NCBI GenBank assembly: GCA_016187515.1
Contig: JACPJN010000009.1
Span: forward strand, 68,891 to 132,890
Length of the DNA stretch: 64,000 nt
From: Candidatus Uhrbacteria bacterium
GTDB taxonomy: Bacteria; Patescibacteriota; Patescibacteriia; GWA2-47-26
Direction of reading: 5' to 3'
Shown: positions 1 through 64,000 of the stretch, one piece after another
How positions within the stretch are numbered: position 1 is the first letter of the stretch
Layout of the letters: each line of letters begins with the position of its first letter
The notes under the pieces: model-generated
What the model saw: only the letters and a program-made list of their open reading frames with translations
Told to the model about the DNA's origin: nothing
Databases searched by the model: none
Position numbers and translations under genes: made by a program

Positions 1-424
1 TATTATCTGTGAGCCCTTGGCCATCTGCGCTATTTGCTCTCTTGGAATTGATAACTCTCATAATCTGGAGTGGCCGTACTCTAAAATTTACGATGTAACC
101 AACTTCCAACCCGGTAGATTCTAAATAACGTAATAATTGTTTTCTATGCTCGGCAGTAATGCGATCGGTTGTTTTTAACTCGAGTACAATCTTACCATCT
201 ACCACGAGATCGAGCCGAACCGTACCAAGGTCTTTCTCCTCATACAAAATTTTCACAGGTTTCTCTGTTTCGTATGGAATACTCTGCTTATCAAATAATG
301 TTGACACTGCTCGCTGATAATGCTTCTCATGCATCTTTGTACCGAGATCATTCTGTACTTTGAACAGTATCCCCCTAATCTTATAAGAAAGCTCCTTATG
401 CGGAAAGTATTCCTCCTTCGCCAT
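1..424 (-). CDS. GxxExxY family protein (PD-(D/E)xK-like), partial; runs off window start
   Basis: Reverse translation from ATG at 424 gives MAKEEYFPHKELSYKIRGILFKVQNDLG...LDLVVDGKIVLELKTTD...EHRKQLLRYLESTGLEVGYIVNF with no stop before position 1; matches the GxxExxY family architecture. Confidence 0.7.
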   Translation of the reverse strand, partial: MAKEEYFPHKELSYKIRGILFKVQNDLGTKMHEKHYQRAVSTLFDKQSIPYETEKPVKILYEEKDLGTVRLDLVVDGKIVLELKTTDRITAEHRKQLLRYLESTGLEVGYIVNFRVRPLQIMRVINSKRANSADGQGLTDN

Positions 425-427
425 ATT

Positions 428-2026
428 TCATTTAGATGTTAGCTCTCGAGCAATGTTATCTATATCACCCGCACCCATAACTATGACCACATCGTTAGGC
501 TGGGCAAGCTGCAATAATAACTGCTTGGTTTCTTCGAGATTGCCTCCATATCGGACATCTGCGTAATCTGGGGCCGGAGGCATCTGCGTTATCTTGTCTA
601 CAAGCATACGCGAGTTGACATCCCGCTCTTCCATCCGTCCCTTCACAGCATAAATTTCTGACACGATAACTAAATCCGCCGCGTCTTTTAGCACTTCCAC
701 AAAATCGTTAAACAAATGCTTGGTACGACTGTGCTGGTGCGGCTGAAACACAAGTACGAGCCGCCGTCCGGGATAGGCCTCTCGCGCCGCCTTCATGGTT
801 TCGCGGATCGCGGTGGGATGGTGGGCATAATCGCTAATTACCAAAATTTCCCCGGAGGACTCATAACTCCCCCTCCCCCCTCTTACCTTAAGAGGGGGTA
901 TCGATCGATCTCCCTCCCTTAAGTTAAGGGAGGGTTGGGGTGAGTTATGAACTGCTGACATAGTGCCGACGATTTCAAAACGCCGCCACACACCGCGGAA
1001 ATCACGCACGGCACTTTCCGCTACCTCGCACGGCACGCCCAACTCCATCGCGGCCGTTGCCGCCGCCGTAGCATTGTATCGGTTAAATTCGCCTGGCACT
1101 TGGAGTTGAAGTGTCCCAAAAATTTCACTACTATGCCCATAGGTAATCCGCTTTTCCCCCACTTTGTCATTTCGAGCGAAGCGAGAAATCTCATATCGTG
1201 CAGACGGCAAGGTGTGAGATCCCTCGACTCCGTACTCTGCACTCCGCTCGGGATGACGGGAAATTAGTATGCTACATCCCGCATCATCTTCATTCATCAC
1301 CACCAATCCTTCCGCTGGCACTTTCTTCACTAACTTCTGAAAGCTCTCCACCGTCTGTTCCAAATCCCGAAAATAATCCGGATGATCCCATTCAATACTG
1401 GTTACGACTACCGCATACGGTGATAATTCTAAAAAATGATCACGATAGTCGTCGCCTTCAACGATGAAAAATCTCGCGGATGCACTACGTGCCGCAGATT
1501 GCACAGATGATATATCCGCGTAATTTGCGGGCGCAGCCATCTGCGGAATCCTTATATTGCTATTCCCCCACTCCCTCACTTTGCTCCCCACAATCACGAG
1601 CGGATCCATACCGGCCGCTTCAAGAATAAGTCCGAGCATCGCGGTCGTGGTGCTTTTTCCATGCGTGCCGGTTACCACAATCGTGCGGAACTCACAGCTC
1701 ACCTGCCCCAGTGCCTGGGCATACGACAGCTCCGGAATGCCTCTCGTCCGTGCGGCGGCCCGTTCCGGATGATCTTCCGGCACCGCATCGGAGTAGATCA
1801 CGAGATTAACACCATTCAATAACTGTGAACTGTGAACTGACGACTGTGAACTAAACACTTGAATACCGTCGGATTCAAGTGTTTTAGTTATCTCACTCTC
1901 CTCCGCATCCGACCCACTCACCTGCTTTCCTTGCGCGCGCCAAAGTTGCGCCAGCGCAGATACGCCAATCCCGCCAATGCCGATGCAATGAATTTTTTGT
2001 GCAGTAGAGATGTTCATGTTACTCAT
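428..2026 (-). CDS. murC: UDP-N-acetylmuramate--L-alanine ligase, carrying two in-frame repeat insertions
   Basis: N-terminal KIHCIGIGGIGVSALAQ Rossmann motif, GTHGKSTTTAM P-loop and Mur ligase middle/C-terminal blocks; 532 aa versus about 460 typical because of inserted elements. Confidence 0.9.
   Translation of the reverse strand: MSNMNISTAQKIHCIGIGGIGVSALAQLWRAQGKQVSGSDAEESEITKTLESDGIQVFSSQSSVHSSQLLNGVNLVIYSDAVPEDHPERAAARTRGIPELSYAQALGQVSCEFRTIVVTGTHGKSTTTAMLGLILEAAGMDPLVIVGSKVREWGNSNIRIPQMAAPANYADISSVQSAARSASARFFIVEGDDYRDHFLELSPYAVVVTSIEWDHPDYFRDLEQTVESFQKLVKKVPAEGLVVMNEDDAGCSILISRHPERSAEYGVEGSHTLPSARYEISRFARNDKVGEKRITYGHSSEIFGTLQLQVPGEFNRYNATAAATAAMELGVPCEVAESAVRDFRGVWRRFEIVGTMSAVHNSPQPSLNLREGDRSIPPLKVRGGRGSYESSGEILVISDYAHHPTAIRETMKAAREAYPGRRLVLVFQPHQHSRTKHLFNDFVEVLKDAADLVIVSEIYAVKGRMEERDVNSRMLVDKITQMPPAPDYADVRYGGNLEETKQLLLQLAQPNDVVIVMGAGDIDNIARELTSK
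861..950. mobile_element. GC-rich palindromic MITE-like element (TCATAAC family), in frame in murC
   Basis: TIR TCATAACTCCCC / GGGGTGAGTTATGA flank two hairpins, CCCCCTCTTACCTTAAGAGGGGG and CCCTCCCTTAAGTTAAGGGAGGG; translated in murC as [31 protein letters not shown]. Confidence 0.85.
1822..1855. repeat. 34-nt repeat ACTGTGAACTGTGAACTGACGACTGTGAACTAAA, in frame in murC
   Basis: Identical 34-mer recurs at about 54231-54264 inside uvrC; both encode FSSQSSVHSSQ on the minus strand. Confidence 0.85.
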
Positions 2027-2079
2027 TTAATCACATTCCCTTGTAAAAATCAACCCCTCTGTGCTACACTAAGCATATT

Positions 2080-3333
2080 ATGACGAACTTGGCCCAATAC
2101 GATCCAGACATCGCGCACGCGATTAAAAACGAACTCGAACGTCAAAGAAACGGCTTGGAAATGATCCCGTCGGAAAATTTTGTGTCCCTAGCAGTGCTCG
2201 AGGCCATGGGCACCGTGCCCACTAATAAATACGCCGAGGGCTATCCGGGAAAGCGTTATTACGGCGGCAATCAATTTATTGATGTAATGGAAACGCTGGC
2301 GATTGAACGCGCGAAAAAACTTTTCGGAGCCGAGTATGCCAACGTTCAGCCGCATGCCGGCTCGCAAGCCAACATGGCGGCCTATTTCGCGGTCATGAAA
2401 CCCGGAGAGAAACTTATGGGCATGGCGCTTCCGATGGGCGGACACTTAACCCATGGCCATCCCTTGAGCTTCTCCGGCACGTTTTATCAAGTCGTGCCTT
2501 ATGGCGTACGGCGCGATGGCTGGCTGGATATGGATGAAGTGCGCGCGATCGCGCTTCGCGAAAAACCAAAAGTGCTGGTCTGTGGCGCATCCGCCTATCC
2601 GCGTCTGATTGACTTCAAGGCCTTTGCGCAAATCGCGCACGAAACTGGAGCAGTGGCAATCGCGGATATCGCGCACGTGGCCGGACTAGTGGTTGGCGGC
2701 GCGCATCCGCATCCATTTCCTGAAACCGACATTGTCACCACTACGACGCACAAGACCTTACGCGGCCCGCGCTCCGCGCTTATTTTAGCAAAAGCGCAAT
2801 ATGGCGCGGCCATTGATAAAGCGATTATCCCCGGCCTGCAAGGCGGACCAATGGAACATATCATTGCCGCTAAAGCCGTATGTTTTAAAGAGGCGATGGA
2901 GCCGAGTTTCACGGACTACGCGCGGCGTATCGTGGCTAATGCCAAAGTCCTGGCCGAAACGCTAATGCGTGAAGGACTCACACTGGTCTCCGGCGGCACG
3001 GATAATCATCTGATGCTCATGGATTTAACTGCTCTGAATATGGCCGGCAAACAAGCCGAGGCGCTTCTTGATGAAGTGGGTATTACGGTGAACAAAAATA
3101 TGATTCCGTACGATCCGAGGAAACCCTTAGACCCTTCCGGCATCCGTCTGGGCACACCGGCTTTAACCACGCGGGGTTTCACGGAAGACGACATGAAAAT
3201 CGTGGGCCGTACCATCGCGGAAGTTTTGAAAAATCCAACCAGCGACGATACCAAATCTCGTGCGCGAGAAGTCGTGCGCGGACTTACGGAAAAATATCCG
3301 CTCTATCCCGATCTAAAGTATGCAACTTATTGA
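2080..3333 (+). CDS. glyA: serine hydroxymethyltransferase
   Basis: 417 aa; SHMT motifs [22 protein letters not shown] and THKTLRGPR (PLP lysine region). Confidence 0.95.
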
Positions 3334-4228
3334 CGGGCGTGCGCTTGCGGCAAAAATCCACGCCGAAATAAAAGAGGAAATCCAGCGCCTTAAGATTGTC
3401 CCCGGGCTGGGGGTTATTTTGGTTGGCGAAAATCCGGCTTCCGAGCATTATGTGGAACTAAAAAAGAAAAAAGCGGAAGCGCTGGGTTTTTATGTGGATG
3501 TACGCGCCCTCCCGTCCTCCATCACCCAGGAAGCGCTGCACGCTGAAATTATCAATCTTAATTCTCAATCTTCAATTCACGGCTTTATTTTACAACTCCC
3601 GCTCCCCTCCCGCCTTGATAAGCACGCCGCGCTAAATTTGATTGATCCCAAAAAAGACGCTGACGGTTTGCATCCGCTTAATCTTGGTAATTTGGCGCGT
3701 GGCGCACCGGCTGTAATACCGGCTACGCCCCGCGGAATCCTGGCGCTTATTGAATCCACCGGCACCCGTATTGAAGGCGCGCATGCGGTGGTAGTCGGCC
3801 GCAGTGCGATTGTGGGCCTGCCGACCGCACTGATGCTCACACAGCGCAACGCCACAGTAACCATCTGCCACTCGCACACCAAATCCTTGGCCGCGCATAC
3901 ACAAACCGCAGACATTCTGGTGGTCGCGGCCGGACACCCCGGACTGGTACGCGGCGATATGCTAAAAGGCGGCGCGTGCGTAATTGATGTGGGAAGTACT
4001 CCCACCCCCTCTGAATCTCCCCCTCCAAGAGGGGGAGAACACCGGTCAATTTCCCCCCCTGCCCGAGGGGGGGCGAGGGGGGGTGGGAGTACCAAATGGC
4101 TCGGAGACGTTGATTTCGCCTCCACCCTAAAAAAATCCGGCTTTATCACCCCAGTCCCGGGCGGAGTGGGCCCTATGACTGTCGCGATGCTTTTGAAAAA
4201 TACGATTGAGCTGGCAAAGTCATCCTGA
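3320..4228 (+). CDS. folD: bifunctional methylenetetrahydrofolate dehydrogenase/cyclohydrolase, with an in-frame element
   Basis: [13 protein letters not shown]..., GFILQLPLP and [11 protein letters not shown] motifs typical of FolD; 14-nt overlap with the glyA stop; extra [33 protein letters not shown] loop. Confidence 0.9.
3996..4092. mobile_element. GC-rich MITE-like element (GTACTCCCACC family), in frame in folD
   Basis: TIR GTACTCCCACCCC / GGGGTGGGAGTAC enclose hairpins TCCCCCTCCAAGAGGGGGAG and TCCCCCCCTGCCCGAGGGGGGG. Confidence 0.8.
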
Positions 4229-4376
4229 ACGTGCGTGGGATCTCCGGCATATGCGGGGATACCCGCCTCTCTTCCCGTCGCGCATGCCATTCGGGAATTT
4301 AGACACTGCAATGCTCGGCGGGTTAATTTTGCACTCGAATTTTTTCGTTTCACTCAAAATTCGGCAAAATTAAAAA

Positions 4377-4415
4377 AGCGCCGGCTGAACTGGTCAGTCG
4401 GCGCGCGAGTCCTCT
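4377..4415 (-). terminator. intrinsic terminator for the response-regulator gene
   Basis: On the minus strand a GCGCCGACTGACCAGTTCAGCCGGCGC hairpin is followed by TTTTTTAATTTT. Confidence 0.55.
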
Positions 4416-4436
4416 CCTCTTGTCGCCTATTGCGGT

Positions 4437-4919
4437 CTAGCAAAACCCGTCTTCGCCAGAATCGTCGTCCGGGTCCGGCTCGGCGCCGTCGAAATCGTCG
4501 TCCGGATCATCGTCAACCTGCACCCCCTCCGGGTCCAGCACTTTCGCCACCGCGTTGCGGATCACGGCGCGCAATTCCGCGGGATCCCACGGCTTGGCCA
4601 GATACGCAAAGAGCAGGCCCGAGAAAACCGCTGCGGCATACTGGCCGCTGTCGCGGTCGGCGGTGACCAAAATCCGCACGCTGCGCGGAAATCGGGCGGC
4701 AACCTGGCGCAAAAACTCCAAACCTTTCAGGCCGCCCGGCATGGAGTTGTCGCTCATGATGACATCAAAAAACATGTGGGCATCAAGCATCCCAAGCGCC
4801 TCCGCCGCGCTTCCCGCCTCACTGATCGTACAATCCGAATACTCCCCTTGGATTGTCCGCGCCAGCGCCCGGCGCATTCCTCCTTCATCATCCACGATCA
4901 GAAAATGAACGGGTGCCAT
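4437..4919 (-). CDS. single-domain response regulator receiver protein with an acidic C-terminal tail
   Basis: MAPVHFLIVDDEGGMRRAL..., DVIMSDNSMPG and LAKPWD receiver motifs; the track ORF extends upstream to 4976 but M at 4919 fits the family. Confidence 0.75.
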   Translation of the reverse strand: MAPVHFLIVDDEGGMRRALARTIQGEYSDCTISEAGSAAEALGMLDAHMFFDVIMSDNSMPGGLKGLEFLRQVAARFPRSVRILVTADRDSGQYAAAVFSGLLFAYLAKPWDPAELRAVIRNAVAKVLDPEGVQVDDDPDDDFDGAEPDPDDDSGEDGFC

Positions 4920-4999
4920 TCTCTTTCCTCCCTTTTTGTATTTTCGCGTAACCGCCGCGTACCCCCACCCTACCACAAATCCTCGGCGCTGTCAACCCC

Positions 5000-5305
5000 C
5001 TAGCGGGTTACTTCCGCAATCCACTTCAACACCCCCCGAGACGTCCTTTTCACCTCCCACTGCTCAATAACCGGCAGGTCATAACTGTGCAAAGCGTAAA
5101 GGCGCGCTTCAAGGCGCCGCGCCAAGGCGTTTCTGGTCTTGCACAAAACCGCCCACTCCCGCGCCTGCTCCACCTTGGCTTTGAAGCGGTACACTGACCG
5201 CACTGGCCACATGTTCACGCAGGCAATTAACCGCTCGCGAAGCAGCGCGCGCGCAATGCGCTCGGCTTCTTTTCGCGAACCGCAAGTAGTAAAAATGACG
5301 ATCAT
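5000..5305 (-). CDS. cutA: divalent-cation tolerance protein CutA
   Basis: 101 aa; IVIFTTCGSRKEAERIARALLRERLIACVN...WAVLCKT...HSYDLPVI matches the CutA1 family. Confidence 0.75.
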   Translation of the reverse strand: MIVIFTTCGSRKEAERIARALLRERLIACVNMWPVRSVYRFKAKVEQAREWAVLCKTRNALARRLEARLYALHSYDLPVIEQWEVKRTSRGVLKWIAEVTR

Positions 5306-5320
5306 AACTTTGCCAGCGGT

Positions 5321-6481
5321 CTATAACAATTGCCACAATTTCTGTACCGCGCCAACCGCCATAAGCGCAGCTGCAGCAATTCCCGCCGCGACTTTCCAGT
5401 TCAGTCCGGAAGCGTGTCGGCGCCGCATCAACGCCAGCGCGGCGGCGACAATCACCATCCCCTCCAGTCCGAATAAGACACTGCCCACCACATCAATCAC
5501 GTCAATAAAACTCCTGGCCCCGGCCAAAAACAGCAAAAGCGGAATGCCCGCGGCAAACCCCCAAGCCGGCGTATGCTTTACCAAAAAATCATACTTAAGC
5601 ACCTCCTGCAAATAAAGCGCGATCACAAAATACGAGGTGATAATCGCGAGAAACCCCGTCAGCGCGCCCAGCGCCATGATCCCCGGCCCCAACACCCCTT
5701 GCAATCCGCTAATCGCTTCCTCACTCGTGTTTGATCCGGACACTCCGACCACGGCCAGCATAAAAAGCGCGGTTACGACTACCGGAACCAAGGTACCCAC
5801 CGCGATACTCCGGCGAAATACTCCTTTGCGCCGTTTGACAATATCCCAAAGTTCGGGAATTGCCGCGGCGCCGGAAAGCGAAACCATCAGCACTCCATAA
5901 GGCCCAAACCATCCGCCTCCTCCGGCGGTAAATAAATTCTGCGCGTCAAAATGCGCCAAACCGCGGCCGCTGATGAAAAGCAAAGCGCCGATAAGAAGCC
6001 AGGCCAGGTAAAACTCCACTCCGGCCACCAAGCGCAGCCCAAAAAAGCTCACCGTGGCAACCGCGATAAACAGTATGATGCTATAGGTAAACGCCTCGCC
6101 GCCAAAAATTGGCGTAAGCAGCAGCGAGAGAAACATGCCGCCCACAATCAGATACGCCAGCTGCAGGCCCCAAAAACGCACCACCTCCGTAATCAATACA
6201 ATCCGCTGGCCGGCTTTGCCAAAAGTATACCCCACGTATCCGGGCAAACGATGTTTCCCGGGAGTGGAAGCAATCAGTTCGCCGTAAAACCAGTGCACCG
6301 TCAGCACCAGCACACCCACCACGACAATCCAAAACAGCCCAATCCAAAACCCGGCTTGCGCCGCCACATACGGCGCGCCGAAAATCCCGACCCCGATAAT
6401 CAGCCCGGAAAGCGTGGCAATCGCATGGAGAAATTGTTTCATAAGACCAATAGGACCTATTGGTCTTATAGTATACCACAA
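5321..6481 (-). CDS. polytopic membrane transporter, amino-acid permease-like (Trp/Tyr permease-type)
   Basis: About 11 predicted TM helices and a GxGIFGAPY motif near the N-terminus; start may be the internal M at 6442 (MKQFLH...). Confidence 0.55.
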   Translation of the reverse strand: MWYTIRPIGPIGLMKQFLHAIATLSGLIIGVGIFGAPYVAAQAGFWIGLFWIVVVGVLVLTVHWFYGELIASTPGKHRLPGYVGYTFGKAGQRIVLITEVVRFWGLQLAYLIVGGMFLSLLLTPIFGGEAFTYSIILFIAVATVSFFGLRLVAGVEFYLAWLLIGALLFISGRGLAHFDAQNLFTAGGGGWFGPYGVLMVSLSGAAAIPELWDIVKRRKGVFRRSIAVGTLVPVVVTALFMLAVVGVSGSNTSEEAISGLQGVLGPGIMALGALTGFLAIITSYFVIALYLQEVLKYDFLVKHTPAWGFAAGIPLLLFLAGARSFIDVIDVVGSVLFGLEGMVIVAAALALMRRRHASGLNWKVAAGIAAAALMAVGAVQKLWQLL

Positions 6482-6528
6482 CTCATCCCCACACTATCCT
6501 CTTGACGCCTCGTGATTGAAAGGTTAAG

Positions 6529-7923
6529 GTGAATGGACTACTTATGCCTACCCAATCTCCTCCTTCTTTAGCGCAGCGTATCCCGCCCCAGAATATCGAA
6601 GCCGAGCAGTCGCTGTTGGGCGCGCTTCTGATTGATAAGGACGCGATTATCAAAGTGGCTGACGTGGTCATGCCCGAGGATTTCTATAAAGATATTCATC
6701 GCCTGATCTACGAGGCCATGTCCGGGCTATTCCAGGATCGCGAGCCGATTGACCTGCTTTCGCTCTCCAATCGCCTGGAGGAGAAGAAACAGCTGGAATT
6801 GGTCGGCGGCCGGACCTACTTGATTGAACTTTCCAACGCGGTGCCCACCTCGGCCAATGTTGGCCATTACGCTTCCATTATCCAAAAAAAAGCCACCCTG
6901 CGCCGTCTGCAGCAGGCCGCGGCGCAGATCAGCACGCTTTCATTTGAAGAAGCCGAGGAAGTGGATCATCTTTTGGATAAAGCCGAGCAAAAGTTATTCA
7001 GTGTTTCGCAAAAGTATTTGAAGCAGGCCTTTATTCCGGTGCGCGATGTCTTAACCGAGGCCTTTGACCGCATTGATGAAATCCACCGCGAAAAAGGGAA
7101 ACTGCGCGGACTTTCCAGCGGATTTTTCGCGCTGGATAATCTGCTCGCCGGACTGCAGCGTTCGGATTTGGTCATTCTGGCGGCGCGGCCATCGCTGGGA
7201 AAGACCTCGCTGGCCCTGGATATCGCGCGCAACGTTGCTACGCGCGAAAAAGTTCCGGTCGGCGTCTTTTCTTTGGAAATGTCCAAAGAACAGCTGGTGG
7301 ATCGGCTGATTTGCGCCGAAGCCGGAATTGATCTTTGGCGCATGCGTACCGGACGGCTTTCGGATAAACCAGGCGAAGACGATTTCGCGCGCATTGGACA
7401 CGCGCTGGGGCAGCTCTCCGAGGCCCCCATTTATATTGATGACTCGGCCACCGCGAACATTATGGAAATTCGCACCAAAGCGCGGCGCCTGCAGATGGAA
7501 AAAGGGCTGGGACTCCTGGTGGTGGATTATTTGCAGCTAATGGAATCGCGAACGCGCATTGAAAATCGCGTGCAGGAAATTTCGGAAATTACTCGGGCGT
7601 TAAAAGCGATCGCGCGCGAGCTGAACATTCCGGTGCTCGCCTTGTCCCAGCTTTCCCGCGCGGTGGAGGCGCGCAGCCCCGCGATTCCCAAACTCGCTGA
7701 TCTTCGTGAATCTGGATCGATCGAGCAGGACGCGGACGTCGTGCTGTTTATCTATCGCAAAGCCATGGATAAAGGAGCGCAAAATCTGACGCCCGAGGAA
7801 CGCCATATTGCGGATATTTTTATTGCCAAACACCGCAATGGCCCGACCGGACAGGTGCAATTATTCTTTGACGAACAAAAAGTAAGCTTCCGTAATTTGG
7901 AGAAAACCGGACAGCCGTTTTGA
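6529..7923 (+). CDS. dnaB: replicative DNA helicase
   Basis: N-terminal IPPQNIEAEQSLLGALL, Walker A ILAARPSLGKTSLALD, and IPVLALSQLSRAVE / DADVVLFIYR motifs. Confidence 0.95.
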   Translation: MNGLLMPTQSPPSLAQRIPPQNIEAEQSLLGALLIDKDAIIKVADVVMPEDFYKDIHRLIYEAMSGLFQDREPIDLLSLSNRLEEKKQLELVGGRTYLIELSNAVPTSANVGHYASIIQKKATLRRLQQAAAQISTLSFEEAEEVDHLLDKAEQKLFSVSQKYLKQAFIPVRDVLTEAFDRIDEIHREKGKLRGLSSGFFALDNLLAGLQRSDLVILAARPSLGKTSLALDIARNVATREKVPVGVFSLEMSKEQLVDRLICAEAGIDLWRMRTGRLSDKPGEDDFARIGHALGQLSEAPIYIDDSATANIMEIRTKARRLQMEKGLGLLVVDYLQLMESRTRIENRVQEISEITRALKAIARELNIPVLALSQLSRAVEARSPAIPKLADLRESGSIEQDADVVLFIYRKAMDKGAQNLTPEERHIADIFIAKHRNGPTGQVQLFFDEQKVSFRNLEKTGQPF

Positions 7924-8012
7924 GGTAAATCAAGTGAATCAGGTAAATCAAGTAAATCAAGTAAATCAAGTGAATCAAGTGCCTGATTTACTTGTCTCGC
8001 TTGATTTACCCA
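7922..8012. repeat. tandem 9-bp repeat array (GTAAATCAA/GTGAATCAA about 7 copies) followed by inverted tail CTTGATTTACTTGTCTCGCTTGATTTAC
   Basis: Read directly in the dnaB-recR intergenic region; same architecture recurs at about 48903-49012. Confidence 0.85.
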
Positions 8013-8018
8013 ATCAAT

Positions 8019-8705
8019 ATGCAATTTCCTCCTCCCATCACCCGTCTGATCCAGCATTTCCGCGCGCTCCCCGGCGTGGGCCCGCGCACGGCCGCGCGTT
8101 TTGTATTCGCGCTATTAAACAAACCCGAAGATGAACTGCGTTCCTTTGGCCATGCCCTGGTTGATCTTAAAGAAAGCATCCGCGTGTGCAAAGCATGTTT
8201 CAACGTATCGCTGGCAAATCCCTGCCAAATTTGCGCGGATCCCAATCGCGATGCCGCCGCGCTTTGCGTGGTCGCCCGACCGCAAGATATCCAAGCCCTT
8301 GAAGAAACCCGGGAATATCATGGTCTCTATCACGTCTTGGGTGGGACGCTTAATCCGATTGAGGGCGTAACGCCGGAACAATTGCGGATTAAGGAATTGC
8401 TGAATAGAATTGATAATCCGCCGCTCCCACCCCTCCTAACCTCCCCTCGGGCAGGGGAGGAAAACGATCGTATTTCTCCCCCTTTTCAAGGGGGAGTTAG
8501 AGGGGGTCAAGACATCCAGGAAATCCTCCTCGCCTTAAACCCGGACCTGGAAGGCGAGGCCACCGCGCTTTACCTGGCCAAACTTCTTAAAGCCCGCGTG
8601 CCGCGCGTCACGCGGCTGGCCCGCGGACTGCCCCAAGGCGCGGACCTGGAATACGCCGACGAGGTAACGCTCATCAACGCGATAAAAGGACGAAGGGAAA
8701 TATGA
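8019..8705 (+). CDS. recR: recombination protein RecR, with an in-frame element
   Basis: MQFPPPITRLIQHFRALPGVGPRTAARFVFALL (HhH), C4 zinc finger CKACFNVSLANPCQIC and Toprim; track ORF starts at 7992 but the RecR alignment favours 8019. Confidence 0.88.
   Translation: MQFPPPITRLIQHFRALPGVGPRTAARFVFALLNKPEDELRSFGHALVDLKESIRVCKACFNVSLANPCQICADPNRDAAALCVVARPQDIQALEETREYHGLYHVLGGTLNPIEGVTPEQLRIKELLNRIDNPPLPPLLTSPRAGEENDRISPPFQGGVRGGQDIQEILLALNPDLEGEATALYLAKLLKARVPRVTRLARGLPQGADLEYADEVTLINAIKGRREI
8423..8508. mobile_element. GC-rich MITE-like element (CTCCCACCCC family), in frame in recR
   Basis: Hairpins CCTCCCCTCGGGCAGGGGAGG and CTCCCCCTTTTCAAGGGGGAG; encodes NPPLPPLLTSPRAGEENDRISPPFQGGVRGGQD. 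Confidence 0.8.
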
Positions 8706-9547
8706 AAGAGGATATTTTACACAATCGTGGTTTCATAACACTCCTCGAGGAATTAGGACTATCCGGAAATGAGATAAAATGCTATTTAGCAACATTGGGC
8801 TTGAACTCCGCAACCGTTGCTGAAATTTCAAGCCACGCGGCAGTAAATCGCGTCAATGCCTACAGCGCAGTCAAGAAACTTCTTGAACATGGTCTTTTGG
8901 AACAAGAGATAACTCCAAAAGGACGGCGTATCCGTCCCGCCCCGTTTGACGCGCTTCAGGAACTTGCCCAAAGTTACCAAAAGCATGCTACTCGCCTACG
9001 CTGGAAGATGGAAGATCTAATCAAAGAATTGACTGACCAGCGCGCGCAAAACAATCCGTCACAACCAACGATAATGGGTGAAGTGCTTTTTTTCAGGGGT
9101 GAAGATGCGTTCTACCAAATTGCCGAGCGCACTCTCGCAATACCACCGGGATCGGAGGTCTGCATCCTGGAAGCGTTTGACTATTTTACCCCGCCGGACA
9201 ATCCTACCTATGATGACGAATACTATATCCCAGCGCGTTTAAATCGCGGGGTTTCGGCGCGCATACTCCATCGTCCGGACGAACATGGCCGAGCGTTGCG
9301 CGCCCGCGATCATAAAGAACACCGCGAAACGCGCTTCCTGCCGACTAACATGAATTTTCCGTGCTCCATGTATATTTACGGCGATGAAGTGGCGCTGGTG
9401 TGGACCACTGATCATGTGGTGGGATTGGCCGTACGCGGCGGACCGCTCACGACCTTGATGCGGGCGATGTTTGAGCAATATTGGAAAGCGGCGGCAGCGG
9501 GAAACCTATACCGGGACGCAAAAAACGCGCCTAAAAGTGAGTTGTAA
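8702..9547 (+). CDS. TrmB-like winged-HTH transcriptional regulator with an uncharacterised C-terminal domain (paralog 1)
   Basis: N-terminal LLEELGLSGNEIKCYLATLGLNSATVAEIS...LLEHGLL HTH; ATGA overlap with the recR stop; paralog of 14187..15125 (shared RETRFLP...YIYG.EVA motif). Confidence 0.65.
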   Translation: MKEDILHNRGFITLLEELGLSGNEIKCYLATLGLNSATVAEISSHAAVNRVNAYSAVKKLLEHGLLEQEITPKGRRIRPAPFDALQELAQSYQKHATRLRWKMEDLIKELTDQRAQNNPSQPTIMGEVLFFRGEDAFYQIAERTLAIPPGSEVCILEAFDYFTPPDNPTYDDEYYIPARLNRGVSARILHRPDEHGRALRARDHKEHRETRFLPTNMNFPCSMYIYGDEVALVWTTDHVVGLAVRGGPLTTLMRAMFEQYWKAAAAGNLYRDAKNAPKSEL

Positions 9548-9560
9548 TTCTACAATACTA

Positions 9561-9588
9561 CCGCGCGAAAGCGCGGATTTGCTTTTAA
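9561..9588 (+). terminator. intrinsic terminator
   Basis: CCGCGCGAAAGCGCGG hairpin followed by ATTTGCTTTT. Confidence 0.6.
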
Positions 9589-9737
9589 ATAAGCGAGAAT
9601 TTCTCTCCTATTGTTCCGTTCATCGCAAAAACTTTGACACTGCACTGCCATACCGCCAAACTAGAGGTAGATGGGGGTAAACGCCTATCTTTCTCCATCG
9701 GCATGGTGCTGTATGGAATATACCAAAGGAGGACGTC

Positions 9738-11072
9738 ATGTCGTACCTTTACAAAGTACTGTTCGTTTTCATGCTCGTCGGCGGATGCGGCGGAGTTGAG
9801 GAAGAAATTGATGGAGAAGGTTGGCAACGTGATCCGCTCGGAACTACTGAGAACCTGGTTTCTACGTGCGAGGAGTGCACCAATGTAGTCGCGATTGCGG
9901 TTGCAGCAACAATCGCCGCGGGATACGTTATCGGCCCGGGAGACGAGGCAACCGCTATATTTATGGGATTCGTTGCCTACCAACTCGTGACTCTCCAAAT
10001 TCCCGTCGAGTACGTTGCACAAGCTATACCCATCGCAATACAGCTTATCACCAATGGATTACGTGATGTCGTCGCGGTCATCTCCATGGCGCTATGTCGC
10101 GATACGCTGGCACTCTGTGAACCAATCCCGACACTGGATGAAACCGATTCGTCGGAAGATGTGGCGGTCGAACTCCAACCATGCACACCGAACTGGTCAT
10201 GCAACGCCTGGAGTGAGTGTGTGTTTCCGGGATTCCGCAGCCGCCTTTGTACAGATCTTGCCGGATGCGCGGGAACACCCCCGGTCGGCGCCACCTCAAC
10301 CACGCAAACCGAGCCGTGCGATCCTTGCGGCAATGGTTCGTGCGAGGACGGCGAAACCTGCACGAGTTGTCCGGCTGACTGCGGCACATGTCCCCCGCCG
10401 ACTTGCACACCGGCATGGAGCTGCAGCGGATGGTCAGCATGCTCATGTTCTGGCACCAGAACACGCACCTGCGCCGATCTCAATTCTTGCGGCACTGCCA
10501 CGGGACGCCCATCCATTACCTCTAGATGCGTGGTCTGTGGCAATGGCTCGTGCGATTGCGGCGAAACCTGCGCGAGTTGCTCTGGTGACTGCGGCGTTTG
10601 TCCGCCGCCGCCCTCTTGCACTTGCGCCGATGGGGATCGCGACGGACACTATGATCCGACCCGGTGCGGCGATTCCCGGTGCTCTCCTCGCGATGACTGC
10701 AACGACAGCAACGCGGCAATCTATGCCGGGGCGCCCGAGATCTGCAACGGCCTGGATGATAACTGTAATGGCACTGTTGACGAAAGTGGCGTATGTCCGC
10801 CGCCTGATCCAGAACCAGATCCTCCGGGGACCGGTGAAATTTGCGGTAACGACACGGACGACAATGGCAACGGCGACCCCTGGGACGGCTGCGAATGCCG
10901 CCCAATCTACGGCCAAAGTACGCGCTGTGTTGACGGGCGCTACTATGAGGCGTGCAATCGCGGCAACTGGCGCCGCGATAATGACTGCCTGGAATTCTGG
11001 CAATGTCCAGGGCGCGGCATCTGCGTCTTCCTGACCCGGCCGGATCCTTACGCCCAGTGTATTTGTCCCTGA
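9738..11072 (+). CDS. Cys-rich secreted putative lipoprotein with repeated CxPxWSC / CGNGSCExGETCxSCxxDCGxCPPP modules and a MopE-like putative metal-binding motif
   Basis: Signal peptide MSYLYKVLFVFMLVGGCGG with lipobox-like VGGC; strong SD AAAGGAGGA; DCNDSNAAIYAGAPEICNGLDDNCNGTVDE resembles the Myxococcus-type putative metal-binding repeat. Confidence 0.6.
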   Translation: MSYLYKVLFVFMLVGGCGGVEEEIDGEGWQRDPLGTTENLVSTCEECTNVVAIAVAATIAAGYVIGPGDEATAIFMGFVAYQLVTLQIPVEYVAQAIPIAIQLITNGLRDVVAVISMALCRDTLALCEPIPTLDETDSSEDVAVELQPCTPNWSCNAWSECVFPGFRSRLCTDLAGCAGTPPVGATSTTQTEPCDPCGNGSCEDGETCTSCPADCGTCPPPTCTPAWSCSGWSACSCSGTRTRTCADLNSCGTATGRPSITSRCVVCGNGSCDCGETCASCSGDCGVCPPPPSCTCADGDRDGHYDPTRCGDSRCSPRDDCNDSNAAIYAGAPEICNGLDDNCNGTVDESGVCPPPDPEPDPPGTGEICGNDTDDNGNGDPWDGCECRPIYGQSTRCVDGRYYEACNRGNWRRDNDCLEFWQCPGRGICVFLTRPDPYAQCICP

Positions 11073-11094
11073 AGTGCTTTTGCGAGTCCTTTCG

Positions 11095-11128
11095 CGGGAC
11101 GCGGAACCAACCTCCGCCATCCCGCTTT
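11095..11128 (+). terminator. intrinsic terminator
   Basis: GCGGGACGCGGAACCAACCTCCGCCATCCCGC hairpin followed by TTTTTTAA. Confidence 0.65.
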
Positions 11129-11147
11129 TTTAATAGGGAAATATAAA

Positions 11148-11180
11148 AAACAAGCGGTGTCCTCTCCACACCGCTTACGA
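11148..11180 (-). terminator. intrinsic terminator (convergent partner)
   Basis: Minus strand AAGCGGTGTGGAGAGGACACCGCTT hairpin followed by GTTTTTT. Confidence 0.6.
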
Positions 11181-11194
11181 ACAATAATCGCCTT

Positions 11195-11989
11195 TCACTG
11201 TGGCGCGCTGAAGTTCGGACCGGGCCAGTACCAGTCCGTCCCCAGGGCGTTTTCTCGGAGTATTCCTTGCGTCTGAAGCGCGCGCATAATCCGCGCGGTC
11301 TCGGAGCTGATCCAATCCGAGGATTGCGCGACAACGTGCGTCCTAATCAATTCCGCAAGGTCCCGACCGTTCAGGGGCCAGGTAATCTCCCCGCTTTTCG
11401 CGAGCTTGCGAAGATCCTCACAGACCAGCGTAAACGCATCGGCTACCCGGTGCTCAATTCGGGGCAACTCTTGCGGATCCGCCAATCTTGGCCCGGGCTG
11501 CGGAACCAATTTTGCGGTAGGGGCGGCCGCAGCACCTTCCGCCGCTTCGCTTGCCTTTCGCGGCCGCCCCCGCTTCCTGGCGCGCACCCCTTGACGAATT
11601 GCCTCCGCCAATGCGGGCGCGCTTACGCCGGCTTGAAAGACCTCTTCAAAAAGCGAGGCCGTGAGCGGATGCAGAGGATCGCCCGGCTGCTCACACACAA
11701 ACAAAGCGCCCTTTTGAATCAGATCCTCAACAATGGCCTGCGCAATTGTATATTCCGCGCCAGCGGTCTCCCTGGTCGCCCGCGCCACCGCTTGAATTAC
11801 TTCCTCCCGCGGCGCCGGCCAGCGCCGAATGAATCGCAGTTCATTCAGCGCGTCGCGCATTATCTCATCGCGCCCCATTATGTCACGCAGGTCCCTCGCC
11901 AACGCCTCTGCTCCGGGGTTGGTGTCATTCATGGTGTCATTCATGGTGAACCTCGGCGTAATTTGGTTGGAAATGAACAAACCACCCAC
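11195..11989 (-). CDS. hypothetical protein with an AT-hook-like RKRGRPRK segment
   Basis: 264-aa ORF downstream of the graspetide operon; no family recognised; the start could be the MNDTMNDT repeat at about 11944. Confidence 0.5.
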   Translation of the reverse strand: MGGLFISNQITPRFTMNDTMNDTNPGAEALARDLRDIMGRDEIMRDALNELRFIRRWPAPREEVIQAVARATRETAGAEYTIAQAIVEDLIQKGALFVCEQPGDPLHPLTASLFEEVFQAGVSAPALAEAIRQGVRARKRGRPRKASEAAEGAAAAPTAKLVPQPGPRLADPQELPRIEHRVADAFTLVCEDLRKLAKSGEITWPLNGRDLAELIRTHVVAQSSDWISSETARIMRALQTQGILRENALGTDWYWPGPNFSAPQ

Positions 11990-12115
11990 ATCATAATACC
12001 GCGCTTAAGAAAAGTCAAACCCGCCGTTATTGAAGAGTATGCAAAAACCGATAGGCATAGCAAAAAAAGTGGCCATCGCGGGGATGACCACTGGGGGCGG
12101 TTGCTGACGACCGAG

Positions 12116-12265
12116 TTACCGGTCGATCCAGCCGGGCTTCCGCTCGCGCTTGCAGTTGGGACAGCAGGGATAACCGGTGTTCTCCCGGCATGCCTGCCTG
12201 CCGTGCCTGCGGCAACCTTCGCACAGGCCGGTCCCGTTGCACTGACTGCAGATTTCTCGGGCCAT
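12116..12265 (-). CDS. 49-aa Cys-rich peptide (8 Cys, two CxxCxGxG-type motifs)
   Basis: MAREICSQCNGTGLCEGCRRHGRQACRENTGYPCCPNCKRERKPGWIDR preceded by a strong SD ACAAGGAGAAAG; the track ORF (to 12424) contains it. Confidence 0.6.
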   Translation of the reverse strand: MAREICSQCNGTGLCEGCRRHGRQACRENTGYPCCPNCKRERKPGWIDR

Positions 12266-12320
12266 GTTCTTTCTCCTTGTTTTGCGCTCAATGAGCGCGT
12301 TATTCCGCGGATTCCTCGCG

Positions 12321-12527
12321 CTACGGCCCGCCTTCGTCGCCGGTCCAAGGCGTATAGTCGCTGCGCGTGTTGTCCTGCCCCCCGATCGTGAATCCATCAA
12401 GCGAGTGGTGGGCTTCGAGCACACACCGCTGCTCCCGCGGGTCGTAGATGCACGCGGGTTTTACCGGAGTGGGCAGGACCTCTCCGAAGTGAAGCGAGAA
12501 GGGTTTTGTGGTTTCTGTGATTGGCAT
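12321..12527 (-). CDS. graspetide precursor peptide B (leader PFSLHFGEV; core ...GFTIGGQDNTRSDYTPWTGDEGGP)
   Basis: 68 aa; SD AAAGGAGAAA 6 nt upstream; leader motif KPFSLHFGEVLP...YDP..Q.C is paralogous to precursor A and resembles the microviridin PFFARFL leader; C-terminus rich in Thr/Ser and Asp/Glu. Confidence 0.7.
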   Translation of the reverse strand: MPITETTKPFSLHFGEVLPTPVKPACIYDPREQRCVLEAHHSLDGFTIGGQDNTRSDYTPWTGDEGGP

Positions 12528-12548
12528 GTGGATTTCTCCTTTTTGTGG

Positions 12549-12782
12549 CTAGTCGTTACGCGTAACATACTGATCGTCGTAGTCCTCGTAGCCGGTTAGT
12601 CCACTGTAGGATGTGGTACTGTTCTGGAACGACTGACTCTTCATGGTACCGGCAAAGAGCTCTCCTCCTTCCTCGCACTGGGTTACCGGATCGTACCGAT
12701 GCGTCGGCGCCGGCATCGGTTCCACCGCTTCCATGAAGTGGAAGAGGAAAGGACGCCGTGGGTTCGCGTTCGTCGCGTTCAT
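12549..12782 (-). CDS. graspetide precursor peptide A (leader PFLFHFMEAV; core ...STTSYSGLTGYEDYDDQYVTRND)
   Basis: 77 aa; RRPFLFHFMEAVEP...YDPVTQC leader paralogous to peptide B; C-terminal Thr/Ser plus Asp/Glu-rich core. Confidence 0.7.
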   Translation of the reverse strand: MNATNANPRRPFLFHFMEAVEPMPAPTHRYDPVTQCEEGGELFAGTMKSQSFQNSTTSYSGLTGYEDYDDQYVTRND

Positions 12783-12794
12783 TGTTGACCCCGT

Positions 12795-13031
12795 TCAGTC
12801 CGCTGATGCGGCATCGAGGAAGTCAAGATGCCCGCTTCCTCCGCAGCGCCCACATTCCGCGCTCTCGGTGCTCTGGCTTCGGATAACATACTCGGATTGT
12901 TTGCGGGAGATGCGACCGAGCCCTGCGCACGTCGGGCACTTGTATCTCCCGCGATCAGGACACCCGGAATCCTGACACAGTTTCAACGGCGGTCCAAAGG
13001 GGTTGAACGCAGCGATGATTTTTCCGATCAT
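12795..13031 (-). CDS. 78-aa Cys-rich zinc-ribbon-like peptide (CxxxxC, CPTCAGLG, CGRCGGSG)
   Basis: ATG at 13031 overlaps the ATP-grasp stop (ATGA coupling); the track gives a GTG start at 13052; contains an FNPFGPP motif. Confidence 0.55.
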   Translation of the reverse strand: MIGKIIAAFNPFGPPLKLCQDSGCPDRGRYKCPTCAGLGRISRKQSEYVIRSQSTESAECGRCGGSGHLDFLDAASAD

Positions 13032-14026
13032 GTTGCACCTCCTTGTTTCCACGCAAGAAGCTCAACCAACGCATCCGTCATTGGAAGCTTTGTGAGCTCC
13101 TCAAGCCAAAGCCATTGACCGTTAGGGTTGATTTCAAGAAACACCCACTCACCGTCCGGAGTAAAGATAAGATCAATCGCCCCGAAATTGAGTCCGTATC
13201 GGCGCACCATCTCACGACAACGCGCCTCCACTTCAGATGGCAAGGTAATCGCGCTGTGTAGGGTATGCTCAAAGTCATAGTGACGCCAATCGATCCTTGT
13301 CTTCTCGCTTTCCTGCGAGTCAATCCGCACCGCGAACACCTTATCTCCGATGATCGTTACCCGCGCCTCGTACTGCTTATCCACATACTGCTGGAACAAG
13401 TGCGGCGCAAAACGAATCGTGTCTGCATGCGAAAGAGCATCTTCGCCCACCACGCTCGTGAAAATCGCCGTATCCAGCGGAATCGTCGCCGGCCCACGGC
13501 CAGCGATTTTCACGATCACGCGCCCCTGATGCGCACTCCAAAATCCGCGAAACGTTTCCGGATTGTTGGTGACAAGCGTCTCGGGCGTCTGAAATCCCAG
13601 TTCACGCGCGAGCATGAGCTGGTGCAGTTTGTATTGTGCGGCGTGAAGCGCGTCTGGATGACTGACCCAGACGATGTCCGAAAGACACCTATACAGTCCT
13701 TGCAGGACGTAATGGCACTCGTCGCGCACAAAGGTCTGGACACCAGCGTCAACGATCTCGTCATGAACGACTGCATCCGAAGGCCGCCGATACCAACACG
13801 ATCGAATACAATCCGGCGTCAGCGTGCGCCCGTGATAGCGCAGTTCCCATTGTTCACCACGCCATTCAACCATGATCTCGCGCGGTAAATCCTCGGTATT
13901 GAGACGAAATACCGGAATGTCGCGCTCGTTGAATACTTTGATTACACGACTCGCATGCTCATCGTAACGGTTCGTTACGATAAGCACCGTATCCCGTGCT
14001 CTCATGATTTCTCCTTGGTTTGTCAA
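13028..14026 (-). CDS. ATP-grasp ribosomal peptide maturase (MdnC/MvdD microviridin-type ligase family)
   Basis: 332 aa; TVLIVTNRYDEH, FRLNTEDLP, WYRRP, ETLVTNNPE, FTSVVGEDAL, RVTIIGDKVFAVRIDSQ...IDWR, LNFGAIDLIFTPDGEWVFLEINPNGQWLWLE align block-by-block with MdnC as I recall it; SD AAGGAGAAATC. Confidence 0.85.
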   Translation of the reverse strand: MTNQGEIMRARDTVLIVTNRYDEHASRVIKVFNERDIPVFRLNTEDLPREIMVEWRGEQWELRYHGRTLTPDCIRSCWYRRPSDAVVHDEIVDAGVQTFVRDECHYVLQGLYRCLSDIVWVSHPDALHAAQYKLHQLMLARELGFQTPETLVTNNPETFRGFWSAHQGRVIVKIAGRGPATIPLDTAIFTSVVGEDALSHADTIRFAPHLFQQYVDKQYEARVTIIGDKVFAVRIDSQESEKTRIDWRHYDFEHTLHSAITLPSEVEARCREMVRRYGLNFGAIDLIFTPDGEWVFLEINPNGQWLWLEELTKLPMTDALVELLAWKQGGAT

Positions 14027-14046
14027 AGAGCGGAATGCTCTTCAAC
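14017..14046. promoter_or_regulatory. conserved 28-bp palindromic motif TTGTCAAAGAGCGGAATGCTCTTCAACT immediately upstream of the ATP-grasp SD
   Basis: AAGAGC-GGAAT-GCTCTT inverted repeat; a near-identical copy (1 mismatch) lies at about 36937-36967 upstream of another minus-strand operon. Confidence 0.6.
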
Positions 14047-14186
14047 TGTTGCAGGTGTTTCAGCCCTTGTCTTTCCTTATCATCCTTCTTCGCGCCGATG
14101 AAACATAGATACAAGGAAAGACAACGAGTGAAAACGAAAATCCACCGAAACTTTCCGGTGGACTCTCAAGAAACTATCTCCCTTTT

Positions 14187-15125
14187 TCATTTTTTCTTTT
14201 TCTCCCTCGACTTTCCGGCCATCTGCCAGGCCATTTCGAAAAGAAGTTTCATCACTTCGAAGACCGGACCGCCGCGCACTATCAAGCCAACCATCTCTCC
14301 TCCTTTCCAGGCAAACGCGACCTCCTTGCCATAAATATATACCGCGCACGCGAAATGCAGATCCGGGGGCAAATAACGTGTTTCTCGATTTTCCTTTTTA
14401 TCGCGCTCGTGAAGACGCGCCGCAAAGAGTTCGCGGGCATGAAGACACCGCGCCTTGATTCCACGCTTCACCCGTTCCGGAATGTAAATCATCTCGTCGT
14501 AATCCGGATCATTGGCAGGATGAAAAAAATCCGTCGCCTCAATATAATAGTTTGTCGATCCCGCCGGCACGTCTAAGCTTCGCTCCGCTATCCGCTCCAT
14601 CACTTCATCACCGCGCAAAACCATCAACCCTTCAAAATTCACTCGCGAAGTTCCTTCCTGATCACCGGCACAGGCCAACAATTTAGGAATAATATCCTCA
14701 ATCCGCCAGCGTACCTTGGTGGCGAACTTTTGATGTCCTTGCGCGAGCGCTTGAAGATTTTCAAGCGGTGCAGGATATATCAGACGACTGGCGCGCATCC
14801 CTTCCTGCACGATCAATCCCTGTTCAACCAGTCGCTTAATTGCTCCATACGCATTAACCCGATGTACATGCGCGCGCCGCGCAACATTGTTGATATTCGC
14901 CGGACCTAAACTTAGGGATGCCAGATAGCACTTTACTTCATTCCTTGAGAGACCTAATTTTTCAAGGAGCGCGATAATGCTCCGATCGCGCATGAGGTCT
15001 TCAGTTTCTGGCGTTTTGTTTTTCCGGACTATTGAAGTATTATCGTCTGCCATAAGCGTATGATAGCGCGGGATACTAGTCAAAATTTTTGCTGCCCAAT
15101 TCCTTAGTGGCCAGCCAAAGCCCAA
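14187..15125 (-). CDS. TrmB-like winged-HTH transcriptional regulator (paralog 2); likely start at about 15053 (MADDN) or 14993
   Basis: IIALLEKLGLSRNEVKCYLASLSLGPANINNVARRAHVHRVNAYGAIKRLVEQGLI HTH; C-terminal domain homologous to 8702..9547; the start at 15125 is TTG in the track. Confidence 0.65.
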   Translation of the reverse strand: MGFGWPLRNWAAKILTSIPRYHTLMADDNTSIVRKNKTPETEDLMRDRSIIALLEKLGLSRNEVKCYLASLSLGPANINNVARRAHVHRVNAYGAIKRLVEQGLIVQEGMRASRLIYPAPLENLQALAQGHQKFATKVRWRIEDIIPKLLACAGDQEGTSRVNFEGLMVLRGDEVMERIAERSLDVPAGSTNYYIEATDFFHPANDPDYDEMIYIPERVKRGIKARCLHARELFAARLHERDKKENRETRYLPPDLHFACAVYIYGKEVAFAWKGGEMVGLIVRGGPVFEVMKLLFEMAWQMAGKSREKKKK

Positions 15126-15338
15126 TAGCCACGGAGAAATTTAACCCTTATGGTTGTAGTATAGCATGCTACAACAGTGATATACAAAAGCGGTGCGCTC
15201 TTTTTGAACGCACGCGCCAACTGCGCCCCAATTCGGGCGTCTAGGGATTAGTAGTAAAGGACCCCGTGGCAAGCCACGGGGCATTGAATGGAGCGAGCTA
15301 CGCTCGCTCATACGCCCCGACCGCGGTCGGGGCGGCAT

Positions 15339-15728
15339 TCAACCTTTGATCCCGCGGCGTTCGTCGGAAATGTCCTCCGATCGGAATCGGAGTCCATTTC
15401 TCGCCTCACTTGCGGGAGTAATTTTTTCAATCCTTACCTTAGTAAACTCTTGCCGATGTCCTTTTTTCCTCTTGTACCGCACCTTGCGCTTGTATTTGAT
15501 AACCGTTACTTTCGGCGCCCGCCCCTGCTCTAAAATCGCGGCCTCAACTTTTGCGCCGGCCACGGTTGGCGTTCCCACTTTCACTTCCCCGCCATTGGCA
15601 TCGCCCATCAGCAATACCTGATCAAACACCGCCTGATCACCTTGATTTCCGGGCAGCTTTTCTACTTTAAGAATCGTCCCCGCTTGCACAATATACTGTT
15701 TCCCTCCGGTTTTGATGACAGCGATCAT
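15339..15728 (-). CDS. rplU: 50S ribosomal protein L21 (with a C-terminal extension of about 25 aa)
   Basis: MIAVIKTGGKQYIVQAGTILKVEKL...KVTVIKYKRKVRYKRKKGHRQEFTKV; the track ORF extends to 15851 but M at 15728 matches the L21 N-terminus. Confidence 0.85.
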   Translation of the reverse strand: MIAVIKTGGKQYIVQAGTILKVEKLPGNQGDQAVFDQVLLMGDANGGEVKVGTPTVAGAKVEAAILEQGRAPKVTVIKYKRKVRYKRKKGHRQEFTKVRIEKITPASEARNGLRFRSEDISDERRGIKG

Positions 15729-15934
15729 ATAGCATGGATGGTTACCCTCACCGCGTTCCTCTCCCCAAGGGAGAGGATGGCCGCAGGCCAGGTGAGGGGG
15801 CAATGGAATTACGAGTGGGAAAATTCTACCATACCCCCGGAATCCTGTCAAACAACAATGTACACCGCAAAAAAAACCGGTTCGTTGAGCTACGAACCGG
15901 TACGCGGCGCGGACGGACTTAGCCGTACTCGCGA

Positions 15935-17467
15935 TTAAGACGCCTTCAATGCGCGGTGGACATCCGGCTTGACGCCGTCAGCCCAAAAATCCTCCACATC
16001 AATCGGCGCGCGGCATCGCGTCTTAAGCGGCGGTCCGGTTCCCGCAAGCGTATATCCGCGGCGAAGCCGACTCGCGCGCCAAGCCGTTTCCGTAAGAGTT
16101 CTGTAGACATTGCGCAAGACCCGGTCCGGACGGAACCCGATGGACCTCGCCAGCGCCATCTCCGCGAACTTTCCTTCGGAAAGATCTCCAAACCAGTAAG
16201 CGCGCGCCAGAATCCGGCCGCGCGGGCTAAAGAAATTCTGGCGATCAATCTCCAGGAGTTCGCCGCGCGGGGATCGGCTCTCCAGATGCGTGAGCCAACT
16301 GCCAAACGCGTCCCAGGTGAAAACCCGTTCACCCCGCTGCGCTTCAATCGCGGCGCGCGCCGCGCTGCGCAGATACTCAATATCCGGCTCGGGCAAAACC
16401 GTCTTAACCAGACCGGCGCTGCGCATTTTTATGGTACTCTGCACCTGCGCTTGGCGGGCCATCTCTCTGACGATGCCAAACCGGCTGCCGATTTCTTCCA
16501 AACTCCAGCCCATCAGATGCAAAACCACAATCTCTCGTCCACGCGACTCAACATCATGCAAACGTTGGAGAAAAGCCGGACTAAGCAGTAACTCCGGAGA
16601 AACCTCAAATTTCGGCTCCGGATCAGCTGCCGCCTCGGCCAAACGATCGCCGACAGTCAGACCTTCACAGCCGCTTATCGGCGCCTCCAGCGAAACCTCG
16701 CGCAGCAGCATAGCATTCTCAATACTGCTGGCCAACTTCTCGGACACACCAAGCTTTTTCCTGATCTCTTCGCGCGTGGGTTTCCGACCAAGCCGTTGAC
16801 CAAGCGCTTTGGCCGTGAATTGGTACTGTACTATTGCATCCACCTTGTGCACCGGAATACGGACCGCCCTTTCCTTGTCTTTAAGCGCCCGGTAAATACC
16901 GGATCTGATCCACCAAGTGGCATAGGTTGAAAACTGAAATCCGCGGCCGGGTTCAAAGCGATCAAAGGCCCGCTCCAGTCCGAGCCATCCTTCCATAAAC
17001 AGGTCTTCCGCGCCCATGTGCCAGACCCGCCTTCTCCGCATTGCCCAGAAAACCAGTTTGGCAACCCATCTGGAGCACGAGATCAGCAGGCGCTCTCGCG
17101 CTTCTTTGTCGCCTTGCTGGCCGCGCCGGATCAGCTCCCGCTGCTCGTCACGCGACAGCCGAGGATTGTTGTCCAGTATGGCCCGCAGGCCCGGTGAAAA
17201 CTCCCGCTGTGTGCGCCGCTTCTCTGCGGCGCCCCAGGAGTCAAGATCAACGGCCTCCTTACCCTGCTCAAGGATCCGCTTATGCGAAACAATGGAAACG
17301 CGCTCGCTCAAAAGCGCGGCTCTGACCGCCTTGAGCGCCGCCGTTTGCACCGCTGGCAAAATCGTCCTGGGAAAGAGCGAACGGATGACCTCCTCCGAGA
17401 TCATGCCGCCCGCGCTATGGGCCAAGGCCTGCGCCTCAGCAACAATGTCCGCGTGCATGATCTCCAT
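15935..17467 (-). CDS. RNA polymerase sigma-70 family factor with a C-terminal extension of about 165 aa
   Basis: Region 2 FSTYATWWIRSGIYRAL, region 3, and region 4 IVVLHLMGWSLEEIGSRFGIVREMARQAQ; 510 aa, the last about 165 aa have no sigma homology. Confidence 0.8.
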   Translation of the reverse strand: MEIMHADIVAEAQALAHSAGGMISEEVIRSLFPRTILPAVQTAALKAVRAALLSERVSIVSHKRILEQGKEAVDLDSWGAAEKRRTQREFSPGLRAILDNNPRLSRDEQRELIRRGQQGDKEARERLLISCSRWVAKLVFWAMRRRRVWHMGAEDLFMEGWLGLERAFDRFEPGRGFQFSTYATWWIRSGIYRALKDKERAVRIPVHKVDAIVQYQFTAKALGQRLGRKPTREEIRKKLGVSEKLASSIENAMLLREVSLEAPISGCEGLTVGDRLAEAAADPEPKFEVSPELLLSPAFLQRLHDVESRGREIVVLHLMGWSLEEIGSRFGIVREMARQAQVQSTIKMRSAGLVKTVLPEPDIEYLRSAARAAIEAQRGERVFTWDAFGSWLTHLESRSPRGELLEIDRQNFFSPRGRILARAYWFGDLSEGKFAEMALARSIGFRPDRVLRNVYRTLTETAWRASRLRRGYTLAGTGPPLKTRCRAPIDVEDFWADGVKPDVHRALKAS

Positions 17468-17619
17468 TTTGCCCTCCGTTTTCGTTTTGCGTCAGAAAAC
17501 GCAAACTGCATTATACTACATCCTTCAAAAAATGCAAACTCCTTCCCAAAGAAAAACCGGACACGCGAGGCGTATCCGGGGCGCGGCGCGAACACCGCAA
17601 AACCAAAACAAAGAGCAAA

Positions 17620-17975
17620 ACGGGAAAGGGGTTGGGCAGTGTGTTGACCTGCGGATTGTTTAAAGCCGCGGACCTGGGAATGGACAAACGCGGCTCAAGG
17701 AGAGCGGAGGTTTGGCAGACCTCCTCAATCCGCCACTGCGAGATTCCCTTACCCGAGCGAGATGCCTTCCGTCTCCAGGATGCGAGGCCCGGCTGCGGTA
17801 ATTTCCCGCTAATCTCAACGCTTGACGCGGCATGCGTACCCGCCCGGGCGCACCTTGCCGCATGGACGCGTTCCGGTCCGCCGACTTTCTTTCAAAGGCC
17901 GGCGAACGTCCCGCGCGCGCAGGACTACCATACACCTAGCCTTGAACCTGCCGTATTTCCCCACGCGCGCGCGTA
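17620..17975 (-). ncRNA. rnpB: candidate RNase P RNA (bacterial rnpB-like)
   Basis: 630-bp GC-rich noncoding gap; the minus strand carries GAAAGAAAGUCGGCGGACC ... GGUCCGCGGCUU able to form a P4-like bulged helix about 225 nt apart, a CR-I-like stretch GUCCAUGCGGCAAGGUGCGCC (compare E. coli GCUCCAUAGGGCAGGGUGCC), a GGGUAAGGGAA CR-II-like stretch and a P3-like hairpin; not fully folded by hand. Confidence 0.4.
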
Positions 17976-18100
17976 AAGCGGATTAGGGCGGTTGACCCGA
18001 GTTACTTCTCGATCCGCCCCAGCCCGCAACAGTAGGTATAGTACCGCACTCACCATCCTGACGTCAAATGATCCGGACGCGCAAAATTAAAACTCCCCAG

Positions 18101-18937
18101 CTACGCGACAGGGAGTTCGCGGCAGTCCTCATCCTTACGCTTACGACGCGCGTTTAGCGAAACGACCGTAAGCAGCGGCGGCCAGCAAGCGGCCCAAAGC
18201 GCGCCCCTCCTCCTCTGCCCTTGGCGCATCGCGCAGTACATTGACATAATGCGCAAAAGACACGCCCGCGTCAGATATTCAATCTTATATTGCCCAACAC
18301 AGCCGTCCACAAACTCCTTAAACGCCGGGCGTTCATCTGCTGGCAAATGCACCAGAAAATTCTCCATCCTCTCCAGCGCTGGCGCGGAAATCCACTGCCG
18401 CACCGGCACATATCCTTCCCAACGCTCTTTCGGCGTCCGGCCATACACGGCCTGGTGAACTTGAAGCACGCGTCCGCCTTGGGGCACGCTGACATTCACT
18501 TCAAAGGCGGGGCCAAATTCTTCGCCCGCAAGCGCGCGGCCAAGCAGCGCGTAGAAAAGCGCGAGCAGAACGCATTCTTCGTACTCGCTTTGCGGAAACG
18601 GCGCTCCCAAGCGCGTGGTATAGCCGTTTTTCCCCGCGTACCATACCGCAAGCTCTACCAGGTCCGCCTCAATTTGCCGCGGCGTGAGCGGTTGGGAGCA
18701 ATCATGGTACAGGGAAGCGCGTAAAAACGATTGGCATCCCTTTTGCGACATATAATCCGTCATCTCGCGCATGGCGCTCCAGAGTGCAAACTGGGTAACT
18801 GGCGCAGGTAATTCCGGAGCCATCTCGCCAACATAGCGCTCCAGACCGCAGCGGCGCAAAACGCGCAAAGTCAAAGAACGAAAGAACTGCGGTCCGTAGA
18901 TACGGTACTGCGCGGCGTCTTTCAAACGACGGGACAT
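18101..18937 (-). CDS. hypothetical protein
   Basis: 278-aa ORF, no recognisable family; downstream of the receiver gene in the same orientation. Confidence 0.5.
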   Translation of the reverse strand: MSRRLKDAAQYRIYGPQFFRSLTLRVLRRCGLERYVGEMAPELPAPVTQFALWSAMREMTDYMSQKGCQSFLRASLYHDCSQPLTPRQIEADLVELAVWYAGKNGYTTRLGAPFPQSEYEECVLLALFYALLGRALAGEEFGPAFEVNVSVPQGGRVLQVHQAVYGRTPKERWEGYVPVRQWISAPALERMENFLVHLPADERPAFKEFVDGCVGQYKIEYLTRACLLRIMSMYCAMRQGQRRRGALWAACWPPLLTVVSLNARRKRKDEDCRELPVA

Positions 18938-18955
18938 GGTTTCCCTCTTTCTTGT

Positions 18956-19312
18956 TTAAGAAGACATCAGCAGTTGTGCGACAATTCCGCGGAGGCGTTC
19001 CGGGCCGGCGTTGAGCGTCGCGGATTTGTCCAGCGTCAAGTCCGCGCGGGAAAACGGCGGATCCGGATGGCCGGTCCAAAGAATGACGGGCAAACGCGGC
19101 CAGCGCTCTTTAATTCGTCCGGAAAACTCCGCTCCATTCATCCCGCCCATTTCCAAATCAGTAATCACGAGCGCAATCTCCGTTTGCTCAATACGCAGGA
19201 GCGCGACGCGCGCATCTTCCATGCCGACCACCTCATACAGATCGCCAAGCCACGCCCGCAAGGTCTTGATCCAATACAACTCGTCATCAACGCAAAGGAT
19301 GGTTTTTCGCAT
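18956..19312 (-). CDS. single-domain response regulator receiver protein (CheY-like)
   Basis: MRKTILCVDDELYWIK..., ALVITDLEMGGMNG and RLPVILWTGH receiver motifs; the track ORF extends to 19360. Confidence 0.7.
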   Translation of the reverse strand: MRKTILCVDDELYWIKTLRAWLGDLYEVVGMEDARVALLRIEQTEIALVITDLEMGGMNGAEFSGRIKERWPRLPVILWTGHPDPPFSRADLTLDKSATLNAGPERLRGIVAQLLMSS

Positions 19313-19417
19313 CAAGAGCACCTCCTGGAGTATTTCATCACAGACGCAACCGCCTGTCAACCGCGTAAATGAGAGGGTTGACGGGGATATAATTAGTTAG
19401 GCGATGTAATTTATTTT

Positions 19418-19708
19418 TTAAACTTTTTCCCGTTTTACGCCTGATGCGAAAACATTCAACTCTTGGTTATATTGCTCATTGGTCGCCCTGATTGTTGCGG
19501 ATCTTTTTTGGCCACGTCCGCTTTCGAGAAATGCTTTTAATCTCCTCGCGGTCGGCACATCAACCCAGTCTATTGTTATCGAGAGAGACGGCTCATTTCT
19601 TTGTGTCCTTAAAAAGTCCATAAATTCAAAGGTGTCCATACTTAAAAACTCGGAGCTAATATCTTTTGGAACCGGCTCATGTTCAATCTTGGAGTTGAAT
19701 GTTTCCAT
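19418..19708 (-). CDS. hypothetical small protein
   Basis: 96-aa ORF upstream of the receiver gene, same strand; no family recognised. Confidence 0.4.
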   Translation of the reverse strand: METFNSKIEHEPVPKDISSEFLSMDTFEFMDFLRTQRNEPSLSITIDWVDVPTARRLKAFLESGRGQKRSATIRATNEQYNQELNVFASGVKREKV

Positions 19709-19845
19709 AGTGTTAAAAGTTAAAAAAATAAATTATTTCCGATAACGGGCGGCGCGTATGCGAAGTCCCGACGGAATGTAGTGAAGTCGGGATTTGGGCA
19801 GGCACAGCGAAATGGCGGTGCAATTTCTGCTGTGGATAGGTGGAC

Positions 19846-19972
19846 TTGACAGTTATCAGGAGTTGTGTTAGTATATGATTGGGTATCAACCGGTCGCTCG
19901 TTCAGTATCAATTGAGCGAGCCCAACCTTTCAAAAGGGCGCTGTCTGTAACAGGACGCGCTTTTTTGATATA
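19846..19972 (+). promoter_or_regulatory. near-consensus sigma-70 promoter (TTGACA-N17-TAGTAT) driving a structured transcript of about 80 nt that ends in an intrinsic terminator (candidate small RNA or tRNA leader)
   Basis: CTTGACAGTTATCAGGAGTTGTGTTAGTATATG; downstream hairpin CGCTCGTTCAGTATCAATTGAGCGAG and terminator GGGCGCTGTCTGTAACAGGACGCGCTTTTTTG just upstream of tRNA-Ile. Confidence 0.5.
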
Positions 19973-19991
19973 CTGGGTGCGTGGACTTTGA

Positions 19992-20064
19992 GGGCCCGTA
20001 GCCCAATTGGCAGAGTGCTCGGTTGATACCCGAGAGGTTGGGGGTTCGATGCCCCTCGGGTCCA
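19992..20064 (+). tRNA. tRNA-Ile (anticodon GAU)
   Basis: Cloverleaf: acceptor GGGCCCG/CGGGTCC, D-loop with A14 and G18G19, anticodon stem CTCGG/CCGAG with loop TTGATAC, T-arm GGGGG-TTCGATG-CCCCT, discriminator A; CCA not encoded; the D-stem has one mismatch. Confidence 0.65.
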
Positions 20065-20171
20065 CATCAAAGACCATCTCATAACGAGGTGGTTTTTGAT
20101 TATCAAGGAAATTGCATCGCCGATCATTTTATTTTGTGTAGCCGCATACGCCGTGCTCGTATAATCAAAGC

Positions 20172-20200
20172 ATACCATTTCTGGTATGCTTTTGAGAAGT
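20172..20200 (+). terminator. intrinsic terminator after the tRNA
   Basis: GCATACCATTTCTGGTATGC hairpin followed by TTTTG. Confidence 0.55.
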
Positions 20201-20287
20201 GAGAACCACCCCTGCCGTGTTGGGGTTTTATCCCCATCGCAAAGCGCGCGGCCTTCTTTCGCCGCCTTTCGCCGCCTATTAAATTCG

Positions 20288-20325
20288 GACGAAACTAACA
20301 TACTGTACAGTATGTTAGTTTCGTC
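20288..20325. repeat. perfect 38-bp palindrome GACGAAACTAACATACTGTACAGTATGTTAGTTTCGTC
   Basis: 18-bp perfect arms around a central TA, read directly; about 220 bp downstream of tRNA-Ile. Confidence 0.85.
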
Positions 20326-20346
20326 TTCAACCGATATATAAGGGCT

Positions 20347-20455
20347 CTTTTCAATTTTTTCGTCCTTCGAGACCGTTGCAAAACTCCCTTTTTGTCATCC
20401 CCGCCTGCCTACCGCAGGCAGGCGAACGCGGGGATCCAGAAATCCTAATGGAGAA
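20347..20455. mobile_element. partial copy (left half) of the GAGACCGTTGCAAAACTC-TIR foldback element
   Basis: GAGACCGTTGCAAAACTCCCTTTTTGTCATCCCCGC[CTGCCTACCGCAGGCAGG]CGAACGCGGGGATCCAGAAATC matches the left arm of the 26184..26312 element with a 20-bp palindromic insert. Confidence 0.6.
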
Positions 20456-20525
20456 TATTAAAAACCACCCTGACCGCGATCAGGGTGGGGCATGCGGCGG
20501 ACTCCATGGGGAAGGGCGCCGCACG

Positions 20526-21257
20526 TTACTCTTCCTCCTCCGCTTCGTCTTCCTCTTTTTCCGGATCAGGCCGCCAGGCGCCGCACTGACCTTCTTCGTC
20601 AAAAAGGTCGCTGCAGAATCCGTAGAGAAAACCGCGAATCCGCTGCCAGGTTTCACTCGGCGAAGTTACGAACTCGGAAGGGTTCTCGCTGCACCGCTGC
20701 ACCACTTCCCGCGTTGCGTCCTCCACGCACTCCAAAGTACAGTACGGATCCTCTTCAAAATTGAACCCATCGGTGAGCGCGGCAGGAAGCGCCTGGTAAT
20801 AGAGTACCTGCACGCACAGCACGGCCCCGGGTACGCGTTCAACTTCTGCCTCTGCGACGTGGCCCAGAATTGCGCCCTCATCCATAAGCGCCGAGAGTTC
20901 TTGCTCCACGGATTCAAGTGATCCCTGCAGTTCTGCTGGTGAGACCACGAGCGGCGAGCTTAGGAGACCCAGTTCCGCTTGCGCAAACCCCCGCATGGCG
21001 CCCAGTCGTCTCGCGCCGCGCTCGGAAAGCGTCTGCGGAAGCACCGCGTCCTCCTCAACGCGCCGCGCGCCGTTTTCCACGAGTCCGCACTGTTCAAAAG
21101 ACGGCACCTCGCCTCCTTGGCCGCGCATCGCGGTTTCAAGCACGCGCGCCGCTTCCTTGGTTTTCTCGTAGCGCCGCGTGAGCGCCTGCGCGTTATCTTC
21201 ATCGCGCTGCGCACAACCCATGGCGCAGATCATGAGCATTATGATTGGGCGTTTCAT
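20526..21257 (-). CDS. putative lipoprotein with an acidic C-terminal tail
   Basis: MKRPIIMLMICAMGCAQ signal peptide with lipobox (AMGC); C-terminus EKEEDEAEEEE; the track ORF extends upstream to 21377. Confidence 0.55.
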   Translation of the reverse strand: MKRPIIMLMICAMGCAQRDEDNAQALTRRYEKTKEAARVLETAMRGQGGEVPSFEQCGLVENGARRVEEDAVLPQTLSERGARRLGAMRGFAQAELGLLSSPLVVSPAELQGSLESVEQELSALMDEGAILGHVAEAEVERVPGAVLCVQVLYYQALPAALTDGFNFEEDPYCTLECVEDATREVVQRCSENPSEFVTSPSETWQRIRGFLYGFCSDLFDEEGQCGAWRPDPEKEEDEAEEEE

Positions 21258-21343
21258 GATGTCCTCCGTGTGGAAAGAAATAGCCGGTGGCACGAAATCG
21301 TCTCGCACCACCGACCTTGAGTTGTTTCCTCTCTCCTTCCGCT

Positions 21344-22294
21344 CTACTGGTAATAGCCCGCCGAGCGGAAGAAACACGCGATGTTCAGGTGCGTCTGCGA
21401 CCGCGCGATGTCGGCCGCGTCAATCGGCGTGCAGGGCTCGGTCAAGTGCCGCCCTTGGCGCGCGAGCACCTCGTCCGGCCCGGCCTCCAGGAACCACTGG
21501 GATTCGTAGAAGCACCAGCCCACGGTCGGAACCACCGCGGACTGCATGCAGGCCGCGCGGCAAAGATACACTGCCGGATCGTCCGCATCGTTCATGTACT
21601 GGAGCGCCGCGGGCGCGGAGCGGAACGCGACCTCCTGCATGCACAGGATCGCGCCCTGCAGGTTGTGCACCGTGCGCCCCACGGCCTCGGCCGCGCCGGC
21701 GATGCCGTCAATGATGCGCGAAACCCCTTCCATGATTCCGGTCGCGAGATCGTCCGGGGTCTCGATGTTGATGACGCTGCCTTCCACTCCGCCTCCGGCG
21801 CCTTCTCCGTAGCGGCGACCCATCCGACGGACGGTCTCCTCTTCGACCTCCCGCGCCATCCGCCGATCCGAGGCCTCCTGGAGCGTCCGAGGCGGCGGCA
21901 TGGGCGGAGGCGTAAACGGCTCGCCGAGCGCCGTGAGTTCGCGCTCGGTGTAGCGCTCGATCCGCTCGAGCTGTTCCTGCGCCTCTTGCGGCAAGTTCGG
22001 CGTGATGCCGAGCTCCCGCGGCTTGGTCGCGCCGCTCCAGGCGTACTGGAGCGTCACAACCGACGGAACCGGAACGTTTTCCGTTCCTTCGGCCTCGACG
22101 ATGCCGCCGACCTCCGCGACCGAGCTGCGCACCATCCGCGACCGCTCGATCGCGGCGATCGCGATCTCGCCCTCCAGCGCGGCCAGGAGCTCGGCCTTGG
22201 TCGGCCCTTCCTGCTGCGGCTCGCTGCCGCAGGCGGCAAGCAAAAGGTTGCTTCCGCAACAAACGGCCAGAAGAATGTTCTTGATCCACTGCAT
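21344..22294 (-). CDS. putative lipoprotein
   Basis: MQWIKNILLAVCCGSNLLLAACGS signal peptide with lipobox (LAAC); no family recognised. Confidence 0.55.
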   Translation of the reverse strand: MQWIKNILLAVCCGSNLLLAACGSEPQQEGPTKAELLAALEGEIAIAAIERSRMVRSSVAEVGGIVEAEGTENVPVPSVVTLQYAWSGATKPRELGITPNLPQEAQEQLERIERYTERELTALGEPFTPPPMPPPRTLQEASDRRMAREVEEETVRRMGRRYGEGAGGGVEGSVINIETPDDLATGIMEGVSRIIDGIAGAAEAVGRTVHNLQGAILCMQEVAFRSAPAALQYMNDADDPAVYLCRAACMQSAVVPTVGWCFYESQWFLEAGPDEVLARQGRHLTEPCTPIDAADIARSQTHLNIACFFRSAGYYQ

Positions 22295-22438
22295 GACTCT
22301 TTGCCTCCTTGTCCCCACTTACGTGGCGGACGGTTGTTGTTTCTTAAGTCAAAGAACGATTTTCTACCGCTATCGTCTCATGCCGGTCTGGCGACAAATA
22401 GAGACGCGCGACGACAGGCAATGACAGCTTCGTGAAAA

Positions 22439-23170
22439 CTATGGACACGCCCCGTCGTCGCAGAGAACGGCGCCGCACTCTTCGGCCATACTAATCGCGT
22501 TTCCGCAGGAATCAACATCCCAGACATCGCCGTATCGGCAATCGCGCCACGCGGTCGGTACGCACACGCTTGTGACCGCCGGACTTGAAAAACAGCTTGA
22601 ATCCGGCGGACAATTTGCCCGCGAACCGCACGGCCCGCTGCACCACGAAATTGCCATATTCGTAGTCCAGACCAGACAACGCGGCGCTTCCGGGGGACAA
22701 TCGTCATCGTTGCCGCACGGACTGCACACCGGCGCAACACCTTCCACCACGCACTCAAATTCGCGCTCATCAGCGCTTACCGTACACACGGTCCCGGGCG
22801 GGCACACGAACCCGAGATCCTGCCACACGCTCACGCAGTCCTCCGGCTCGCCCATACGCGGCCCGCAAATCAGCGGCGTTTGTCCATCAGCGGCGCACAT
22901 AAAACTCTTCAGCGCCGGACACTCGCTTGGTCCGCATCCTGGTGGTAAGAGCGACGGTCCATCCTCACGCTCTTCCTCCGCGTTTCCCGCGCCGCCATCG
23001 GCGGCTTGGTGCGCGGTACTGTCCCCGCCGTCGTCGTACGCGCTGGGCGCCGCCCACTCCTCTCCTTCCACAGGTTCGGTCGGCTGTTCAACCACGACGA
23101 TCTTTACTTCGTCGCCGCATGATGAAAAGCAAATCACGACACATATATGAAAAACCCTAACTTGCGCCAT
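22439..23170 (-). CDS. Cys-rich secreted putative lipoprotein
   Basis: MAQVRVFHICVVICFSSCG with lipobox (FSSC); more than 25 Cys in about 240 aa; CTTTGACAAA motif about 25 nt upstream of the start. Confidence 0.55.
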   Translation of the reverse strand: MAQVRVFHICVVICFSSCGDEVKIVVVEQPTEPVEGEEWAAPSAYDDGGDSTAHQAADGGAGNAEEEREDGPSLLPPGCGPSECPALKSFMCAADGQTPLICGPRMGEPEDCVSVWQDLGFVCPPGTVCTVSADEREFECVVEGVAPVCSPCGNDDDCPPEAPRCLVWTTNMAISWCSGPCGSRANCPPDSSCFSSPAVTSVCVPTAWRDCRYGDVWDVDSCGNAISMAEECGAVLCDDGACP

Positions 23171-23361
23171 GGCGGTTTCTCCTTTTGATATTTTTGTCAA
23201 AGAGCCATTCCCTGTTCTCATCATCCCGCTCCCCTGTCCTGACAACTAGAGAAACGTAACGACGCAAAAGTCTACACACTGAAAACATCCCTGAAAAACA
23301 AAAAAAGGTCCGCGCGCCCGGCGTGGCCGCGGTTTCATGGACTAGTCCATGAAACCGGCTG

Positions 23362-23400
23362 CATAAAAAAACGACCCGTCCCTGAGGAACGGATCGGACA
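23362..23400 (-). terminator. conserved terminator cassette (minus strand CCGATCCGTTCCTCAGGGACGGGTCGTTTTTTT)
   Basis: One of at least 5 near-identical copies of AAAAACGACCCGCCCCGTGGAGCGGATCGG (plus-strand reading); GC hairpin plus T-run when read on the minus strand, directly 3' of a minus-strand gene. Confidence 0.7.
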
Positions 23401-23512
23401 AAAGGAACAGCGGACTACGTACGTTATCCTCCCATAGTACTCCCATCATGGACGCAATCGCGCTTTGTGGTGCAGCGGGTGCAGACCACGCGGCCCTCGC
23501 CAAAGATTCGGT

Positions 23513-23938
23513 TCAGGCATACTGTCGTCCTCCTTGACGTACTGCGTCTGCAGCGCGTTCAAGTAACCTGCGCACACCCTCCGGATACCACGGCCTCCAT
23601 AGGTAGGTATATACACCCTCTACCATTATCCCGCTTGGCCACTGTTGGAAAAGCTCGCCGGTGACCGGGCCCTCGTAGTAAGCGAGCGACAAGATTCCCA
23701 GCAGTCCGGGATGCCGCCGGAAAAAGTGCAGCGCCGGATCAAGATCGCTCCGCTGCTGAACGCCCCGTACATCCACCACCGCAATCGGTATTGGCCTGCG
23801 CGTAAGCGCTGCTGCGGCGGCTTCCAGATCATTGGCAATAATGATCTCGTAGGCAACTTGTGTTGCGCCAAGCACGCGCAGGAATTCTTGACCGTGCCGC
23901 TCTGACGCTACCAGTAGAACACAAAGCTTATCCTCCAT
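23513..23938 (-). CDS. receiver-like (possibly degenerate, pseudo-receiver) domain protein
   Basis: MEDKLCVLLVASERHG...IAVVDVRG resembles a CheY-like fold but the conserved acidic pocket is only partly present. Confidence 0.45.
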   Translation of the reverse strand: MEDKLCVLLVASERHGQEFLRVLGATQVAYEIIIANDLEAAAAALTRRPIPIAVVDVRGVQQRSDLDPALHFFRRHPGLLGILSLAYYEGPVTGELFQQWPSGIMVEGVYTYLWRPWYPEGVRRLLERAADAVRQGGRQYA

Positions 23939-23983
23939 GTCAAAGTCCTCCTCATCTTTAGTACACCATAATCCGCACTTCTG

Positions 23984-24118
23984 TGTCAACCCCGCGCCTT
24001 AAGAAGGACAGGTACGGTGTGTCTTGGTGTCCTTCAGAGATAAGTCCATGCCTTTTTTAGAGAGATATTCTAAACGGCGCGTAGCGCCGAGGTTCTCTTA
24101 AGGCGCGGGGTCAACCCC
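23984..24118. repeat. foldback element with 19-bp inverted termini GTCAACCCCGCGCCTTAAGAA / TTCTTAAGGCGCGGGGTCAAC
   Basis: Inverted repeats read directly, flanking about 95 bp with no ORF; intergenic. Confidence 0.6.
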
Positions 24119-24137
24119 TCAAAAATCTTTCAGCAAA

Positions 24138-24166
24138 ATAAGGTCCGGCCGGACCTTATTTTGTTA
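24138..24166. terminator. bidirectional terminator-like perfect palindrome AAATAAGGTCCGGCCGGACCTTATTTT
   Basis: GGTCCGGCCGGACC hairpin flanked by A/T runs, immediately 3' of the 24245..24877 gene. Confidence 0.65.
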
Positions 24167-24244
24167 TGGGAGAAAAATTTTCGTGCAACAAAAAAAGACC
24201 CACTGAAGAGTGGATCTTGCCAGAAGAACAAGCCGGGCGCTGCT

Positions 24245-24877
24245 CTACCCGCAATCCATGACTCCGTAGGTGTACTCCTCCGCCAGCGCCGCTGCGGACT
24301 GCGTCAGACACATGCCGGCATCCACTCCGGGAATCGCGCAGCAAACCGGTTCGGTGGAAACGCAATCCGCCCCGCCGTGACAGGCGCGGGCAGTGATCTC
24401 CAGTCGGCGGGCGGCCAGGTCCGGATCAAACGCGAAGTTGCACGACTCTCGACACTCCAGCCCGACGCTGTCAATCCCGGCCGTGGCCATGGCCGCATCA
24501 ATCTCGAAAACGACTTCCGCGCAGCAGATGTGCCCGCCGCAATCCTCCGGCCCGTCGCACTGCAGGCCAACACCCTCACACCCCTTTTCAATCGGCACGC
24601 AGATTGCGCCGGTCAGCGCAAGGCAGCACTCCTCGCGGTCAACCCAGCACGGTTGCGGCCCGCAGGCAATTTCTTGAGCGGCCCCGTCAGGCGAGGCGCG
24701 GCTTACCGCGTCAACCACCATGGCATCGCGCGGCAGTGCGTCAGGCGCGGCCGAATCCGGCGTCGCCGCGCCAACCTTGCCGTCCGAAAGACCCGCCGGC
24801 GCCGGGCGGTCAGCGCTGCAACCGGCCAGCAGCGCGCCGGCGGCTGCAAAAATTCCGTGATAAAAGGAACAGCGCAT
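24245..24877 (-). CDS. Cys-rich secreted putative lipoprotein
   Basis: MRCSFYHGIFAAAGALLAGCS with lipobox (LAGC); about 24 Cys in 190 aa. Confidence 0.55.
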   Translation of the reverse strand: MRCSFYHGIFAAAGALLAGCSADRPAPAGLSDGKVGAATPDSAAPDALPRDAMVVDAVSRASPDGAAQEIACGPQPCWVDREECCLALTGAICVPIEKGCEGVGLQCDGPEDCGGHICCAEVVFEIDAAMATAGIDSVGLECRESCNFAFDPDLAARRLEITARACHGGADCVSTEPVCCAIPGVDAGMCLTQSAAALAEEYTYGVMDCG

Positions 24878-25014
24878 GATCTCCTCCTTGCCCGGTTGAT
24901 TAGGGCTATCTTCAGCATAGTGTTTTTGCGGATGTTTGTCAACCTATTATTAAAAAAGATCCGCGCGTGCGGATCTGAAAAAGACGCTCCAAGGAACAAC
25001 GGCTCCGGCCCGGT

Positions 25015-25866
25015 CTAGCCATCCAGGCCATGCCAGCGTGCGCACCAAATACAATCGTCCATGCCATCACACTCGCTGGATTCTGCGGCGCTTGGCGAGC
25101 CGATCGGACCGTCTGGCGCGCGTGGCGGATCTTCCGCCTCGTCTCCGCAAGCGCGACATACGCCAATCTTATATCGGAAATAATGTCCGGCGCCATCTTC
25201 CCCAGCGTAGGTCTCCTCAACAATCTCACGTTCCTCAACTGGCCCAAGATGACTGCCGGCTGAACAAGACGCGCCGGCCGTTTGCGCTGGCGGCGTGATT
25301 TCCGCGATTCTTTCGGCGGGCAACGCCGTAATTTCTCGTCCAAGCGCCGCCGTGGACAGTCCGGGCGCAGACAGAGCCGCGGTGCTGTACACGGCAGCGG
25401 CCGCCTTATCTTGGTCGCGCCTTGCTGCCGCACATGCTTGTTCAAGGGCAGCAATAAACCGTGGAAGATACGTTGGCGCGATGTGGAAGATGCCCCGCCA
25501 CTCTGGACTAAATTCCAACTCCCCAGCGCCGTAGTACGCGCAAATGGTTCCGGCCGGCAACGGAAGCGCAATACTGCGCATGTCGGAATTATCCGCGGAC
25601 AGGATTTGACGCAAGTTTGCCAGCAGTTTATGCGCCTGCGGCCGCGCCAGCGCCAGTTTTGCCGAGGAAGGCGTGGGCTTCAGCGCCAGCGCCTGGGAAA
25701 ACCAGGTGATGACAACCTGATATACCTGAGCGCATTCCACTTCGCTTTTACGCAAAGCAGTGCAGGTGATGCGCGCATTGATATGCGGCCCCACCTCAAT
25801 TTCTTCTTGAAAAACCGTGATCAGCGCTGTCTCAGTCATGTGCATTTCTCCTTCTTGGTGATTCAC
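25015..25866 (-). CDS. hypothetical protein
   Basis: 283-aa ORF, no family recognised. Confidence 0.45.
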   Translation of the reverse strand: MNHQEGEMHMTETALITVFQEEIEVGPHINARITCTALRKSEVECAQVYQVVITWFSQALALKPTPSSAKLALARPQAHKLLANLRQILSADNSDMRSIALPLPAGTICAYYGAGELEFSPEWRGIFHIAPTYLPRFIAALEQACAAARRDQDKAAAAVYSTAALSAPGLSTAALGREITALPAERIAEITPPAQTAGASCSAGSHLGPVEEREIVEETYAGEDGAGHYFRYKIGVCRACGDEAEDPPRAPDGPIGSPSAAESSECDGMDDCIWCARWHGLDG

Positions 25867-25900
25867 TTGTCAACGAACACTTTATACCATCCCCGGCACC

Positions 25901-26119
25901 TTATGGTTCCTCCATCGCGCGCGTCTTAGTGAGGAAACACCCTCGACACTCGCAATACGGGTCATCGGAATCATGACCGACTGGCGGATCCGGCGGATAA
26001 GGGGTTCCACAGTGGTCGCACCGACGGCGATGGCCCATCGCCACTGTTCCCTCGCACATGTACGCACCGCACGTGCACTGCGTAAAACGGCCCTCTTGCC
26101 TGCACTTCGGACATTTCAT
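25901..26119 (-). CDS. small zinc-ribbon protein (MKCPKCRQ...CDHCGTPY...CECRGC)
   Basis: 72 aa with four CxxC pairs; the track ORF extends to 26203. Confidence 0.5.
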   Translation of the reverse strand: MKCPKCRQEGRFTQCTCGAYMCEGTVAMGHRRRCDHCGTPYPPDPPVGHDSDDPYCECRGCFLTKTRAMEEP

Positions 26120-26183
26120 GGTTTTTCTCCTTACTCCATCTATAGCATGCCCCTGATCCACGTTTGCGTCAAGGGCGACAAAA

Positions 26184-26312
26184 GAGACCGTTGCAAAACT
26201 CAATTTTTGTCATCCCCGCGAACGCGGGGATCCAGAAATTCCAGTGAATCGTAGATTCCCGCTTCCGCGGGAATGACAGAGGAGGGCAATTTAAGAGTTT
26301 TGCAACGGTCTC
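26184..26312. mobile_element. MITE-like foldback element with perfect 18-bp TIR GAGACCGTTGCAAAACTC
   Basis: Left TIR at 26184-26201 and right TIR GAGTTTTGCAACGGTCTC at 26295-26312; internal hairpins GTCATCCCCGCGAACGCGGGGAT and ATTCCCGCTTCCGCGGGAAT superficially resemble CRISPR repeats, but there is no array. Confidence 0.75.
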
Positions 26313-26345
26313 ACAAAAAACGACCCGCCCCGTGGAGCGGATCGG
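26312..26345 (-). terminator. conserved terminator cassette copy
   Basis: AAAAACGACCCGCCCCGTGGAGCGGATCGGGCC directly 3' of the 26358..27422 gene. Confidence 0.7.
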
Positions 26346-26357
26346 GCCAAAGAACAA

Positions 26358-27422
26358 CTACGCAAACCCCATTTCGCGATCGGTCTGCCGCATCGCCTGG
26401 AGCGGGTCAAGTCCGCGGCCAAGCATCCGAATCGCGTCAAGATTGGGCAGTACCGCCACGGTGCGGTAGTACAGAAAGGCCACGATTTGCAAGAAACATG
26501 ATGACGCGCCTGGCCGCGGCTCAAGCGCATCGCGCACCACCATGATCGGCGGGATCCGATCATCAAAGGCACGCGCCAGATTCAGGTCGTAGGTGGACGT
26601 TACGCCGAAAGGAAGCAGCGCCACATGGGGCATTTGCCCAAGCCGCTCCAGCGCCTGTTCATGCGTTAGGAATTCTCGACACTGGATGTGAATCGTCACG
26701 CAATAGTGCAGCAGCGATGGTATCTGAACAACGAGATTCACCCGCACCCGCTGTTGTGGAAGCAAATCGCCCAGCTGGTTCTGAACGCGATCGGCAAGAT
26801 CACGGCGCACCGTGACGGTATTGACGCGTTCCATGATCATGTAATCCGCCTCCCGTCGGTCAAACTGCATGAGCACCTGAAGGCGCACACCATCAGTAAT
26901 ATCCTTAAAGGGGTAAAGGAGCGGGACCACCCCGGAAAGGATGCAATCGCTCATCCGCAATTGCTTTGCGCCGGCGGGATTAGCCGAGGTAAGCGGCGGG
27001 ACGATGAGCTGACCCTCTGGATACGCGCCGTCTTGCAGTAGAATAAAACCGCGAAAATGCTGATACTGATCGGCAAACGGATTGCGGCCATGCGGATACA
27101 CTGTATCCACTACCACATCACACTCGCGGTTGAGCGCCAATTTATCGATATGCTCAAAGCGAATCAGTCCTTGCTCGGCATTGAGCGCGGTTACCGCGTC
27201 GCGGGAAGACGCGTCAAGATACATCCGCGTCGGAAGCTCGCGCTTCAGTTGAGGATTTATCTGAATGCGCTCCAGCAGCCGCTCCAGCGTTTGGTCGCGC
27301 ACCACCACACCGGCGGTGCATTCCAGATCCGAGGAACGCGCGGCAGCTGACGCCAGCCGAGATCCCAGCAGTCCCGCGGCTCCTCTAATCCCGACCCGGA
27401 TCTTCTTGCGATCTTCTTTCAT
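26358..27422 (-). CDS. NAD(P)-binding semialdehyde/glyceraldehyde-3-phosphate dehydrogenase-family oxidoreductase (type II GAPDH-like)
   Basis: N-terminal KIRVGIRGAAGLLGSRLASAA Rossmann motif and a candidate catalytic Cys in MSDCILSGVV; 354 aa; precise family not resolved. Confidence 0.45.
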   Translation of the reverse strand: MKEDRKKIRVGIRGAAGLLGSRLASAAARSSDLECTAGVVVRDQTLERLLERIQINPQLKRELPTRMYLDASSRDAVTALNAEQGLIRFEHIDKLALNRECDVVVDTVYPHGRNPFADQYQHFRGFILLQDGAYPEGQLIVPPLTSANPAGAKQLRMSDCILSGVVPLLYPFKDITDGVRLQVLMQFDRREADYMIMERVNTVTVRRDLADRVQNQLGDLLPQQRVRVNLVVQIPSLLHYCVTIHIQCREFLTHEQALERLGQMPHVALLPFGVTSTYDLNLARAFDDRIPPIMVVRDALEPRPGASSCFLQIVAFLYYRTVAVLPNLDAIRMLGRGLDPLQAMRQTDREMGFA

Positions 27423-27436
27423 GATTCACTCCTCTG

Positions 27437-28012
27437 CTAATACAAGCCGTAGGTCGCAATGTAGCAAGCGACCGCCAGGGGTACCAGCGTGTCAATGGAT
27501 TCCCCGGCGCCTACCCGCCGGCGAATCTCGGTACTGGAAATATCCATGCCCGACGTTTGAAGTACGCTGACCTTACGCCGCGCCTCCGGAGGCACTGGCG
27601 ACAAATCTACGCCCGCGCGCGGAATGATCAAAAATTGACAAAGATCAAGCGCCGCGTATCCGCCGGTCCAGCGCGTCGGCATATCGCGAAGTGAATCCGC
27701 TCCCATAATCCAGCACAACCGCTGATCAGATGAAAGCGATGCGCGGAGTCGGATGATCAAATCAAAGGTGAAGCATTTTCCTTGAGTGGCAATCTCCAGA
27801 TCGCACAGGGAGAAGCGCTGCTCGTCCGCGATGGCAAGGCGTATCATCTCCACCCGATCCAAAGCAGAAGCAGCGTCTGGACGTTTATGCGCCCAAGCCG
27901 GCATAAACCGGATTTCGCGCAGTCCGGCTTCCGCCATCGCAATCCTCGCCATCTCCAAATGTCCTTGATGGATAGGGTCAAATGTGCCCCCCAGAATGCC
28001 GATACTTGTCAT
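27437..28012 (-). CDS. nadD: nicotinate-nucleotide adenylyltransferase
   Basis: GILGGTFDPIHQGHL (H/T-x-G-H motif) and ISSTEIRRRV C-terminal motif; 191 aa. Confidence 0.9.
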   Translation of the reverse strand: MTSIGILGGTFDPIHQGHLEMARIAMAEAGLREIRFMPAWAHKRPDAASALDRVEMIRLAIADEQRFSLCDLEIATQGKCFTFDLIIRLRASLSSDQRLCWIMGADSLRDMPTRWTGGYAALDLCQFLIIPRAGVDLSPVPPEARRKVSVLQTSGMDISSTEIRRRVGAGESIDTLVPLAVACYIATYGLY

Positions 28013-28069
28013 GGAACATCCTCCTTTTTCAGTACATCATACCGCTCATTCAGCGTCAAGTAGGCGCAA

Positions 28070-28228
28070 AAATAAAAACGACCCGCCCCGTACCTTTCCG
28101 AAGGAGTATCCTTCGTATAGGACAGAGAGAGCCGCAAGGCGGATTCGCCTTCCCGTTTTGCCTTAGGCACCACCACGGCTGGGAAAGGTATGGGGCCCGC
28201 CCCGTGGAGCGGATCGCGGCAAGATTTC
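28070..28228 (-). terminator. terminator cassette copy interrupted by an insertion of about 115 bp
   Basis: AAAAACGACCCGCCCCGT[...115 bp...]CCCGCCCCGTGGAGCGGATCG: the hairpin arms are separated by a structured insert with an internal CCTTTCC...GGAAAGG inverted repeat. Confidence 0.55.
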
Positions 28229-28270
28229 CTGCGGTGCTGATCACCGCCAAAGAACAAAACGCGGTAATTG

Positions 28271-28678
28271 TTAGGATGAGGCGGGCTTTGCTGATGCTCG
28301 TTCGCGCAGATCTTCCTGAACAAGCGTAATGAGCTCCGCCGCCAACCCCACCACGGTCTGCTGATCATATCCATTACTGCGCAACTCCCTATAGATCGCG
28401 CGGGCCAGAATCCTAATTCCTCTCTCGTCTGGAGTACTCACCCTAAGCGAGGCCAGGGCCGAGGTAGGCGTTGATCGCGCAGATTGGTAAGATGCTGAAA
28501 CCCGCGGAGTCCCGTGCGGCGATGTGCCTTTTCTCCTACTTCCCATAACCGTCCCCCAAAGTTTCCGCAGAAGCTCCTGCCCTCCCATAAAAATGCACAT
28601 GGCCAACAACAGAGCAACTAGAAACAGCCACCCTACTACTTTCACCAAAAAGAGCAGTATTTTCCCGAGATACCGCAT
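28271..28678 (-). CDS. hypothetical membrane protein
   Basis: N-terminal TM helix LLFLVKVVGWLFLVALLLAMCIF; no family recognised. Confidence 0.45.
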   Translation of the reverse strand: MRYLGKILLFLVKVVGWLFLVALLLAMCIFMGGQELLRKLWGTVMGSRRKGTSPHGTPRVSASYQSARSTPTSALASLRVSTPDERGIRILARAIYRELRSNGYDQQTVVGLAAELITLVQEDLRERASAKPASS

Positions 28679-28752
28679 TGATCTACTCCTTGTTCACGCG
28701 CACACTAGACACCAGGTATTCTCCTCAATACACCTTGAGCGCCGCGGCCAAG

Positions 28753-29211
28753 CTACGGCTTCGAAATGCAGTCCCGGATGCGCTCCTCCAGACGCTCCCA
28801 GTAACTTCCGGCGCGGGCCTGATAACCCGGATCCGCAGAGGCCTTCGCCTGATCAGCCGCAATGATCCGGCGATCCTGATCAGTAAGCCGAAGAAAGCGC
28901 AACTGGTAATCTCCGGTTGGTATCGCACGGCTCTCACCAACAACCCACTCGGGAACTCGAATCACCATGTACCAGCGCTCTTCGTCGCCGCAGCGCACCG
29001 CGAGGATGTCGCGATCCGGCATGTGCGATCGTACTCCAGCGTAATTCAACCACTCCGCAAGATGCTTCTCAAATGCCGGCCAACCGAAAAGCGCACTACC
29101 AAGCTCTTCATCTACTTCTCGGGTTCCTTCGTACTTCCGGAGGACTTGAAAACAAGGGAATACGGGAGAAACGGGACTTGCTTTTGCTACGGGATTGGGC
29201 ATGAAGAACAC
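28753..29211 (-). CDS. hypothetical protein
   Basis: 152-aa ORF (start probably M at 29202); no family recognised. Confidence 0.45.
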   Translation of the reverse strand: MFFMPNPVAKASPVSPVFPCFQVLRKYEGTREVDEELGSALFGWPAFEKHLAEWLNYAGVRSHMPDRDILAVRCGDEERWYMVIRVPEWVVGESRAIPTGDYQLRFLRLTDQDRRIIAADQAKASADPGYQARAGSYWERLEERIRDCISKP

Positions 29212-29255
29212 CTCCTGCCTCTACTTCACCACAGCCCCCAAAAAATGTCAAATAC

Positions 29256-29295
29256 AAAAAACGACCCGCCCGCTTGGAACGGATCGGACGGAAAG
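29256..29295 (-). terminator. conserved terminator cassette copy
   Basis: AAAAAACGACCCGCCCGCTTGGAACGGATCGGACGG. Confidence 0.65.
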
Positions 29296-29540
29296 AGCAG
29301 CAGAGCACCGTGCCGTATGGGTAGCGCTCGTCGCTCTGCACGCACCGCGCCACCTTCCGCGCATCGCCGTCGGCGATGGTGAGGTACGCGCTGCAGCGCA
29401 ATCCCGGAAACGATACGGTGAGCGCATCAAATACCATGATCTTCTGCGCGCCTGCTTCACAGCGTGTCTTCACGAAGGTCTGAAACTGCGCCCCCTCGAC
29501 TGCGATTTGCTGCCTTTGCGCCGCATACCCTTTCCAGAAC

Positions 29541-29777
29541 TCACATCCTGTCCATATCCCCAAACGGACAGATCCAACTGCAGCAAGGACAGGTCTCGGT
29601 GTGCACATAGCCGCAGGATTTGCAATTCTCTTCCTTGGCTGGCCGCACAAGGCGGTAGAGAACCCAACCGAGAATCACTGCGCCGACCCACACGATCGCG
29701 AGTAATTCAATAAATGGACCGAGAATCACGAGAACTCCATCCAGTATCTTAACTGTGAAGCGTTTCACGGTGTTCAT
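29541..29777 (-). CDS. small membrane protein with a C-terminal Cys cluster (CKSCGYVHTETCPCCSWICPFG)
   Basis: MNTVKRFTVKILDGVLVILGPFIELLAIVWVGAVILGWVLY...; the track ORF 29541..29939 has a spurious N-terminus that translates the terminator cassette. Confidence 0.45.
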   Translation of the reverse strand: MNTVKRFTVKILDGVLVILGPFIELLAIVWVGAVILGWVLYRLVRPAKEENCKSCGYVHTETCPCCSWICPFGDMDRM

Positions 29778-29887
29778 GTCAATGTACCTCCTAAAGTACA
29801 TTGAACCACCGTATTCTACGGGTGTCAAATCCGCCCAAACCGGGTTACGTTCAGCATAAATTCCGATCACGGCGCGCGCATCGGTAA

Positions 29888-29925
29888 ACAAAAACGACCC
29901 GCCCTGGGGAGCGGATCGGACCAAA
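29888..29925 (-). terminator. conserved terminator cassette copy
   Basis: AAAAACGACCCGCCCTGGGGAGCGGATCGGACC 3' of the 29967..30188 gene. Confidence 0.65.
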
Positions 29926-29966
29926 GAACAATACGGCACGCGCGCAAACCGGGCGCTGGATTGCGC

Positions 29967-30188
29967 CTAGTCGTCAGGGGGCGTGACATCCACCTCTTCA
30001 CTGCGGCCGCACCGTTTGCAAACATAGGTACGTATCACCTCGACGTTGCGACACAGCTCGCAAGAGCACTGACCGGGCTCCGGCGTCAGCTCGCCGCCGG
30101 GAAGCGGCCGCTCCTCATCACAATCCTCTCCGGTCCCCATCTCTTGCCCATCGTGCGGCTTCTCTTGGGTTCCGTAACACGTTGGCAT
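29967..30188 (-). CDS. small acidic Cys-containing protein
   Basis: 73 aa with CxCxxC...CxxC; no family recognised. Confidence 0.4.
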   Translation of the reverse strand: MPTCYGTQEKPHDGQEMGTGEDCDEERPLPGGELTPEPGQCSCELCRNVEVIRTYVCKRCGRSEEVDVTPPDD

Positions 30189-30223
30189 GGCTTTATCCTT
30201 TCTTGTCCAGATTATCTACCCAG

Positions 30224-31900
30224 TTACGGCGTAAATTCAGCAATGGTTCCATCCTCGCCTGGTTGACCTTCCTCTGCGGTGGGGCCGCCGGCCGCACCGC
30301 CATCGCCACCTGCTGCTGTAAAGTAACCACCGGAGACGGCTGCTCCAAGGAATGCGGCGGTATCAAAGTACGTGACGCTATCAACTATGCCCTCACCGAT
30401 GAGCGCCTTGATCCGGCCGCCAGAACCGCCTCCACCGCCGCCGCCGTGAGATGACGGGCCGCATCCGGATCCTCCTCTGCCTCCTTGTCCACCATCGGCA
30501 GTAATGCGCGCACTAGAAGCAAGCGTGAGAACCGGTGCGTCAATGAGTACTGTGCCGCCGGCACCGGCGCCACCGGCGCCATCATCGCAGATGTTCCAGC
30601 CGCGCTGGTCTCCGTCACCTCCGCTTACAGAAATCATACCCGCGATCGTTGCCTCTTCGGCAACATAGATCTCAATAAGACCTCCGCCGCGAGCGCCGCA
30701 ACTGTTGGTTCCTGGGACAGCTCCAGGCGGACAGTAGATAGCGCCGCCATTGCCGCCTCGTGAGCCAGCGTATACGTCTAGTCCTGATACGCTTCCGTAC
30801 AAGTTCGTGCCTCCGGCGCCAGGGGTAGCGACCGCGACCCACTGGCCATAGCCGCCACCGCCTGCAGATGCCGCATGACACCCGCCGCCTCCGCCGCCTC
30901 CGGATGCGGTGAGGCCGCCTCCACTGCCGTTGCCTCCATTACAGAGCCCGGCGTCTCCTACCCCATCGGCATAGATTTGAGCAAACTCACCGATAAAGAG
31001 GGTCCCGCACGAGAGGGAAAGTGTGCCAGCCACTACCACCACCGCGCTCCCGCTAAGCTCGCAAACCTCAAATGAGAGCGCACCGGACAGGGTGACCGTT
31101 CCACTTAACCGACGCAGATCTTCATCAATCTCACCGTCACAATCTTCATCAGTACTCCCATCGTAGAGTTCAAGATCGTTGTCGCCGACCGAGCAAACCG
31201 TGGTGTTGAGACCGCTACACTCGTAGGCGTCGTCAGTACACAGATCGGAATCTGCACCGTCGCAGGCCGTACCTGGAAGGTTCGCGAGCGGACACGCGCC
31301 GTCGCAGGCATTGCTGCCCTCGTCCACCGTTCCGTCGCAGTCGTTGTCCTCCCCGTCGCAGGGATCGCCGTTGTCTTCCCCTGAAGAACAAACGACTGTG
31401 TCAGCATCTTCGCACTCGTAGCTATCGTCTTCGCACAAATCAACATCCGAACCGTCACAGGGATCTCCAGGGACGTTTGCGAGCAGTGCACACCCGCCGC
31501 AGGCATTGAGCGCGCCTTCGTCCGTCTCGCCATCGCAGTCGTTGTCGCGTCCGTCGCAGACTTCATCGGCACTGTTGTCGTTTTCACAAACCACCGCGGT
31601 CAGATCTGGCGAACAGATCCAGGCGCCGCATGATCCAGGGTGCAATCCATCATCACAGGCATCGCCAGGCATCCCTGCAAGAGATTCGCATCCGCCGCAA
31701 GCATTGAACACGCCTTCATCAACCACCCCATCACAATCATCATCTTGCCCATTGCAAACCTCGGATGCCGGCAGGCATTGTTCGTCAGGGGGCGGACGTT
31801 TTGTGCCATCTTGCGGGGTAGGTTGCTCCTTATCCCCGCAACCAAAGATTGACAGGATGCCAAGTACGCGAAAACGGTTTCGTGCGGTAAAGATCGCCAT
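30224..31900 (-). CDS. large secreted lipoprotein with three MopE-like putative metal-binding repeats and a Gly-rich beta-helix-like C-terminal region
   Basis: LGILSIFGCG lipobox; repeats CNGQDDDCDGVVDEG..ACGGC, CDGRDNDCDGETDEG..ACGGC, CDGEDNDCDGTVDEG; long GGxGGxG tracts. Confidence 0.6.
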   Translation of the reverse strand: MAIFTARNRFRVLGILSIFGCGDKEQPTPQDGTKRPPPDEQCLPASEVCNGQDDDCDGVVDEGVFNACGGCESLAGMPGDACDDGLHPGSCGAWICSPDLTAVVCENDNSADEVCDGRDNDCDGETDEGALNACGGCALLANVPGDPCDGSDVDLCEDDSYECEDADTVVCSSGEDNGDPCDGEDNDCDGTVDEGSNACDGACPLANLPGTACDGADSDLCTDDAYECSGLNTTVCSVGDNDLELYDGSTDEDCDGEIDEDLRRLSGTVTLSGALSFEVCELSGSAVVVVAGTLSLSCGTLFIGEFAQIYADGVGDAGLCNGGNGSGGGLTASGGGGGGGCHAASAGGGGYGQWVAVATPGAGGTNLYGSVSGLDVYAGSRGGNGGAIYCPPGAVPGTNSCGARGGGLIEIYVAEEATIAGMISVSGGDGDQRGWNICDDGAGGAGAGGTVLIDAPVLTLASSARITADGGQGGRGGSGCGPSSHGGGGGGGSGGRIKALIGEGIVDSVTYFDTAAFLGAAVSGGYFTAAGGDGGAAGGPTAEEGQPGEDGTIAEFTP

Positions 31901-31974
31901 GGCTTTCTCCTTCTATTCCTTGTCAAAGGACCATCTCCAGTACACCACCGCGGGGCGCGTATGTCAATAACCGC

Positions 31975-32265
31975 GTTATCCACTTGACACCGATTGCGCC
32001 TTCGGGGTACCATAATTTTAGTATGAAGTTACTCACTGCAATAACGCTGAATCTTCGTCGGCGCGGGACCCCAACCCATCCCGCGAGTTTTCTGTTGGAA
32101 AGATTATCGAACCGTGGTACCACTACAGCGGTTCACACGAATGGACACGAATCGGCGGGCGCAACATCTTCCTACGACTTCCCTGCCTCTACCCTGCGCC
32201 CTTACGAATAATCACCAATAAAAGTTTTTCCACTAGCAAACTCCCGGGATAATCCGGGAGTTTTT
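31975..32265 (+). promoter_or_regulatory. candidate cis-regulatory leader (about 260 nt) ending in an intrinsic terminator immediately before the SD of the 32292 gene
   Basis: TTGACA-N18-TACCAT promoter-like element at about 31977; structured region (CGCGGGACCCCAACCCATCCCGCGAG hairpin); terminator CTCCCGGGATAATCCGGGAG followed by TTTTT, then ACAAGGAGGAATACC and ATG. Confidence 0.4.
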
Positions 32266-32291
32266 GCACCTTCACAACAAGGAGGAATACC

Positions 32292-32690
32292 ATGAGGTCA
32301 CATCGCGATCCCCCACCGACAGCGCCGGAGGTAAGAGAGCTCACGCCGGGCGAATGGCACAATGCCATGAAGCGTCTTGAACTTAAGAGCAATCCCTTGG
32401 AATGGTGGGGAGATCGTATTGAGGAGGGGATATGCTGCGCTGAACCGTTCCTAACCTGTTACATCTATCGACTACGCTACTGCTACACCGGCGCAAGAGG
32501 ATGTGCGGGGCCTGTGGGAGAAACGCTGGTATTTGTGCCAAGCGCGCCCCTACGTCCCACGCGTGCATGGCAGCTGCCGGAATGGATCACGCAGGAAGCG
32601 CGCACTCGGTGGCCCACGGTTACCTGCTGGAAACTCGTGATATGGGAAACCCGCCTTGAGCGGGTAACCGTAACCATCCGTAGTCCATAA
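32292..32690 (+). CDS. hypothetical protein
   Basis: 132 aa; strong SD AAGGAGGAATACC; no family recognised. Confidence 0.55.
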   Translation: MRSHRDPPPTAPEVRELTPGEWHNAMKRLELKSNPLEWWGDRIEEGICCAEPFLTCYIYRLRYCYTGARGCAGPVGETLVFVPSAPLRPTRAWQLPEWITQEARTRWPTVTCWKLVIWETRLERVTVTIRSP

Positions 32691-32740
32691 ACTGGACGCA
32701 AACATACGCGCATGCTAGGATACGGTTAAGGAGGTGAACC

Positions 32741-33712
32741 TTGGAACTCACGATCCTTTCGGGAAGTGCGCACCTTGGACTCTCGCGCGCGGTGGCCAAC
32801 CACATGGGCCGCGCGCTCGGTGAAACCACGACCACGCGGTTCGCCGACAGTGAGCTGGACGTCCAGATCGGTGAGAATGTTCGCCGGCGCCACGTGGTCA
32901 TCATCCAGCCAACGCCGCCGCCTGCGGAAAACTGGCTGGAGCTCTTTCTCTTGATGGATGCGGCGGTACGCGCTTCAGCCGCGGAGATCACGGTGGTGAT
33001 GCCCTACATGGGCTACGCGCGCCAAGACCGCAAAGACGCGCCGCGCAAACCGATTTCGGCCGCGGCAATGCTGAAACTTCTGGTGGCCAGCGGCGCAAAC
33101 CGGGTCTGCACCATTGATCTCCACGCGGCGCAAACCCAGGCGGCAATTTCCGCCCCCTTTGATAACCTTTACTTCTCGACAGCGCTCTTGCGCGGCCTGG
33201 GACCGCGTAACTGGAAAAAGGTCGTGCTAGTTTCTCCGGACGCGGGCGGAATTCCCCGCTGCCGCGCGCTGGCGAAAAAACTGGGGTGTCCGATCGCCTT
33301 TATTGACAAACGCCGCGAGCGCGCCAATGAATCCGAAGTAATGCACGTGGTCGGCCGCATCCGCGGACGCGAGGCAATCATTCTGGATGATATGGTGGAC
33401 ACGGCCGGATCGCTGGTCAAGGCCGCGGAAGCGCTGCTGGCCAAGGGCGCTACCGCCGTCTCTGCTTGCTGTACGCATCCGGTACTCTCGCCCAAATCCA
33501 TCCGCCGCCTGGCGCACGCGCCGCTGCGTACGCTTGTGGTTGCCGACACTATCCCCATCTCCGCGGCCAAACGCGCGCGCATCGTAGATAAGCTTAGGGT
33601 AGTAAGCTGCGCACCCATGCTTGGCGATGCGATCCTGCGCATCCACTCCGGCGAGTCCCTCGCAGTGCTCTTTCCTGAAGCACGCGAGAAGCCCGCACAC
33701 CCTGTCTCCTAA
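32741..33712 (+). CDS. prs: ribose-phosphate pyrophosphokinase (PRPP synthetase)
   Basis: TTG start with SD AAGGAGGTG; motifs RFADSELDVQIGENVRRRHVVIIQ, VVLVSPDAGG and the PRPP-binding IILDDMVDTAGSL. Confidence 0.9.
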   Translation: MELTILSGSAHLGLSRAVANHMGRALGETTTTRFADSELDVQIGENVRRRHVVIIQPTPPPAENWLELFLLMDAAVRASAAEITVVMPYMGYARQDRKDAPRKPISAAAMLKLLVASGANRVCTIDLHAAQTQAAISAPFDNLYFSTALLRGLGPRNWKKVVLVSPDAGGIPRCRALAKKLGCPIAFIDKRRERANESEVMHVVGRIRGREAIILDDMVDTAGSLVKAAEALLAKGATAVSACCTHPVLSPKSIRRLAHAPLRTLVVADTIPISAAKRARIVDKLRVVSCAPMLGDAILRIHSGESLAVLFPEAREKPAHPVS

Positions 33713-33859
33713 ACGCACTGCACTCGCACCAAGGCGACCATCCGGCCGCCTTGTTTTTTTTGCAGCTTGCCCGCCCGTCCCTTGAAGGCGGCGCGCCGCC
33801 TCAAAGTGACAAATAGAAAAGAGGGTGATTAGCCCTCTTGGAAAAGAACGCTGGCGGCG

Positions 33860-34091
33860 CTACTGCCAGATCTTCCAGGCGCCCCGAGCCAGCGCGCGGC
33901 CCAGAAGCTTATTTTTGACGCGGCGCAGAATTTTGCGCCAATCGCCGCTGGCCAGCACTTCCACATCGCGCACGAGGCGGCTGCCAGTGTACATGCCGCG
34001 CCGCAGTTTTGCAAGCATGCGCCGCGGGTCATCTTCGGCCATTCTGCGATTCCGCGGAATCGCAGAATGTACTTTTATCTTACGGGACATC
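33860..34091 (-). CDS. small highly basic protein (76 aa)
   Basis: MSRKIKVHSAIPRNRRMAEDD...; SD AAAGGAGGA 4 nt upstream of the ATG; 12 nt after the preceding gene's stop. Confidence 0.55.
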
Positions 34092-34103
34092 GCATCCTCC
34101 TTT

Positions 34104-35552
34104 CTAGTTCCGCAGGAGAAGCTCATCAAGGCAAATTGTCCCGCCGCCAAGATGCGTAACCTGCACCTGCAGTTCGGTAAGCTTGCCGACCTGCTCCGGC
34201 GGATTGCCTTGCTGGCCGTCATAACGCACGAACTGCCCGGTCTCCACGGTAAGTTCCGGCATTAACGCCGCGTTGCTCTGTGATCCTTGCGCGCCAAGCA
34301 GAGCCGCGACCTCCCAACGGAAAACCCTTTGCCCGGGGGAATCCTCGATCGTGTTGTAGTGACTAACCCGCTGTTCACTGCCCCACTCCGTCTTCTCTCC
34401 CCAATCGCAGTCATCCACAAAGGGCAGAACATCCCAAAGCAGCTCACTGAATGAGCACTTTGCCGTGCGTCTCACCGACACTGATTTGTACACCGGTTCT
34501 TGATGGGTTTGCCTTGGAAAATACTCTTCAGTAAAATTCCGAGCAGTGAAGTAGAGCGAGATGCGCTGCCAACCACTGGCAAGCGCAACCGCCGGTACCT
34601 GGGGCGGCCCAATTCCCGAGCGGCCAATGGCCCAAGAAACCGGCGTGGCATCCCCGCGAACCTCATTATGGTTAAATTGCAGCCACACTCCATCGGCGGT
34701 GCGGGCCATGACCGTAAACCGCAGACCGCTGCCAAACAGCAGAAAGCCCAGATAGGCCTCGGCTTTCTGGCGCGACACAATCAGTTCCATAGGAAACTGG
34801 AAAGTGCCTTGAGCGCGTGTGCACACGCAGTGTGCTCCTTCCCCGCATTGGGTCCCATTGGTCCCATTGGAGAGCGAGCTAAACATCCAATCCCCGCTGA
34901 ACCGAATGTTCCCCACATGACCGTCTTCGAAATTCTCGGCAAACGGTGGGCGCATTGGCAAAGGATTAAGCGACGACCGCTCCTGCTCATCCTCGCCGCG
35001 GCAGGCGTTTTTTTCACCGCGCGCGAAGCGTCTCGCCATATCCGCAGTTACGGGCTGGCACGGCTCGCCGGTTACCGGATCGCGCAGCGGGATGCGCGTA
35101 AAATGGCATTTTCCGTCCCCCCGCTCACAATGCCAGATTACCGGTTCCGGTTCGGAAGTCGCCGGATTGGGATTGAAAAACACTGTCGGGCTCTCCACGA
35201 AAACCTCCGGATCCGATTTTCCGGATTTTTTCGCTTCCTCAAAAACCTGCTTGACCGCCCGAGTCATCGGCAAGCAGGGCTGGCCGCTTGACGAGTCAGT
35301 GCCCGCGGTAGCGCGGCACGGCTTGATTCGCCCATCAGCCAAAACAATATATCCGGCGTTGGCTTGTCCCTGCGCGGAAAACGTGAACTTGCCGCCGTAT
35401 GCCAAGTACAGCGCCGGAAGCGCCACGATGACGGCCAGAAGAATCAGGAGAACTGCGGCTCTTTTCCGCATGTGAACCTCCGCTAATTGCGGCTCGGCGC
35501 CGCGCGCTTTGACGGAAGGCGATCCGTAGGCGGCGCCATCCGCATCCGGCAT
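34104..35552 (-). CDS. membrane-anchored extracellular protein carrying a conserved WCERGDGxC Cys-rich domain (probable start M at 35471)
   Basis: N-terminal TM MRKRAAVLLILLAVIVALPALYLAY; VIWHCERGDGKCHFTRIPLRDPVTGEPCQP domain paralogous to the C-terminus of 35483..36265. Confidence 0.55.
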   Translation of the reverse strand: MPDADGAAYGSPSVKARGAEPQLAEVHMRKRAAVLLILLAVIVALPALYLAYGGKFTFSAQGQANAGYIVLADGRIKPCRATAGTDSSSGQPCLPMTRAVKQVFEEAKKSGKSDPEVFVESPTVFFNPNPATSEPEPVIWHCERGDGKCHFTRIPLRDPVTGEPCQPVTADMARRFARGEKNACRGEDEQERSSLNPLPMRPPFAENFEDGHVGNIRFSGDWMFSSLSNGTNGTQCGEGAHCVCTRAQGTFQFPMELIVSRQKAEAYLGFLLFGSGLRFTVMARTADGVWLQFNHNEVRGDATPVSWAIGRSGIGPPQVPAVALASGWQRISLYFTARNFTEEYFPRQTHQEPVYKSVSVRRTAKCSFSELLWDVLPFVDDCDWGEKTEWGSEQRVSHYNTIEDSPGQRVFRWEVAALLGAQGSQSNAALMPELTVETGQFVRYDGQQGNPPEQVGKLTELQVQVTHLGGGTICLDELLLRN

Positions 35553-36265
35553 TCCTTAACCAAGTCAAGGTCAATCGGCTCACACTCGCGTCCGGTTTGC
35601 GGATCATAGATTTGCGCGCGCGCCAGCCAGCAATTGCCGTCTCCGCGCTCGCACCAGTACCGCACCGGCGAACCGTCGTCAAGGTCAAAAAACACCGCGT
35701 CCTCGGAGTTTTTTTCCAGAACCGGCGGATTCGCCGCATCGCGCCCATTAAGCAGTTGGATCATCTGCGCGGTCATCCGATAGCAGCGCTGGCCGCTTTC
35801 CAAATCCAATCCGCCCGGATTGGAGCAGAATTTTGCCCGACCGTCCAGCGCAATCGCGTAACCGCTGCGCTGATCCCAAAGTACCGAGATCAGCACGAAA
35901 ATCACAACCAGCGCGCCGAGCATGGACGCCCCGAACCAGCGCCGCGAGGACTTCAGGGAAAACAGCTCCCAAAGCCCCCAAACGCCAAGTCCGGCTCCGG
36001 CCCACGCCAAGAGTTTGCCCGCGGCGGCCGGAAATCCGACTCCTTCGGCAAGCGCAATGCTTTCGCTGTACACGTAATAGGCAAACGCGCCCAAACTGGT
36101 CAGGGTCATCAGCAAAATCGCGCTTACGGCGATATTGATGACCCAAAGCGCGGTCAAAGCCCGCCGCGCCCAGCGCTGGCTTCGTTTTGACCAGAGCAGC
36201 CCAGTTACAAGAATGCTGACCGTAAACTGAATCAAAGTGATGATCAACCAGAGCGTCATGACCAA
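35483..36265 (-). CDS. polytopic membrane protein with a C-terminal WCERGDGxC Cys-rich domain
   Basis: 4-5 TM helices followed by VFFDLDDGSPVRYWCERGDGNCWLARAQIYDPQTGRECEPIDLD. Confidence 0.55.
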   Translation of the reverse strand: MVMTLWLIITLIQFTVSILVTGLLWSKRSQRWARRALTALWVINIAVSAILLMTLTSLGAFAYYVYSESIALAEGVGFPAAAGKLLAWAGAGLGVWGLWELFSLKSSRRWFGASMLGALVVIFVLISVLWDQRSGYAIALDGRAKFCSNPGGLDLESGQRCYRMTAQMIQLLNGRDAANPPVLEKNSEDAVFFDLDDGSPVRYWCERGDGNCWLARAQIYDPQTGRECEPIDLDLVKECRMRMAPPTDRLPSKRAAPSRN

Positions 36266-36420
36266 CCTCCTTTTTGGTGTTGATTGACTGTAATTTGATT
36301 GTCAAGGAACGGCTGTTGCTGTTCCGTCCGGTTCGTCCACCGCGTGTTTGGTGAGCAAGCCGGATAGAACGGGATGGAACGCGGCATTGGCGCTCCATCC
36401 CAAAGTATAGATCCCCGGAC

Positions 36421-36630
36421 CTATCCGCCGAAAAGATCCTTCAGCCGGCCCAGAAACGCCGTGCCGCGCCGGCGCGCTTCTTCCAGCACGCCCGCCAATT
36501 CCTCGGCTTCGCGCGAAAGTTCTCGCACACGGATCTTGAGCGGCGAGATCGCAGCGGGCGCGCCGCTGCGCTCCGGCGGAGCAGATTCGCCGACTTTTTC
36601 CGCGACCTCCGCGGGCTGTTCTGCGGACAT
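36421..36630 (-). CDS. hypothetical small protein
   Basis: 69 aa; begins 4 nt after the stop of the upstream small membrane protein gene. Confidence 0.4.
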   Translation of the reverse strand: MSAEQPAEVAEKVGESAPPERSGAPAAISPLKIRVRELSREAEELAGVLEEARRRGTAFLGRLKDLFGG

Positions 36631-36634
36631 CGCC

Positions 36635-36883
36635 CTACCCTCCTCTCTTCTCGGCCAGCTTGCGCTGCTTTTCCTCGCGCCGCCGCCGCCGCGCCCAGTC
36701 GGCTCCGAAGAACGCGGCGATTGCCAGCAGAAGCGGCGCTACGACCGCGCCGGCGTTGGTGTGCACCGACGACTGCACTCCGGCGGTGCGCGCATCTTTC
36801 GCGAACTTGGCGCTCGCGATGACCGCAAATCCGATGCCGATAGTCAGCATCAAGACGAACAGGGCAAAAGCGAGAGCAAACAT
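36635..36883 (-). CDS. small two-TM membrane protein
   Basis: MFALAFALFVLMLTIGIGFAVIASAKF...VVAPLLLAIAAFFG; SD AAAAGGAGG upstream; the track ORF extends (TTG) to 36943. Confidence 0.5.
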   Translation of the reverse strand: MFALAFALFVLMLTIGIGFAVIASAKFAKDARTAGVQSSVHTNAGAVVAPLLLAIAAFFGADWARRRRREEKQRKLAEKRGG

Positions 36884-36936
36884 GACGACCTCCTTTTTCG
36901 GGGTTGTTCGGTTTTCCGGCTTTTCAGCCGGGGTGG

Positions 36937-36967
36937 TTGTCAAAGAGCGGGATGCTCTTCAACTTTC
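36937..36967. promoter_or_regulatory. second copy of the 28-bp palindromic motif TTGTCAAAGAGCGGGATGCTCTTCAACT
   Basis: One mismatch relative to the 14017..14046 copy; lies upstream of the first gene of the minus-strand 36.9-33.9 kb operon. Confidence 0.6.
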
Positions 36968-37304
36968 AGACATCGCAAGCTAGGTCAGCATCCACTCGGG
37001 TGCAGTCCCTCAATGGAACCGCCGCGGTCAAGCACGCGCAGACATTCGCGCACCCACTCCGGCATCTCCCGCTGATCCTGCGCGCCAGAACCTCGCGCGT
37101 TTTTCGTCCGGTCCGCCTGCGCCGCGCAAGCGGGTCTGAAAACTTCCGAGACCTCTGCAAATCTTCTCACCATGTTTGTCCTCCTTTTCATTCATCCCCC
37201 TTCTGCTTTTTAGTATAAAAAAACGCCGCGCTGACAAATAGCGACAAGGTCTGAAAAGCAGGCCTCCAGGCCTGCACGACTGTTCTCCCTTTTTGCAACT
37301 AACA

Positions 37305-37370
37305 ACCCAATAACCCAAGTACCTAATCACCTAAATACCTAAGTACCTAATCACCTAATCACCTCACCCT
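37305..37370. repeat. tandem array of 8-9-bp units (TACCTAAGT / CACCTAATC)
   Basis: CAACCCAATAACCCAAGTACCTAATCACCTAAATACCTAAGTACCTAATCACCTAATCACC immediately 3' of the 626-aa gene. Confidence 0.75.
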
Positions 37371-39244
37371 TTCTCCACCAGCCCCACCCGCATCAGTTTG
37401 TCCGGTTTGAAGTGCACTTTATAATTGGAACCCAGTCCGCCGTGAATTTCCAAACCAAGGTGTTTGCCAGTCAGCTCCTTGACCACACTCACCAGGGGTC
37501 TCACGATTTTGGATTCCATCTGATTGCGATCGGAACGGTAGCAGGAGGCCGGCAATTCCGCCGCCGAGAGTTCACCGCCATTGCCCATAAACTTGCGAAA
37601 AAGTTCAATGGTTTGTTTGGCGCTGTGAATCTGGTTGGAAGTCAACGGCTTGCCCCGCACATACACTCGTCCTTCTTTACCTTCCAAAAGCAAATCAAAT
37701 CTCTCGCGTTCGCGGTCCCATTTTTCACGAGTATAAAGCGTGGCGCCAATTTTTCCTTCCCCATTCCACTCCCGCGCCGTAATACTTTGCGCGGCGGTAA
37801 ATGGCGAGTAAATCCCGGTTTCCACATGCTGTTCTACGCGCGCGCCGGCCGAAGCCGTATTGCCATCGCACCACGAAGCCCAGTGGCAATGCACGGGTTT
37901 TTTAACTTCTTCGCGGATCAGCGGCAGCGCTTCATTAAATATCGGCGCCAGAGTGTTAAGCGGCCCCAGCACCATTAAACAGCCATGATTACCCGGCCCA
38001 ATCAGCCGGGTTGCCACGCCCAAATCAGTGTGCTTGGCGCCCACCACCCGCAGCATAGTTTGCGGCCGACTCAACACTAACGGCGAAAGCCCTAAAATGC
38101 GCAGCACATGCTGACTAATGTTTTGATTTTGAAAAAAATCCCGCAAAACATGCGGCGCGGCGCCGTAAAGAAACAAGTCATGCATGGTCTTAAACACGGT
38201 CATGGACAGCACCACGGAGGACTTGCGATAGACCTGGAACATGTCCATGCCGGCGGACTGGCCCGGACCGCCTTGGGCCAGCTCCAAGAACCAAGGCGTA
38301 TCGCGGAAAGTATCCGGCACCAGATTTTTAAAAGTGCTGCTGGCAAACGCCGCGGCTTCATCCAGTTTGGCCTTAAACGCGCTGCGGGTCTGATAAACAA
38401 AACGCGAATCGCCTTCTTCTCCGGTAAACAGCAAAGCCGCGTCAATTGGCCAAGCCGGATTAGGATCCAGCTGAAACAGTTCGTCCATGCGGCTGCCGCG
38501 AAAAAATAATCCATCCGAAGCGTTATAGTAAGAAGACGGATGCTCCAAGCCATAATCCCGATAGTGGTCAAACAAAAACGGGTCCGGTTCGCGAAAATAA
38601 ACCACTGGATACTGGGAATCAATTAAAGTGGCAAAAGTGATATGCGCGTCTGAAAGCCAATTGGCAATAATGGAATCCAGTTTCCAGGCCAGGCGAAATA
38701 CTTTTTCAAAGGCCTTAGACCCGGCCAGCTGTTCGGTGGGCATTTTCACGAATTCCGCCGCTTCGCTCGGAGTAATCGCGCCTAAATGCAGCAGCCAGGC
38801 CGTGGCGATGGACGCTCCGCAAAGCGGATCCACATTAAGTCCGCGATACCACGGAATCTCGCAAAGCATCCAAATCCGGGCGCCCTGGCTTTTGCGGTAC
38901 GGCGCGGCCGCGTGCGCGAGCATTTCCAAAAGCAGCGGATTGCAGCGCGTCGTATCCCAGTCCTCAAATTCATCGCGTTCCGGAATAAAATAGCGCATTG
39001 GTCCATAACTGATTCCGCTGGCCGCGCAGGGCTCAATGCCAATATGAATTCTTAGCGGCAATTTGCTAATCAGGCCAATCCCGCCCGGGCCTACGGCATA
39101 AGTGGGCGACCACATCAAAGTGGCCGGCGCGGAAACCACCGTGGGACAAGAACGATACAGCTCTTCATAAAGCTGGCGATGCCGCTCTTGAATGGTCTGA
39201 CTGTTAGCGTGGGTATGAAATTCTTTAGATAGCATACTGTGCAA
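37364..39244 (-). CDS. large hypothetical protein (626 aa)
   Basis: Long uninterrupted ORF; no family confidently recognised. Confidence 0.5.
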   Translation of the reverse strand: MHSMLSKEFHTHANSQTIQERHRQLYEELYRSCPTVVSAPATLMWSPTYAVGPGGIGLISKLPLRIHIGIEPCAASGISYGPMRYFIPERDEFEDWDTTRCNPLLLEMLAHAAAPYRKSQGARIWMLCEIPWYRGLNVDPLCGASIATAWLLHLGAITPSEAAEFVKMPTEQLAGSKAFEKVFRLAWKLDSIIANWLSDAHITFATLIDSQYPVVYFREPDPFLFDHYRDYGLEHPSSYYNASDGLFFRGSRMDELFQLDPNPAWPIDAALLFTGEEGDSRFVYQTRSAFKAKLDEAAAFASSTFKNLVPDTFRDTPWFLELAQGGPGQSAGMDMFQVYRKSSVVLSMTVFKTMHDLFLYGAAPHVLRDFFQNQNISQHVLRILGLSPLVLSRPQTMLRVVGAKHTDLGVATRLIGPGNHGCLMVLGPLNTLAPIFNEALPLIREEVKKPVHCHWASWCDGNTASAGARVEQHVETGIYSPFTAAQSITAREWNGEGKIGATLYTREKWDRERERFDLLLEGKEGRVYVRGKPLTSNQIHSAKQTIELFRKFMGNGGELSAAELPASCYRSDRNQMESKIVRPLVSVVKELTGKHLGLEIHGGLGSNYKVHFKPDKLMRVGLVEKG

Positions 39245-39419
39245 CGGACGGCGGAGTAGGGGGGCGCAGGCCTTAAAAAGGCGCCTTGGTTGGGATTTTA
39301 CACCCCCCTTACCCTATCCGACCGCGTATAGTATCTCTGAAAATATCTCTGAAAAATAGAGACCACGTCTGAACACTTGCATTCACTTAAAAACCAGTAC
39401 TTTTTCACTTTATTTATAC

Positions 39420-39460
39420 TAAAAAGGCCCTAATTTGTCAAGGGCTGCTGAAAACCGCTC
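39420..39460 (-). terminator. intrinsic terminator for the DUF192 gene
   Basis: Minus-strand hairpin around GGGCC...GGCCC followed by TTTTTAGTATAAATAAAG. Confidence 0.5.
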
Positions 39461-39496
39461 CACCGGTTGATAACGATTGTTAACCATGAGTACCGA

Positions 39497-39949
39497 CTAT
39501 GGATTCCCGCCCGTCATCCTGATTTCGTCACCAATCTTTAGCCCATGCCGCTCGGTAAATCCCGCGTTGACCTCCAGGACGGCATCGGCTGGCTCTTTTG
39601 GCTGAACCGTCGCGGGCGGCTGATCGCCCGCCGGATATGGCACATTTTCACTGATGTCCACAATCTTCCCCTCCCGAATCCAGATAATGTCCAGCGGAAA
39701 GCGCATGTCCTTCATCCAAAAACTGTGGCGCGCCGACTGTTCCAGGGGAAAATACATACCTTGATCCGCCGGCAAGGAATCGCGCCCGGAAAGTCCTTGC
39801 GCGCGAGAGACCGGCGTGTCGGCAATCTCCACGGTAACGACAGTGTCACCAATAATAATCACGTTCGGCTGCACCACCGGCTTTATCTTCAAATACACAA
39901 ACGCAGCCGCCATGACGGCCAAAACGATAATAACCAATTTACTCTTCAT
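39497..39949 (-). CDS. DUF192 domain-containing protein
   Basis: Signal/TM N-terminus; GLSGRDSLPADQGMYFPL...FWMKDMRFPLDIIWIREGKIV matches DUF192 (COG1430). Confidence 0.75.
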   Translation of the reverse strand: MKSKLVIIVLAVMAAAFVYLKIKPVVQPNVIIIGDTVVTVEIADTPVSRAQGLSGRDSLPADQGMYFPLEQSARHSFWMKDMRFPLDIIWIREGKIVDISENVPYPAGDQPPATVQPKEPADAVLEVNAGFTERHGLKIGDEIRMTGGNP

Positions 39950-41036
39950 ATTTTCGGTGTTGGTAGCGCAAAACCAGAATCACCGCCAGGCCGGTCATCA
40001 ACAAGACCAGCGCGCCAAGCGCAATAAGTTTCTGTTTGCTTTGCAGGAATAAAGTAGTCATCCCAAATGCGGCCGCGATCGTCCATAACAAAAGTACCGC
40101 CCCGCGCTGGGAAAATCCAGCATCTAATAGACGAAAATGCAAGTGCTGGCTATCTCCGATTGCTGGCGACTTCCTTTCCCACAGTATGCGCCTAGCGATA
40201 ACCCATACCGTGTCCAGTACCGGAACCCCCAATACCAGGAGCGCGGTAGCAATTTTCCCTCCCGAAATAATGGCGAGTATACCGAGCAAAAATCCCGCCA
40301 GCGTCGATCCGCCTGTTCCTAAAAAAATCTTGGCCGGATGCCAGTTCCAGAACAAAAATCCGGCAAATGCGCCGGCCACCATAATCGCGAGCATCCCCAC
40401 CTCGGGTTGCAAAAATTTCGTTACCGTGGCTAATAAAAAAATCGTCAACGCTCCGATCACCGTCATGCCGGACACCAGCCCGTCAAGTCCATCCAGTAAT
40501 TTTGTCGTATACATCATGCCCATGATCCACGCAAATGTAAAAAGATCGGCCGGAAGCGTAACGCGATATCCTACCCCTTGCCACCAAAATAGTACTTTCT
40601 CCCAGGACACGAGCGATATTACGCCGCCAAACGGATTGGTAATCTCACGAATTCCAATCCCGCTGGCAATAATGATAAGCGCGGCTGCAATGGTAAACAC
40701 GATTTGCCGCGAGGGCTTTAAGTTATATTTGTCATCAAGATACCCGCCAAGGATAAGTAGAGCGCCGGCAACCGAAATACCAATCAGATGCTTTATCGTG
40801 ATGGACGCCAACAACAGCTGCGGCGTATAAATTGCCACATACCACATCACGGCCATTAGTCCCACAAAAACCCCCAATCCGCCCAAAAGCGGAGTTGGCT
40901 TGGTATGAATCTTGCGCGGCTCTCCGGGCACGTCAAGCACGCGCCAGCTTACCGCAAGATGGCGCGTGAGCGGCGTTAGCGCAGAGACCGCCGCGCACGA
41001 CACAATGAACGCCAAAAAATACCGCATAAAAATCAC
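39939..41036 (-). CDS. glycosyltransferase family 4 (MraY/WecA-type) polyprenyl-phosphate N-acetylhexosamine-1-phosphate transferase
   Basis: 10-11 TM helices; VLDVPGEPRKIHTKPTPLLGGLGVF and DDKYNLKPSRQI motifs typical of the WecA/MraY family. Confidence 0.75.
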   Translation of the reverse strand: MIFMRYFLAFIVSCAAVSALTPLTRHLAVSWRVLDVPGEPRKIHTKPTPLLGGLGVFVGLMAVMWYVAIYTPQLLLASITIKHLIGISVAGALLILGGYLDDKYNLKPSRQIVFTIAAALIIIASGIGIREITNPFGGVISLVSWEKVLFWWQGVGYRVTLPADLFTFAWIMGMMYTTKLLDGLDGLVSGMTVIGALTIFLLATVTKFLQPEVGMLAIMVAGAFAGFLFWNWHPAKIFLGTGGSTLAGFLLGILAIISGGKIATALLVLGVPVLDTVWVIARRILWERKSPAIGDSQHLHFRLLDAGFSQRGAVLLLWTIAAAFGMTTLFLQSKQKLIALGALVLLMTGLAVILVLRYQHRKYEE

Positions 41037-41527
41037 TTTCCCCCCCTCTCGGATAGACCCCTCCTATCCTCCCCTTGGTAAGGGGAGGAAATCGGATCGC
41101 TTCTCCCCCTTTTCAAGGGGGAGGTAGAGGGGGTCCGTAGCTTTCTCCCCCTCTCCGAGGGGGAGTCAGAGGGGGTCAAATGTTGTCTGATCTTTTCTAC
41201 CACTCCGGCAATACTATCTCGCACTTCATTGTCCGTAACACGAATCACTCGAATCCCCCGCTGTTCAATAAACCGCTGTCGCGCGGCATCATGGTCGCCA
41301 GCGCCTGCTTGATAATGACTATCCCCATCAACTTCGATTGCTAATTTTGCGGGATCGCAGTAGAAATCAACCACGTACGGACCAATGCCGTATTGACGAC
41401 GAAATTTGTATCCATCGATATATTCCTTGCGGAGATAATACCATAGGATCTTTTCCGCATGCGTCATCCGATTGCGTAATTGCTGTCGTAATGGTGTTTG
41501 AAGTTCACGATTAAATAATGTTCCCAT
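41033..41527 (-). CDS. DUF559 (Vsr-like endonuclease domain) protein with its C-terminal about 45 aa encoded by a repeat element
   Basis: MTHAEKILWYYLRKEYIDGYKFRRQYGIGPYVVDFYCDPAKLAIEVDGDSH...RQRFIEQRGIRVIRV; tail PSDSPSERGRKLRTPSTSPLKRGRSDPISSPYQGED is the translated hairpin array. Confidence 0.75.
   Translation of the reverse strand: MGTLFNRELQTPLRQQLRNRMTHAEKILWYYLRKEYIDGYKFRRQYGIGPYVVDFYCDPAKLAIEVDGDSHYQAGAGDHDAARQRFIEQRGIRVIRVTDNEVRDSIAGVVEKIRQHLTPSDSPSERGRKLRTPSTSPLKRGRSDPISSPYQGEDRRGLSERGGK
41041..41178. mobile_element. GC-rich MITE-like element array (GACCCCTCCTA family, 3 hairpin modules)
   Basis: GACCCCTCCTATCCTCCCCTTGGTAAGGGGAGG ... CTCCCCCTTTTCAAGGGGGAGGTAGAGGGGGTC ... CTCCCCCTCTCCGAGGGGGAGTCAGAGGGGGTC. 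Confidence 0.8.
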
Positions 41528-41537
41528 ACGCTTACGT

Positions 41538-41661
41538 TAGACCCCTCCTAGCCTCCCCTTGGTAAGGGGAGGAAACGATTCAATTTCTCCCCCTCTCGGA
41601 GGGGGAGGTAGAGGGGGTCCGTAGCTTTCTCCCCCTCTCCGAGGGGGAGGTAGAGGGGGTC
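41538..41661. mobile_element. GC-rich MITE-like element (second copy, near-identical to 41041..41178)
   Basis: GACCCCTCCTAGCCTCCCCTTGGTAAGGGGAGG...GAGGGGGAGGTAGAGGGGGTC, present twice; intergenic between the DUF559 and clpC-like genes. Confidence 0.8.
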
Positions 41662-41665
41662 ATTT

Positions 41666-44353
41666 CTACAACTTCTCCGCTTTCTCTACCCGTAGCTGCC
41701 CGCCTTTTTCAAGGATCACGAGGTCGCGGCGGCCGAGCTTGGCGGTGAGCAGGAGATTCGCCAGGGCGTCGTTGACGCGCTCTTGGATTACGCGCCGCAG
41801 CGGACGGGCGCCGAAAAGCGGATCAAAGCCGGCATGCGCGAGCTCGGAGACGGCCTCATCAGTGGCGCGGAAGGTAATCCCTTTGGCCTCCAGTTGCTTG
41901 CCGACTTTAGCGAGCATCAGTTTCGCGATCTGCACAATCTCGGTCTCGGAAAGCGGTTTGTACACGATCACGGCATCAAAACGGTTTAAAAATTCCGGCC
42001 TAAAGTATTGCTTCAATTCGCGCTCAACAAGCGTTTTCTTGATCTCCTCCAGTGCCGTGCCTTTTTTAAGCTCTTCTTGAATAAACGGCGTCCCCGCGTT
42101 CGAGGTGCCGATAATAATGGTGTTGGTAAAGTCCACGACCCGTCCGGCGCTGTCGGTTACGCGTCCGTCATCCATCACCTGCAAAAACACGTTTAAAATA
42201 TCCGGATGCGCCTTTTCAATCTCGTCTAAGAGCACCAGCGAAAAGGGATTCTTGCGCACCGGCTCGGTAAGCAGTCCCCCATGCTCGCCCGGAGCGCCAA
42301 GCAGGCGATGCACACTGCCCTTATCTTGATACTCGGACATGTCCACGCGGGCCATGTGTGCTTCATTGCCAAAATACACTTCGGCCACGGTTTTCGCCGT
42401 CTCGGTCTTGCCCACCCCGGTGGGTCCCAGAAACAAGAAATTCGCAATCGGCCGCTTTTGTTCGCGAATCTCGGCGCGCGCGCGGCGCAGGGAGGCCGAG
42501 ACGGCTTTGACTGCCTCATCTTGACCAATGATCCGCGCATGCATTATTTTCTCCAGGTTCAAAAGCTTATCTGCCTCGGCCGCGGTAACCGAAGTAACCG
42601 GAACATGCGACTTTGCGGAAATTATTTCCGCAGCATCTTCTCCGCGCACCAATGCTTTCGCCCCCCGCCGATTGCGCACAAGCTCGGCGCTTTCTTTGGC
42701 CATATCAATCGCTTTTTCCGGGAGCGCTTGCTCTTTAAGAAACCGATCCGAAAGCACGACGGCTTTTTCCAGCGCGTTATACGAAAAATACACGCCGCTT
42801 TGGTGTTCAATCGGACCGACTTTGGATTCTAAAATATGTATCGCCGTATTTACCTCGGGCTCTTCCACCTCAATTTTAATACAGGCATTCCCGAGCGGGC
42901 TGCCTTCGATCCGGGCTTGATATTCTTCCGCAGTTGTGGTCGCGATCGCCAAAAAATACCCTTTTTCCAGCTCGGTGGCGAGCGTCTCTCCCAAATCCAG
43001 CCCGGCCCCCGCGCTGGCGCCGATTAATTCATGGACATTGGGCAGCGCCAAAACTACGTTACGCGAACGCGCAATATCATAAACACAAGTCAGCAAGCGC
43101 TCCTGGGCTTGCGCAGGGTTCGCTCCGGAAACTAATTTCGGTATGGATAATGAAACCAGACGGCGATCCTTAAGCGAGCGCGGAACTTCTTCCTCCACCA
43201 TCCGCTGCGCCAGACCATTAAGTATTGCTTCTTTACCAACCCCATGCGGGCCGACTAGAATAATACTTTTTCGCTCGCCCTCCAGAACCCGGAAAATCTC
43301 GTCAAACTCTTTCGCGCGATCAACCGTAAGCTCCAGATAGCCGCGCCCGGCAAGCCGAGTCAGGTCGTCGGAAAAGCGATCCAACGCCCGGGTCTGGAGC
43401 GCGGTCATCGCGCGATTCATCTCGCCTTTTGGACGGCGCGAGGCGGCGCCGCGAAAATGCTTCCAGCGCCGGCGCAATTCTTCGTTAATCTCCAGCCAGC
43501 GGACGGAATTGCGCAATTTTCGTTCGTCAATTCCCAGGTCGAAAAAAATTTCCTTAAGCCGCTCATCCGCCAGCGCTGTTTGGAGGAGTACCTGATGAGC
43601 GCCGACATATTCACTCTGGGCTTGCTGCGCGTCTTGGTAAGCAGTGATAATGATTTGCTTGGCAGTGTCGCCAAAGGTTGGATCACTCCCACCCCTCCCT
43701 CCCACCCCCTCTTGATCTCCCCCTCGGGCAGGGGGAGAGATTCCTCGGGCAGGGGAGGAAACCGCTTTTTCTCCCCCTCTTAAGTTAAGAGGGGGCAGGG
43801 GGGCGTTATGAACCGATTCCAACACATGCTTTAGGCGATCTTGCAATCCTTTCACATCAATCTCCAGTCGCACAAGAAGAGACGCCACTGACGGCGAACC
43901 CAAAAGCGCCCACATCAAATGCGCCGGCGCGACCTCCGCATGCTTTACGCGCGCAGCCGTGCGGTACGCCCCCCGAATCCGGGCGTACACATCTTCGGTC
44001 AGCGCGCGCGATACATCAATGCGCTTCAACCGTTTCTTTCTCCCCCTTACCAAGGGGGAGATTAAGAGGGGGTGCACCTTCTCTTTTTCCTCTCCTCTTC
44101 TTAATAATCTCATCACCAAATACAAATCCGCAATCAATGAAAACGCAAACACCAATTTTCCTCGTCCGCCAAATTGCCAATAGCGCACGGTAAAAATCCG
44201 CTCCACATCAGGCAGCGCTTCTCCCACCAGTGCTACAATTCCCACCACCGCAAAAGCGCTCACGATCGTGAGGAATATCGCGCGAACAAGTTTGCCCACG
44301 CGCTCCCCCGCCAAACCCGCCCGATCAATTTTTGCTCCGAAATAAAGTTCCAT
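41666..44353 (-). CDS. ClpA/ClpB/ClpC-family AAA+ chaperone ATPase with an unusual N-terminal TM segment and two in-frame element insertions
   Basis: Two Clp_N repeats, NBD1 Walker A GPHGVGKEAIL, NBD2 FLGPTGVGKTETAK, sensor LVLLDEIEKAHPDILNVFLQVMDDGRVTD; the start is uncertain (TM region of about 90 aa precedes Clp_N). Confidence 0.8.
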   Translation of the reverse strand: MELYFGAKIDRAGLAGERVGKLVRAIFLTIVSAFAVVGIVALVGEALPDVERIFTVRYWQFGGRGKLVFAFSLIADLYLVMRLLRRGEEKEKVHPLLISPLVRGRKKRLKRIDVSRALTEDVYARIRGAYRTAARVKHAEVAPAHLMWALLGSPSVASLLVRLEIDVKGLQDRLKHVLESVHNAPLPPLNLRGGEKAVSSPARGISPPARGGDQEGVGGRGGSDPTFGDTAKQIIITAYQDAQQAQSEYVGAHQVLLQTALADERLKEIFFDLGIDERKLRNSVRWLEINEELRRRWKHFRGAASRRPKGEMNRAMTALQTRALDRFSDDLTRLAGRGYLELTVDRAKEFDEIFRVLEGERKSIILVGPHGVGKEAILNGLAQRMVEEEVPRSLKDRRLVSLSIPKLVSGANPAQAQERLLTCVYDIARSRNVVLALPNVHELIGASAGAGLDLGETLATELEKGYFLAIATTTAEEYQARIEGSPLGNACIKIEVEEPEVNTAIHILESKVGPIEHQSGVYFSYNALEKAVVLSDRFLKEQALPEKAIDMAKESAELVRNRRGAKALVRGEDAAEIISAKSHVPVTSVTAAEADKLLNLEKIMHARIIGQDEAVKAVSASLRRARAEIREQKRPIANFLFLGPTGVGKTETAKTVAEVYFGNEAHMARVDMSEYQDKGSVHRLLGAPGEHGGLLTEPVRKNPFSLVLLDEIEKAHPDILNVFLQVMDDGRVTDSAGRVVDFTNTIIIGTSNAGTPFIQEELKKGTALEEIKKTLVERELKQYFRPEFLNRFDAVIVYKPLSETEIVQIAKLMLAKVGKQLEAKGITFRATDEAVSELAHAGFDPLFGARPLRRVIQERVNDALANLLLTAKLGRRDLVILEKGGQLRVEKAEKL
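43684..43812. mobile_element. chimeric GC-rich MITE-like element in frame between the two Clp_N repeats
   Basis: Starts CACTCCCACCCCTCC (CTCCCACCCC-type end) and ends GGGGGCGTTATGAA (TCATAAC-type end); 3-4 hairpins; encodes [40 protein letters not shown]. Confidence 0.75.
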
Positions 44354-44363
44354 CGCGCTTGAA

Positions 44364-46184
44364 TTATATCTTTAGCCGTTGCGCCTGCCTTTTCGCTTCT
44401 TTCATAACCCGCTCCATATACTTAATCGGTGACTCATCGGTTTCCGTAACTTTAGTGCGCTCTTCGCTTCGCTCCAGAACAACATGCCGCGCGAAACGCG
44501 GTATTCCCCGGGTTCTGCCGCCCTCCTTTACCAGCGCCGACATTAAATTGCGATCGTGGGTGGAGAGCATAACCGCGCCGGGAAAATCTTGTATCGCGCG
44601 CGTTACTTTGTCCTGCAAGTCCGAATCCATGTGATTGGTCGGCTCGTCCAGCGCGAGCATGTCAACGTCGCGCAGCGCGCTGACCGCCAAAAACCAAAGC
44701 AAGCGCTGCTCGCCTCCGGAAAACTTTGAAAAAGGACGATTAAGCCAACTCTGCCCGATCCGCGCGGAGCCCCCAAAATTCAAATCCCGCGCCAACTCCA
44801 CAAACGCGTTTTGCGGCGGCTTATCTTTGTGCAGTGATGATCCGGTTGAATGCGGGCTGGTTTCCGCTTTTACCCATTGGAAAAAATCGCCCAAAGTCCC
44901 GCGCGCGATTTCTTCCGGCCAAAACTGGGGCAAATACGCGATCTGTGTGCCTTTGAACCGCTTGGGCCCTCCGCGGTCCGTGCCGCGCGCCATGGCTTCC
45001 ATGAGTTTGGTTTTGCCGGTGCCGTTGTCACCGCTTAAAATCATCAAATCGCCGCCCCGCACGCTTGGCGCGGCAATATCGCGCAGCGGAGAATTGGGCA
45101 CCGTAAACTGATGCGGGGTTTCAATAATGCTGGCGCCGTGCTTATAGCCATACTCCTCTTGCGGCCATTGTACCTCGCCGCTGATCACCGGAACGCGTTC
45201 GCGCGCCGTGTCCTTAACATAACGGCGATAAGGAGCATTGGACTCTTGGAGCGTTCGCCCGTCTTTGTCCCAATCTATCTCAATCACTCCGTCTTCGCCG
45301 GCTTGCGTTAAAAACCAGTCCACATGGCTCACGCTCACCACGGCAACTCCCTCGCGCTTATATTTATCAAACAGGCCGGTCAGTTTCGCGATTGACCGCA
45401 AATCCAGATGGTTGGTCGGCTCGTCCAAAAGCAGCGCGTCCGGTTCACTGGCCAGAACCATCATTAGCGCCATTTTGGTCCTTTCGCCGCCGGATAATTC
45501 GCGCACTTTGCGATTCAAAAATTGCTCCATGTCAAATAACTTTGCAATCTGGCCCAATAGCTCATCAATGCGCACTTGCACGTCTTGATTGGCAAGATTG
45601 CGTTCGTGCGCGCCCAAATCATTCCAGTCAATTGGAAATTGCTCTTTGAAATAACGCGCCGCGCTTTGTAGAACCTCCCCGGCGCTCAAATTCTCAATCG
45701 TGCCCAGCAATTCTTCTTGATCCAGGCGCGCGATTCTCAAATTCTCCCGTACGTGCGCGACTGGTCTAGCATACACCACCGTTCCGTCTCCGCTGCGCGT
45801 ATCCATGTGCGCGCCGCGCTCCATAAGCGCGTCAAAAAACGTGCTTTTACCCGCGCCGTTTGGACCAATCAGCACCTTGCTTTTACCGCGCGCGACATTT
45901 ACGCGCCGCACATCAATAGCGGGATCCGTCCGTCCGATATGCGCTTGCGCGGCGCCAACGGCCGCGTCCGTAAGCGTGCGGGCCAATTCATGCCGTCCAA
46001 CTTCTTGCGGCCGGATATCCACGACATGCGCGCCCAGCACCGCGCGCAGCTCCGGCGGAATTTCAATGGCCTCCGAAGTTTCTGCGGCGCTTTCCGCCGG
46101 CACGCTTGGCGCGCCCTTCTTCAGCTGATCCTCCATCAGCTGATTGAATTCCTCTCGCGGGATTCCCCGAGGTATTTTTCCCAT
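44364..46184 (-). CDS. ABC-F family ATPase (tandem ABC domains, no TMD)
   Basis: Two Walker A motifs (LIGPNGAGKST, LSGDNGTGKT) and two signatures (LSGGERTKMAL, FSGGEQRLLW) with a linker; 606 aa. Confidence 0.8.
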   Translation of the reverse strand: MGKIPRGIPREEFNQLMEDQLKKGAPSVPAESAAETSEAIEIPPELRAVLGAHVVDIRPQEVGRHELARTLTDAAVGAAQAHIGRTDPAIDVRRVNVARGKSKVLIGPNGAGKSTFFDALMERGAHMDTRSGDGTVVYARPVAHVRENLRIARLDQEELLGTIENLSAGEVLQSAARYFKEQFPIDWNDLGAHERNLANQDVQVRIDELLGQIAKLFDMEQFLNRKVRELSGGERTKMALMMVLASEPDALLLDEPTNHLDLRSIAKLTGLFDKYKREGVAVVSVSHVDWFLTQAGEDGVIEIDWDKDGRTLQESNAPYRRYVKDTARERVPVISGEVQWPQEEYGYKHGASIIETPHQFTVPNSPLRDIAAPSVRGGDLMILSGDNGTGKTKLMEAMARGTDRGGPKRFKGTQIAYLPQFWPEEIARGTLGDFFQWVKAETSPHSTGSSLHKDKPPQNAFVELARDLNFGGSARIGQSWLNRPFSKFSGGEQRLLWFLAVSALRDVDMLALDEPTNHMDSDLQDKVTRAIQDFPGAVMLSTHDRNLMSALVKEGGRTRGIPRFARHVVLERSEERTKVTETDESPIKYMERVMKEAKRQAQRLKI

Positions 46185-46185
46185 A

Positions 46186-46554
46186 TTAAATAAAGTTCAT
46201 AATCTGCGCATCCAGCAAATACGCCGCGGCCGCCGGAATCAACAGCCACCCGATAATCCACAACAGTAAAAACGCGGCCCAAATAATTAAGGCGATCGCG
46301 CGTCCTACAATCTGCGCCAAGCGCATGAAAAAACTAATCAGCCGGCCGACAATATCATACTGACCATACATCGGAACAAAGAGGTTTTTCAGCCACACAT
46401 CAATGGCCAGCGCGTCTTGCCGTGCCACAAAACTACCCGCCACTCCCTTCAATTGCTTCCACAATCCCCGGCTATACCACCAAATCGGGGTATACAAAAA
46501 ATCCACAACAGTAGAGCCAATAACCGTACGCAGGGTTTGAAAAAATATACCCAT
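46186..46554 (-). CDS. small membrane protein
   Basis: 122 aa with 2-3 predicted TM helices; starts 2 nt after the ABC-F start region. Confidence 0.45.
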   Translation of the reverse strand: MGIFFQTLRTVIGSTVVDFLYTPIWWYSRGLWKQLKGVAGSFVARQDALAIDVWLKNLFVPMYGQYDIVGRLISFFMRLAQIVGRAIALIIWAAFLLLWIIGWLLIPAAAAYLLDAQIMNFI

Positions 46555-46574
46555 AGTGATTCACTATACCATGT

Positions 46575-47882
<1,308 letters not shown>

Positions 47883-47916
47883 TCAGGGCTTTTTGCGTAC
47901 TTTTTACAGGAAACCT

Positions 47917-48189
47917 TTATATGATGGAAACCTTGAGCTGGGCATCCAGTGCTTTCGCGGCTTTTCCCAAAAATTCCAGCGTAGGATTATAATTACCGGA
48001 TTCAAGACGGGCAATCGCCGACTGCTTGGTTTTCATCCGCCGCGCAAGTTCCGCCTGGGTCAACCCTTTTTGATTGCGTTTTTCAATAAGCGTTTGTATC
48101 AATGCAAACTCCGGCCCGAGCGCGGTGTAGGCCTTGCGAAATTCCTTATTTTTGAGCAGTTGCTTACGGAGTATTTTATAGGATTCCAT
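47917..48189 (-). CDS. higA: HigA-like XRE-family HTH antitoxin
   Basis: 90 aa; helix-turn-helix LTQAELARRMKTKQSAIARLE; directly downstream of the toxin gene. Confidence 0.75.
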   Translation of the reverse strand: MESYKILRKQLLKNKEFRKAYTALGPEFALIQTLIEKRNQKGLTQAELARRMKTKQSAIARLESGNYNPTLEFLGKAAKALDAQLKVSII

Positions 48190-48213
48190 ACTGCATTGAG
48201 TATAACATATAGG

Positions 48214-48528
48214 TTATATTGTGTCAAGTGTGGACAATTTTTGGCGAGCCGCCACGATTTCTTTGTGCGGGATCTTCTGCGATTTTTTAATGAAACCATG
48301 AAGTAGTACAACCACACCCTTATGGAATGCGTAAATTAAGCGCACCTCTTGTGTGCCTTTTACGCGCAACTCTAGAAGCCCTCCACCAATATGTTTACTG
48401 TGAGGCATACCGAGCGCATGCCCAAATCGTTCAAGAAGTTCAAGCGTTCGAAATACCTTCGCGGAGGTTGGTATTTCAAGTGTTTTAATAAACTCCTTTA
48501 CCTTGTTATCAAAAAATTGAACTTCCAT
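48214..48528 (-). CDS. higB: HigB-like RelE/ParE-superfamily toxin (Gp49 family)
   Basis: 104 aa; LGMPHSKHIGGGLLELRV...LIYAFHKGVVVLLHGFIKKSQKIP matches Gp49-like toxins; toxin-first higBA order. Confidence 0.75.
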   Translation of the reverse strand: MEVQFFDNKVKEFIKTLEIPTSAKVFRTLELLERFGHALGMPHSKHIGGGLLELRVKGTQEVRLIYAFHKGVVVLLHGFIKKSQKIPHKEIVAARQKLSTLDTI

Positions 48529-48545
48529 AACTACCTAGCTACTCA

Positions 48546-48926
48546 CTATCGCGCCGCCACTACCCCGGTAGTTGACGACACATATTGCACATCGGTTGCG
48601 GCGATCATGCCGGACTCGCGCACCCAGGCCTCAATCCGTTGCGGCGTCTGCATTTCCGCGCTCTTTAGATTAAGCCGTTTATTTTCAAATTTCAAAGCCT
48701 CAATCCGGCGCTCCAGATCCTTCATTTTGTATCCATGAGTCGAGACGCTGACCATGGTCGTAAGATAAGAAAAGCCAACCGCGATAAGCGCGACCGCTAG
48801 CAAACCGCGCCAGGTTTTACGCGTGCTCATCAGGCGCATTATAAGACCAACTCGCCGCATGGTATGGTGGATTTTCGTAAGGTGGAAATGTCGGGGCATA
48901 ACAATTGAGTAAATCAAGTGAATCAA
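48546..48926 (-). CDS. ftsL: cell division protein FtsL-like (probable start about 48860)
   Basis: Single TM LLAVALIAVGFSYLTTMV followed by coiled coil DLERRIEALKFENKRLNLKSAEMQTP; sits between rsmH and the higBA pair. Confidence 0.65.
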   Translation of the reverse strand: MIHLIYSIVMPRHFHLTKIHHTMRRVGLIMRLMSTRKTWRGLLAVALIAVGFSYLTTMVSVSTHGYKMKDLERRIEALKFENKRLNLKSAEMQTPQRIEAWVRESGMIAATDVQYVSSTTGVVAAR

Positions 48927-49012
48927 GTAAATCAGGTAAATCAGGTAAATCAGGTAAATCAGGTGGCTTGACTTGCCTGCCTCGCTTGATTTACTTGTCT
49001 CGCTACAATTTC
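48903..49012. repeat. tandem 9-bp repeat array (GTAAATCAA/G about 7 copies) with inverted tail CTCGCTTGATTTACTTGTCTCGC
   Basis: Same architecture and unit as 7922..8012; lies between the rsmH stop and the ftsL start. Confidence 0.85.
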
Positions 49013-49998
49013 TCGATAACTCTCATCTTCGCGCTCCGGGCGCGCGGATTTATTCTAATCTCGCTATCACTCGGCACCACTGGTTTTTTGGTAAGTATTT
49101 TTAACTTCTGGTCCGGCCACTGCCGAAAAAACTGTTTGACGATCCGATCTTCCAGCGAATGAAACGCGATGACGGCCAGTCGTCCGCCGCGGTGCAGGAT
49201 TTCCACAGCTTGCGGCAGTACGGCTTGCAAAGCGCCCAGCTCATCATTTACCGCAATCCGCAATGCCTGGAAAGTGCGCGTGGCTGGATGCAATCCGCCG
49301 ATCCAGGGCATGCGATCCGCATTGCTCCCACCCCTCCTCGCCTCCCCTCGGGCAGGGGAGGAAAAATCTTTTCTCCCCCTCTCCGAGGGGGAGTTAGAGG
49401 GGGTGTGCTTACTAAGCTTCTCTCTATACGCTTGCACCACCACATCACTCAGTTGTTTGCTGGTCACCATTGGCTTCTTTTTCCGTTCTTCCACAATGCG
49501 GTTCGCGATCTCGCGCGCTAATCGCTCTTCCCCATATTCCGTGAGTAACTCCGCAAGCTGCTTCTGATTCCACGAGTTCACAATTTCTGCCGCGCGCACG
49601 CCGCGCGACACATCAAACCGCATGTCCAGCAGTTCATCCTTCTCAAACGAGAATCCCCTGCCTCGCTCAAGCGTCGAGGAAGAAAATCCTAGATCAAGAA
49701 GTATTCCCTGCACCGTCCCGAATTTTTGCTCCTTCACAATCGCGGCCAAGTTCCGGAAATTATCATTCACGAGCACAATGCGATTCAAGTATTTTCTAAT
49801 TTCGAATTGCGAATTTCTAATTTCAGTGATGGCGTCTGGATCGGCATCTATACCTAGTAATCTTCCAACGGGCGCGGTGTGCTGTAGGATTGCGGCACTA
49901 TGACTGCCATCACCGATCGTGCAATCCACAAAATTCTGATTCGGTTTAGGGTCAAGGAACTTCAGCGCTTCTTCTACCATGACTGGCACATGGGACAT
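49003..49998 (-). CDS. rsmH: 16S rRNA (cytosine1402-N4)-methyltransferase with in-frame insertions
   Basis: MSHVPVMVEEAL, FVDCTIGDGSHS, DLGFSS and AFHSLEDRIVK motifs; inserted HTPSNSPSERGRKDFSSPARGEARRGGSN and EIRNSQFEIRKY segments. Confidence 0.9.
   Translation of the reverse strand: MSHVPVMVEEALKFLDPKPNQNFVDCTIGDGSHSAAILQHTAPVGRLLGIDADPDAITEIRNSQFEIRKYLNRIVLVNDNFRNLAAIVKEQKFGTVQGILLDLGFSSSTLERGRGFSFEKDELLDMRFDVSRGVRAAEIVNSWNQKQLAELLTEYGEERLAREIANRIVEERKKKPMVTSKQLSDVVVQAYREKLSKHTPSNSPSERGRKDFSSPARGEARRGGSNADRMPWIGGLHPATRTFQALRIAVNDELGALQAVLPQAVEILHRGGRLAVIAFHSLEDRIVKQFFRQWPDQKLKILTKKPVVPSDSEIRINPRARSAKMRVIEKL
49325..49406. mobile_element. GC-rich MITE-like element (CTCCCACCCC family) in frame in rsmH
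   Basis: GCTCCCACCCCTCCTCGCCTCCCCTCGGGCAGGGGAGG...CTCCCCCTCTCCGAGGGGGAGTTAGAGGGGGTG. Confidence 0.8.
49786..49835. repeat. AT-rich insertion (TATTTTCTAATTTCGAATTGCGAATTTCTAATTTCAGTG) in frame in rsmH
   Basis: Shares the ATTTCTAATTTCGAAT core with the tgt insertion; low GC island inside a GC-rich CDS. Confidence 0.65.
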
Positions 49999-50001
49999 AT
50001 T

Positions 50002-50451
50002 TTAAATCCCAAACTCATTAAGCGCTTCCGCGTGCGCTTCCATCTCATCTGCGGTTCGCGTCTGATGCGCCCGCCATTTTTCCTTATCCCAAATCTCCAG
50101 CCGCTCCCCTGCCCCCAAAACCACCGCGTCTTTTTGAAGCGCCGCATGATCTTTCAAATAGTCCGGCACCAGAATTCTTCCGAGATTGTCAAGTTCCACC
50201 TCGCTCGCTCCGGAAAACATAAACCGCTTAAAATTTCTGCTGCTTTCGCTGGTAAGCGGCAAGGCGTTTAACTTGGCCGCAAACTCTTCCCAGGCCCGTA
50301 GCGGATATACAAATAAACACCCTTCCAGTCCGCGAGTGACCACCACTTTCGGACCAAGCTCGCTGCGCAGTCGCGCGGGCATCGGAAGGCGCCGCTTTGC
50401 ATCCATTTTGTGCTGATACTCGCCGATAAGCATACGGATTAAGACCGGCAA
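50002..50451 (-). CDS. mraZ: transcriptional regulator MraZ
   Basis: Two SpoVT/AbrB-like repeats (KMDAKRRLPMPARLRSEL; VELDNLGRILVPDYLKDHA); immediately upstream of rsmH; probable start M at 50433. Confidence 0.85.
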   Translation of the reverse strand: MPVLIRMLIGEYQHKMDAKRRLPMPARLRSELGPKVVVTRGLEGCLFVYPLRAWEEFAAKLNALPLTSESSRNFKRFMFSGASEVELDNLGRILVPDYLKDHAALQKDAVVLGAGERLEIWDKEKWRAHQTRTADEMEAHAEALNEFGI

Positions 50452-50524
50452 AGAACCAAGGACTGGGAGGGAGATAGTGAATCTATTTTGTTTTCGCTTC
50501 CAGTCCCTTATTCCTTGCGTTCAT

Positions 50525-50600
50525 TGGTAAAGTTATGCACATTTATCCACAGAGTTATCCACTTCTTACCACTTTTGTATTTGTACAGGTATATTATAGC
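50525..50600 (-). promoter_or_regulatory. mraZ promoter region: extended -10 (TGTGCTATAAT) plus three direct GTGG(A/T)TAA repeats (candidate MraZ operator; two are DnaA-box-identical TTATCCACA)
   Basis: Minus strand ...TTTGTGCTATAATATACCTGTACAAATACAAAAGTGGTAAGAAGTGGATAACTCTGTGGATAAATG; the repeats are spaced 10-12 bp as in known MraZ boxes. Confidence 0.5.
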
Positions 50601-50705
50601 ACAAATTTTCCCACTGCTCAAACTCTCCCCGCTTACTGAAAAATTCGAAAAAACCCCAGTATTTGGCCAAAATCCTATGGGCCGGCAAAACCTTTGTGGA
50701 TAAAA

Positions 50706-50745
50706 CACCAACCGACCCGGAATTCCGGGTCGGTTGGTGACTACC
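50706..50745. terminator. perfect 15-bp-stem palindrome CACCAACCGACCCGGAATTCCGGGTCGGTTGGTG (terminator of the sigma/anti-sigma operon)
   Basis: Read directly; on the minus strand it is followed by a T-rich tract. Confidence 0.7.
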
Positions 50746-50780
50746 CTGTCCGACCATGCGGCATGCGCCCTACGCTCTGG

Positions 50781-52343
50781 TTATGGGAGCGCCGCGCCTT
50801 CGGGAAGAGAGCCGTCGGGCTCTTTTACCGCGCCTTTGCTGACTGCTTCATCAATGAGTTTTACGACATCCTTATAAAACGCGCTGGCCTGTTCATATTG
50901 TCCTAAACCGAACGCCCGCCCGGCTTGCTTGACAAGATTGGCTACTTTTTCTTTAACCGGCACACTCAAACGTCCCTTATATTGAAGCATGATGTCCCGG
51001 GCTTCGGCTTGCGCATCTAATGCATCTTGGCGTGCGGCTTCATCCGCGGGGAAACGTGATGGTTGAACAACGGTTTCGGGTTGACCAGGAGCAATCTCGG
51101 ACCCTGGCGCGGGCGCTGCGGTTGCCGGCGCCTCTGGCTGTTTCAAGAGCGCCTTCCGCATCTTGGCGGCATCAATCATCTCCGTAAGTTCTTCACTTTC
51201 CTCAACCGTGGCCGGGAGGGATTGTAATCCTCCCCCAACGGTTATGCCTTCGAGCTCCGCCATGGTCTCGGGAACAACTTCCGCCATATCAACTTTGCGC
51301 GCCTCGCGCGCCAAGGGCGACGCAAATTGAATGAAGAGCTTAAACGCCTGGGAGGATTTCTCCACCGCGTCCGCCCAATCCTGTTCTTCCAGCGCTTTGC
51401 GCGCCTCGCGCGTGAGCGCTACGCCATCCTGATAAAGGGTATCGCGACGCTGAAACTCACGCTTGGCCAAGTCGAGTTTATCGGCATCATCAATACGCTC
51501 AATCTTCCCGACGATTTGCTCGCGCAACGAGGACATCGCTTGCATTTTATTTTCCGCGGATTTTACGCGCCCGCGCGCGGCCTGCGCCAAACCCTTCTCG
51601 ACAATTTGCTTTTTTGCGATTTCCGCTTCCGCGCTCCCGGCGCGCGCCTTAAGCTTCTCTATGGCGGCATCAACTTCAACCGCCTGAACCCGAAGCTCCG
51701 TTTGAAGATCCGCAGTTTGACTAAGCGAAGCCATGACCCCCTGGAGCACCTGCGCCTGGGCCGCCATTTGCGCCGCTGCTTCCAGCGCCTCTTCCGTGCC
51801 TTGTTCATTCAGCGTCTCGACGCGATTATTTAAGCCCTCCACCCGGTTTTCCAGACGTATGACGGTCTCTTCAATTTTCTTTTCCAAGCGCTGCTTCTTT
51901 TGGGCATCCGCGAGCGCGAGTTTTTCTTGGAGGGCGCCAATCTCCTGCGCGCGCCGCGCCGCAAGCTTTATTTTAAGATTTAGCTTTGTCGCGTCATCCG
52001 TAACGCGAACCACTGCTTCGGCAACTCGCTCGGAGGCCAATTTGACCCCGTAAAGGGTATCTCCGGGAGTGTCGTTCTGGGATGCGGCCACGGTGCCTCC
52101 CCCGCCAAGCACGACCGCGAGAATAAGTGCGATAACTGGCATAAATTTGCGTGGTTTAAGTATAAGAAATTGCGGAATTAAAAACTCGAAGGACCTTTGT
52201 GTAATAGGAAGACGGCGCGCTGCTTCTTGTCTTACGCGGGCAAACACCACATTCTTGGCCCGCACCACTGGCGGAGCCGGAGGATGCCACTCTGAAAAAT
52301 CCCTTAAAATTTGCTCAAGTATTTTCTCATCAATTGGCCGCAT
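50781..52343 (-). CDS. anti-sigma factor-like membrane protein with a long coiled-coil extracytoplasmic domain
   Basis: Cytoplasmic N-domain, one TM (MPVIALILAVVLGGGGTVAAS), Ala/Glu/Lys-rich coiled coil; translationally adjacent (5 nt) to the ECF sigma gene. Confidence 0.6.
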   Translation of the reverse strand: MRPIDEKILEQILRDFSEWHPPAPPVVRAKNVVFARVRQEAARRLPITQRSFEFLIPQFLILKPRKFMPVIALILAVVLGGGGTVAASQNDTPGDTLYGVKLASERVAEAVVRVTDDATKLNLKIKLAARRAQEIGALQEKLALADAQKKQRLEKKIEETVIRLENRVEGLNNRVETLNEQGTEEALEAAAQMAAQAQVLQGVMASLSQTADLQTELRVQAVEVDAAIEKLKARAGSAEAEIAKKQIVEKGLAQAARGRVKSAENKMQAMSSLREQIVGKIERIDDADKLDLAKREFQRRDTLYQDGVALTREARKALEEQDWADAVEKSSQAFKLFIQFASPLAREARKVDMAEVVPETMAELEGITVGGGLQSLPATVEESEELTEMIDAAKMRKALLKQPEAPATAAPAPGSEIAPGQPETVVQPSRFPADEAARQDALDAQAEARDIMLQYKGRLSVPVKEKVANLVKQAGRAFGLGQYEQASAFYKDVVKLIDEAVSKGAVKEPDGSLPEGAALP

Positions 52344-52348
52344 ATGAT

Positions 52349-52906
52349 CTAAGTGACGTTACCGCGCGCTAAATCTTTCAATTTTTGAAGCGCCCGATGG
52401 ATGCGGACCGAGGCATTATTTTCCGTAATACCCTGCAGCGCGGCGATTTCAATAACCGAGAAACCTTCCACATGCCGCAAAAGCAAAATATCCCGCTCTT
52501 CCGCATCAAGCTTGGAAAATAACTGGAGCACGAGAGCGTATTCGGTTTTCTTCTCCGGGCTTTCTCGCGCCTGCGCGGGTAATTCAAAACCTTCGGTAAG
52601 CAAAACTTCCAGCGATATTTTGGGAGCTTTGGCGCGATATTGATCAATAATCAAATTGCGCGCAATGCGGTACACCAGCGCATCAACATAATCAAGCACC
52701 TCTTGTTCGTGTCGCTTTAAGTACTCCCACACGCGCAAAAATGTTCCGGAAAGCACATCTTCAGCATCCTCTTTAGAACTCAAACGCAAAAACGCGTACC
52801 GAAAAATCTTGGCCGCGAGGCGATCAAAGAGCTTTTCAAACGCCGCCGGATCGCCAAGCTCTTTGCAGCGCACTTTTTTCACCGGGATGTCCAAAGGTTC
52901 GGACAT
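52349..52906 (-). CDS. ECF-type RNA polymerase sigma-70 factor (sigma-24 family)
   Basis: Region 2 LFDRLAAKIFRYAFLRLSSKEDAEDVLSGTFLRVWEYL and region 4 LLLRHVEGFSVIEIAALQGITENNASVRIHRALQKLK. Confidence 0.85.
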   Translation of the reverse strand: MSEPLDIPVKKVRCKELGDPAAFEKLFDRLAAKIFRYAFLRLSSKEDAEDVLSGTFLRVWEYLKRHEQEVLDYVDALVYRIARNLIIDQYRAKAPKISLEVLLTEGFELPAQARESPEKKTEYALVLQLFSKLDAEERDILLLRHVEGFSVIEIAALQGITENNASVRIHRALQKLKDLARGNVT

Positions 52907-52923
52907 AATAAAGCAGACGGGAT

Positions 52924-54411
52924 TTAGTGGAATTTCTTACGCCGCCGCGGCCTGAACCCGCGGCCCCTTAACCTCCGATGATAGCATACCGCAAACCGGT
53001 GCGCTTCGTCACGCACGCGCAAAAGAAAATCCTTATAATTTTCCACAATGCGGACAAGCTCGGGATTATCCTTATCAAAAATTGGCCGGTCTTGCTTGCG
53101 CTTAAAACCTTTGGCAATGCCGACGATGAGAATGTGGAGCCCACCTGCCTGCACCACGTCCCGCGCCGCATTCACCTGCCCCCAACCGCCGTCAATCACG
53201 ATCAAATCTGGCATGGGCCATTCAACCCCCTCTTTCTCCCCCTTCCCAAGGGGGAGATTAAGTGGGGGTCCGGAGCGCTTGAACCGTCGCGCCAGCACTT
53301 CGCGCATCATCGCCACATCATTAATCCCCTGCACAGTTTTAATTTTAAATCTTTTGTATTCGCGTTTGGACGGTTCGCCATTTTGGAATACCACCATTGA
53401 TCCCACTGCGCTAGTGCCGCTGATATTGGAAATATCATATCCTTCGATACGACCGAGGATACTGATCGGCGTAGGGCATAGAGCGTAGGGCGTAGAGCTT
53501 TGCCTCTTTGCTCTATGCTCTATGCCATCTGCCGCCAACACGGCCACATCCCGAATATGCTTCAGCGCAAATAATTTCCTCTTCAGCGATTCGGCCTCCT
53601 CAAACTTTTCTTCACGCGCGGCATTCTTCATTCTTAATTCTAAATTCTTCATTACTTTCGCCTTTTTGCCTTCCAGCATCAAAATCACATTCCGAATATT
53701 TTTCATATACTCTTTGCGCGTGACCGCGCCCACACACACCCCCGGACAGCGGCCGATATGATAATCAAAGCACGGTTTTCGTGGTGATTCGTTTTTTTTA
53801 TTCGTGGTAATTCGTGTCATGCACCGCCACGGAAACCACTTCCGCATCAAATCCAGCGCCGCGCGAATGGAGGAGGCGCTCGTATATGGACCGAACACTT
53901 TGATCGCTCGTAACCCCCTCGCACTCCCCCTTACCCTAAGGGGGAAAAACGAACGATCTCCCTCCCTTAAGGTAAGGGAGGGCTGGGGTGGGTTATGAAT
54001 GGTGGCATATTGTGCCAGCTCATTCCCCCGCACCAGCTGCACCTTAGGAAAACGCTCATTAGTAATAACCACGTAAAGGAATGACTTATCATCTTTTTCC
54101 CTTACATTATAGCGCGGCTGATATTTTTTAATTAAATTCGCCTCCAGTATCAACGCCTCAATTACGCTGTCCGTCACCTGATAATCAATCCGCGCCACCT
54201 CATGCAACATCTCATCAATCGTCCTCCGATACTGTGAACTGTGAACTGACGACTGTGAACTAAAGTACGAGTTTACTCGTATTTTAAGATTCGTCGCTTT
54301 CCCCACATACACCACCTTCCCCTTTTTATCGCGCATCAAATACACCCCTGGTTTGGTGGGAAGTTTGTTGTGTTTGATTTTGATTATCTTTTGGATTGAC
54401 ATAATCCTCAC
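52924..54411 (-). CDS. uvrC: excinuclease ABC subunit C (short form lacking the C-terminal HhH domain), with in-frame repeat insertions
   Basis: GIY-YIG KPGVYLMRDKKGKVVYVGKATNLKIRVNSY, UvrBC-interaction region, RNase H-like endonuclease domain; probable ATG at 54402 (MSIQK). Confidence 0.85.
   Translation of the reverse strand: MRIMSIQKIIKIKHNKLPTKPGVYLMRDKKGKVVYVGKATNLKIRVNSYFSSQSSVHSSQYRRTIDEMLHEVARIDYQVTDSVIEALILEANLIKKYQPRYNVREKDDKSFLYVVITNERFPKVQLVRGNELAQYATIHNPPQPSLTLREGDRSFFPLRVRGSARGLRAIKVFGPYTSASSIRAALDLMRKWFPWRCMTRITTNKKNESPRKPCFDYHIGRCPGVCVGAVTRKEYMKNIRNVILMLEGKKAKVMKNLELRMKNAAREEKFEEAESLKRKLFALKHIRDVAVLAADGIEHRAKRQSSTPYALCPTPISILGRIEGYDISNISGTSAVGSMVVFQNGEPSKREYKRFKIKTVQGINDVAMMREVLARRFKRSGPPLNLPLGKGEKEGVEWPMPDLIVIDGGWGQVNAARDVVQAGGLHILIVGIAKGFKRKQDRPIFDKDNPELVRIVENYKDFLLRVRDEAHRFAVCYHRRLRGRGFRPRRRKKFH
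53907..53999. mobile_element. GC-rich MITE-like element (TCGTAAC/TCATAAC family) in frame in uvrC
   Basis: GCTCGTAACCCCCTCGCACTCCCCCTTACCCTAAGGGGGA...TCCCTCCCTTAAGGTAAGGGAGGGCTGGGGTGGGTTATGAA; a solo hairpin module also lies at about 53225-53270. Confidence 0.8.
54231..54264. repeat. second copy of the 34-nt GTGAACTG repeat, in frame in uvrC
   Basis: ACTGTGAACTGTGAACTGACGACTGTGAACTAAA identical to 1822..1855; encodes FSSQSSVHSSQ. Confidence 0.85.
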
Positions 54412-54449
54412 GATCTCCCTCCCTTAAGGTAAGGGAGGGTTGGGGTGGG

Positions 54450-54827
54450 TTATGAACCGTGCTTATCTAGTTCCTCTTTAATCTTCTGCCACACCCCTTC
54501 CAAATTCTGCATCACATCATTATTTCCAAATCGTACTACTTTGATATCTTGTGACGCAAGATATTGTGTCCGCTCATCATCATGCTTTCGATTCGCCTCT
54601 TCCGCATGCTGTCCGCCATCAACTTCTACCGCCAATCTATGTACTGGACAATAAAAGTCAAGCACGTAGAGGCCAACGCTATACTGACGAAAAAACCGCG
54701 CACCCATTTGCTTCCTACTTAATATTCTCCACACGCGCCGTTCGGCCTCCGTTGAATTTTTCCGCAATTCACGGCGCCTTTCTTTTGTGGATTGTCTGTT
54801 ATAAAGATGGTTCATAACCCCCTCCAA
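54450..54827 (-). CDS. stand-alone DUF559 (Vsr-like PD-(D/E)xK endonuclease domain) protein, flanked on both sides by GC-rich hairpin elements
   Basis: RRVWRILSRKQMGARFFRQYSVGLYVLDFYCPVHRLAVEVDGGQH...YLASQDIKVVRF; paralog of 41033..41527; half-elements at about 54414-54457 and 54813-54858. Confidence 0.75.
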   Translation of the reverse strand: MEGVMNHLYNRQSTKERRRELRKNSTEAERRVWRILSRKQMGARFFRQYSVGLYVLDFYCPVHRLAVEVDGGQHAEEANRKHDDERTQYLASQDIKVVRFGNNDVMQNLEGVWQKIKEELDKHGS

Positions 54828-54834
54828 CTCCCCC

Positions 54835-57800
54835 TTACCTTAAGGGGGAGAGTACGGATTTCAAATACTTCCCGGTCCACGATCCTTTTGCGCGCGCAAC
54901 TTCCTCCGGTGTCCCGATCGCCACCACTTCCCCGCCCTTATCTCCGCCCTCTGGCCCAAGATCAATGATATAGTCGGCACACTTTATTATGTCAAGATTA
55001 TGCTCGATTACCAGCACAGTATTGCCGGCTTGCACCAGGCGTTGCAATACTTCAATCAATTTCCGCACATCTTCATAATGCAGTCCTACAGTGGGTTCGT
55101 CAAGAATATAAAGAATTCGCCCGCGGCGGCGACCTGCCAGCTCTGTACCCAATTTTACGCGCTGAGCTTCTCCGCCAGAAAGCGTGGTTGCCGATTGTCC
55201 CAGCTCAATGTATCCAAGACCAACTTCACGCAATACTTTAAGCCGATCATGGATGTGCGGAATATCGCGGAAGAAACCGTCCGCTTCCTCGATCGTCATA
55301 GATAGCACGTCAAAAATGTTCTTGCCTTTGTATAATACTTCCAGCGTTTCACGATCAAATCGTTTGCCTTTGCACACATCGCATTTTACATACACCGTTG
55401 GCAAAAAATGCATTTCAATGGCAATCAAACCATTGCCTTCGCAGTTCTCACAACGTCCCCCGCCGCGATGCGTAGACACATTAAAGCTAAACCGGCCCGG
55501 CTTGTATCCACGCATGCGTGACTCCGGAAGCGCGGCAAACAAATCGCGGATATGCGTGAACACGCCAGTGTATGTGGCGGGGTTGCTGCGCGGGGTGCGC
55601 CCTATCGGCGATTGATCTACTTCCACTACCCCATCAAGATATTCCAGGCCCAGAATTGCTTTGTGGCGCCCAGGCACATAGCGCGCCAGATTATACCGAT
55701 TAGCCAGCGCTTTGTACAAAATATCATTGACCAGCGTGCTTTTGCCGGAGCCGGACACGCCGGTAACGCACACGAAACGGCGCAATGGAATTTCCAGTGT
55801 GAGGTTTTTGAGATTATTCTCCGAGGCGCCGACAATTTTGAGACGCTCTTTTGAGTTAGTGCGCCGCGAAACAGGAAGTGGGATTGATTTTTGTCCGGAC
55901 AGGTATTGGAGGGTGAGTGACTCATAACTCCCCTTCGTAACCCCCCTATCCCCCCTTACCCTAAGGGGGGCACGTTTTCGTGTGTCCCCACTTTCAACCC
56001 CCTCCCTTAAGGTAAGGGAGGGCGGGGGTGGGTTATGCAACAACTCCTTCAACTCCCCCTCCACCACAATATGCCCGCCCGCCTTCCCCGCCCCCGGCCC
56101 TAAGTCCACAAGATAGTCAGCCGCGCGAATCGTGGCTGGATCATGCTCTACCACAATCACGGTATTGCCAAGATCACGCAGCTCCAAAAGGGTCTTGATA
56201 AGCCGCTCGTTGTCGCGCTGGTGTAAGCCGATCGTTGGCTCGTCTAGCACATACAATGTTCCGGTTAAGCGCGAGCCAAGCTGGGAAGCCAGCCGAATCC
56301 GCTGGGCCTCACCTCCGGAAAGCGTACCGGCGCGACGATCCAGCGTAAGATAATCCAGTCCAACATCCAGCATAAATTTCAACCGACTGGTTATTTCGCG
56401 CAGCACGGGGAAAGCGATTTCGAATTCGGTATCCGACAGTACGATTTCATAACTCCCCCTACCCCCTCTTACCCTAAGAGGGGGGTTTTGTTTTTCTCCT
56501 CCCCTTAAGGTAAGGGGAGGTTGGGAGGGGTTATGAGCCATGAATCCTAATTGATTGAAAAAATCGTATGCTTCCACAATATTCATTCCGGCAACTTCCA
56601 CAATACTATGTCCGCCAACCTGTACATGCAAACTTTCCTTCCGCAAACGCGCGCCTTTACAAGCTAAGCACACTTTTTCGGAAAAAAGCGACTCGGTGCC
56701 TAAACCATGACACTGCGTACACGCGCCATATGGACTGTTGAATGAAAACAGCCGCGGCTCAATTTCCGGAAATGAAAATCCATCGTCAGGGCAGGAGAAT
56801 TTACTTGACATGATGAGCTCGGAGACCCCCTCTGAATCTCCCCCTCCGAGAGGGGGAGAAACCGATTTTCCTCCCCTACCCGAGGAATCTCTCCCCCTGC
56901 CCGAGGGGGAGATAAAGAGGGGGTGGGAGGGAGGGGTGGGAGCACCTCCACCCACAAGTATTGTCACGACATCGTGTCCGTATTTCAGGGCTGTTTCAAT
57001 CGCTTCAGCCAAATGCGACCGCAGGGCTTTGTTTCCATCAATGGGCCAGCCAATTGGCACACGATCAACCACCAAATCAATCGTATGCGCCTTGTATCGC
57101 GCCAGCACAATGCGCTCTTTTAACTTTTTCAAAACGCCATTAACGCGTACTTCCGCAAATCCTTCGTTATACAAATCGTAAAGCATTTGGTGATACTCGC
57201 CTTTGCGGCCGCGAACTATTGGGGCGAGAACCGTGATAGCGTCAGTGCTCGTAACCCCTCCTGCACCTCCCCTTACCCTAAGGGGAGGAACCGATCGGTC
57301 TCCCTCCCTTAAGGTAAGGGAGGGTTGGGGTGGGTTATGAAGTCGTTCTAGCACAATGTTCACCATTTCTTCAACAGTAAGTTTTTGAATCGGCTTTCCG
57401 CACGCTACGCAATGCGGCCGCCCGACCCGCGCGAAAAGCACCCGCAGATAATCATAAATCTCGGTAATCGTCGCGACGGTGGAGCGCGGATTAGCGCTAT
57501 GCGCTTTTTGATCAATAGAAATCGCGGGCGAGAGTCCTTCAATTTCGTCCACATCCGGCTTATCCATTTGTCCTAAAAACTGCCGGGCGTAGGCGGAAAG
57601 CGACTCCACATACCGGCGCTGGCCTTCAGCAAAAATCGTATCAAATGCCAACGACGACTTTCCTGATCCGGAAAGTCCGGTAAACACAATCAGCTTATTG
57701 CGCGGCAGCGTAAGATCAATGTTTTTTAAATTATGCTCCCGCGCTCCACGGATGACTATTTGATCGCTCATATTGACATCTTCTTTTCTCTGTATTAAAC

Positions 57801-57918
57801 TCCGTATGGAGGTACACCATGGCAAAAAAGCAACGTCCTTTGCAACTCCCATCTTCAACTCCAACCTGGGTGATGTTTCTCGCGATCGCCACCGCGCTAC
57901 AACAAATGCAACTGGCAC
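54835..57918 (-). CDS. uvrA: excinuclease ABC subunit A carrying four in-frame MITE insertions (probable start 57771)
   Basis: Tandem ABC ATPase domains ([14 protein letters not shown]; [13 protein letters not shown]), zinc fingers CxxC; 1027 aa versus about 940 typical; the final codons and stop (SPLR-TAA) are supplied by a hairpin element. Confidence 0.92.
55921..56038. mobile_element. GC-rich MITE-like element (TCATAAC family) in uvrA, copy 1
   Basis: CTCATAACTCCCC...CCCCCCTTACCCTAAGGGGGG...CCCTCCCTTAAGGTAAGGGAGGGCGGGGGTGGGTTATG. Confidence 0.8.
56446..56535. mobile_element. GC-rich MITE-like element (TCATAAC family) in uvrA, copy 2
   Basis: TTCATAACTCCCCCTACCCCCTCTTACCCTAAGAGGGGGG...CCTCCCCTTAAGGTAAGGGGAGGTTGGGAGGGGTTATGAG. 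Confidence 0.8.
56825..56945. mobile_element. GC-rich MITE-like element (multi-hairpin, CCCCCTCTGAATCTCCCCC type) in uvrA, copy 3
   Basis: GACCCCCTCTGAATCTCCCCCTCCGAGAGGGGGAG...TCTCCCCCTGCCCGAGGGGGAGATAAAGAGGGGGTGGGAGGGAGGGGTGGGAG. Confidence 0.75.
57249..57341. mobile_element. GC-rich MITE-like element (TCGTAAC family) in uvrA, copy 4
   Basis: GCTCGTAACCCCTCCTGCACCTCCCCTTACCCTAAGGGGAGG...TCCCTCCCTTAAGGTAAGGGAGGGTTGGGGTGGGTTATGAAG. Confidence 0.8.
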
Positions 57919-58232
57919 GCTTCAGCATGGCCACGATTGCAAAGCGTCTCCGGCCCCGTGAGCGGAAACACACTCTGCGGCATTATGCTTCGCTCAACTA
58001 TGTTCTTTTTGAGAGGGAAGTGCGAAACAGGCATGTGGTCGGTCAGATCAGTCCCGCGGTTCTGGACGCCCTGCTGACTGCGATGAGGGAAACGCTGGGC
58101 ACCTCTTGGACCATCAACCGTTTCTGGAATCTGCTGGGTAATTCGGGTGACAAAGCCCAGCGGACACTAACCAACTTGACGAGCCGCATCCTGGCGCGCG
58201 CCCGCACCCTTGCCCACGGAAAATCACAGTGA
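57819..58232 (+). CDS. hypothetical protein (137 aa), first gene of a translationally coupled pair divergent from uvrA
   Basis: SD GGAGGT 6 nt upstream of the ATG; local GC lower than surroundings; no family recognised. Confidence 0.5.
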
Positions 58233-58429
58233 CGAAACCCCCATCTTCCGGAATCAGTCCGGAGCAAGTCCGCGCCGTGCTCGAAACACTGCAGGCGGCC
58301 GCACTTTCCCATCAAATCCAGTTTATCGCCTACTTGGTAGGTAATACATCGGGAATCAATCCCGATTTGGTAGCTACCATCGCCAGAATGGCGTCTGCAA
58401 AACTCCGTGCCAATCAAAAACCCAACTAA
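58229..58429 (+). CDS. hypothetical small protein (66 aa), GTG start overlapping the upstream stop (GTGA)
   Basis: Overlapping stop/start coupling with 57819..58232; the antisense 167-aa ORF 58043..58546 is considered less likely. Confidence 0.4.
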   Translation: MTKPPSSGISPEQVRAVLETLQAAALSHQIQFIAYLVGNTSGINPDLVATIARMASAKLRANQKPN

Positions 58430-58653
58430 CCTGGGGCAATACTCTGCCGCAAAGCTGTACTGCTCTGTTCCCCGGCCCGCTGCTGACCCGCGCTCCACCC
58501 AAGACGCGCGGATCACCAGCCGGCCGGTTTTTTTAATTTCTCCCAAAATGCAAGCGAATGCGATGCATTTTGATTGGAGAAATTAACCCGCCAGCTTGTG
58601 GGTGCCACTGAACCGAAGCGCAGCGTAGGCATGCGCGGCGCTGCGAAAGGCGG

Positions 58654-58737
58654 GTCCCCTCCCTTAGGTTAAGGGAGGGCAGGGTGGGTTACGAGCGATT
58701 CATAACTCCCCTAACCCCTCTTACCTTAAGAGGGGGA
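58654..58737. mobile_element. two abutting GC-rich element halves at the uvrB 3' end
   Basis: ...CCCTCCCTTAGGTTAAGGGAGGGCAGGGTGGGTTACGAG-CGAT-TCATAACTCCCCTAACCCCTCTTACCTTAAGAGGGGG: the end of one TCATAAC-type element is joined to the start of another. Confidence 0.75.
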
Positions 58738-60933
58738 ATTGTTTGCCGGCTTCTTGCTTTGCTTCCTTAATACTTGTATCTCGTCTCTCAAGATTGCCGC
58801 CAATTCAAACTGCAGCAAATTTGCCGCCTCGCGCATTTGTTTTTCCTTTTCGCGAATCAAGTCATCCGCGCGTCCGCCCTTCGCTTGTGTTTCAAGCTCC
58901 AGCGCTTTTTTCGCCAATTCTTCCTCTTTTCGTTTGGTCAGGCCTTCCGTAATGTCTTTGATGGCTTTTTTAATTGTGCGCGGGGTAATGCCGTGCGCTT
59001 TATTGTAAGCCATTTGCAATTTGCGCCGCCGATCGGTTTCCCGAATTGCCCGCGTGATTGAGCCGGTCATCTGGTCTGCATAAAGCACGACTTGCCCATG
59101 CACATTGCGCGCCGCGCGACCAATGGTCTGGATTAGCGAGGTTTCACTGCGCAAAAATCCTTCTTTATCCGCGTCTAAAATTGCCACGAGCGACACCTCG
59201 GGCAAATCCAGTCCTTCGCGGAGCAAGTTTACACCCACCAATACATCAAATTTACCGCGCCGAAAATCGGTGAGAATCGTAATGCGATCCAGCGTGTCCA
59301 CATCAGAATGCAAATATTGCACTTTTATTTTTAAATCGGCAAGATATTCAGTTAAATCCTCGGCCATTTTCTTGGTCAGGGTGGTTACCATCACCCGCTC
59401 ATGCCTTTTCACACGCTCCTTTACGCGCGCCATCAAATCCTCCACCTGGGATTTAGAAGCCATGGTTACGCCATGACTACGCAATGTCACGCCAGTTGGC
59501 GTCTTGTGGCGTAGTGATGGCGTTTTTGTGGCCTCTACCGCCCCAGTTATAGGGCGTACAATAATTTCTGGATCAACCAGTCCGGTCGGCCGAATAATTT
59601 GCTCCACCACGCCATTTGCTCTTTGCTCTTTGCTCTTGGCCAATTCATATGTTCCTGGCGTGGCCGAAGTATAAATCGTCTGCGGCATACGCGCCTCAAA
59701 TTCCTCAAATTTAAGCGGCCGATTATCAATCGCGCTCGGCAGGCGGAACCCATATTCGATAAGCGCCTGTTTGCGGCTGCGATCACCTTCGTACATCCCC
59801 TGGATCTGGGGAAGCGTTACGTGGGATTCGTCAATAACTAGGAGCCAATCATTAGCACGCTGTCCCCCTCCCCTAACCCCTCCCACCAAGGGAGGGGGAT
59901 TTGTTGTTCCTCCCTCTCCCCTTGTGGGAGAGGGTTGGGGTGAGGGGTAACGCGTGAAATAATCCAACAACGTCTTTGCCGGCTCTCCGGGCGCGCGGCC
60001 ATCAAAATGCCGCGAGTAATTTTCAATGCCATGACAAAATCCAACTTGTGCAATCATTTCCAAATCATAACGCGTGCGCCGTTCCAGCCGCTCGGCTTCC
60101 AGCAGTTTTCCGGTTTTATTAAAATACGCTAACCGATCTTTAAGCTCGGCGCGGATGTCTTTGATGGCGCGCTTGACTTGCGGTTCATCCGCCACATAAT
60201 GTTTGGTTGGAAAAATCCACACCGAGTCCACTTTTTCACGCACTTTTCGGGTTACCGGATCAATCATAATAATCTCCCCGACTTCCTGCGCGCTTAAATC
60301 CACGCGATAAATCATATCGTGATTGGAAGGCATGACTTCAAAAGTTTGTCCCCTCATCCTAAACATTCCACGTTTTACTTCAGCATTCGTACGCGCATAT
60401 TGCATTTTGGTCAGCGTTTTCAAAATATCTACGCGCCCAATAACTTGCCCACGCGTCAATTTCATGGACATTTTCTCATACGTCTCCGGCGATCCAATGT
60501 TGTAAATGCACGAAACCGAGGCCACAATAATTACATCGCGCCGGGTAAGTAGCGCTTGTGTTGCCGCGTGCCGCAACCGATCAATTTCTTCATTAATCAT
60601 GGCTTCTTTTTCAATATAAGTATCCGTGCGCGGCAAATACGCCTCCGGCTGATAGTAATCGTAGTAGGACACAAAATACTCCACCGCGCTGTCCGGAAAA
60701 AACTCCCGATATTCATTGCAAAGCTGGGCCGCCAGCGTCTTGTTATGCGCAATGACTAAAGTCGGCCGCTGGACTTTTTCAATCACATTAGCAATACTGA
60801 AAGTTTTTCCACTGCCCGTAACACCAAGCAAGGTTTGATGCGCGTCGCCACGCTCAAGTCCATCCACGAGTTGCTTAATCGCCCGCGGCTGGTCACCTGC
60901 CGGCTTGAATTTACTTCTGATCCTAAATTTCAT
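58726..60933 (-). CDS. uvrB: excinuclease ABC subunit B with an in-frame element
   Basis: GDQPRAIKQLVDGL, LLGVTGSGKTF, helicase motifs, UvrB/UvrC interaction C-terminus; inserted PSPQPSPTRGEGGTTNPPPLVGGVRGGGQR. Confidence 0.92.
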   Translation of the reverse strand: MKFRIRSKFKPAGDQPRAIKQLVDGLERGDAHQTLLGVTGSGKTFSIANVIEKVQRPTLVIAHNKTLAAQLCNEYREFFPDSAVEYFVSYYDYYQPEAYLPRTDTYIEKEAMINEEIDRLRHAATQALLTRRDVIIVASVSCIYNIGSPETYEKMSMKLTRGQVIGRVDILKTLTKMQYARTNAEVKRGMFRMRGQTFEVMPSNHDMIYRVDLSAQEVGEIIMIDPVTRKVREKVDSVWIFPTKHYVADEPQVKRAIKDIRAELKDRLAYFNKTGKLLEAERLERRTRYDLEMIAQVGFCHGIENYSRHFDGRAPGEPAKTLLDYFTRYPSPQPSPTRGEGGTTNPPPLVGGVRGGGQRANDWLLVIDESHVTLPQIQGMYEGDRSRKQALIEYGFRLPSAIDNRPLKFEEFEARMPQTIYTSATPGTYELAKSKEQRANGVVEQIIRPTGLVDPEIIVRPITGAVEATKTPSLRHKTPTGVTLRSHGVTMASKSQVEDLMARVKERVKRHERVMVTTLTKKMAEDLTEYLADLKIKVQYLHSDVDTLDRITILTDFRRGKFDVLVGVNLLREGLDLPEVSLVAILDADKEGFLRSETSLIQTIGRAARNVHGQVVLYADQMTGSITRAIRETDRRRKLQMAYNKAHGITPRTIKKAIKDITEGLTKRKEEELAKKALELETQAKGGRADDLIREKEKQMREAANLLQFELAAILRDEIQVLRKQSKKPANNSPS
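59864..59952. mobile_element. GC-rich MITE-like element in frame in uvrB
   Basis: CCCCCTCCCCTAACCCCTCCCACCAAGGGAGGGGG...CCTCCCTCTCCCCTTGTGGGAGAGGGTTGGGGTGAGGGGTAACG. Confidence 0.75.
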
Positions 60934-60934
60934 A

Positions 60935-61030
60935 CTGTGTACGAATTACGAATCTTGCACGAATACTACAAATTTGATCAACTACGTATTCGTGATATTC
61001 GCAATGTTATTCGTTAATTCGTACACAAAA
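60935..61030. promoter_or_regulatory. AT-rich uvrB upstream region with nested palindromes built from CGAAT / ATTCG pentamers (candidate operator)
   Basis: GTGTACGAATTACGAATCTTGCACGAATACTAC...CTACGTATTCGTGATATTCGCAATGTTATTCGTTAATTCGTACAC: outer 17-bp inverted arms with three CGAAT and four ATTCG units. Confidence 0.5.
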
Positions 61031-61177
61031 CAAATTCCCCCCAGCGGCCTACTCCACTAGGGGTCAACTGAACAAAACAACTATACCACACGCAATAAAA
61101 AAATCAAGGGCGTCTCCTGTGCGGTCGCGTGCCGAACAAAAAACGCCCTTCCTACGCACGATACGCCGGAGGCGCGG

Positions 61178-61621
61178 CTACGCGGTGAACTTCGACAAGA
61201 TGACACCGCTTTCCACTAAGATTTGCGTAAACGAAGGATTGACCGCGAGATACGCGTCCAGCAGCTCGCGACAGCGAGGCCAGGTTTGCACGCTCATCTG
61301 AATGACGGACGCGTCCCTCTTCTGGCGGTTGTTGAGGGCTTGGCCGGTAACAACGCATGCCACAAGACCGATAAAACCGGCCCCGATCAAGGAAAGAGCG
61401 CCGACAAGCCAAGTGGGCTTCAATCCTGTGAAAATCGTTAGGCAGCAACCCAATATCAATATGGCGAACATCGCCGCCACCATACCAAACCCATTGTTCC
61501 AACCTTCACGGCGGCGCATCCGGAGGATGAGGTTGACGAGTCCCGCCACCCGCTCTCGCTCCGGCGCGGAAAGGTCATCCACGCGAACGATCGCCTGGCT
61601 TCCCAGGGTCAAATGAACCAT
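61178..61621 (-). CDS. hypothetical membrane protein
   Basis: Two central TM helices (FGMVAAMFAILILGCCLTIF; LVGALSLIGAGFIGLVACVV). Confidence 0.45.
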   Translation of the reverse strand: MVHLTLGSQAIVRVDDLSAPERERVAGLVNLILRMRRREGWNNGFGMVAAMFAILILGCCLTIFTGLKPTWLVGALSLIGAGFIGLVACVVTGQALNNRQKRDASVIQMSVQTWPRCRELLDAYLAVNPSFTQILVESGVILSKFTA

Positions 61622-61710
61622 GATTTCCTCCTTGGCAAAATTGCCAGAACCATTCCGGCAATACTTCGTTTATACATTAGGGGTTAAAAGGTGTCAAGGC
61701 AGCTGAATAA

Positions 61711-62283
61711 TCACTCAAATCGCACCGGCACCACCACTTTATCAATCTCACTCCCGTCTTGCGGCGAATTTTGAAAGACCTCCAGTACACCGGAACTGGT
61801 GCGCGGGGTGTCAAAAATAAGTTCGGCGCGATACGGGCCGTGAATTCCTAAATCCGGCGCAGTGCCGGTCACGGCCACTTTAGCGAGTTCACGGCCGCCA
61901 GCATCTTTCAGCCGCACGACTACATTCTGTTCAAAAGTCCGCTCCAATCCCTCAACCACCAGCGGGCTTGCCACCAAAGCGTTCGGTCTTGGCGCGCGCA
62001 CGGAAATATTATTACTGGCCGACCAAATCTCGTCGCTGGCGCCATCTTCAAACGTCTCCGGCAAAGGCGGCGTGGAGATGGTCAGTTCAATCGGCGCGCG
62101 AACATTGAGCGCCGTGGAAGCAACAAAACCGCTGACTAACCCAACTAGGAGTGCGGCCAGCACTCCTTTCCACCTGGTTGAACCTCTTTTGCGCGGCGCA
62201 AAGGCGCGCGAACCATAGGCCCTCATAATCATCAAAACATGATGCTCGCAAGCGCCCAAGCCCCATCCTCGTTTATCGCCCAA
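61711..62283 (-). CDS. secreted/membrane-anchored hypothetical protein (probable start about 62226)
   Basis: N-terminal TM WKGVLAALLVGLVSGFVAS followed by a domain of about 150 aa of unknown function. Confidence 0.45.
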   Translation of the reverse strand: MGDKRGWGLGACEHHVLMIMRAYGSRAFAPRKRGSTRWKGVLAALLVGLVSGFVASTALNVRAPIELTISTPPLPETFEDGASDEIWSASNNISVRAPRPNALVASPLVVEGLERTFEQNVVVRLKDAGGRELAKVAVTGTAPDLGIHGPYRAELIFDTPRTSSGVLEVFQNSPQDGSEIDKVVVPVRFE

Positions 62284-62654
62284 AGCGCGAGCATCCCGAC
62301 AAAATACAAGAATGCCAATTCCCAGCCCTGCTGAAATTTTTGCCCCCGATGCGCGGAAAGCATCACCAGGATAAAGTATCCGGCTAAGAGCAGCGCCACC
62401 GGATGAACAAACAGTCCAACAATAAGAAGTAACGAGCCCGCGAATTCAAGCAGCCCGGCCAGAAGCGCGAAAATTCTCGGAGCCGGCCATTTAAGCGAGG
62501 CGACGTAACCGGAAAACTGCGCGAAATTCTTGAACAGCTTCGGATAACCATGGCTGATCAGACCAAGGCCCAATCCGACCCGCAGAATAAATGGCGCCCA
62601 TTCACTGAAATTACCCTGTCCAGAAACGAATAAGGTGTTTAAAACTTCGGTCAT
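62232..62654 (-). CDS. DoxX family membrane protein
   Basis: 140 aa, four TM helices; FILRVGLGLGLISHGYPKLF and LLEFAGSLLLIVGLF match the DoxX family. Confidence 0.7.
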   Translation of the reverse strand: MTEVLNTLFVSGQGNFSEWAPFILRVGLGLGLISHGYPKLFKNFAQFSGYVASLKWPAPRIFALLAGLLEFAGSLLLIVGLFVHPVALLLAGYFILVMLSAHRGQKFQQGWELAFLYFVGMLALWAINEDGAWALASIMF

Positions 62655-62658
62655 AAGC

Positions 62659-63993
62659 TCACCTCCTTTGCAAATTTGATATCCGCACTCCGATTAAACG
62701 GATCAACCGCGTTTTCTTCAAATATGGAATGAGAAGCTTAAGCGCCTCCCGTTTAAGTATTGTACCATCGGCGCTAAAATGCCGCAAGGTGTACGCGGCA
62801 GTATGGGTCTCAAAATTCTCAAACCGCACCCGCATGGTAATCGTACGAAATTGCACGCTTTCCTTTCGCGCCTCATCCATCACCTCATCACACAACTCCA
62901 TAAGTGTGCGCGTCAAAAGGGCTTGGTCCCGTGTGTCAGCCGCAAACGTAGTTTCATGGCCCACGGATTTTGCCTCATATTCCTCAACCACCGGAGAATC
63001 ATCCCGGCCATGCGCGCGGTCAAACAACTCATCACTGCGCGGCAGAGACACCCTCAAGTCCCGAATGGTTTTAATCCCCTGCCGCGCGAGCTGCGCCTCG
63101 GTTTTAGGCCCAATTCCGGGCAATCGGCGCACCGGCAATGGATCTAAAAATTCCTGCACGCGCTCGGGCGTGACCACTGTCAACCCGTCCGGCTTTTTAA
63201 AATCCGAAGCAATTTTGGCAATCAATTTATTTGGTCCGATTCCAATCGAGCAAGTCAATCGTTCGCGCTTCAAAATCTCCATCTTAATCTTTCTCGCAAT
63301 CCTCTCCGCCTCCTCCAACGCATTTCCATAATTCATGATTCGTAATTCATGCTTCATCAACTCAACATACGCTTCGTCCACGGACACCTGTTCCATTGGC
63401 ACACCCCCTCTAACTCCCCCTCGAAGAGGGGGAGAAACGAAACGATTTCCCCCCCTGCCCGAGGGGGGGTGCGGGGGGGTGGGAGCGACCGCGCACTCAA
63501 CCACTTCCTTTACCACCTTCATAATCCGCTCCGACACAATCCCATACAACTTCCCATCCACCGGCAAATACGCGCACTGCGGCGCCGAGCATAATTTCCA
63601 AGCGCGAGAAATCGGCATGGCGCTATGAATTCCAAATTTCCGCGCGGCATAATTTGCCGTCGACACCACGCCGCGGCCTTGGCCTTCCTTCGGATCAGCG
63701 CCTACCACAATGGGGCACCCCTTAAGTTCCGGATGCTCCCTTTCCTCCACTGCCGCAAAAAACGCGTCCATGTCAATATGTAATATTATACGCGCCATAT
63801 ACAACAAAACCCCTTCAAACTGATTCAAAAAATCAAAAGGGCAAAGATACAAAGAGTTTAGGTTTTTGACTTGCCTGCCCCGCACCAAGCTACGCTTTGG
63901 TGCTGGGGCGGAGGCGGAAGACAAACCGGTTGACAGGATACCACCTGCTCTCTGGCTTCGCCCAGTTGCGGCGCAGCCACAACCCGTCCTCAT
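62659..63993 (-). CDS. dinB: DNA polymerase IV (Y-family) with an in-frame element (probable start 63798)
   Basis: MARIILHIDMDAFFAAVEEREHPELKGCPIVVG, SIDEAYVEL-like and GIGPKTEAQL motifs; inserted [30 protein letters not shown]. Confidence 0.9.
   Translation of the reverse strand: MRTGCGCAATGRSQRAGGILSTGLSSASAPAPKRSLVRGRQVKNLNSLYLCPFDFLNQFEGVLLYMARIILHIDMDAFFAAVEEREHPELKGCPIVVGADPKEGQGRGVVSTANYAARKFGIHSAMPISRAWKLCSAPQCAYLPVDGKLYGIVSERIMKVVKEVVECAVAPTPPHPPSGRGGNRFVSPPLRGGVRGGVPMEQVSVDEAYVELMKHELRIMNYGNALEEAERIARKIKMEILKRERLTCSIGIGPNKLIAKIASDFKKPDGLTVVTPERVQEFLDPLPVRRLPGIGPKTEAQLARQGIKTIRDLRVSLPRSDELFDRAHGRDDSPVVEEYEAKSVGHETTFAADTRDQALLTRTLMELCDEVMDEARKESVQFRTITMRVRFENFETHTAAYTLRHFSADGTILKREALKLLIPYLKKTRLIRLIGVRISNLQRR
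63403..63487. mobile_element. GC-rich MITE-like element (CTCCCACCCC family, reverse orientation) in frame in dinB
   Basis: ACACCCCCTCTAACTCCCCCTCGAAGAGGGGGAG...TTCCCCCCCTGCCCGAGGGGGGGTGCGGGGGGGTGGGAGCG. Confidence 0.8.
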
Positions 63994-64000
63994 TGCGCGC

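What the first reader, a model, noticed from the sequence alone, without database searches (positions are those of the whole stretch)
11195..15125. Graspetide (microviridin-like) RiPP biosynthetic cluster with two paralogous precursors and TrmB-like regulators
The minus-strand operon encodes an ATP-grasp ligase that aligns block-by-block with MdnC/MvdD ribosomal-peptide maturases (TVLIVT, WYRR, TNNPE, IDWR, NFGAIDLIFTPDGEWVFLEINPNGQWLWLE). Two small ORFs with strong SDs follow. Their leaders share PF(L/S)(F/L)HF.E(A/V) ... YDP..Q.C, reminiscent of the microviridin PFFARFL recognition motif. Their C-terminal cores are rich in Thr/Ser and Asp/Glu (STTSYSGLTGYEDYDDQY; TIGGQDNTRSDYTPWTGDEG), as needed for omega-ester/amide macrolactone formation. 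Unusual extras are two small Cys-rich CxxCxGxG zinc-ribbon-like peptides, one translationally coupled to the ligase by an ATGA overlap. A TrmB-like HTH regulator sits immediately upstream and a paralog lies 5 kb away next to a Cys-rich lipoprotein, and there is a conserved palindromic motif in the ligase 5' UTR. This peptide/leader family and its gene context are not ones I recognise from described graspetide groups.
Basis: partly seen in the sequence, partly recalled or inferred. Interest (0 to 1): 0.85.

Follow-up and report, generated by a model that had tools for sequence, protein, structure and literature searches.

The report
Graspetide peptide gene cluster in Uhrbacteria
A candidate-phylum (Uhrbacteria) bacterium carries a small operon predicted to make two ring-closed ribosomal peptides (graspetides), a known kind of natural product, but here with rare new peptide sequences and an unusual, conserved escort of tiny zinc-finger proteins whose role is unknown.

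Summary
On the minus strand, 14005..12116 forms one operon. It holds an ATP-grasp ligase of the RiPP-maturase clade, a 78-aa DnaJ-like CxxCxGxG protein joined to it by an ATGA overlap, two paralogous precursors and a 49-aa Cys-rich protein. A TrmB-like regulator lies upstream and a terminator downstream. The graspetide reading is supported. The ligase matches TIGR04187, MvdC and MvdD models full-length (E 4e-83 to 3e-60, against RimK 2e-10). Both precursors share the leader PF-L-F-E...YDP--Q and carry Ser/Thr plus Asp/Glu cores.

About 12 related metagenomic loci (ligase 57-85% identical) keep the same architecture, and all four small ORFs show more synonymous than non-synonymous codon differences. 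It is not a microviridin cluster. The leader type is generic, shared with graspetide precursors of other phyla, and graspetide clusters in candidate phyla were reported in 2022.

The clade-specific features are the two core families (13 hits among 1.84 billion representative proteins), the TrmB-like regulator and the small zinc-ribbon ORFs. Those ORFs occur in 9 of 13 clade loci against 3 of 78 others. Every relative of the DnaJ-like protein whose contig I examined lies beside such a ligase. Their function is untested. The 249-aa ORF at 11195..11944 is a separate unit.

Verdict: new variant of a known kind, moderate interest.

The parts
14187..15053 (-). TrmB-like transcriptional regulator (288 aa from ATG 15053; the ORF is open to TTG 15125). 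It has an N-terminal winged helix-turn-helix and an uncharacterised C-terminal domain of about 180 aa.
   Evidence: PF01978 TrmB at 1.9e-11, 44.1 bits, above the 25.6 cutoff. Homologues adjoin the ligase in L001, L003, L081, L083/84, L086, L087, L088 and L091. Among the first 80 loci, the only matches were in L001-L003, and the L002 match was weak.
14135..14168 (-). Hairpin H1: a terminator-like stem-loop with a T-run just after the regulator's stop (GAGAGTCCACCG...CGGTGGATTTTCGTTTT).
   Evidence: Terminator scan. Sequence and pairing are kept in L086 and L001.
14058..14133 (-). Hairpin H2 in the ligase 5' region: 21-nt arms, 18 of 21 complementary, with a 34-nt loop.
   Evidence: the repeat finder I1. 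L086 and L001 have a hairpin at the same place with different sequence. The whole intergenic consensus structure has 4 compensatory pairs, from only 3 sequences. No Rfam family matches.
14026..14042 (-). Palindrome H3 (AAGAGC-N5-GCTCTT) just 5' of the ligase SD. It could be an operator or an RNA hairpin.
   Evidence: Read from the sequence. It falls in the conserved block CGCTCTTTGACAA shared with L086 and L001.
13028..14005 (-). ATP-grasp graspetide ligase (325 aa; NCBI MBI2552685.1), with an AAGGAG SD.
   Evidence: PF21068 at 7.8e-10. TIGR04187 at 4.2e-83 over residues 13-324, MvdC at 2.3e-68, MvdD at 3e-60. PDB hits: MdnB 5ig8 3.8e-46, AMdnB 7m4s, MdnC 5ig9, CdnC 7mgv.
12795..13031 (-). Z1: a 78-aa DnaJ-like zinc-finger protein. 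It has a hydrophobic N-terminus and two CxxCxGxG motifs, and is translationally coupled to the ligase by an ATGA overlap. It is not annotated in the NCBI record.
   Evidence: PF00684 at 8e-5 to 1.5e-4, below the cutoff. 5 of 6 family members hit PF00684 and 4 of 6 hit Anti-TRAP. The relatives traced to contigs all lie beside the clade's ligase. Against the L091 copy there are 33 synonymous and 17 non-synonymous codon differences.
12549..12782 (-). Precursor A (77 aa). Leader: PFLFHFME...P.PAP...YDPVTQ. Core: ...GTMKSQSFQNSTTSYSGLTGYEDYDDQYVTRND.
   Evidence: Nine orthologues are aligned, with the core T..SxQNxT..YS..TGYEDxDDxYxT..D conserved. There is a weak TIGR04186 hit on the leader at 0.011. 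Codon differences are 28 synonymous to 15 non-synonymous. NCBI annotates a truncated 61-aa version lacking the PFLFHF motif.
12321..12527 (-). Precursor B (68 aa). Leader: PFSLHFGE...P.C.YDPREQRC. Core: ...T.GGQDNTRSDYTPWTGDEGGP. It has a strong SD.
   Evidence: Five orthologues show invariant PF, C-x-YD, EQRC and YTPWT..E. Codon differences are 26 synonymous to 18 non-synonymous.
12116..12265 (-). Z3: a 49-aa protein with 9 Cys (CSQCNGTGLCEGC...CCPNC) and a strong SD. It is not annotated in the NCBI record.
   Evidence: An orthologue in L088 is 42 of 49 identical, with 14 synonymous and 7 non-synonymous codon differences.
12068..12092 (-). Terminator-like hairpin with a T7 run that ends the ligase operon.
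   Evidence: Terminator scan.

Best explanation
This is a compact graspetide (omega-ester RiPP) biosynthetic operon of a Candidatus Uhrbacteria bacterium.

**Shown by sequence**
- There is a single MdnB/MdnC-type ATP-grasp ligase.
- Two paralogous precursors share one leader (PF-L-F-E, then P...P...YDP--Q) but have two different, strongly conserved C-terminal cores.
- A pathway-linked TrmB-like regulator lies upstream.
- Two small zinc-finger-type proteins share the transcript with the ligase.

**Inferred from characterised graspetide ligases (MdnC, PsnB, ThfB)**
- The ligase docks on the leader motif.
- It phosphorylates Asp/Glu side-chain carboxylates of the core with ATP.
- Ser/Thr hydroxyls attack, giving several macrolactone rings.
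- No Lys is conserved in either core, so esters rather than amides are expected.
- Core A offers the invariant E-D-x-D-D block and about five conserved Ser/Thr. Core B offers (D/E)Y..YTPWT.(D/Q)E.
- One enzyme serving two cores through a shared leader is usual for this class.

**Zinc-finger proteins**
These are a clade-specific accessory. My preferred reading is that they bind the ligase or the precursor as a non-catalytic partner or holdase. Inside a ligase operon, and frequently start-stop overlapped with the ligase gene, is where every copy I examined sits. This step is inference only.

**Still open**
No protease or exporter is encoded nearby, so leader removal and export are unresolved.
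For: **Ligase class**
- PF21068 scores above its cutoff. Full-length matches run from 4e-83 to 3e-60 to the three ATP-grasp RiPP-maturase models, against 2e-10 for RimK.
- Solved-structure relatives are MdnB, AMdnB, MdnC and CdnC.

**Precursors**
- The leader has invariant positions across 14 sequences, and the cores are conserved.
- Five of 14 give a weak TIGR04186 leader hit.
- Synonymous codon differences exceed non-synonymous ones.

**Operon structure**
- SDs, the ATGA overlap and the flanking terminator-like hairpins support a single transcript.

**Conserved architecture**
- About 12 independent loci with ligase 57-85% identical keep the arrangement.

**Zinc-ribbon linkage**
- 9 of 13 clade loci, with 14 ORFs in total, carry same-strand ORFs with at least two CxxC motifs near the ligase. 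Only 3 of 78 non-clade loci do.
- The window background is 3 such ORFs in the remaining 62 kb.
- A profile search of 5.8 billion proteins found about 8 real Z1 relatives. All those I traced to contigs sit beside the clade's ligase.
- The ORF after the ligase overlaps its stop in the window, L081, L085, L088 and L002.

**Precedent**
- Partner-protein-dependent graspetide synthetases exist (PMC13097080).
Against: - No chemistry has been observed: no dehydrations, no ring map, no expression data.
- All ligase and precursor model scores lie below the curated NCBIfam cutoffs (279 against 350; 15.8 against 25).
- The partner idea for the zinc-finger proteins is weakened by their replaceability.
  - Loci whose ligases are 80-84% identical to the window's (L086, L088) carry an unrelated CPxC...CPxGH zinc ribbon in Z1's position.
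  - L003, L087 and L089 have the precursor directly after the ligase.
  - An obligatory, co-evolved subunit is therefore unlikely.
- AlphaFold gave no usable model of Z1, with pLDDT 44.
- The absence of a protease or transporter leaves the final product undefined.
Confidence: 0.8

Rival explanations
1. The small DnaJ-like zinc-ribbon proteins are themselves substrates: a second class of modified peptides or mini-proteins made by the cluster, not helpers.
For: Type II pamtide precursors are small DnaJ-type zinc ribbons (CxxCxGxG_D_CxxCxGxG) that serve as RiPP substrates (PMC10787088). Z1 members are precursor-sized at 51-78 aa. Some carry Ser/Thr/Asp/Glu in the hairpin between the two CxxCxGxG motifs.
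Against: They lack the PF-L-F-E/YDP leader that all 14 precursors share. No residue between the Cys motifs is conserved across the family. No PIMT-type methyltransferase appeared among the operon ORFs or the ten flanking ORFs scanned. Translational coupling to an enzyme gene is atypical for a precursor.
Confidence: 0.08
2. The zinc-ribbon proteins are regulators. They would be Anti-TRAP-like small proteins that bind and switch off the TrmB-like regulator, or the ligase, giving feedback control of the operon.
For: Four of 6 Z1 members, and the L091 63-aa copy, give weak Anti-TRAP (PF15777) hits at 2.6e-4 to 0.013. Anti-TRAP is a stand-alone DnaJ-type zinc-finger protein that acts by binding a regulator (established knowledge). 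The TrmB-like gene and the zinc-ribbon ORFs are both specific to this clade.
Against: All hits are below Pfam cutoffs and reflect the shared CxxCxGxG motif. L089 keeps a TrmB-like gene without any zinc-ribbon ORF, while L085 has a zinc ribbon and no TrmB-like gene called within about 4 kb upstream.
Confidence: 0.12
3. The zinc-ribbon ORFs are functionally unrelated small genes, or self-protection or other fast-evolving cargo, that merely share the transcript. The working cluster would be just regulator, ligase and precursors.
For: At least four unrelated Cys-rich families (Z1, CPxC..CPxGH, CxQCNGTG..CCPNC, RCxNC..CGxC) swap in and out among close relatives. Three loci lack one directly after the ligase. 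Minimal ligase-plus-precursor clusters are common (groups 27, 28 and 35 in PMC13097080).
Against: Enrichment is strong: 9 of 13 against 3 of 78. Every Z1 relative traced to a contig is located in these operons. Coding sequence is under purifying selection. Start-stop overlap with the ligase recurs.
Confidence: 0.2
4. The ATP-grasp enzyme is not a peptide macrocyclase but a RimK- or glutathione-synthetase-type ligase, and the small ORFs are incidental.
For: Weak partial matches to RimK (2.2e-10), MptN and glutathione synthase models, as expected for any ATP-grasp fold.
Against: These are 50-70 orders of magnitude weaker than the RiPP-maturase matches and cover only the C-terminal half. The MvdD-specific pre-ATP-grasp domain is present. 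Conserved leader/core precursors follow the gene in all related loci.
Confidence: 0.02

Closest known systems
Graspetide clusters of candidate-phyla-radiation bacteria (Makarova et al. 2022, PMC8939145, ATP-grasp branches 1 and 2)
   Same: The host group is the same (Patescibacteria/CPR). Both have a single MvdD-type ligase with adjacent small precursors carrying the 'Phhx(1,2)h' leader signature and Thr/Asp-rich cores. Tandem divergent precursor paralogs also occur there.
   Different: None of that study's 174 precursor clusters contains the YEDYD or TPWTG core strings, and no Uhrbacteria appear in its supplements. Its typical companions are the cluster-23 lipoprotein, TPR proteins, SPASM enzymes and peptidases. 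It lists no TrmB-like regulator or small zinc-ribbon protein.
Carter et al. 2026 RODEO graspetide groups (PMC13097080), notably group 43 (Microcoleus) and the DUF6624-associated candidate-phyla type (group 42)
   Same: The group 43 representative precursor shares the leader, PFTLSFVE...SYDPETQT...YAGT (hhalign probability 82%). The nearest non-clade ligases, about 45% identical, include a DUF6624-associated locus (L090) whose precursor has the same leader type.
   Different: The cores differ. Group 43 co-occurs with a PF01637 ATPase and group 42 with DUF6624, and neither is present here. I could not test SSN group membership because the deposited table is truncated in the held copy.
Fuscimiditide and the TIGR04187/TIGR04186 (SAV_5884-type) clusters of Actinomycetota
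   Same: TIGR04187 is the best-scoring curated ligase model, and there is a weak TIGR04186 hit on the leader. Both have a single ligase, a conserved P-F leader element (RPFG in ThfA) and no dedicated protease or transporter in the cluster (10.1101/2021.05.19.444834).
   Different: Scores are below the family cutoffs (279 against 350; 15.8 against 25). There is no PIMT-type O-methyltransferase, so no aspartimide step is expected. The leader is much shorter, about 40 aa against 67 aa.
Microviridin biosynthesis (MdnB/MdnC = MvdC/MvdD)
   Same: The ATP-grasp fold family is the same and these are the best solved-structure relatives (E 4e-46 to 8e-42). The N-terminal P-F-hydrophobic leader motif is analogous to PFFARFL.
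   Different: There is one ligase rather than two. No Lys is conserved, so no lactam is expected. There is no TxKYPSDWEE core and no GNAT or ABC transporter. Scores reach about half the equivalog cutoffs.
Partner-protein-dependent graspetide synthetases (rosaritide MirB/MirC, PMC13097080)
   Same: It is a precedent that a small or non-catalytic protein strictly co-occurring with a graspetide ligase can be needed for its stability and activity.
   Different: That partner is a PpiC-like protein (TIGR04500) that is strictly conserved in its group. Here the candidates are zinc-finger mini-proteins of several unrelated families, and they are not universally present.
Stand-alone DnaJ-type zinc-finger proteins (B. 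subtilis Anti-TRAP; plant BSD2/ZnJ2; pamtide type II precursors, PMC10787088)
   Same: Z1 has the two CxxCxGxG motifs that form one zinc centre, and it is of similar size.
   Different: Pfam scores are below threshold. Z1 has an N-terminal hydrophobic segment, and it lacks the central conserved Asp of pamtide type II precursors. Its genomic context, a graspetide operon, is not reported for any of these.

Membership tests
Graspetide (ATP-grasp-modified RiPP) biosynthetic cluster | ATP-grasp ligase with the MvdD-type pre-ATP-grasp domain and full-length similarity to RiPP maturases, clearly better than to RimK or GshB | tested here: met
   PF21068 scores 39.3 bits, above the 27 cutoff. TIGR04187 4.2e-83, MvdC 2.3e-68, MvdD 3e-60, against RimK 2.2e-10. 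PDB relatives are MdnB, MdnC and CdnC.
Graspetide (ATP-grasp-modified RiPP) biosynthetic cluster | Adjacent precursor gene or genes with a conserved leader and a C-terminal core holding Ser/Thr (or Lys) donors and Asp/Glu acceptors | tested here: met
   Two precursors follow the ligase in the operon. The leader has invariant P, F, P, Y, D and Q, and the cores are conserved across 14 sequences or more. The leader fits the published Phhx(1,2)h signature.
Graspetide (ATP-grasp-modified RiPP) biosynthetic cluster | Side-chain omega-ester or omega-amide macrocycles in the product | not testable with these tools
   This needs co-expression and mass spectrometry or NMR.
Microviridins (graspetide group 1) | Two dedicated ligases (MvdC- and MvdD-type equivalogs) | tested here: not met
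   The window holds a single ligase (tblastn). It scores 230.7 against a cutoff of 425 and 204.1 against 475.
Microviridins (graspetide group 1) | PFFARFL leader and TxKYPSDWEE(Y/F) core | tested here: not met
   The leaders are PFLFHFME and PFSLHFGE. The cores are ...TGYEDYDDQY... and ...YTPWTGDE..., with no conserved Lys.
TIGR04187/TIGR04186 SAV_5884-type (graspimiditide-type) clusters | Ligase and precursor above the curated NCBIfam cutoffs | tested here: not met
   The ligase scores 279.1 against 350. Precursor A scores 15.8 against 25, and only 5 of 14 precursors hit at E<=1.
TIGR04187/TIGR04186 SAV_5884-type (graspimiditide-type) clusters | Co-encoded PIMT-type O-methyltransferase (TIGR04188) | tested here: not met
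   No methyltransferase hit among the seven cluster-region ORFs or the ten flanking ORFs scanned. The rest of the window was not scanned.
Partner-protein-dependent graspetides (rosaritide type, group 21) | PpiC-like partner (TIGR04500) beside the ligase | tested here: not met
   No such hit. The co-transcribed small proteins are zinc-finger type instead.
Partner-protein-dependent graspetides (rosaritide type, group 21) | Ligase activity or stability depends on the partner | not testable with these tools
   This needs biochemistry. The AlphaFold model of Z1 alone was unusable, pLDDT 44.
DnaJ-type zinc finger (PF00684), for Z1 | Paired CxxCxGxG motifs | tested here: met
   CPTCAGLG and CGRCGGSG are present. 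The second motif is invariant in the family alignment.
DnaJ-type zinc finger (PF00684), for Z1 | Score above the Pfam gathering threshold | tested here: not met
   It scores 22-26 bits against 32.7. Five of 6 members hit, with a best E of 1e-6.
TrmB family regulators | N-terminal TrmB winged-helix DNA-binding domain | tested here: met
   PF01978 scores 44.1 bits in the cluster copy and 41.8 bits in the paralog, above the 25.6 cutoff.
TrmB family regulators | TrmB-type C-terminal sugar-sensing domain or equivalog-level similarity | tested here: not met
   No Pfam hit on residues about 115-288. NCBIfam TrmB/TrmBL1 score 15-18 bits against cutoffs of 500-650. PDB gives only weak MarR/SlyA HTH hits.
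Pamtide type II precursors | CxxCxGxG_D_CxxCxGxG with an invariant central Asp, plus an adjacent PAMT methyltransferase | tested here: not met
   No invariant Asp lies between the motifs. No methyltransferase is in the operon.

The most novel reading that the evidence does not exclude
Small zinc-finger mini-proteins may be an integral part of graspetide maturation in this Uhrbacteria lineage. This covers the DnaJ-like Z1 family and its interchangeable zinc-ribbon substitutes. They would act either as ligase- or precursor-binding partners and holdases, made in fixed ratio with the ligase through translational coupling, or as a second leaderless substrate class. Either would be a mode of graspetide biosynthesis not yet described. 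It would also give a functional role to a family of tiny genes that standard annotation misses entirely, since neither is called in the NCBI record.
Probability: 0.3. Interest if true: 0.7.

Novelty: new variant of a known kind. Interest (0 to 1): 0.48.

Why it matters
Graspetides are a growing source of protease inhibitors and constrained peptide scaffolds. Their presence in ultra-small, host-dependent candidate-phyla bacteria raises the question of what such reduced genomes use them for.

This locus adds two rare, well-defined core families. An exhaustive search of 1.84 billion representative proteins found 13 hits, about ten of which are precursor-sized. A minimal five-gene operon should also be easy to reconstitute in E. 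coli.

The conserved zinc-finger mini-proteins offer a direct test of whether partner dependence, first shown for graspetides in 2026, extends to a different kind of partner.

The locus is also a warning for genome mining. The public annotation truncates precursor A so that the recognition motif is lost, and it omits both zinc-finger ORFs.

Tried and rejected
1. **AlphaFold2 of Z1** with a 7-sequence alignment gave mean pLDDT 44 and pTM 0.25. The model was unusable, so I ran no fold search.
2. **Rfam scan of 11000..15400** returned only a chance microRNA-type hit at E 0.28 on hairpin H2. The 5' hairpins are not a known RNA family.
3. **PDB sequence search with the TrmB-like protein** gave only weak MarR/SlyA HTH hits, so the C-terminal domain stays unassigned.
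4. **Placing the ligase in the published group numbering failed.** The accession MBI2552685, 'Uhrbacteria' and the core strings are absent from the held supplements of PMC13097080, but the main table is truncated there, so this is inconclusive. Group 27 (Acidobacteriota and candidate phyla) was considered and dropped because its representative precursors (…LARMQARVL…GG…) are unrelated.
5. **Makarova's cluster 342**, tandem paralogous precursors in WWE3, was considered as the same family and rejected because the sequences are unrelated.
6. **The 249-aa ORF at 11195..11944** was considered as a cluster member and rejected. It has its own promoter-like site and terminator, no Pfam family beyond an AT-hook-like RKRGRPRK, and no homologue in related loci.
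7. **The TrmB paralog and Cys-rich lipoprotein at 8702..11072** were considered as part of the cluster. Nothing links them apart from paralogy, and no such pair adjoins the related loci, so they are left out.
8. **A B-specific role for Z1**, such as handling the two invariant leader Cys of type B, was rejected because A-only loci (L003, L081) also carry Z1-type ORFs.

Full report
**Anatomy**

I read the minus strand of 11100..15400. The genes run in this order.

- **TrmB-like gene**, 15053..14187 (ATG start; the ORF stays open to TTG 15125).
- **A 181-nt spacer.**
- **ATP-grasp gene**, ATG 14005..13028, behind AAGGAG.
- **Z1**, a 78-aa Cys-rich ORF at 13031..12795. Its ATG overlaps the ligase TGA as ATGA, behind AAGGAGGTG.
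- **Precursor A**, 12782..12549, 77 aa, with only a weak GGGG Shine-Dalgarno (SD) sequence.
- **Precursor B**, 12527..12321, 68 aa, behind AAAGGAG.
- **Z3**, a 49-aa ORF with nine Cys at 12265..12116, behind AAGGAG.

The consensus scan finds terminator-like hairpins on this strand at three places. One lies at 14168..14135, just after the regulator. One lies at 12092..12068, just after Z3. One lies at 11178..11150. A promoter-like TTGACT-17-TATGAT sits at 12018..11990.

The biosynthetic transcript is therefore 14005..12116. It matches only an AT-hook-like RKRGRPRK and has no counterpart in related loci.

**The enzyme**

- Pfam gives the MvdD pre-ATP-grasp domain PF21068 above its cutoff.
- NCBIfam gives end-to-end matches to TIGR04187 (4.2e-83), MvdC (2.3e-68), MvdD (3e-60) and the grasp-with-spasm maturase (8e-35). 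RimK scores 2e-10 and glutathione synthase about 0.03.
- All of these scores are below the curated cutoffs, so this is a relative of those families and not an equivalog.
- Among solved structures the best matches are MdnB 5ig8 (3.8e-46), AMdnB 7m4s, MdnC 5ig9 and CdnC 7mgv.
- The refutation condition 'falls outside the RiPP-maturase clade' is not met.

**Origin and relatives**

The ligase is identical to MBI2552685.1 of a Candidatus Uhrbacteria MAG. Fifteen 90%-cluster representatives share 52-85% identity with it. They separate from everything else by single linkage at 50% identity or more. At 45-48% they merge into a large multi-phylum set of candidate phyla, Chloroflexota, Acidobacteriota and Actinomycetota. 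The ligase is a sub-clade of a broad family, not a deep new branch.

**Conservation of the cluster**

I retrieved about 12 independent loci of this clade: L001-L003, L081-L089 and L091-L093. Their ORFs were read.

A TrmB-like gene adjoins the ligase in L001, L003, L081, L083/84, L086, L087, L088 and L091. In a BLAST of the first 80 loci the only matches lay in the three clade loci L001-L003, and the L002 match was weak.

Every locus with sequence downstream of the ligase encodes a type A precursor, a type B precursor or both.

- **Shared leader (14 sequences).** It reads PF(L)L-F-E ... P ... P ... YD(P)--Q, with P, F, P, Y, D and Q invariant.
- **Type A core.** (A/C/G)G-T-R--S-QN-T(S)-YS--TGYED-DD-Y-T--D.
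- **Type B core.** It keeps C-x-YDP-x-EQRC in the leader and T...(D/E)Y(T/S)-(D/G)YTPWT-(D/Q)E in the core.

Codon comparison with the nearest relatives shows more synonymous than non-synonymous differences for all four small ORFs. These are real genes under purifying selection.

| ORF | Synonymous | Non-synonymous |
|---|---|---|
| Precursor A | 28 | 15 |
| Precursor B | 26 | 18 |
| Z1 | 33 | 17 |
| Z3 | 14 | 7 |

**How new are the precursors?**

The leader is not new.

- An HMM of the 14 precursors finds leader-only matches beside more distant ligases in Saccharibacteria (L021), Ryanbacteria (L009), Acidobacteriota (L014, L062, L071) and others.
- Five of 14 precursors weakly hit TIGR04186.
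- hhalign aligns the leader with the group 43 representative of Carter et al. 2026 (probability 82%). It also aligns with the precursor of a DUF6624-associated candidate-phyla locus (75%).
- The leader fits the 'Phhx(1,2)h' signature of Makarova et al. 2022.

The cores are rare.

- A profile search of 5.8 billion proteins gave 13 clusters.
- An exhaustive HMMER search of 1.84 billion representatives gave 13 hits at E<=1e-3 and 7 at E<=1e-10. About ten of the 13 are precursor-sized. Of the seven hits I retrieved, six are further type A variants and the weakest is an unrelated repeat protein.
- The strings YEDYD and TPWTG do not occur in the 174 curated precursor clusters of Makarova et al., and no Uhrbacteria are listed there.
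- The held copy of Carter et al.'s table is truncated, so absence there is inconclusive.

**The zinc-finger mini-proteins**

Z1 has two CxxCxGxG motifs and a hydrophobic N-terminus. It scores below the cutoff on DnaJ_CXXCXGXG, as do 5 of 6 family members. Four of 6 also touch Anti-TRAP.

Relatives occur in L001/L092, L003, L081, L083 (two copies) and L091 (two copies). L002 and L085 carry longer proteins that combine a zinc ribbon with DnaJ-like motifs.

The slot is not fixed. In L081, L086 and L088 the position after the ligase holds an unrelated CPxC...CPxGH ribbon. This is so even though the L086 and L088 ligases are 84% and 80% identical to the window's. Z3 recurs in L088. A fourth family (RCxNC...CGxC) occurs in L083 and L086. 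L003, L087 and L089 have the precursor directly after the ligase.

The association with the clade is nevertheless strong.

- Same-strand small ORFs with at least two CxxC motifs near the ligase occur in 9 of 13 clade loci (14 ORFs). They occur in 3 of 78 non-clade loci.
- The whole 64-kb window has only five such ORFs in six frames, two of them in the operon.
- A Z1 profile finds about eight true relatives in 5.8 billion proteins. All those I traced to contigs lie beside the clade's ligase.
- The ORF after the ligase overlaps the ligase stop in the window, L081, L085, L088 and L002.

Neither survey of graspetide-associated genes lists such proteins or TrmB. Both surveys rely on annotated or HMM-detectable genes, and NCBI annotates neither ORF here.

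**Precedents**

- A graspetide ligase that needs a co-occurring partner protein (PMC13097080).
- DnaJ-type zinc-ribbon peptides acting as RiPP substrates, the type II pamtides (PMC10787088).
- Anti-TRAP as a regulator-binding zinc-finger protein (established knowledge).

The evidence shows linkage but does not decide between a partner, a regulator, a substrate or dispensable cargo. Replaceability argues against an obligatory co-evolved subunit. AlphaFold of Z1 was uninformative.

**Regulatory region**

The TrmB-ligase spacer holds three hairpins: H1 (terminator-like), H2 (21-nt arms) and H3 (AAGAGC-N5-GCTCTT next to the SD). L086 and L001 keep hairpins at the same three positions. H1 keeps its sequence, while H2 has a different sequence in each. 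The consensus structure has four compensatory pairs, but it rests on three sequences only. No Rfam family matches.

Whether it is a terminator or attenuator, an operator or an RNA element is open.

**Context**

The ORFs I scanned include no protease, ABC exporter or methyltransferase.

The window holds one ligase, two precursors and one Z1. The TrmB paralog (8702..9547, 45% identical) follows recR and precedes a 444-aa Cys-rich putative lipoprotein. Only the paralogy ties it to the cluster.

**Mechanism and verdict**

The following are shown:

- gene identities at family level;
- operon layout;
- conserved leader and cores;
- purifying selection on the small ORFs;
- clade-specific co-occurrence of the accessory genes.

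The following are inferred:

- The leader docks on the ligase.
- ATP-dependent acyl-phosphate formation on core Asp/Glu is followed by attack from Ser/Thr hydroxyls.
- This would give multiple macrolactones in two different products from one enzyme.
- No Lys is conserved, so esters are expected.
- The conserved (A/C/G)G|T junction before core A may be a double-glycine-like cleavage site, although no C39 transporter is nearby.

This is a graspetide cluster, a known kind already reported from candidate phyla. Its new features are two core families and an undescribed, conserved accessory set. I rate it a new variant of a known kind, with interest about 0.5.

Noticed in passing
window 11195..11944 (-): A 249-aa ORF with an AT-hook-like RKRGRPRK and no other family match. 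It has its own promoter-like site (12018..11990) and terminator (11178..11150).
   Followed up: partly
window 8702..9547 (+) and 9738..11072 (+): A second TrmB-like regulator, 45% identical to the cluster's, whose start overlaps the recR stop. It is followed by a 444-aa Cys-rich putative lipoprotein (LVGGC lipobox-like N-terminus) with internally repeated CTPxWSC...C and CGNGSC...CPPP modules and a MopE metal-binding motif (PF11617, 1.2e-12).
   Followed up: partly
window 14006..14186 (-); L086 1490..1670; L001 5835..6010: Three hairpins in the regulator-ligase spacer are kept at the same positions in three loci. The middle one has a different sequence in each (covariation). There is a conserved GGCTGAAA box, and no Rfam family matches.
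   Followed up: partly
window 12549..12782, 12795..13031, 12116..12265 (-): The public annotation (NCBI MBI25526xx series) starts precursor A at an internal Met, giving 61 aa and losing the PFLFHF recognition motif. It does not call either zinc-finger ORF. Only the Logan assemblies' gene calls include them.
   Followed up: yes
window 12321..12527 (-) and type B orthologues in L001, L083, L086, L088, L091: Type B precursors carry two invariant Cys bracketing the second leader element (C-x-YDP-x-EQRC), nine residues apart. This could be a leader disulfide or a metal site. Type A has no fixed Cys.
   Followed up: no
window 12640..12660 (-) region of precursor A and orthologues: A conserved (A/C/G)G followed by Thr marks the start of the conserved type A core. 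It resembles a double-glycine-type leader cleavage site, yet no C39 peptidase/ABC transporter appeared among the flanking ORFs scanned.
   Followed up: no
window 25901..26203, 29541..29939, 29967..30188 (all -): These are the only other small ORFs in the window with two or more CxxC motifs. They may be further zinc-ribbon mini-proteins, and I did not examine them.
   Followed up: no
L001 (CAZBFB010000007.1): This contig is labelled 'uncultured Gammaproteobacteria' but carries the Uhrbacteria-type cluster. It is near-identical in gene content to L092, including the downstream nusA. Mis-binning or a wrong taxonomic label is likely.
   Followed up: no
L087 2336..2704: In one related locus the precursor is followed by a 122-aa protein with an N-terminal CGPHCNGCSSC motif and a C-terminal Gly-rich hydrophobic segment that is probably membrane-spanning. 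This is another, different Cys-rich companion.
   Followed up: no

Follow-up and report, generated by a model that had tools for sequence, protein, structure and literature searches.

The window, by which we mean the whole 64-kb stretch of DNA that was analysed, belongs to an uncultured Uhrbacteria (CPR) genome and carries on its minus strand a graspetide cluster whose ATP-grasp gene, of the MvdD type (Pfam PF21068; TIGR04187), begins with the ATG at 14005 and is accompanied by precursors bearing the Phhx(1,2)h leader signature (PFLFHF, PFSLHF). This order, an MvdD-type ATP-grasp gene and then small precursors, is that of the graspetide clusters described from CPR bacteria (Makarova et al. 2022, PMC8939145), a paper in which, by contrast, a term search turned up neither a cis-regulatory element nor a TrmB-like partner for such clusters. 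Here a TrmB-like gene (14187-15053) precedes the ATP-grasp gene, and the spacer between the two, read along the minus strand, holds the TrmB-like gene's intrinsic terminator (14135-14168, a stem and U tract that are kept in the related loci L007 and L009), a hairpin designated H2 (14067-14124), the word GGCUGAAA (14058-14065), which is invariant (GGCUG.AA) in an alignment of the four orthologous leaders having a spacer, and a further hairpin at 14022-14046, with arms GUUGAAGAGC (14046-14037) and GCUCUUUGAC (14031-14022) and the loop AUUCC (14036-14032). Downstream of this last hairpin come AAACC, the Shine-Dalgarno (SD) sequence AAGGAG and the ATG at 14005. The 28-mer to which it belongs (site 1) ends 14 nt 5' of that ATG, and a terminator scan bears out the placement given in the preliminary description, past the TrmB-like terminator and 5' of the ATP-grasp SD. 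Hairpin H2 has 13 consensus pairs, in seven of which both partners have changed in a compensatory way among three sequences only (window, L007, L009), and several of its pairs are sense-strand G.U pairs; 95% of the cells of its alignment are paired as against 35-61% when the alignment is slid, and double changes number seven as against 0-3. Thus the spacer at site 1 appears to be constrained as sense-strand RNA.

The 28-mer, TTGTCAAAGAGCGG(A/G)ATGCTCTTCAACT, is present at 14020-14047 and at 36937-36964, with no copy expected by chance, and these are the two exact matches to TTGTCAAAGAGCGGRATGCTCTTCAACT in the 64-kb window when read on the plus strand. The two copies are identical at 27 of 28 positions, the A/G in the centre being their sole difference, and 100 dinucleotide-preserving shuffles yielded no match, even when up to three mismatches were allowed. 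The earlier claim of a 28-bp motif at two operons with a single mismatch is therefore upheld; the places it gave (14017-14046 and 36937-36967) were right and its exact numbers about 3 nt off. Shared as it is by two unrelated operons, the 28-mer is a real, non-chance cis-element.

At the second copy (site 2), 53 nt separate the 28-mer from the ATG at 36883, which opens the first of five minus-strand genes; this 36.9-33.9 kb operon is headed by the motif, as had been proposed, and runs to a terminator near 33819-33839. The site 2 hairpin (36939-36963, minus strand) has the arms of site 1 and the loop AUCCC. Directly 5' of site 2 is an unannotated ORF of 62 aa (36985-37173, minus strand), equipped with the SD AAAGGAGG, that stops 20 nt short of the 28-mer; its codon score, 0.17 bits/codon in frame versus -0.12 to -0.34 for the remaining five, resembles that of accepted genes, and it is probably a gene. 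Because this ORF stands directly 5' of it, site 2 would be intercistronic and not promoter-proximal, and since it comes 20 nt past the stop codon, with a terminator and a TATACT box further 5', it probably lies within a transcript. A search of 5.8 billion sequences returned one non-identical homologue for each of the proteins of the site 2 operon, and both contigs of that relative (L013, L017) reach only 44 nt beyond the start of the first gene, which cuts off the position of the motif.

Both copies of the 28-mer are in the sense orientation, 5' of minus-strand genes, and their folding is strand-asymmetric. As DNA, AAGAGC-N5-GCTCTT is a perfect inverted repeat in both, and beyond these 6 bp the symmetry is imperfect (8/10); as RNA, the sense strand makes a 10-bp hairpin including two G.U pairs, whereas only 6 bp pair on the other strand, the extension from 6 to 10 bp passing through U.G and G.U pairs where the opposite strand has A-C and C-A mismatches. 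At site 1 the sense strand folds at -12.7 kcal/mol (z -5.15) and the plus strand at -8.2 (z -1.25); at site 2 the values are -12.7 (z -4.87) for sense and -10.3 (z -2.61) for antisense, and the orthologous leader of L007 gives -9.8 versus -5.2 kcal/mol. Over the three sequences the z-scores are -4.5 to -5.2 for sense and -0.5 to -2.6 for antisense, and none of 200 shuffles was as stable as the sense hairpin. The hairpin is not a terminator, since it lacks a U tract: what comes after the stem is AAACC or AACCA, and terminator scans that detected true terminators nearby called neither site. Against a role as RNA, the region around site 2 favours another pairing when folded at full length.

The perfect core is also what had suggested an operator for the adjacent TrmB-like regulators, and a DNA operator must be weighed here: a dimeric helix-turn-helix regulator, possibly a TrmB-like paralogue, would bind AAGAGC-N5-GCTCTT and repress both operons, covering a weak -10 box or transcription start at site 1 and acting as a roadblock at site 2. 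This explanation, which we regard as rather unlikely, draws strength from the 27/28 identity of the two copies, which includes the flanks, suggests sequence-specific recognition and is not explained by RNA structure alone. It draws some also from GGCTGAAA, which stands exactly 17 nt 5' of GAGCAT, GAGTAT and ATTGAT in the window, L007 and L009, such that a weak -10 box could lie astride the palindrome. An operator does not account for the outer four positions, which pair as RNA only and on one strand only. Nor did the promoter scan call a sigma-70 promoter at either site: site 1 and its orthologues allow a weak CTGAAA-17-GAGCAT to be read, unlike site 2, which follows a stop codon and has no -35 box at workable spacing. 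If that weak promoter does fire (its spacing is kept in the window, L007 and L009), the 5' arm of the site 1 hairpin would fall outside the RNA.

Half of the element recurs beyond the two intact copies, and the manner of its recurrence bears on the same question. Exact copies of the 3' half, CTTTGACAA, number four, at 14020, 23194, 31920 and 36937, as against 0.46 expected, and no shuffle of 100 reached four; all are on the minus strand and all are 5' of a start codon. At 23193-23216 (minus strand) is a degenerate third copy of the whole element, which has the 13-mer GCUCUUUGACAAA (23193-23205) in common with site 1 and a diverged 5' half (AACAGG-GAAUG-GCUCUU, which mismatches the core palindrome twice); the ATG at 23170, with which a probable lipoprotein gene starts, follows 22 nt downstream. 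At 31920-31928 (minus strand) the word occurs alone, as CUUUGACAA, 19 nt before the start codon (ATG, 31900) of a gene for a MopE-motif protein with a lipobox, and because it sits about 10 nt 3' of a canonical promoter-like site, TTGACA-17-TGTACT, it is probably among the first bases of the transcript. A fifth site, at 36299-36307 (minus strand), reads CCTTGACAA, one mismatch from CTTTGACAA, or CCUUGACAA as RNA; it lies inside the site 2 operon, 39 nt 5' of the ATG at 36259, is preceded by a small hairpin (GGAAC-N10-GUUCC) and is kept in the orthologous contig L013. Half-motifs had been placed 5' of several lipoprotein genes, and this stands for 23170 and 31900, the products of which have lipobox-like N-termini, and falls for 36265, where the gene encodes a polytopic membrane protein. 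These further sites hold one half only, always the same half and always in the sense orientation, although the orientation bias concerns only 4-5 independent sites, and such single halves are not what a symmetric dimer site would predict. On inspection, no site showed a second block 5' of CTTTGACAA that would make up a two-block motif common to all. The possibility that CTTTGACAA pairs over a distance with TGTCAA was considered and rejected at two places, at 31984, where TGTCAA is the -35 box of a divergent promoter, and at 23245, where the fold is not significant (z -1.4).

Comparison with ten related graspetide loci further separates the element from the TrmB-like gene. In all ten, that gene accompanies the ATP-grasp gene, adjacent to it in nine and close by in L018, and the comparison shows it to be an integral and, as predicted from gene arrangement, often translationally coupled part of graspetide clusters. 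The hairpin, in contrast, is kept in one locus (L007), partial in two (L009, L010) and absent from seven (those named being L008, L011, L012, L015, L016 and L018), and is thus not co-conserved with the TrmB-like/ATP-grasp pair, as an operator of the regulator would be expected to be. Because the two genes abut or overlap in four of the seven loci that lack the hairpin, their co-transcription is probably ancestral and the spacer a later insertion. In L007, whose ATP-grasp is 84% identical, the 3' arm is unchanged and the 5' arm has undergone three changes, two of which retain pairing (C-G to U.G, U.G to C-G), whereas the core palindrome loses a position as DNA; the RNA stem is kept, then, and the operator-like symmetry weakened. 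In L010, the closest orthologue by protein (85%), the hairpin is broken by three central mismatches that are uncompensated, and in L009 it is remodelled. Over its nine compared pairs the 28-mer hairpin shows no double change and two compatible single changes, with the breaks in L009 and L010. The 3' half is retained at the orthologous position in both L007 and L010, while the remaining spacer diverges.

Operators of the TrmB family include TACT-N3-AGTA, TATCAC-N5-GTGATA and TACT-N7-8-GAGTA, the second being the site of archaeal TrmBL1/Tgr (PMC4158304). The 28-mer resembles them in being an inverted repeat with the 6-N5-6 geometry of the TGM site (PMC4158304) and in having a TrmB-like gene beside it, with a second TrmB-like paralogue at 8702-9547 bringing the number within 6 kb to two. 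It departs from them in sequence, for the 28-mer contains no TACT or TATCAC half-site and N5 spacing alone agrees with TrmB sites (PMC4158304), and in its strand-specific G.U extension. Moreover, the TrmB-like gene has a conserved palindrome of its own that differs in both sequence and spacing: GTTGTAG-CATGCTATA-CTACAAC, at 15153-15175 (minus strand), separate from the 28-mer element and about 100 nt 5' of the TrmB-like ATG, overlies a TATACT -10 box (15163-15158), with TTGTAT as the -35 box 18 nt 5' of it. The window has a single copy of this palindrome, which contains the TACT known from the TrmB family and is kept over TATACT in eight of the eight loci that include the region. This GTTGTAG-N9-CTACAAC palindrome is a candidate operator of the TrmB-like protein, and the assignment of the 28-mer to the adjacent regulators, which the strand-asymmetric pairing, the single locus of ten that keeps the hairpin and the gene's own palindrome leave unsupported, is weak.

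That the element is orientation-specific and that its arms contain TTGACA (3') and TTGAAG (5') raise a different reading, by which one of these would be a -35-type box for a housekeeping or alternative sigma factor and the identity of the two copies would be that of a shared promoter. The -35 box of this genome is indeed a strongly conserved TTGACA, frequently within CTTTGACA or TTTGACA, and the window encodes an alternative sigma-70-family protein (15935-17467) and an ECF sigma factor (52349-52906). Nevertheless, at three sites TTGACA lies 15-24 nt before the ATG (15 nt at site 1), so that a start about 35 nt downstream would be inside the coding sequence, and the start codons are fixed by N-terminal conservation and strong SD sequences; there is no common -10-like hexamer 16-18 nt downstream, and the spacing to neighbouring conserved words varies by 6-19 nt between orthologues. 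We therefore reject TTGACA as a working -35 box, which lies too near fixed start codons and lacks a common -10, and find the promoter explanation as a whole highly improbable. An ECF-type promoter was likewise rejected, as TGAAAC/TGCAAC at site 1 has no counterpart at site 2, and the direct repeats TTGAA/TTGAC fail as response-regulator sites, their spacing being inconsistent between sites.

The presence or absence of the element among close relatives, with indels at its borders, would also suit a neutral or selfish small palindromic repeat of the REP or MITE kind, spread or homogenised among a few intergenic sites and having no dedicated regulatory role. Such an origin, which we think unlikely, fits the abundance in the window of short intergenic palindromic repeat families and its 127 short inverted repeats, the two intact copies and one decayed copy in unrelated contexts, and the break of the independent assemblies L013 and L017 at the same base, just 3' of the expected site 2, as at a repeat. 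Like REP and BIME sequences, the 28-mer is a short imperfect extragenic palindrome, repeated in one genome, that is here proposed to be transcribed with its neighbours, in a host with several such families; it differs from them in numbering 2-3 copies per 64 kb, all in one orientation, and in lying 5' of genes and not at the usual 3' ends. Among those 2-3 copies none is inside a gene and none antisense, so the scatter over many random positions, genes included, that had been held out as the mark of a mere repeat element is not what the window contains. A covariance model built from three hairpins recovered no additional copy in the window and loci (99 kb), the next match, of 14 bits (E 0.35), being in L010. 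Scanning for the exact pattern TTGAAGAGC-N5-GCTCTTTGACAA gave only unrelated matches in coding sequence, attributable to chance: one, in Myxococcaceae, among genome contigs, three of other GC content, for example in DnaB, among metagenome contigs, and three among viral contigs; identical Logan contigs added no information on the 28-mer. The element is present in samples of the SRR12113428/SRR12113384 type. The retention in place of the 3' half in L007 and L010 also speaks against a repeat of this kind.

The best explanation, and one we hold tentatively as somewhat short of an even chance, is that the 28-mer is a reused RNA stem-loop of leader or intercistronic regions that acts after transcription. 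Transcription of the minus (sense) strand would place it in the ATP-grasp/graspetide leader at site 1 and between the 62-aa ORF and the membrane-protein genes at site 2, and the transcribed 28-mer would fold as the 10-bp hairpin GUUGAAGAGC-AUYCC-GCUCUUUGAC, the 3' arm of which is the leader word CUUUGACAA that also stands unpaired just 5' of the SD in other envelope-protein genes. We infer both that the 5' arm is transcribed and how the hairpin acts; a post-transcriptional role is most likely. The hairpin could guard the mRNA 3' of it against decay or processing that depends on the 5' end, and in doing so uncouple the genes that follow from the one that precedes them (the regulator gene at site 1), or it could hide CUUUGACAA or a nearby SD. 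The copies and half-copies agree with an RNA in lying all in sense orientation 5' of start codons; the strong terminator that precedes site 1 does not. Reuse of hairpins is a habit of this genome, which has other intergenic hairpin cassettes, one in about 10 copies (with the SD in the 3' arm) and another in about 9, and one terminator hairpin that is used five times.

Stem-loops that stabilise bacterial mRNAs, whether 5'-proximal or intercistronic, are known from the B. subtilis cggR-gapA processing site and the aprE and ermC 5' hairpins. The reused stem-loop proposed here is like these in being a stable sense hairpin just 5' of an SD, between a regulator gene and an enzyme gene, and unlike them in that the same 28-nt sequence serves two unrelated operons, in that the 3' arm word CUUUGACAA is also unpaired in other leaders, and in being known from sequence alone. 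Against Rfam 15 at the gathering threshold only a tRNA was matched, and with E up to 10 around both sites only generic hairpin models (miRNA/snoRNA) were, far below their thresholds; a hammerhead or preQ1-like riboswitch was rejected as having no Rfam support.

To our knowledge, almost nothing is known of gene regulation in CPR/Patescibacteria, and nothing of the control of their graspetide clusters. As it stands, the finding is of a low-copy cis-element and of moderate value; were it a functional leader element common to the RiPP operon and to one orphan membrane-protein operon, it would open a first way to the genes that an uncultured symbiont regulates together. The search for the target of the TrmB-like regulator is meanwhile redirected to its conserved promoter palindrome. 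A bolder and quite improbable extension would make the whole spacer (H2, GGCUGAAA, the 28-mer hairpin and CUUUGACAA) a previously undescribed, lineage-specific leader RNA that governs in cis the production of graspetides (RiPPs) in CPR bacteria, is read by an RNA-binding protein or small ligand, and has its hairpin module in common with an orphan envelope-protein operon; peptide production and cell-surface remodelling would then be co-regulated after transcription. By this extension the pyrimidine loop (AUUCC/AUUUC) might pair with the SD (GGAG/GGAA) that follows it within a few nt, a pairing that fits site 1 and L007 and not site 2. The word GGCUGAAA also makes a mini-hairpin, CCGGCUGAAAAGCCGG, 3' of site 2 (36916-36931), which is kept in L013.

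The 28-mer TTGTCAAAGAGCGGRATGCTCTTCAACT occurs exactly twice in the window, at 14020-14047 (site 1, in the graspetide locus) and 36937-36964 (site 2, in the membrane-protein operon at 36.9-33.9 kb), and 100 dinucleotide-preserving shuffles yielded no match to it, with up to 3 mismatches permitted. The half-motif CTTTGACAA is found exactly four times (14020, 23194, 31920 and 36937) against 0.46 expected, and none of 100 shuffles reaches four. Given these shuffle nulls, the shared 28-mer is a genuine observation and not a product of chance. The shared palindrome of the preliminary description is thus borne out, with both sites right and the positions about 3 nt off; as described there, a central A/G is the sole difference between the copies, and the AAGAGC-N5-GCTCTT core is perfect in both.

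Each copy precedes genes on the minus strand and, read in the sense of those genes, gives A-GUUGAAGAGC-AUYCC-GCUCUUUGAC-AA. As DNA, the palindrome is perfect over 6 bp and mismatched at the next two positions; on the sense strand these positions form U.G and G.U pairs and are followed by two more Watson-Crick pairs, resulting in a 10-bp hairpin. Site 1 folds at -12.7 kcal/mol (z -5.15) on the sense strand and -8.2 kcal/mol (z -1.25) on the antisense strand, site 2 at -12.7 kcal/mol (z -4.87) and -10.3 kcal/mol (z -2.61), and the orthologous element of the related locus L007 at -9.8 kcal/mol (z -4.52) and -5.2 kcal/mol (z -0.49). The hairpin is ruled out as an intrinsic terminator because it has no U tract, and no Rfam family matches it. 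The preferred, if tentative, reading is that the 28-mer acts as an RNA stem-loop in a leader or intercistronic transcript. Such a stem-loop would likely protect the message from 5'-end-dependent decay, serve as a processing boundary that uncouples the genes downstream from the one upstream, or mask CUUUGACAA or the SD.

Site 1 is bounded upstream by the intrinsic terminator (14135-14168) of a TrmB-like gene (Pfam PF01978) and downstream by the SD and ATG (14005) of a gene for an MvdD-type ATP-grasp maturase (PF21068, TIGR04187). Next in line are a gene for a small CXXC protein and two precursor genes; the precursors bear Phhx(1,2)h, a leader signature reported for graspetides of CPR bacteria (PMC8939145). 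Site 2 precedes five lineage-specific genes and lies 53 nt upstream of the first ATG (36883); the products are two membrane proteins (82 and 258 aa), two proteins of 69 and 76 aa, and one of 455 aa whose N-terminal segment is hydrophobic. An unannotated 62-aa ORF (MVRRFAEVSEVFRPACAAQ...; 36985-37173, minus strand) with a strong SD (AAAGGAGG) ends just 20 nt upstream of site 2. Its codon usage resembles that of genes, scoring 0.17 bits/codon in frame and below zero in each of the five other frames, and this ORF probably opens the operon at 36.9-33.9 kb. With its stop so close, and a terminator (37275-37253) and a TATACT box (37217-37212) further 5', site 2 therefore looks intercistronic. Tandem 8-mers GGTGATTA/GGTACTTA (minus strand) occupy 37296-37359, right after the stop of a 626-aa gene.

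Nine of ten related ATP-grasp loci have a TrmB-like gene immediately upstream of the ATP-grasp gene; the tenth, L018, has it downstream of the precursors. Four loci (L008 136-1968; L012 711-2653; L015 275-2072; L016 3-1716) show either a gap of 6-44 nt between the two genes or a 44-nt overlap, a spacing that leaves no room for the 28-mer. Co-transcription of the pair is therefore likely ancestral and, considering also the synteny in nine of ten loci, the TrmB-like protein looks to be co-translated and integral to these CPR graspetide clusters, for which PMC8939145 makes no mention of a TrmB-like partner. Only the window, L007, L009, L010 and L011 have a spacer with terminator and hairpins. The 28-mer hairpin is kept in a single orthologue, L007 (84% protein identity), where the 3' arm is identical, the loop is AUUUC, and two of three changes in the 5' arm retain pairing (C-G to U.G, U.G to C-G). 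L010 (85%) retains the outer words [CT]TGAA.. and CTTTGACAACC and has three uncompensated mismatches in the inner stem, and in L009 (65%) the hairpin is remodelled; the four alignable leaders have only GGCTG.AA and TTTGA.AA as invariant words. Such patchy presence argues for a neutral REP-like repeat, as do identical contig breaks in two assemblies of one relative, an explanation we regard as unlikely. These contigs (L013 1-44 and L017 1-44), from different samples and with operon proteins 81-83% identical to those at site 2, share one starting base, 44 nt upstream of the 82-aa gene and just 3' of the expected site 2, which suggests a repeat-induced break; a mini-hairpin, CUGGCUGAAAAGCCGG, is kept there.

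The site 1 leader contains a second hairpin, H2 (14067-14124, minus strand), directly 3' of the TrmB-like terminator and between it and GGCUGAAA. In the window, L007 (1571-1594) and L009 (4905-4937), the structure of H2 is kept while its sequence differs, with compensatory double changes at 7 of 13 consensus pairs and G.U pairs on the sense strand in all three. H2 and the 28-mer hairpin jointly have 95% of cells paired, versus 35-61% in slid controls. The 28-mer hairpin itself has no double change, and so covariation speaks neither for nor against it. H2 may act as a second terminator or belong to a leader RNA.

The 28-mer had been proposed as an operator of the adjacent TrmB-like regulators, a proposal that the analysis does not support; a different palindrome is conserved with the gene. 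Upstream of the TrmB-like gene, at ~100 to 170 nt, is a canonical promoter, and the palindrome GTTGTAG-N9-CTACAAC (15153-15175, minus strand) embeds the -10 box TATACT, with a TTGACA-type -35 box 16-18 nt 5'. The core TGTAG-N9-CTACA is present in 8/8 loci whose sequence covers this promoter region (among them L007 548-570, L009 3921-3943, L010 134-156, L011 1754-1776, L012 586-608 and the distant L018 ~1905-1925), and L018 also carries GTTGTCG-N9-CGACAAC 5' of its ATP-grasp gene. The full palindrome occurs once in the window and has at most one half-site-like word in common with the 28-mer (GTTGAAG versus GTTGTAG). This candidate is probably an autoregulatory operator of the CPR graspetide-cluster TrmB-like protein, and a far better candidate for a TrmB-like operator than the 28-mer. 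Characterised TrmB sites are TACT-N3-AGTA, TATCAC-N5-GTGATA and TACT-N7-8-GAGTA (PMC4158304); N5 geometry is the sole likeness of the 28-mer to the second of these. The 28-mer might instead be a DNA operator bound by some other dimeric regulator, for which the second TrmB-like paralogue (8702-9547) is one possibility; the 27/28 identity between copies, the 6-N5-6 geometry and a possible weak promoter, CTGAAA-17-GAGCAT, support this reading, which we consider rather doubtful. A second promoter-like site 5' of the TrmB-like gene, AAAAATTTTGACT-17-TACGCT (15053-15090, minus strand), has an equivalent place in L007, L008 and L009. In several orthologues the -10 hexamer of this site is followed by T-ATG, too close for a transcript from it to have that ATG translated, so either two transcript/protein isoforms exist or the start codon is miscalled.

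Half-motifs had also been described 5' of lipoprotein genes, which stands in part: of the four occurrences of CTTTGACAA, those at 23194 and 31920 are 5' of probable lipoprotein genes. The 13-mer GCTCTTTGACAAA is common to site 1 and the first of these two copies (23193-23205), whose 5' half has decayed. The occurrence at 31920 follows a canonical TTGACA-17-TGTACT site by ~10 nt, which would probably place it at the very start of a transcript. In the window and loci, 8 of 10 TTTGACAA words are sense-oriented just 5' of a start codon, 7 of those 8 at a distance of 15-53 nt. TTGACA is also the -35 consensus of this genome; as a working -35 box, the TTGACA of the half-motif is excluded for at least three sites because the start codons, fixed by N-terminal conservation and strong SDs, are too close and no common -10 box is present. 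A promoter scan called nothing at site 1 or site 2, and that the 28-mer is a promoter element is quite improbable. A 510-aa sigma-70-family protein (15935-17467, minus strand), encoded 2 kb 5' of the graspetide locus, scores far under RpoD cut-offs and is extended by long stretches at both termini, and an ECF sigma factor is encoded at 52349-52906 (minus strand); either could read non-canonical promoters.

Reused intergenic hairpins are abundant in the window, a habit that a low-copy leader hairpin cassette fits. A G/C-rich family of ~10 copies (CTCCCTCCCTTAAGGTAAGGGAGGG.., plus strand CTCCCTCCCTTAAGGTAAGGGAGGGTTGGGGTG) occupies intercistronic gaps of minus-strand operons, at 910-942, 43771-43803, 47222-47254, 53958-53990, 54415-54447, 55998-56030, 56496-56528, 57300-57332, 58655-58687 and 59910-59942. 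On the sense strand its G-rich 3' arm (UAAGGGAGGG) doubles as the SD of the gene that follows, which would lock this SD in a 10-bp stem; the hairpin is a putative SD-sequestering cassette in repeated use. A second family of ~9 copies (TTCTCCCCCTCTCCGAGGGGGAG..., TTTCTCCCCCTCTCCGAGGGGGAG-TAGAGGGGGTC) is likewise intergenic, with many copies paired in tandem at a distance of 42 nt, at 8450-8508, 41077-41177, 41561-41661, 44025-44073, 49347-49405, 53210-53268, 56876-56924 and 63423-63481; the first of these contains the end, at ~8480, of L005, a Logan contig from the same genome. A terminator hairpin, CGATCCGYTCC-loop-GGGCGGGTCG plus a U run (sense), follows five different genes (23366-23414, 26316-26357, 28188-28229, 29256-29304 and 29888-29936). 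Tandem 9-mers GTAAATCAA/GTGAATCAA lie at 7907-8011 and 48882-48986, 5' of genes starting at 8019 (plus) and 48899 (minus). A perfect 14-bp palindrome, ATAAGACCAATAGG-N1-CCTATTGGTCTTAT (6441-6469), is located between a TATACT box and an ATG in the divergent 6442/6529 intergenic region, and further long perfect palindromes are found at 20288-20325, 23330-23357, 34040-34069 and 50706-50739.
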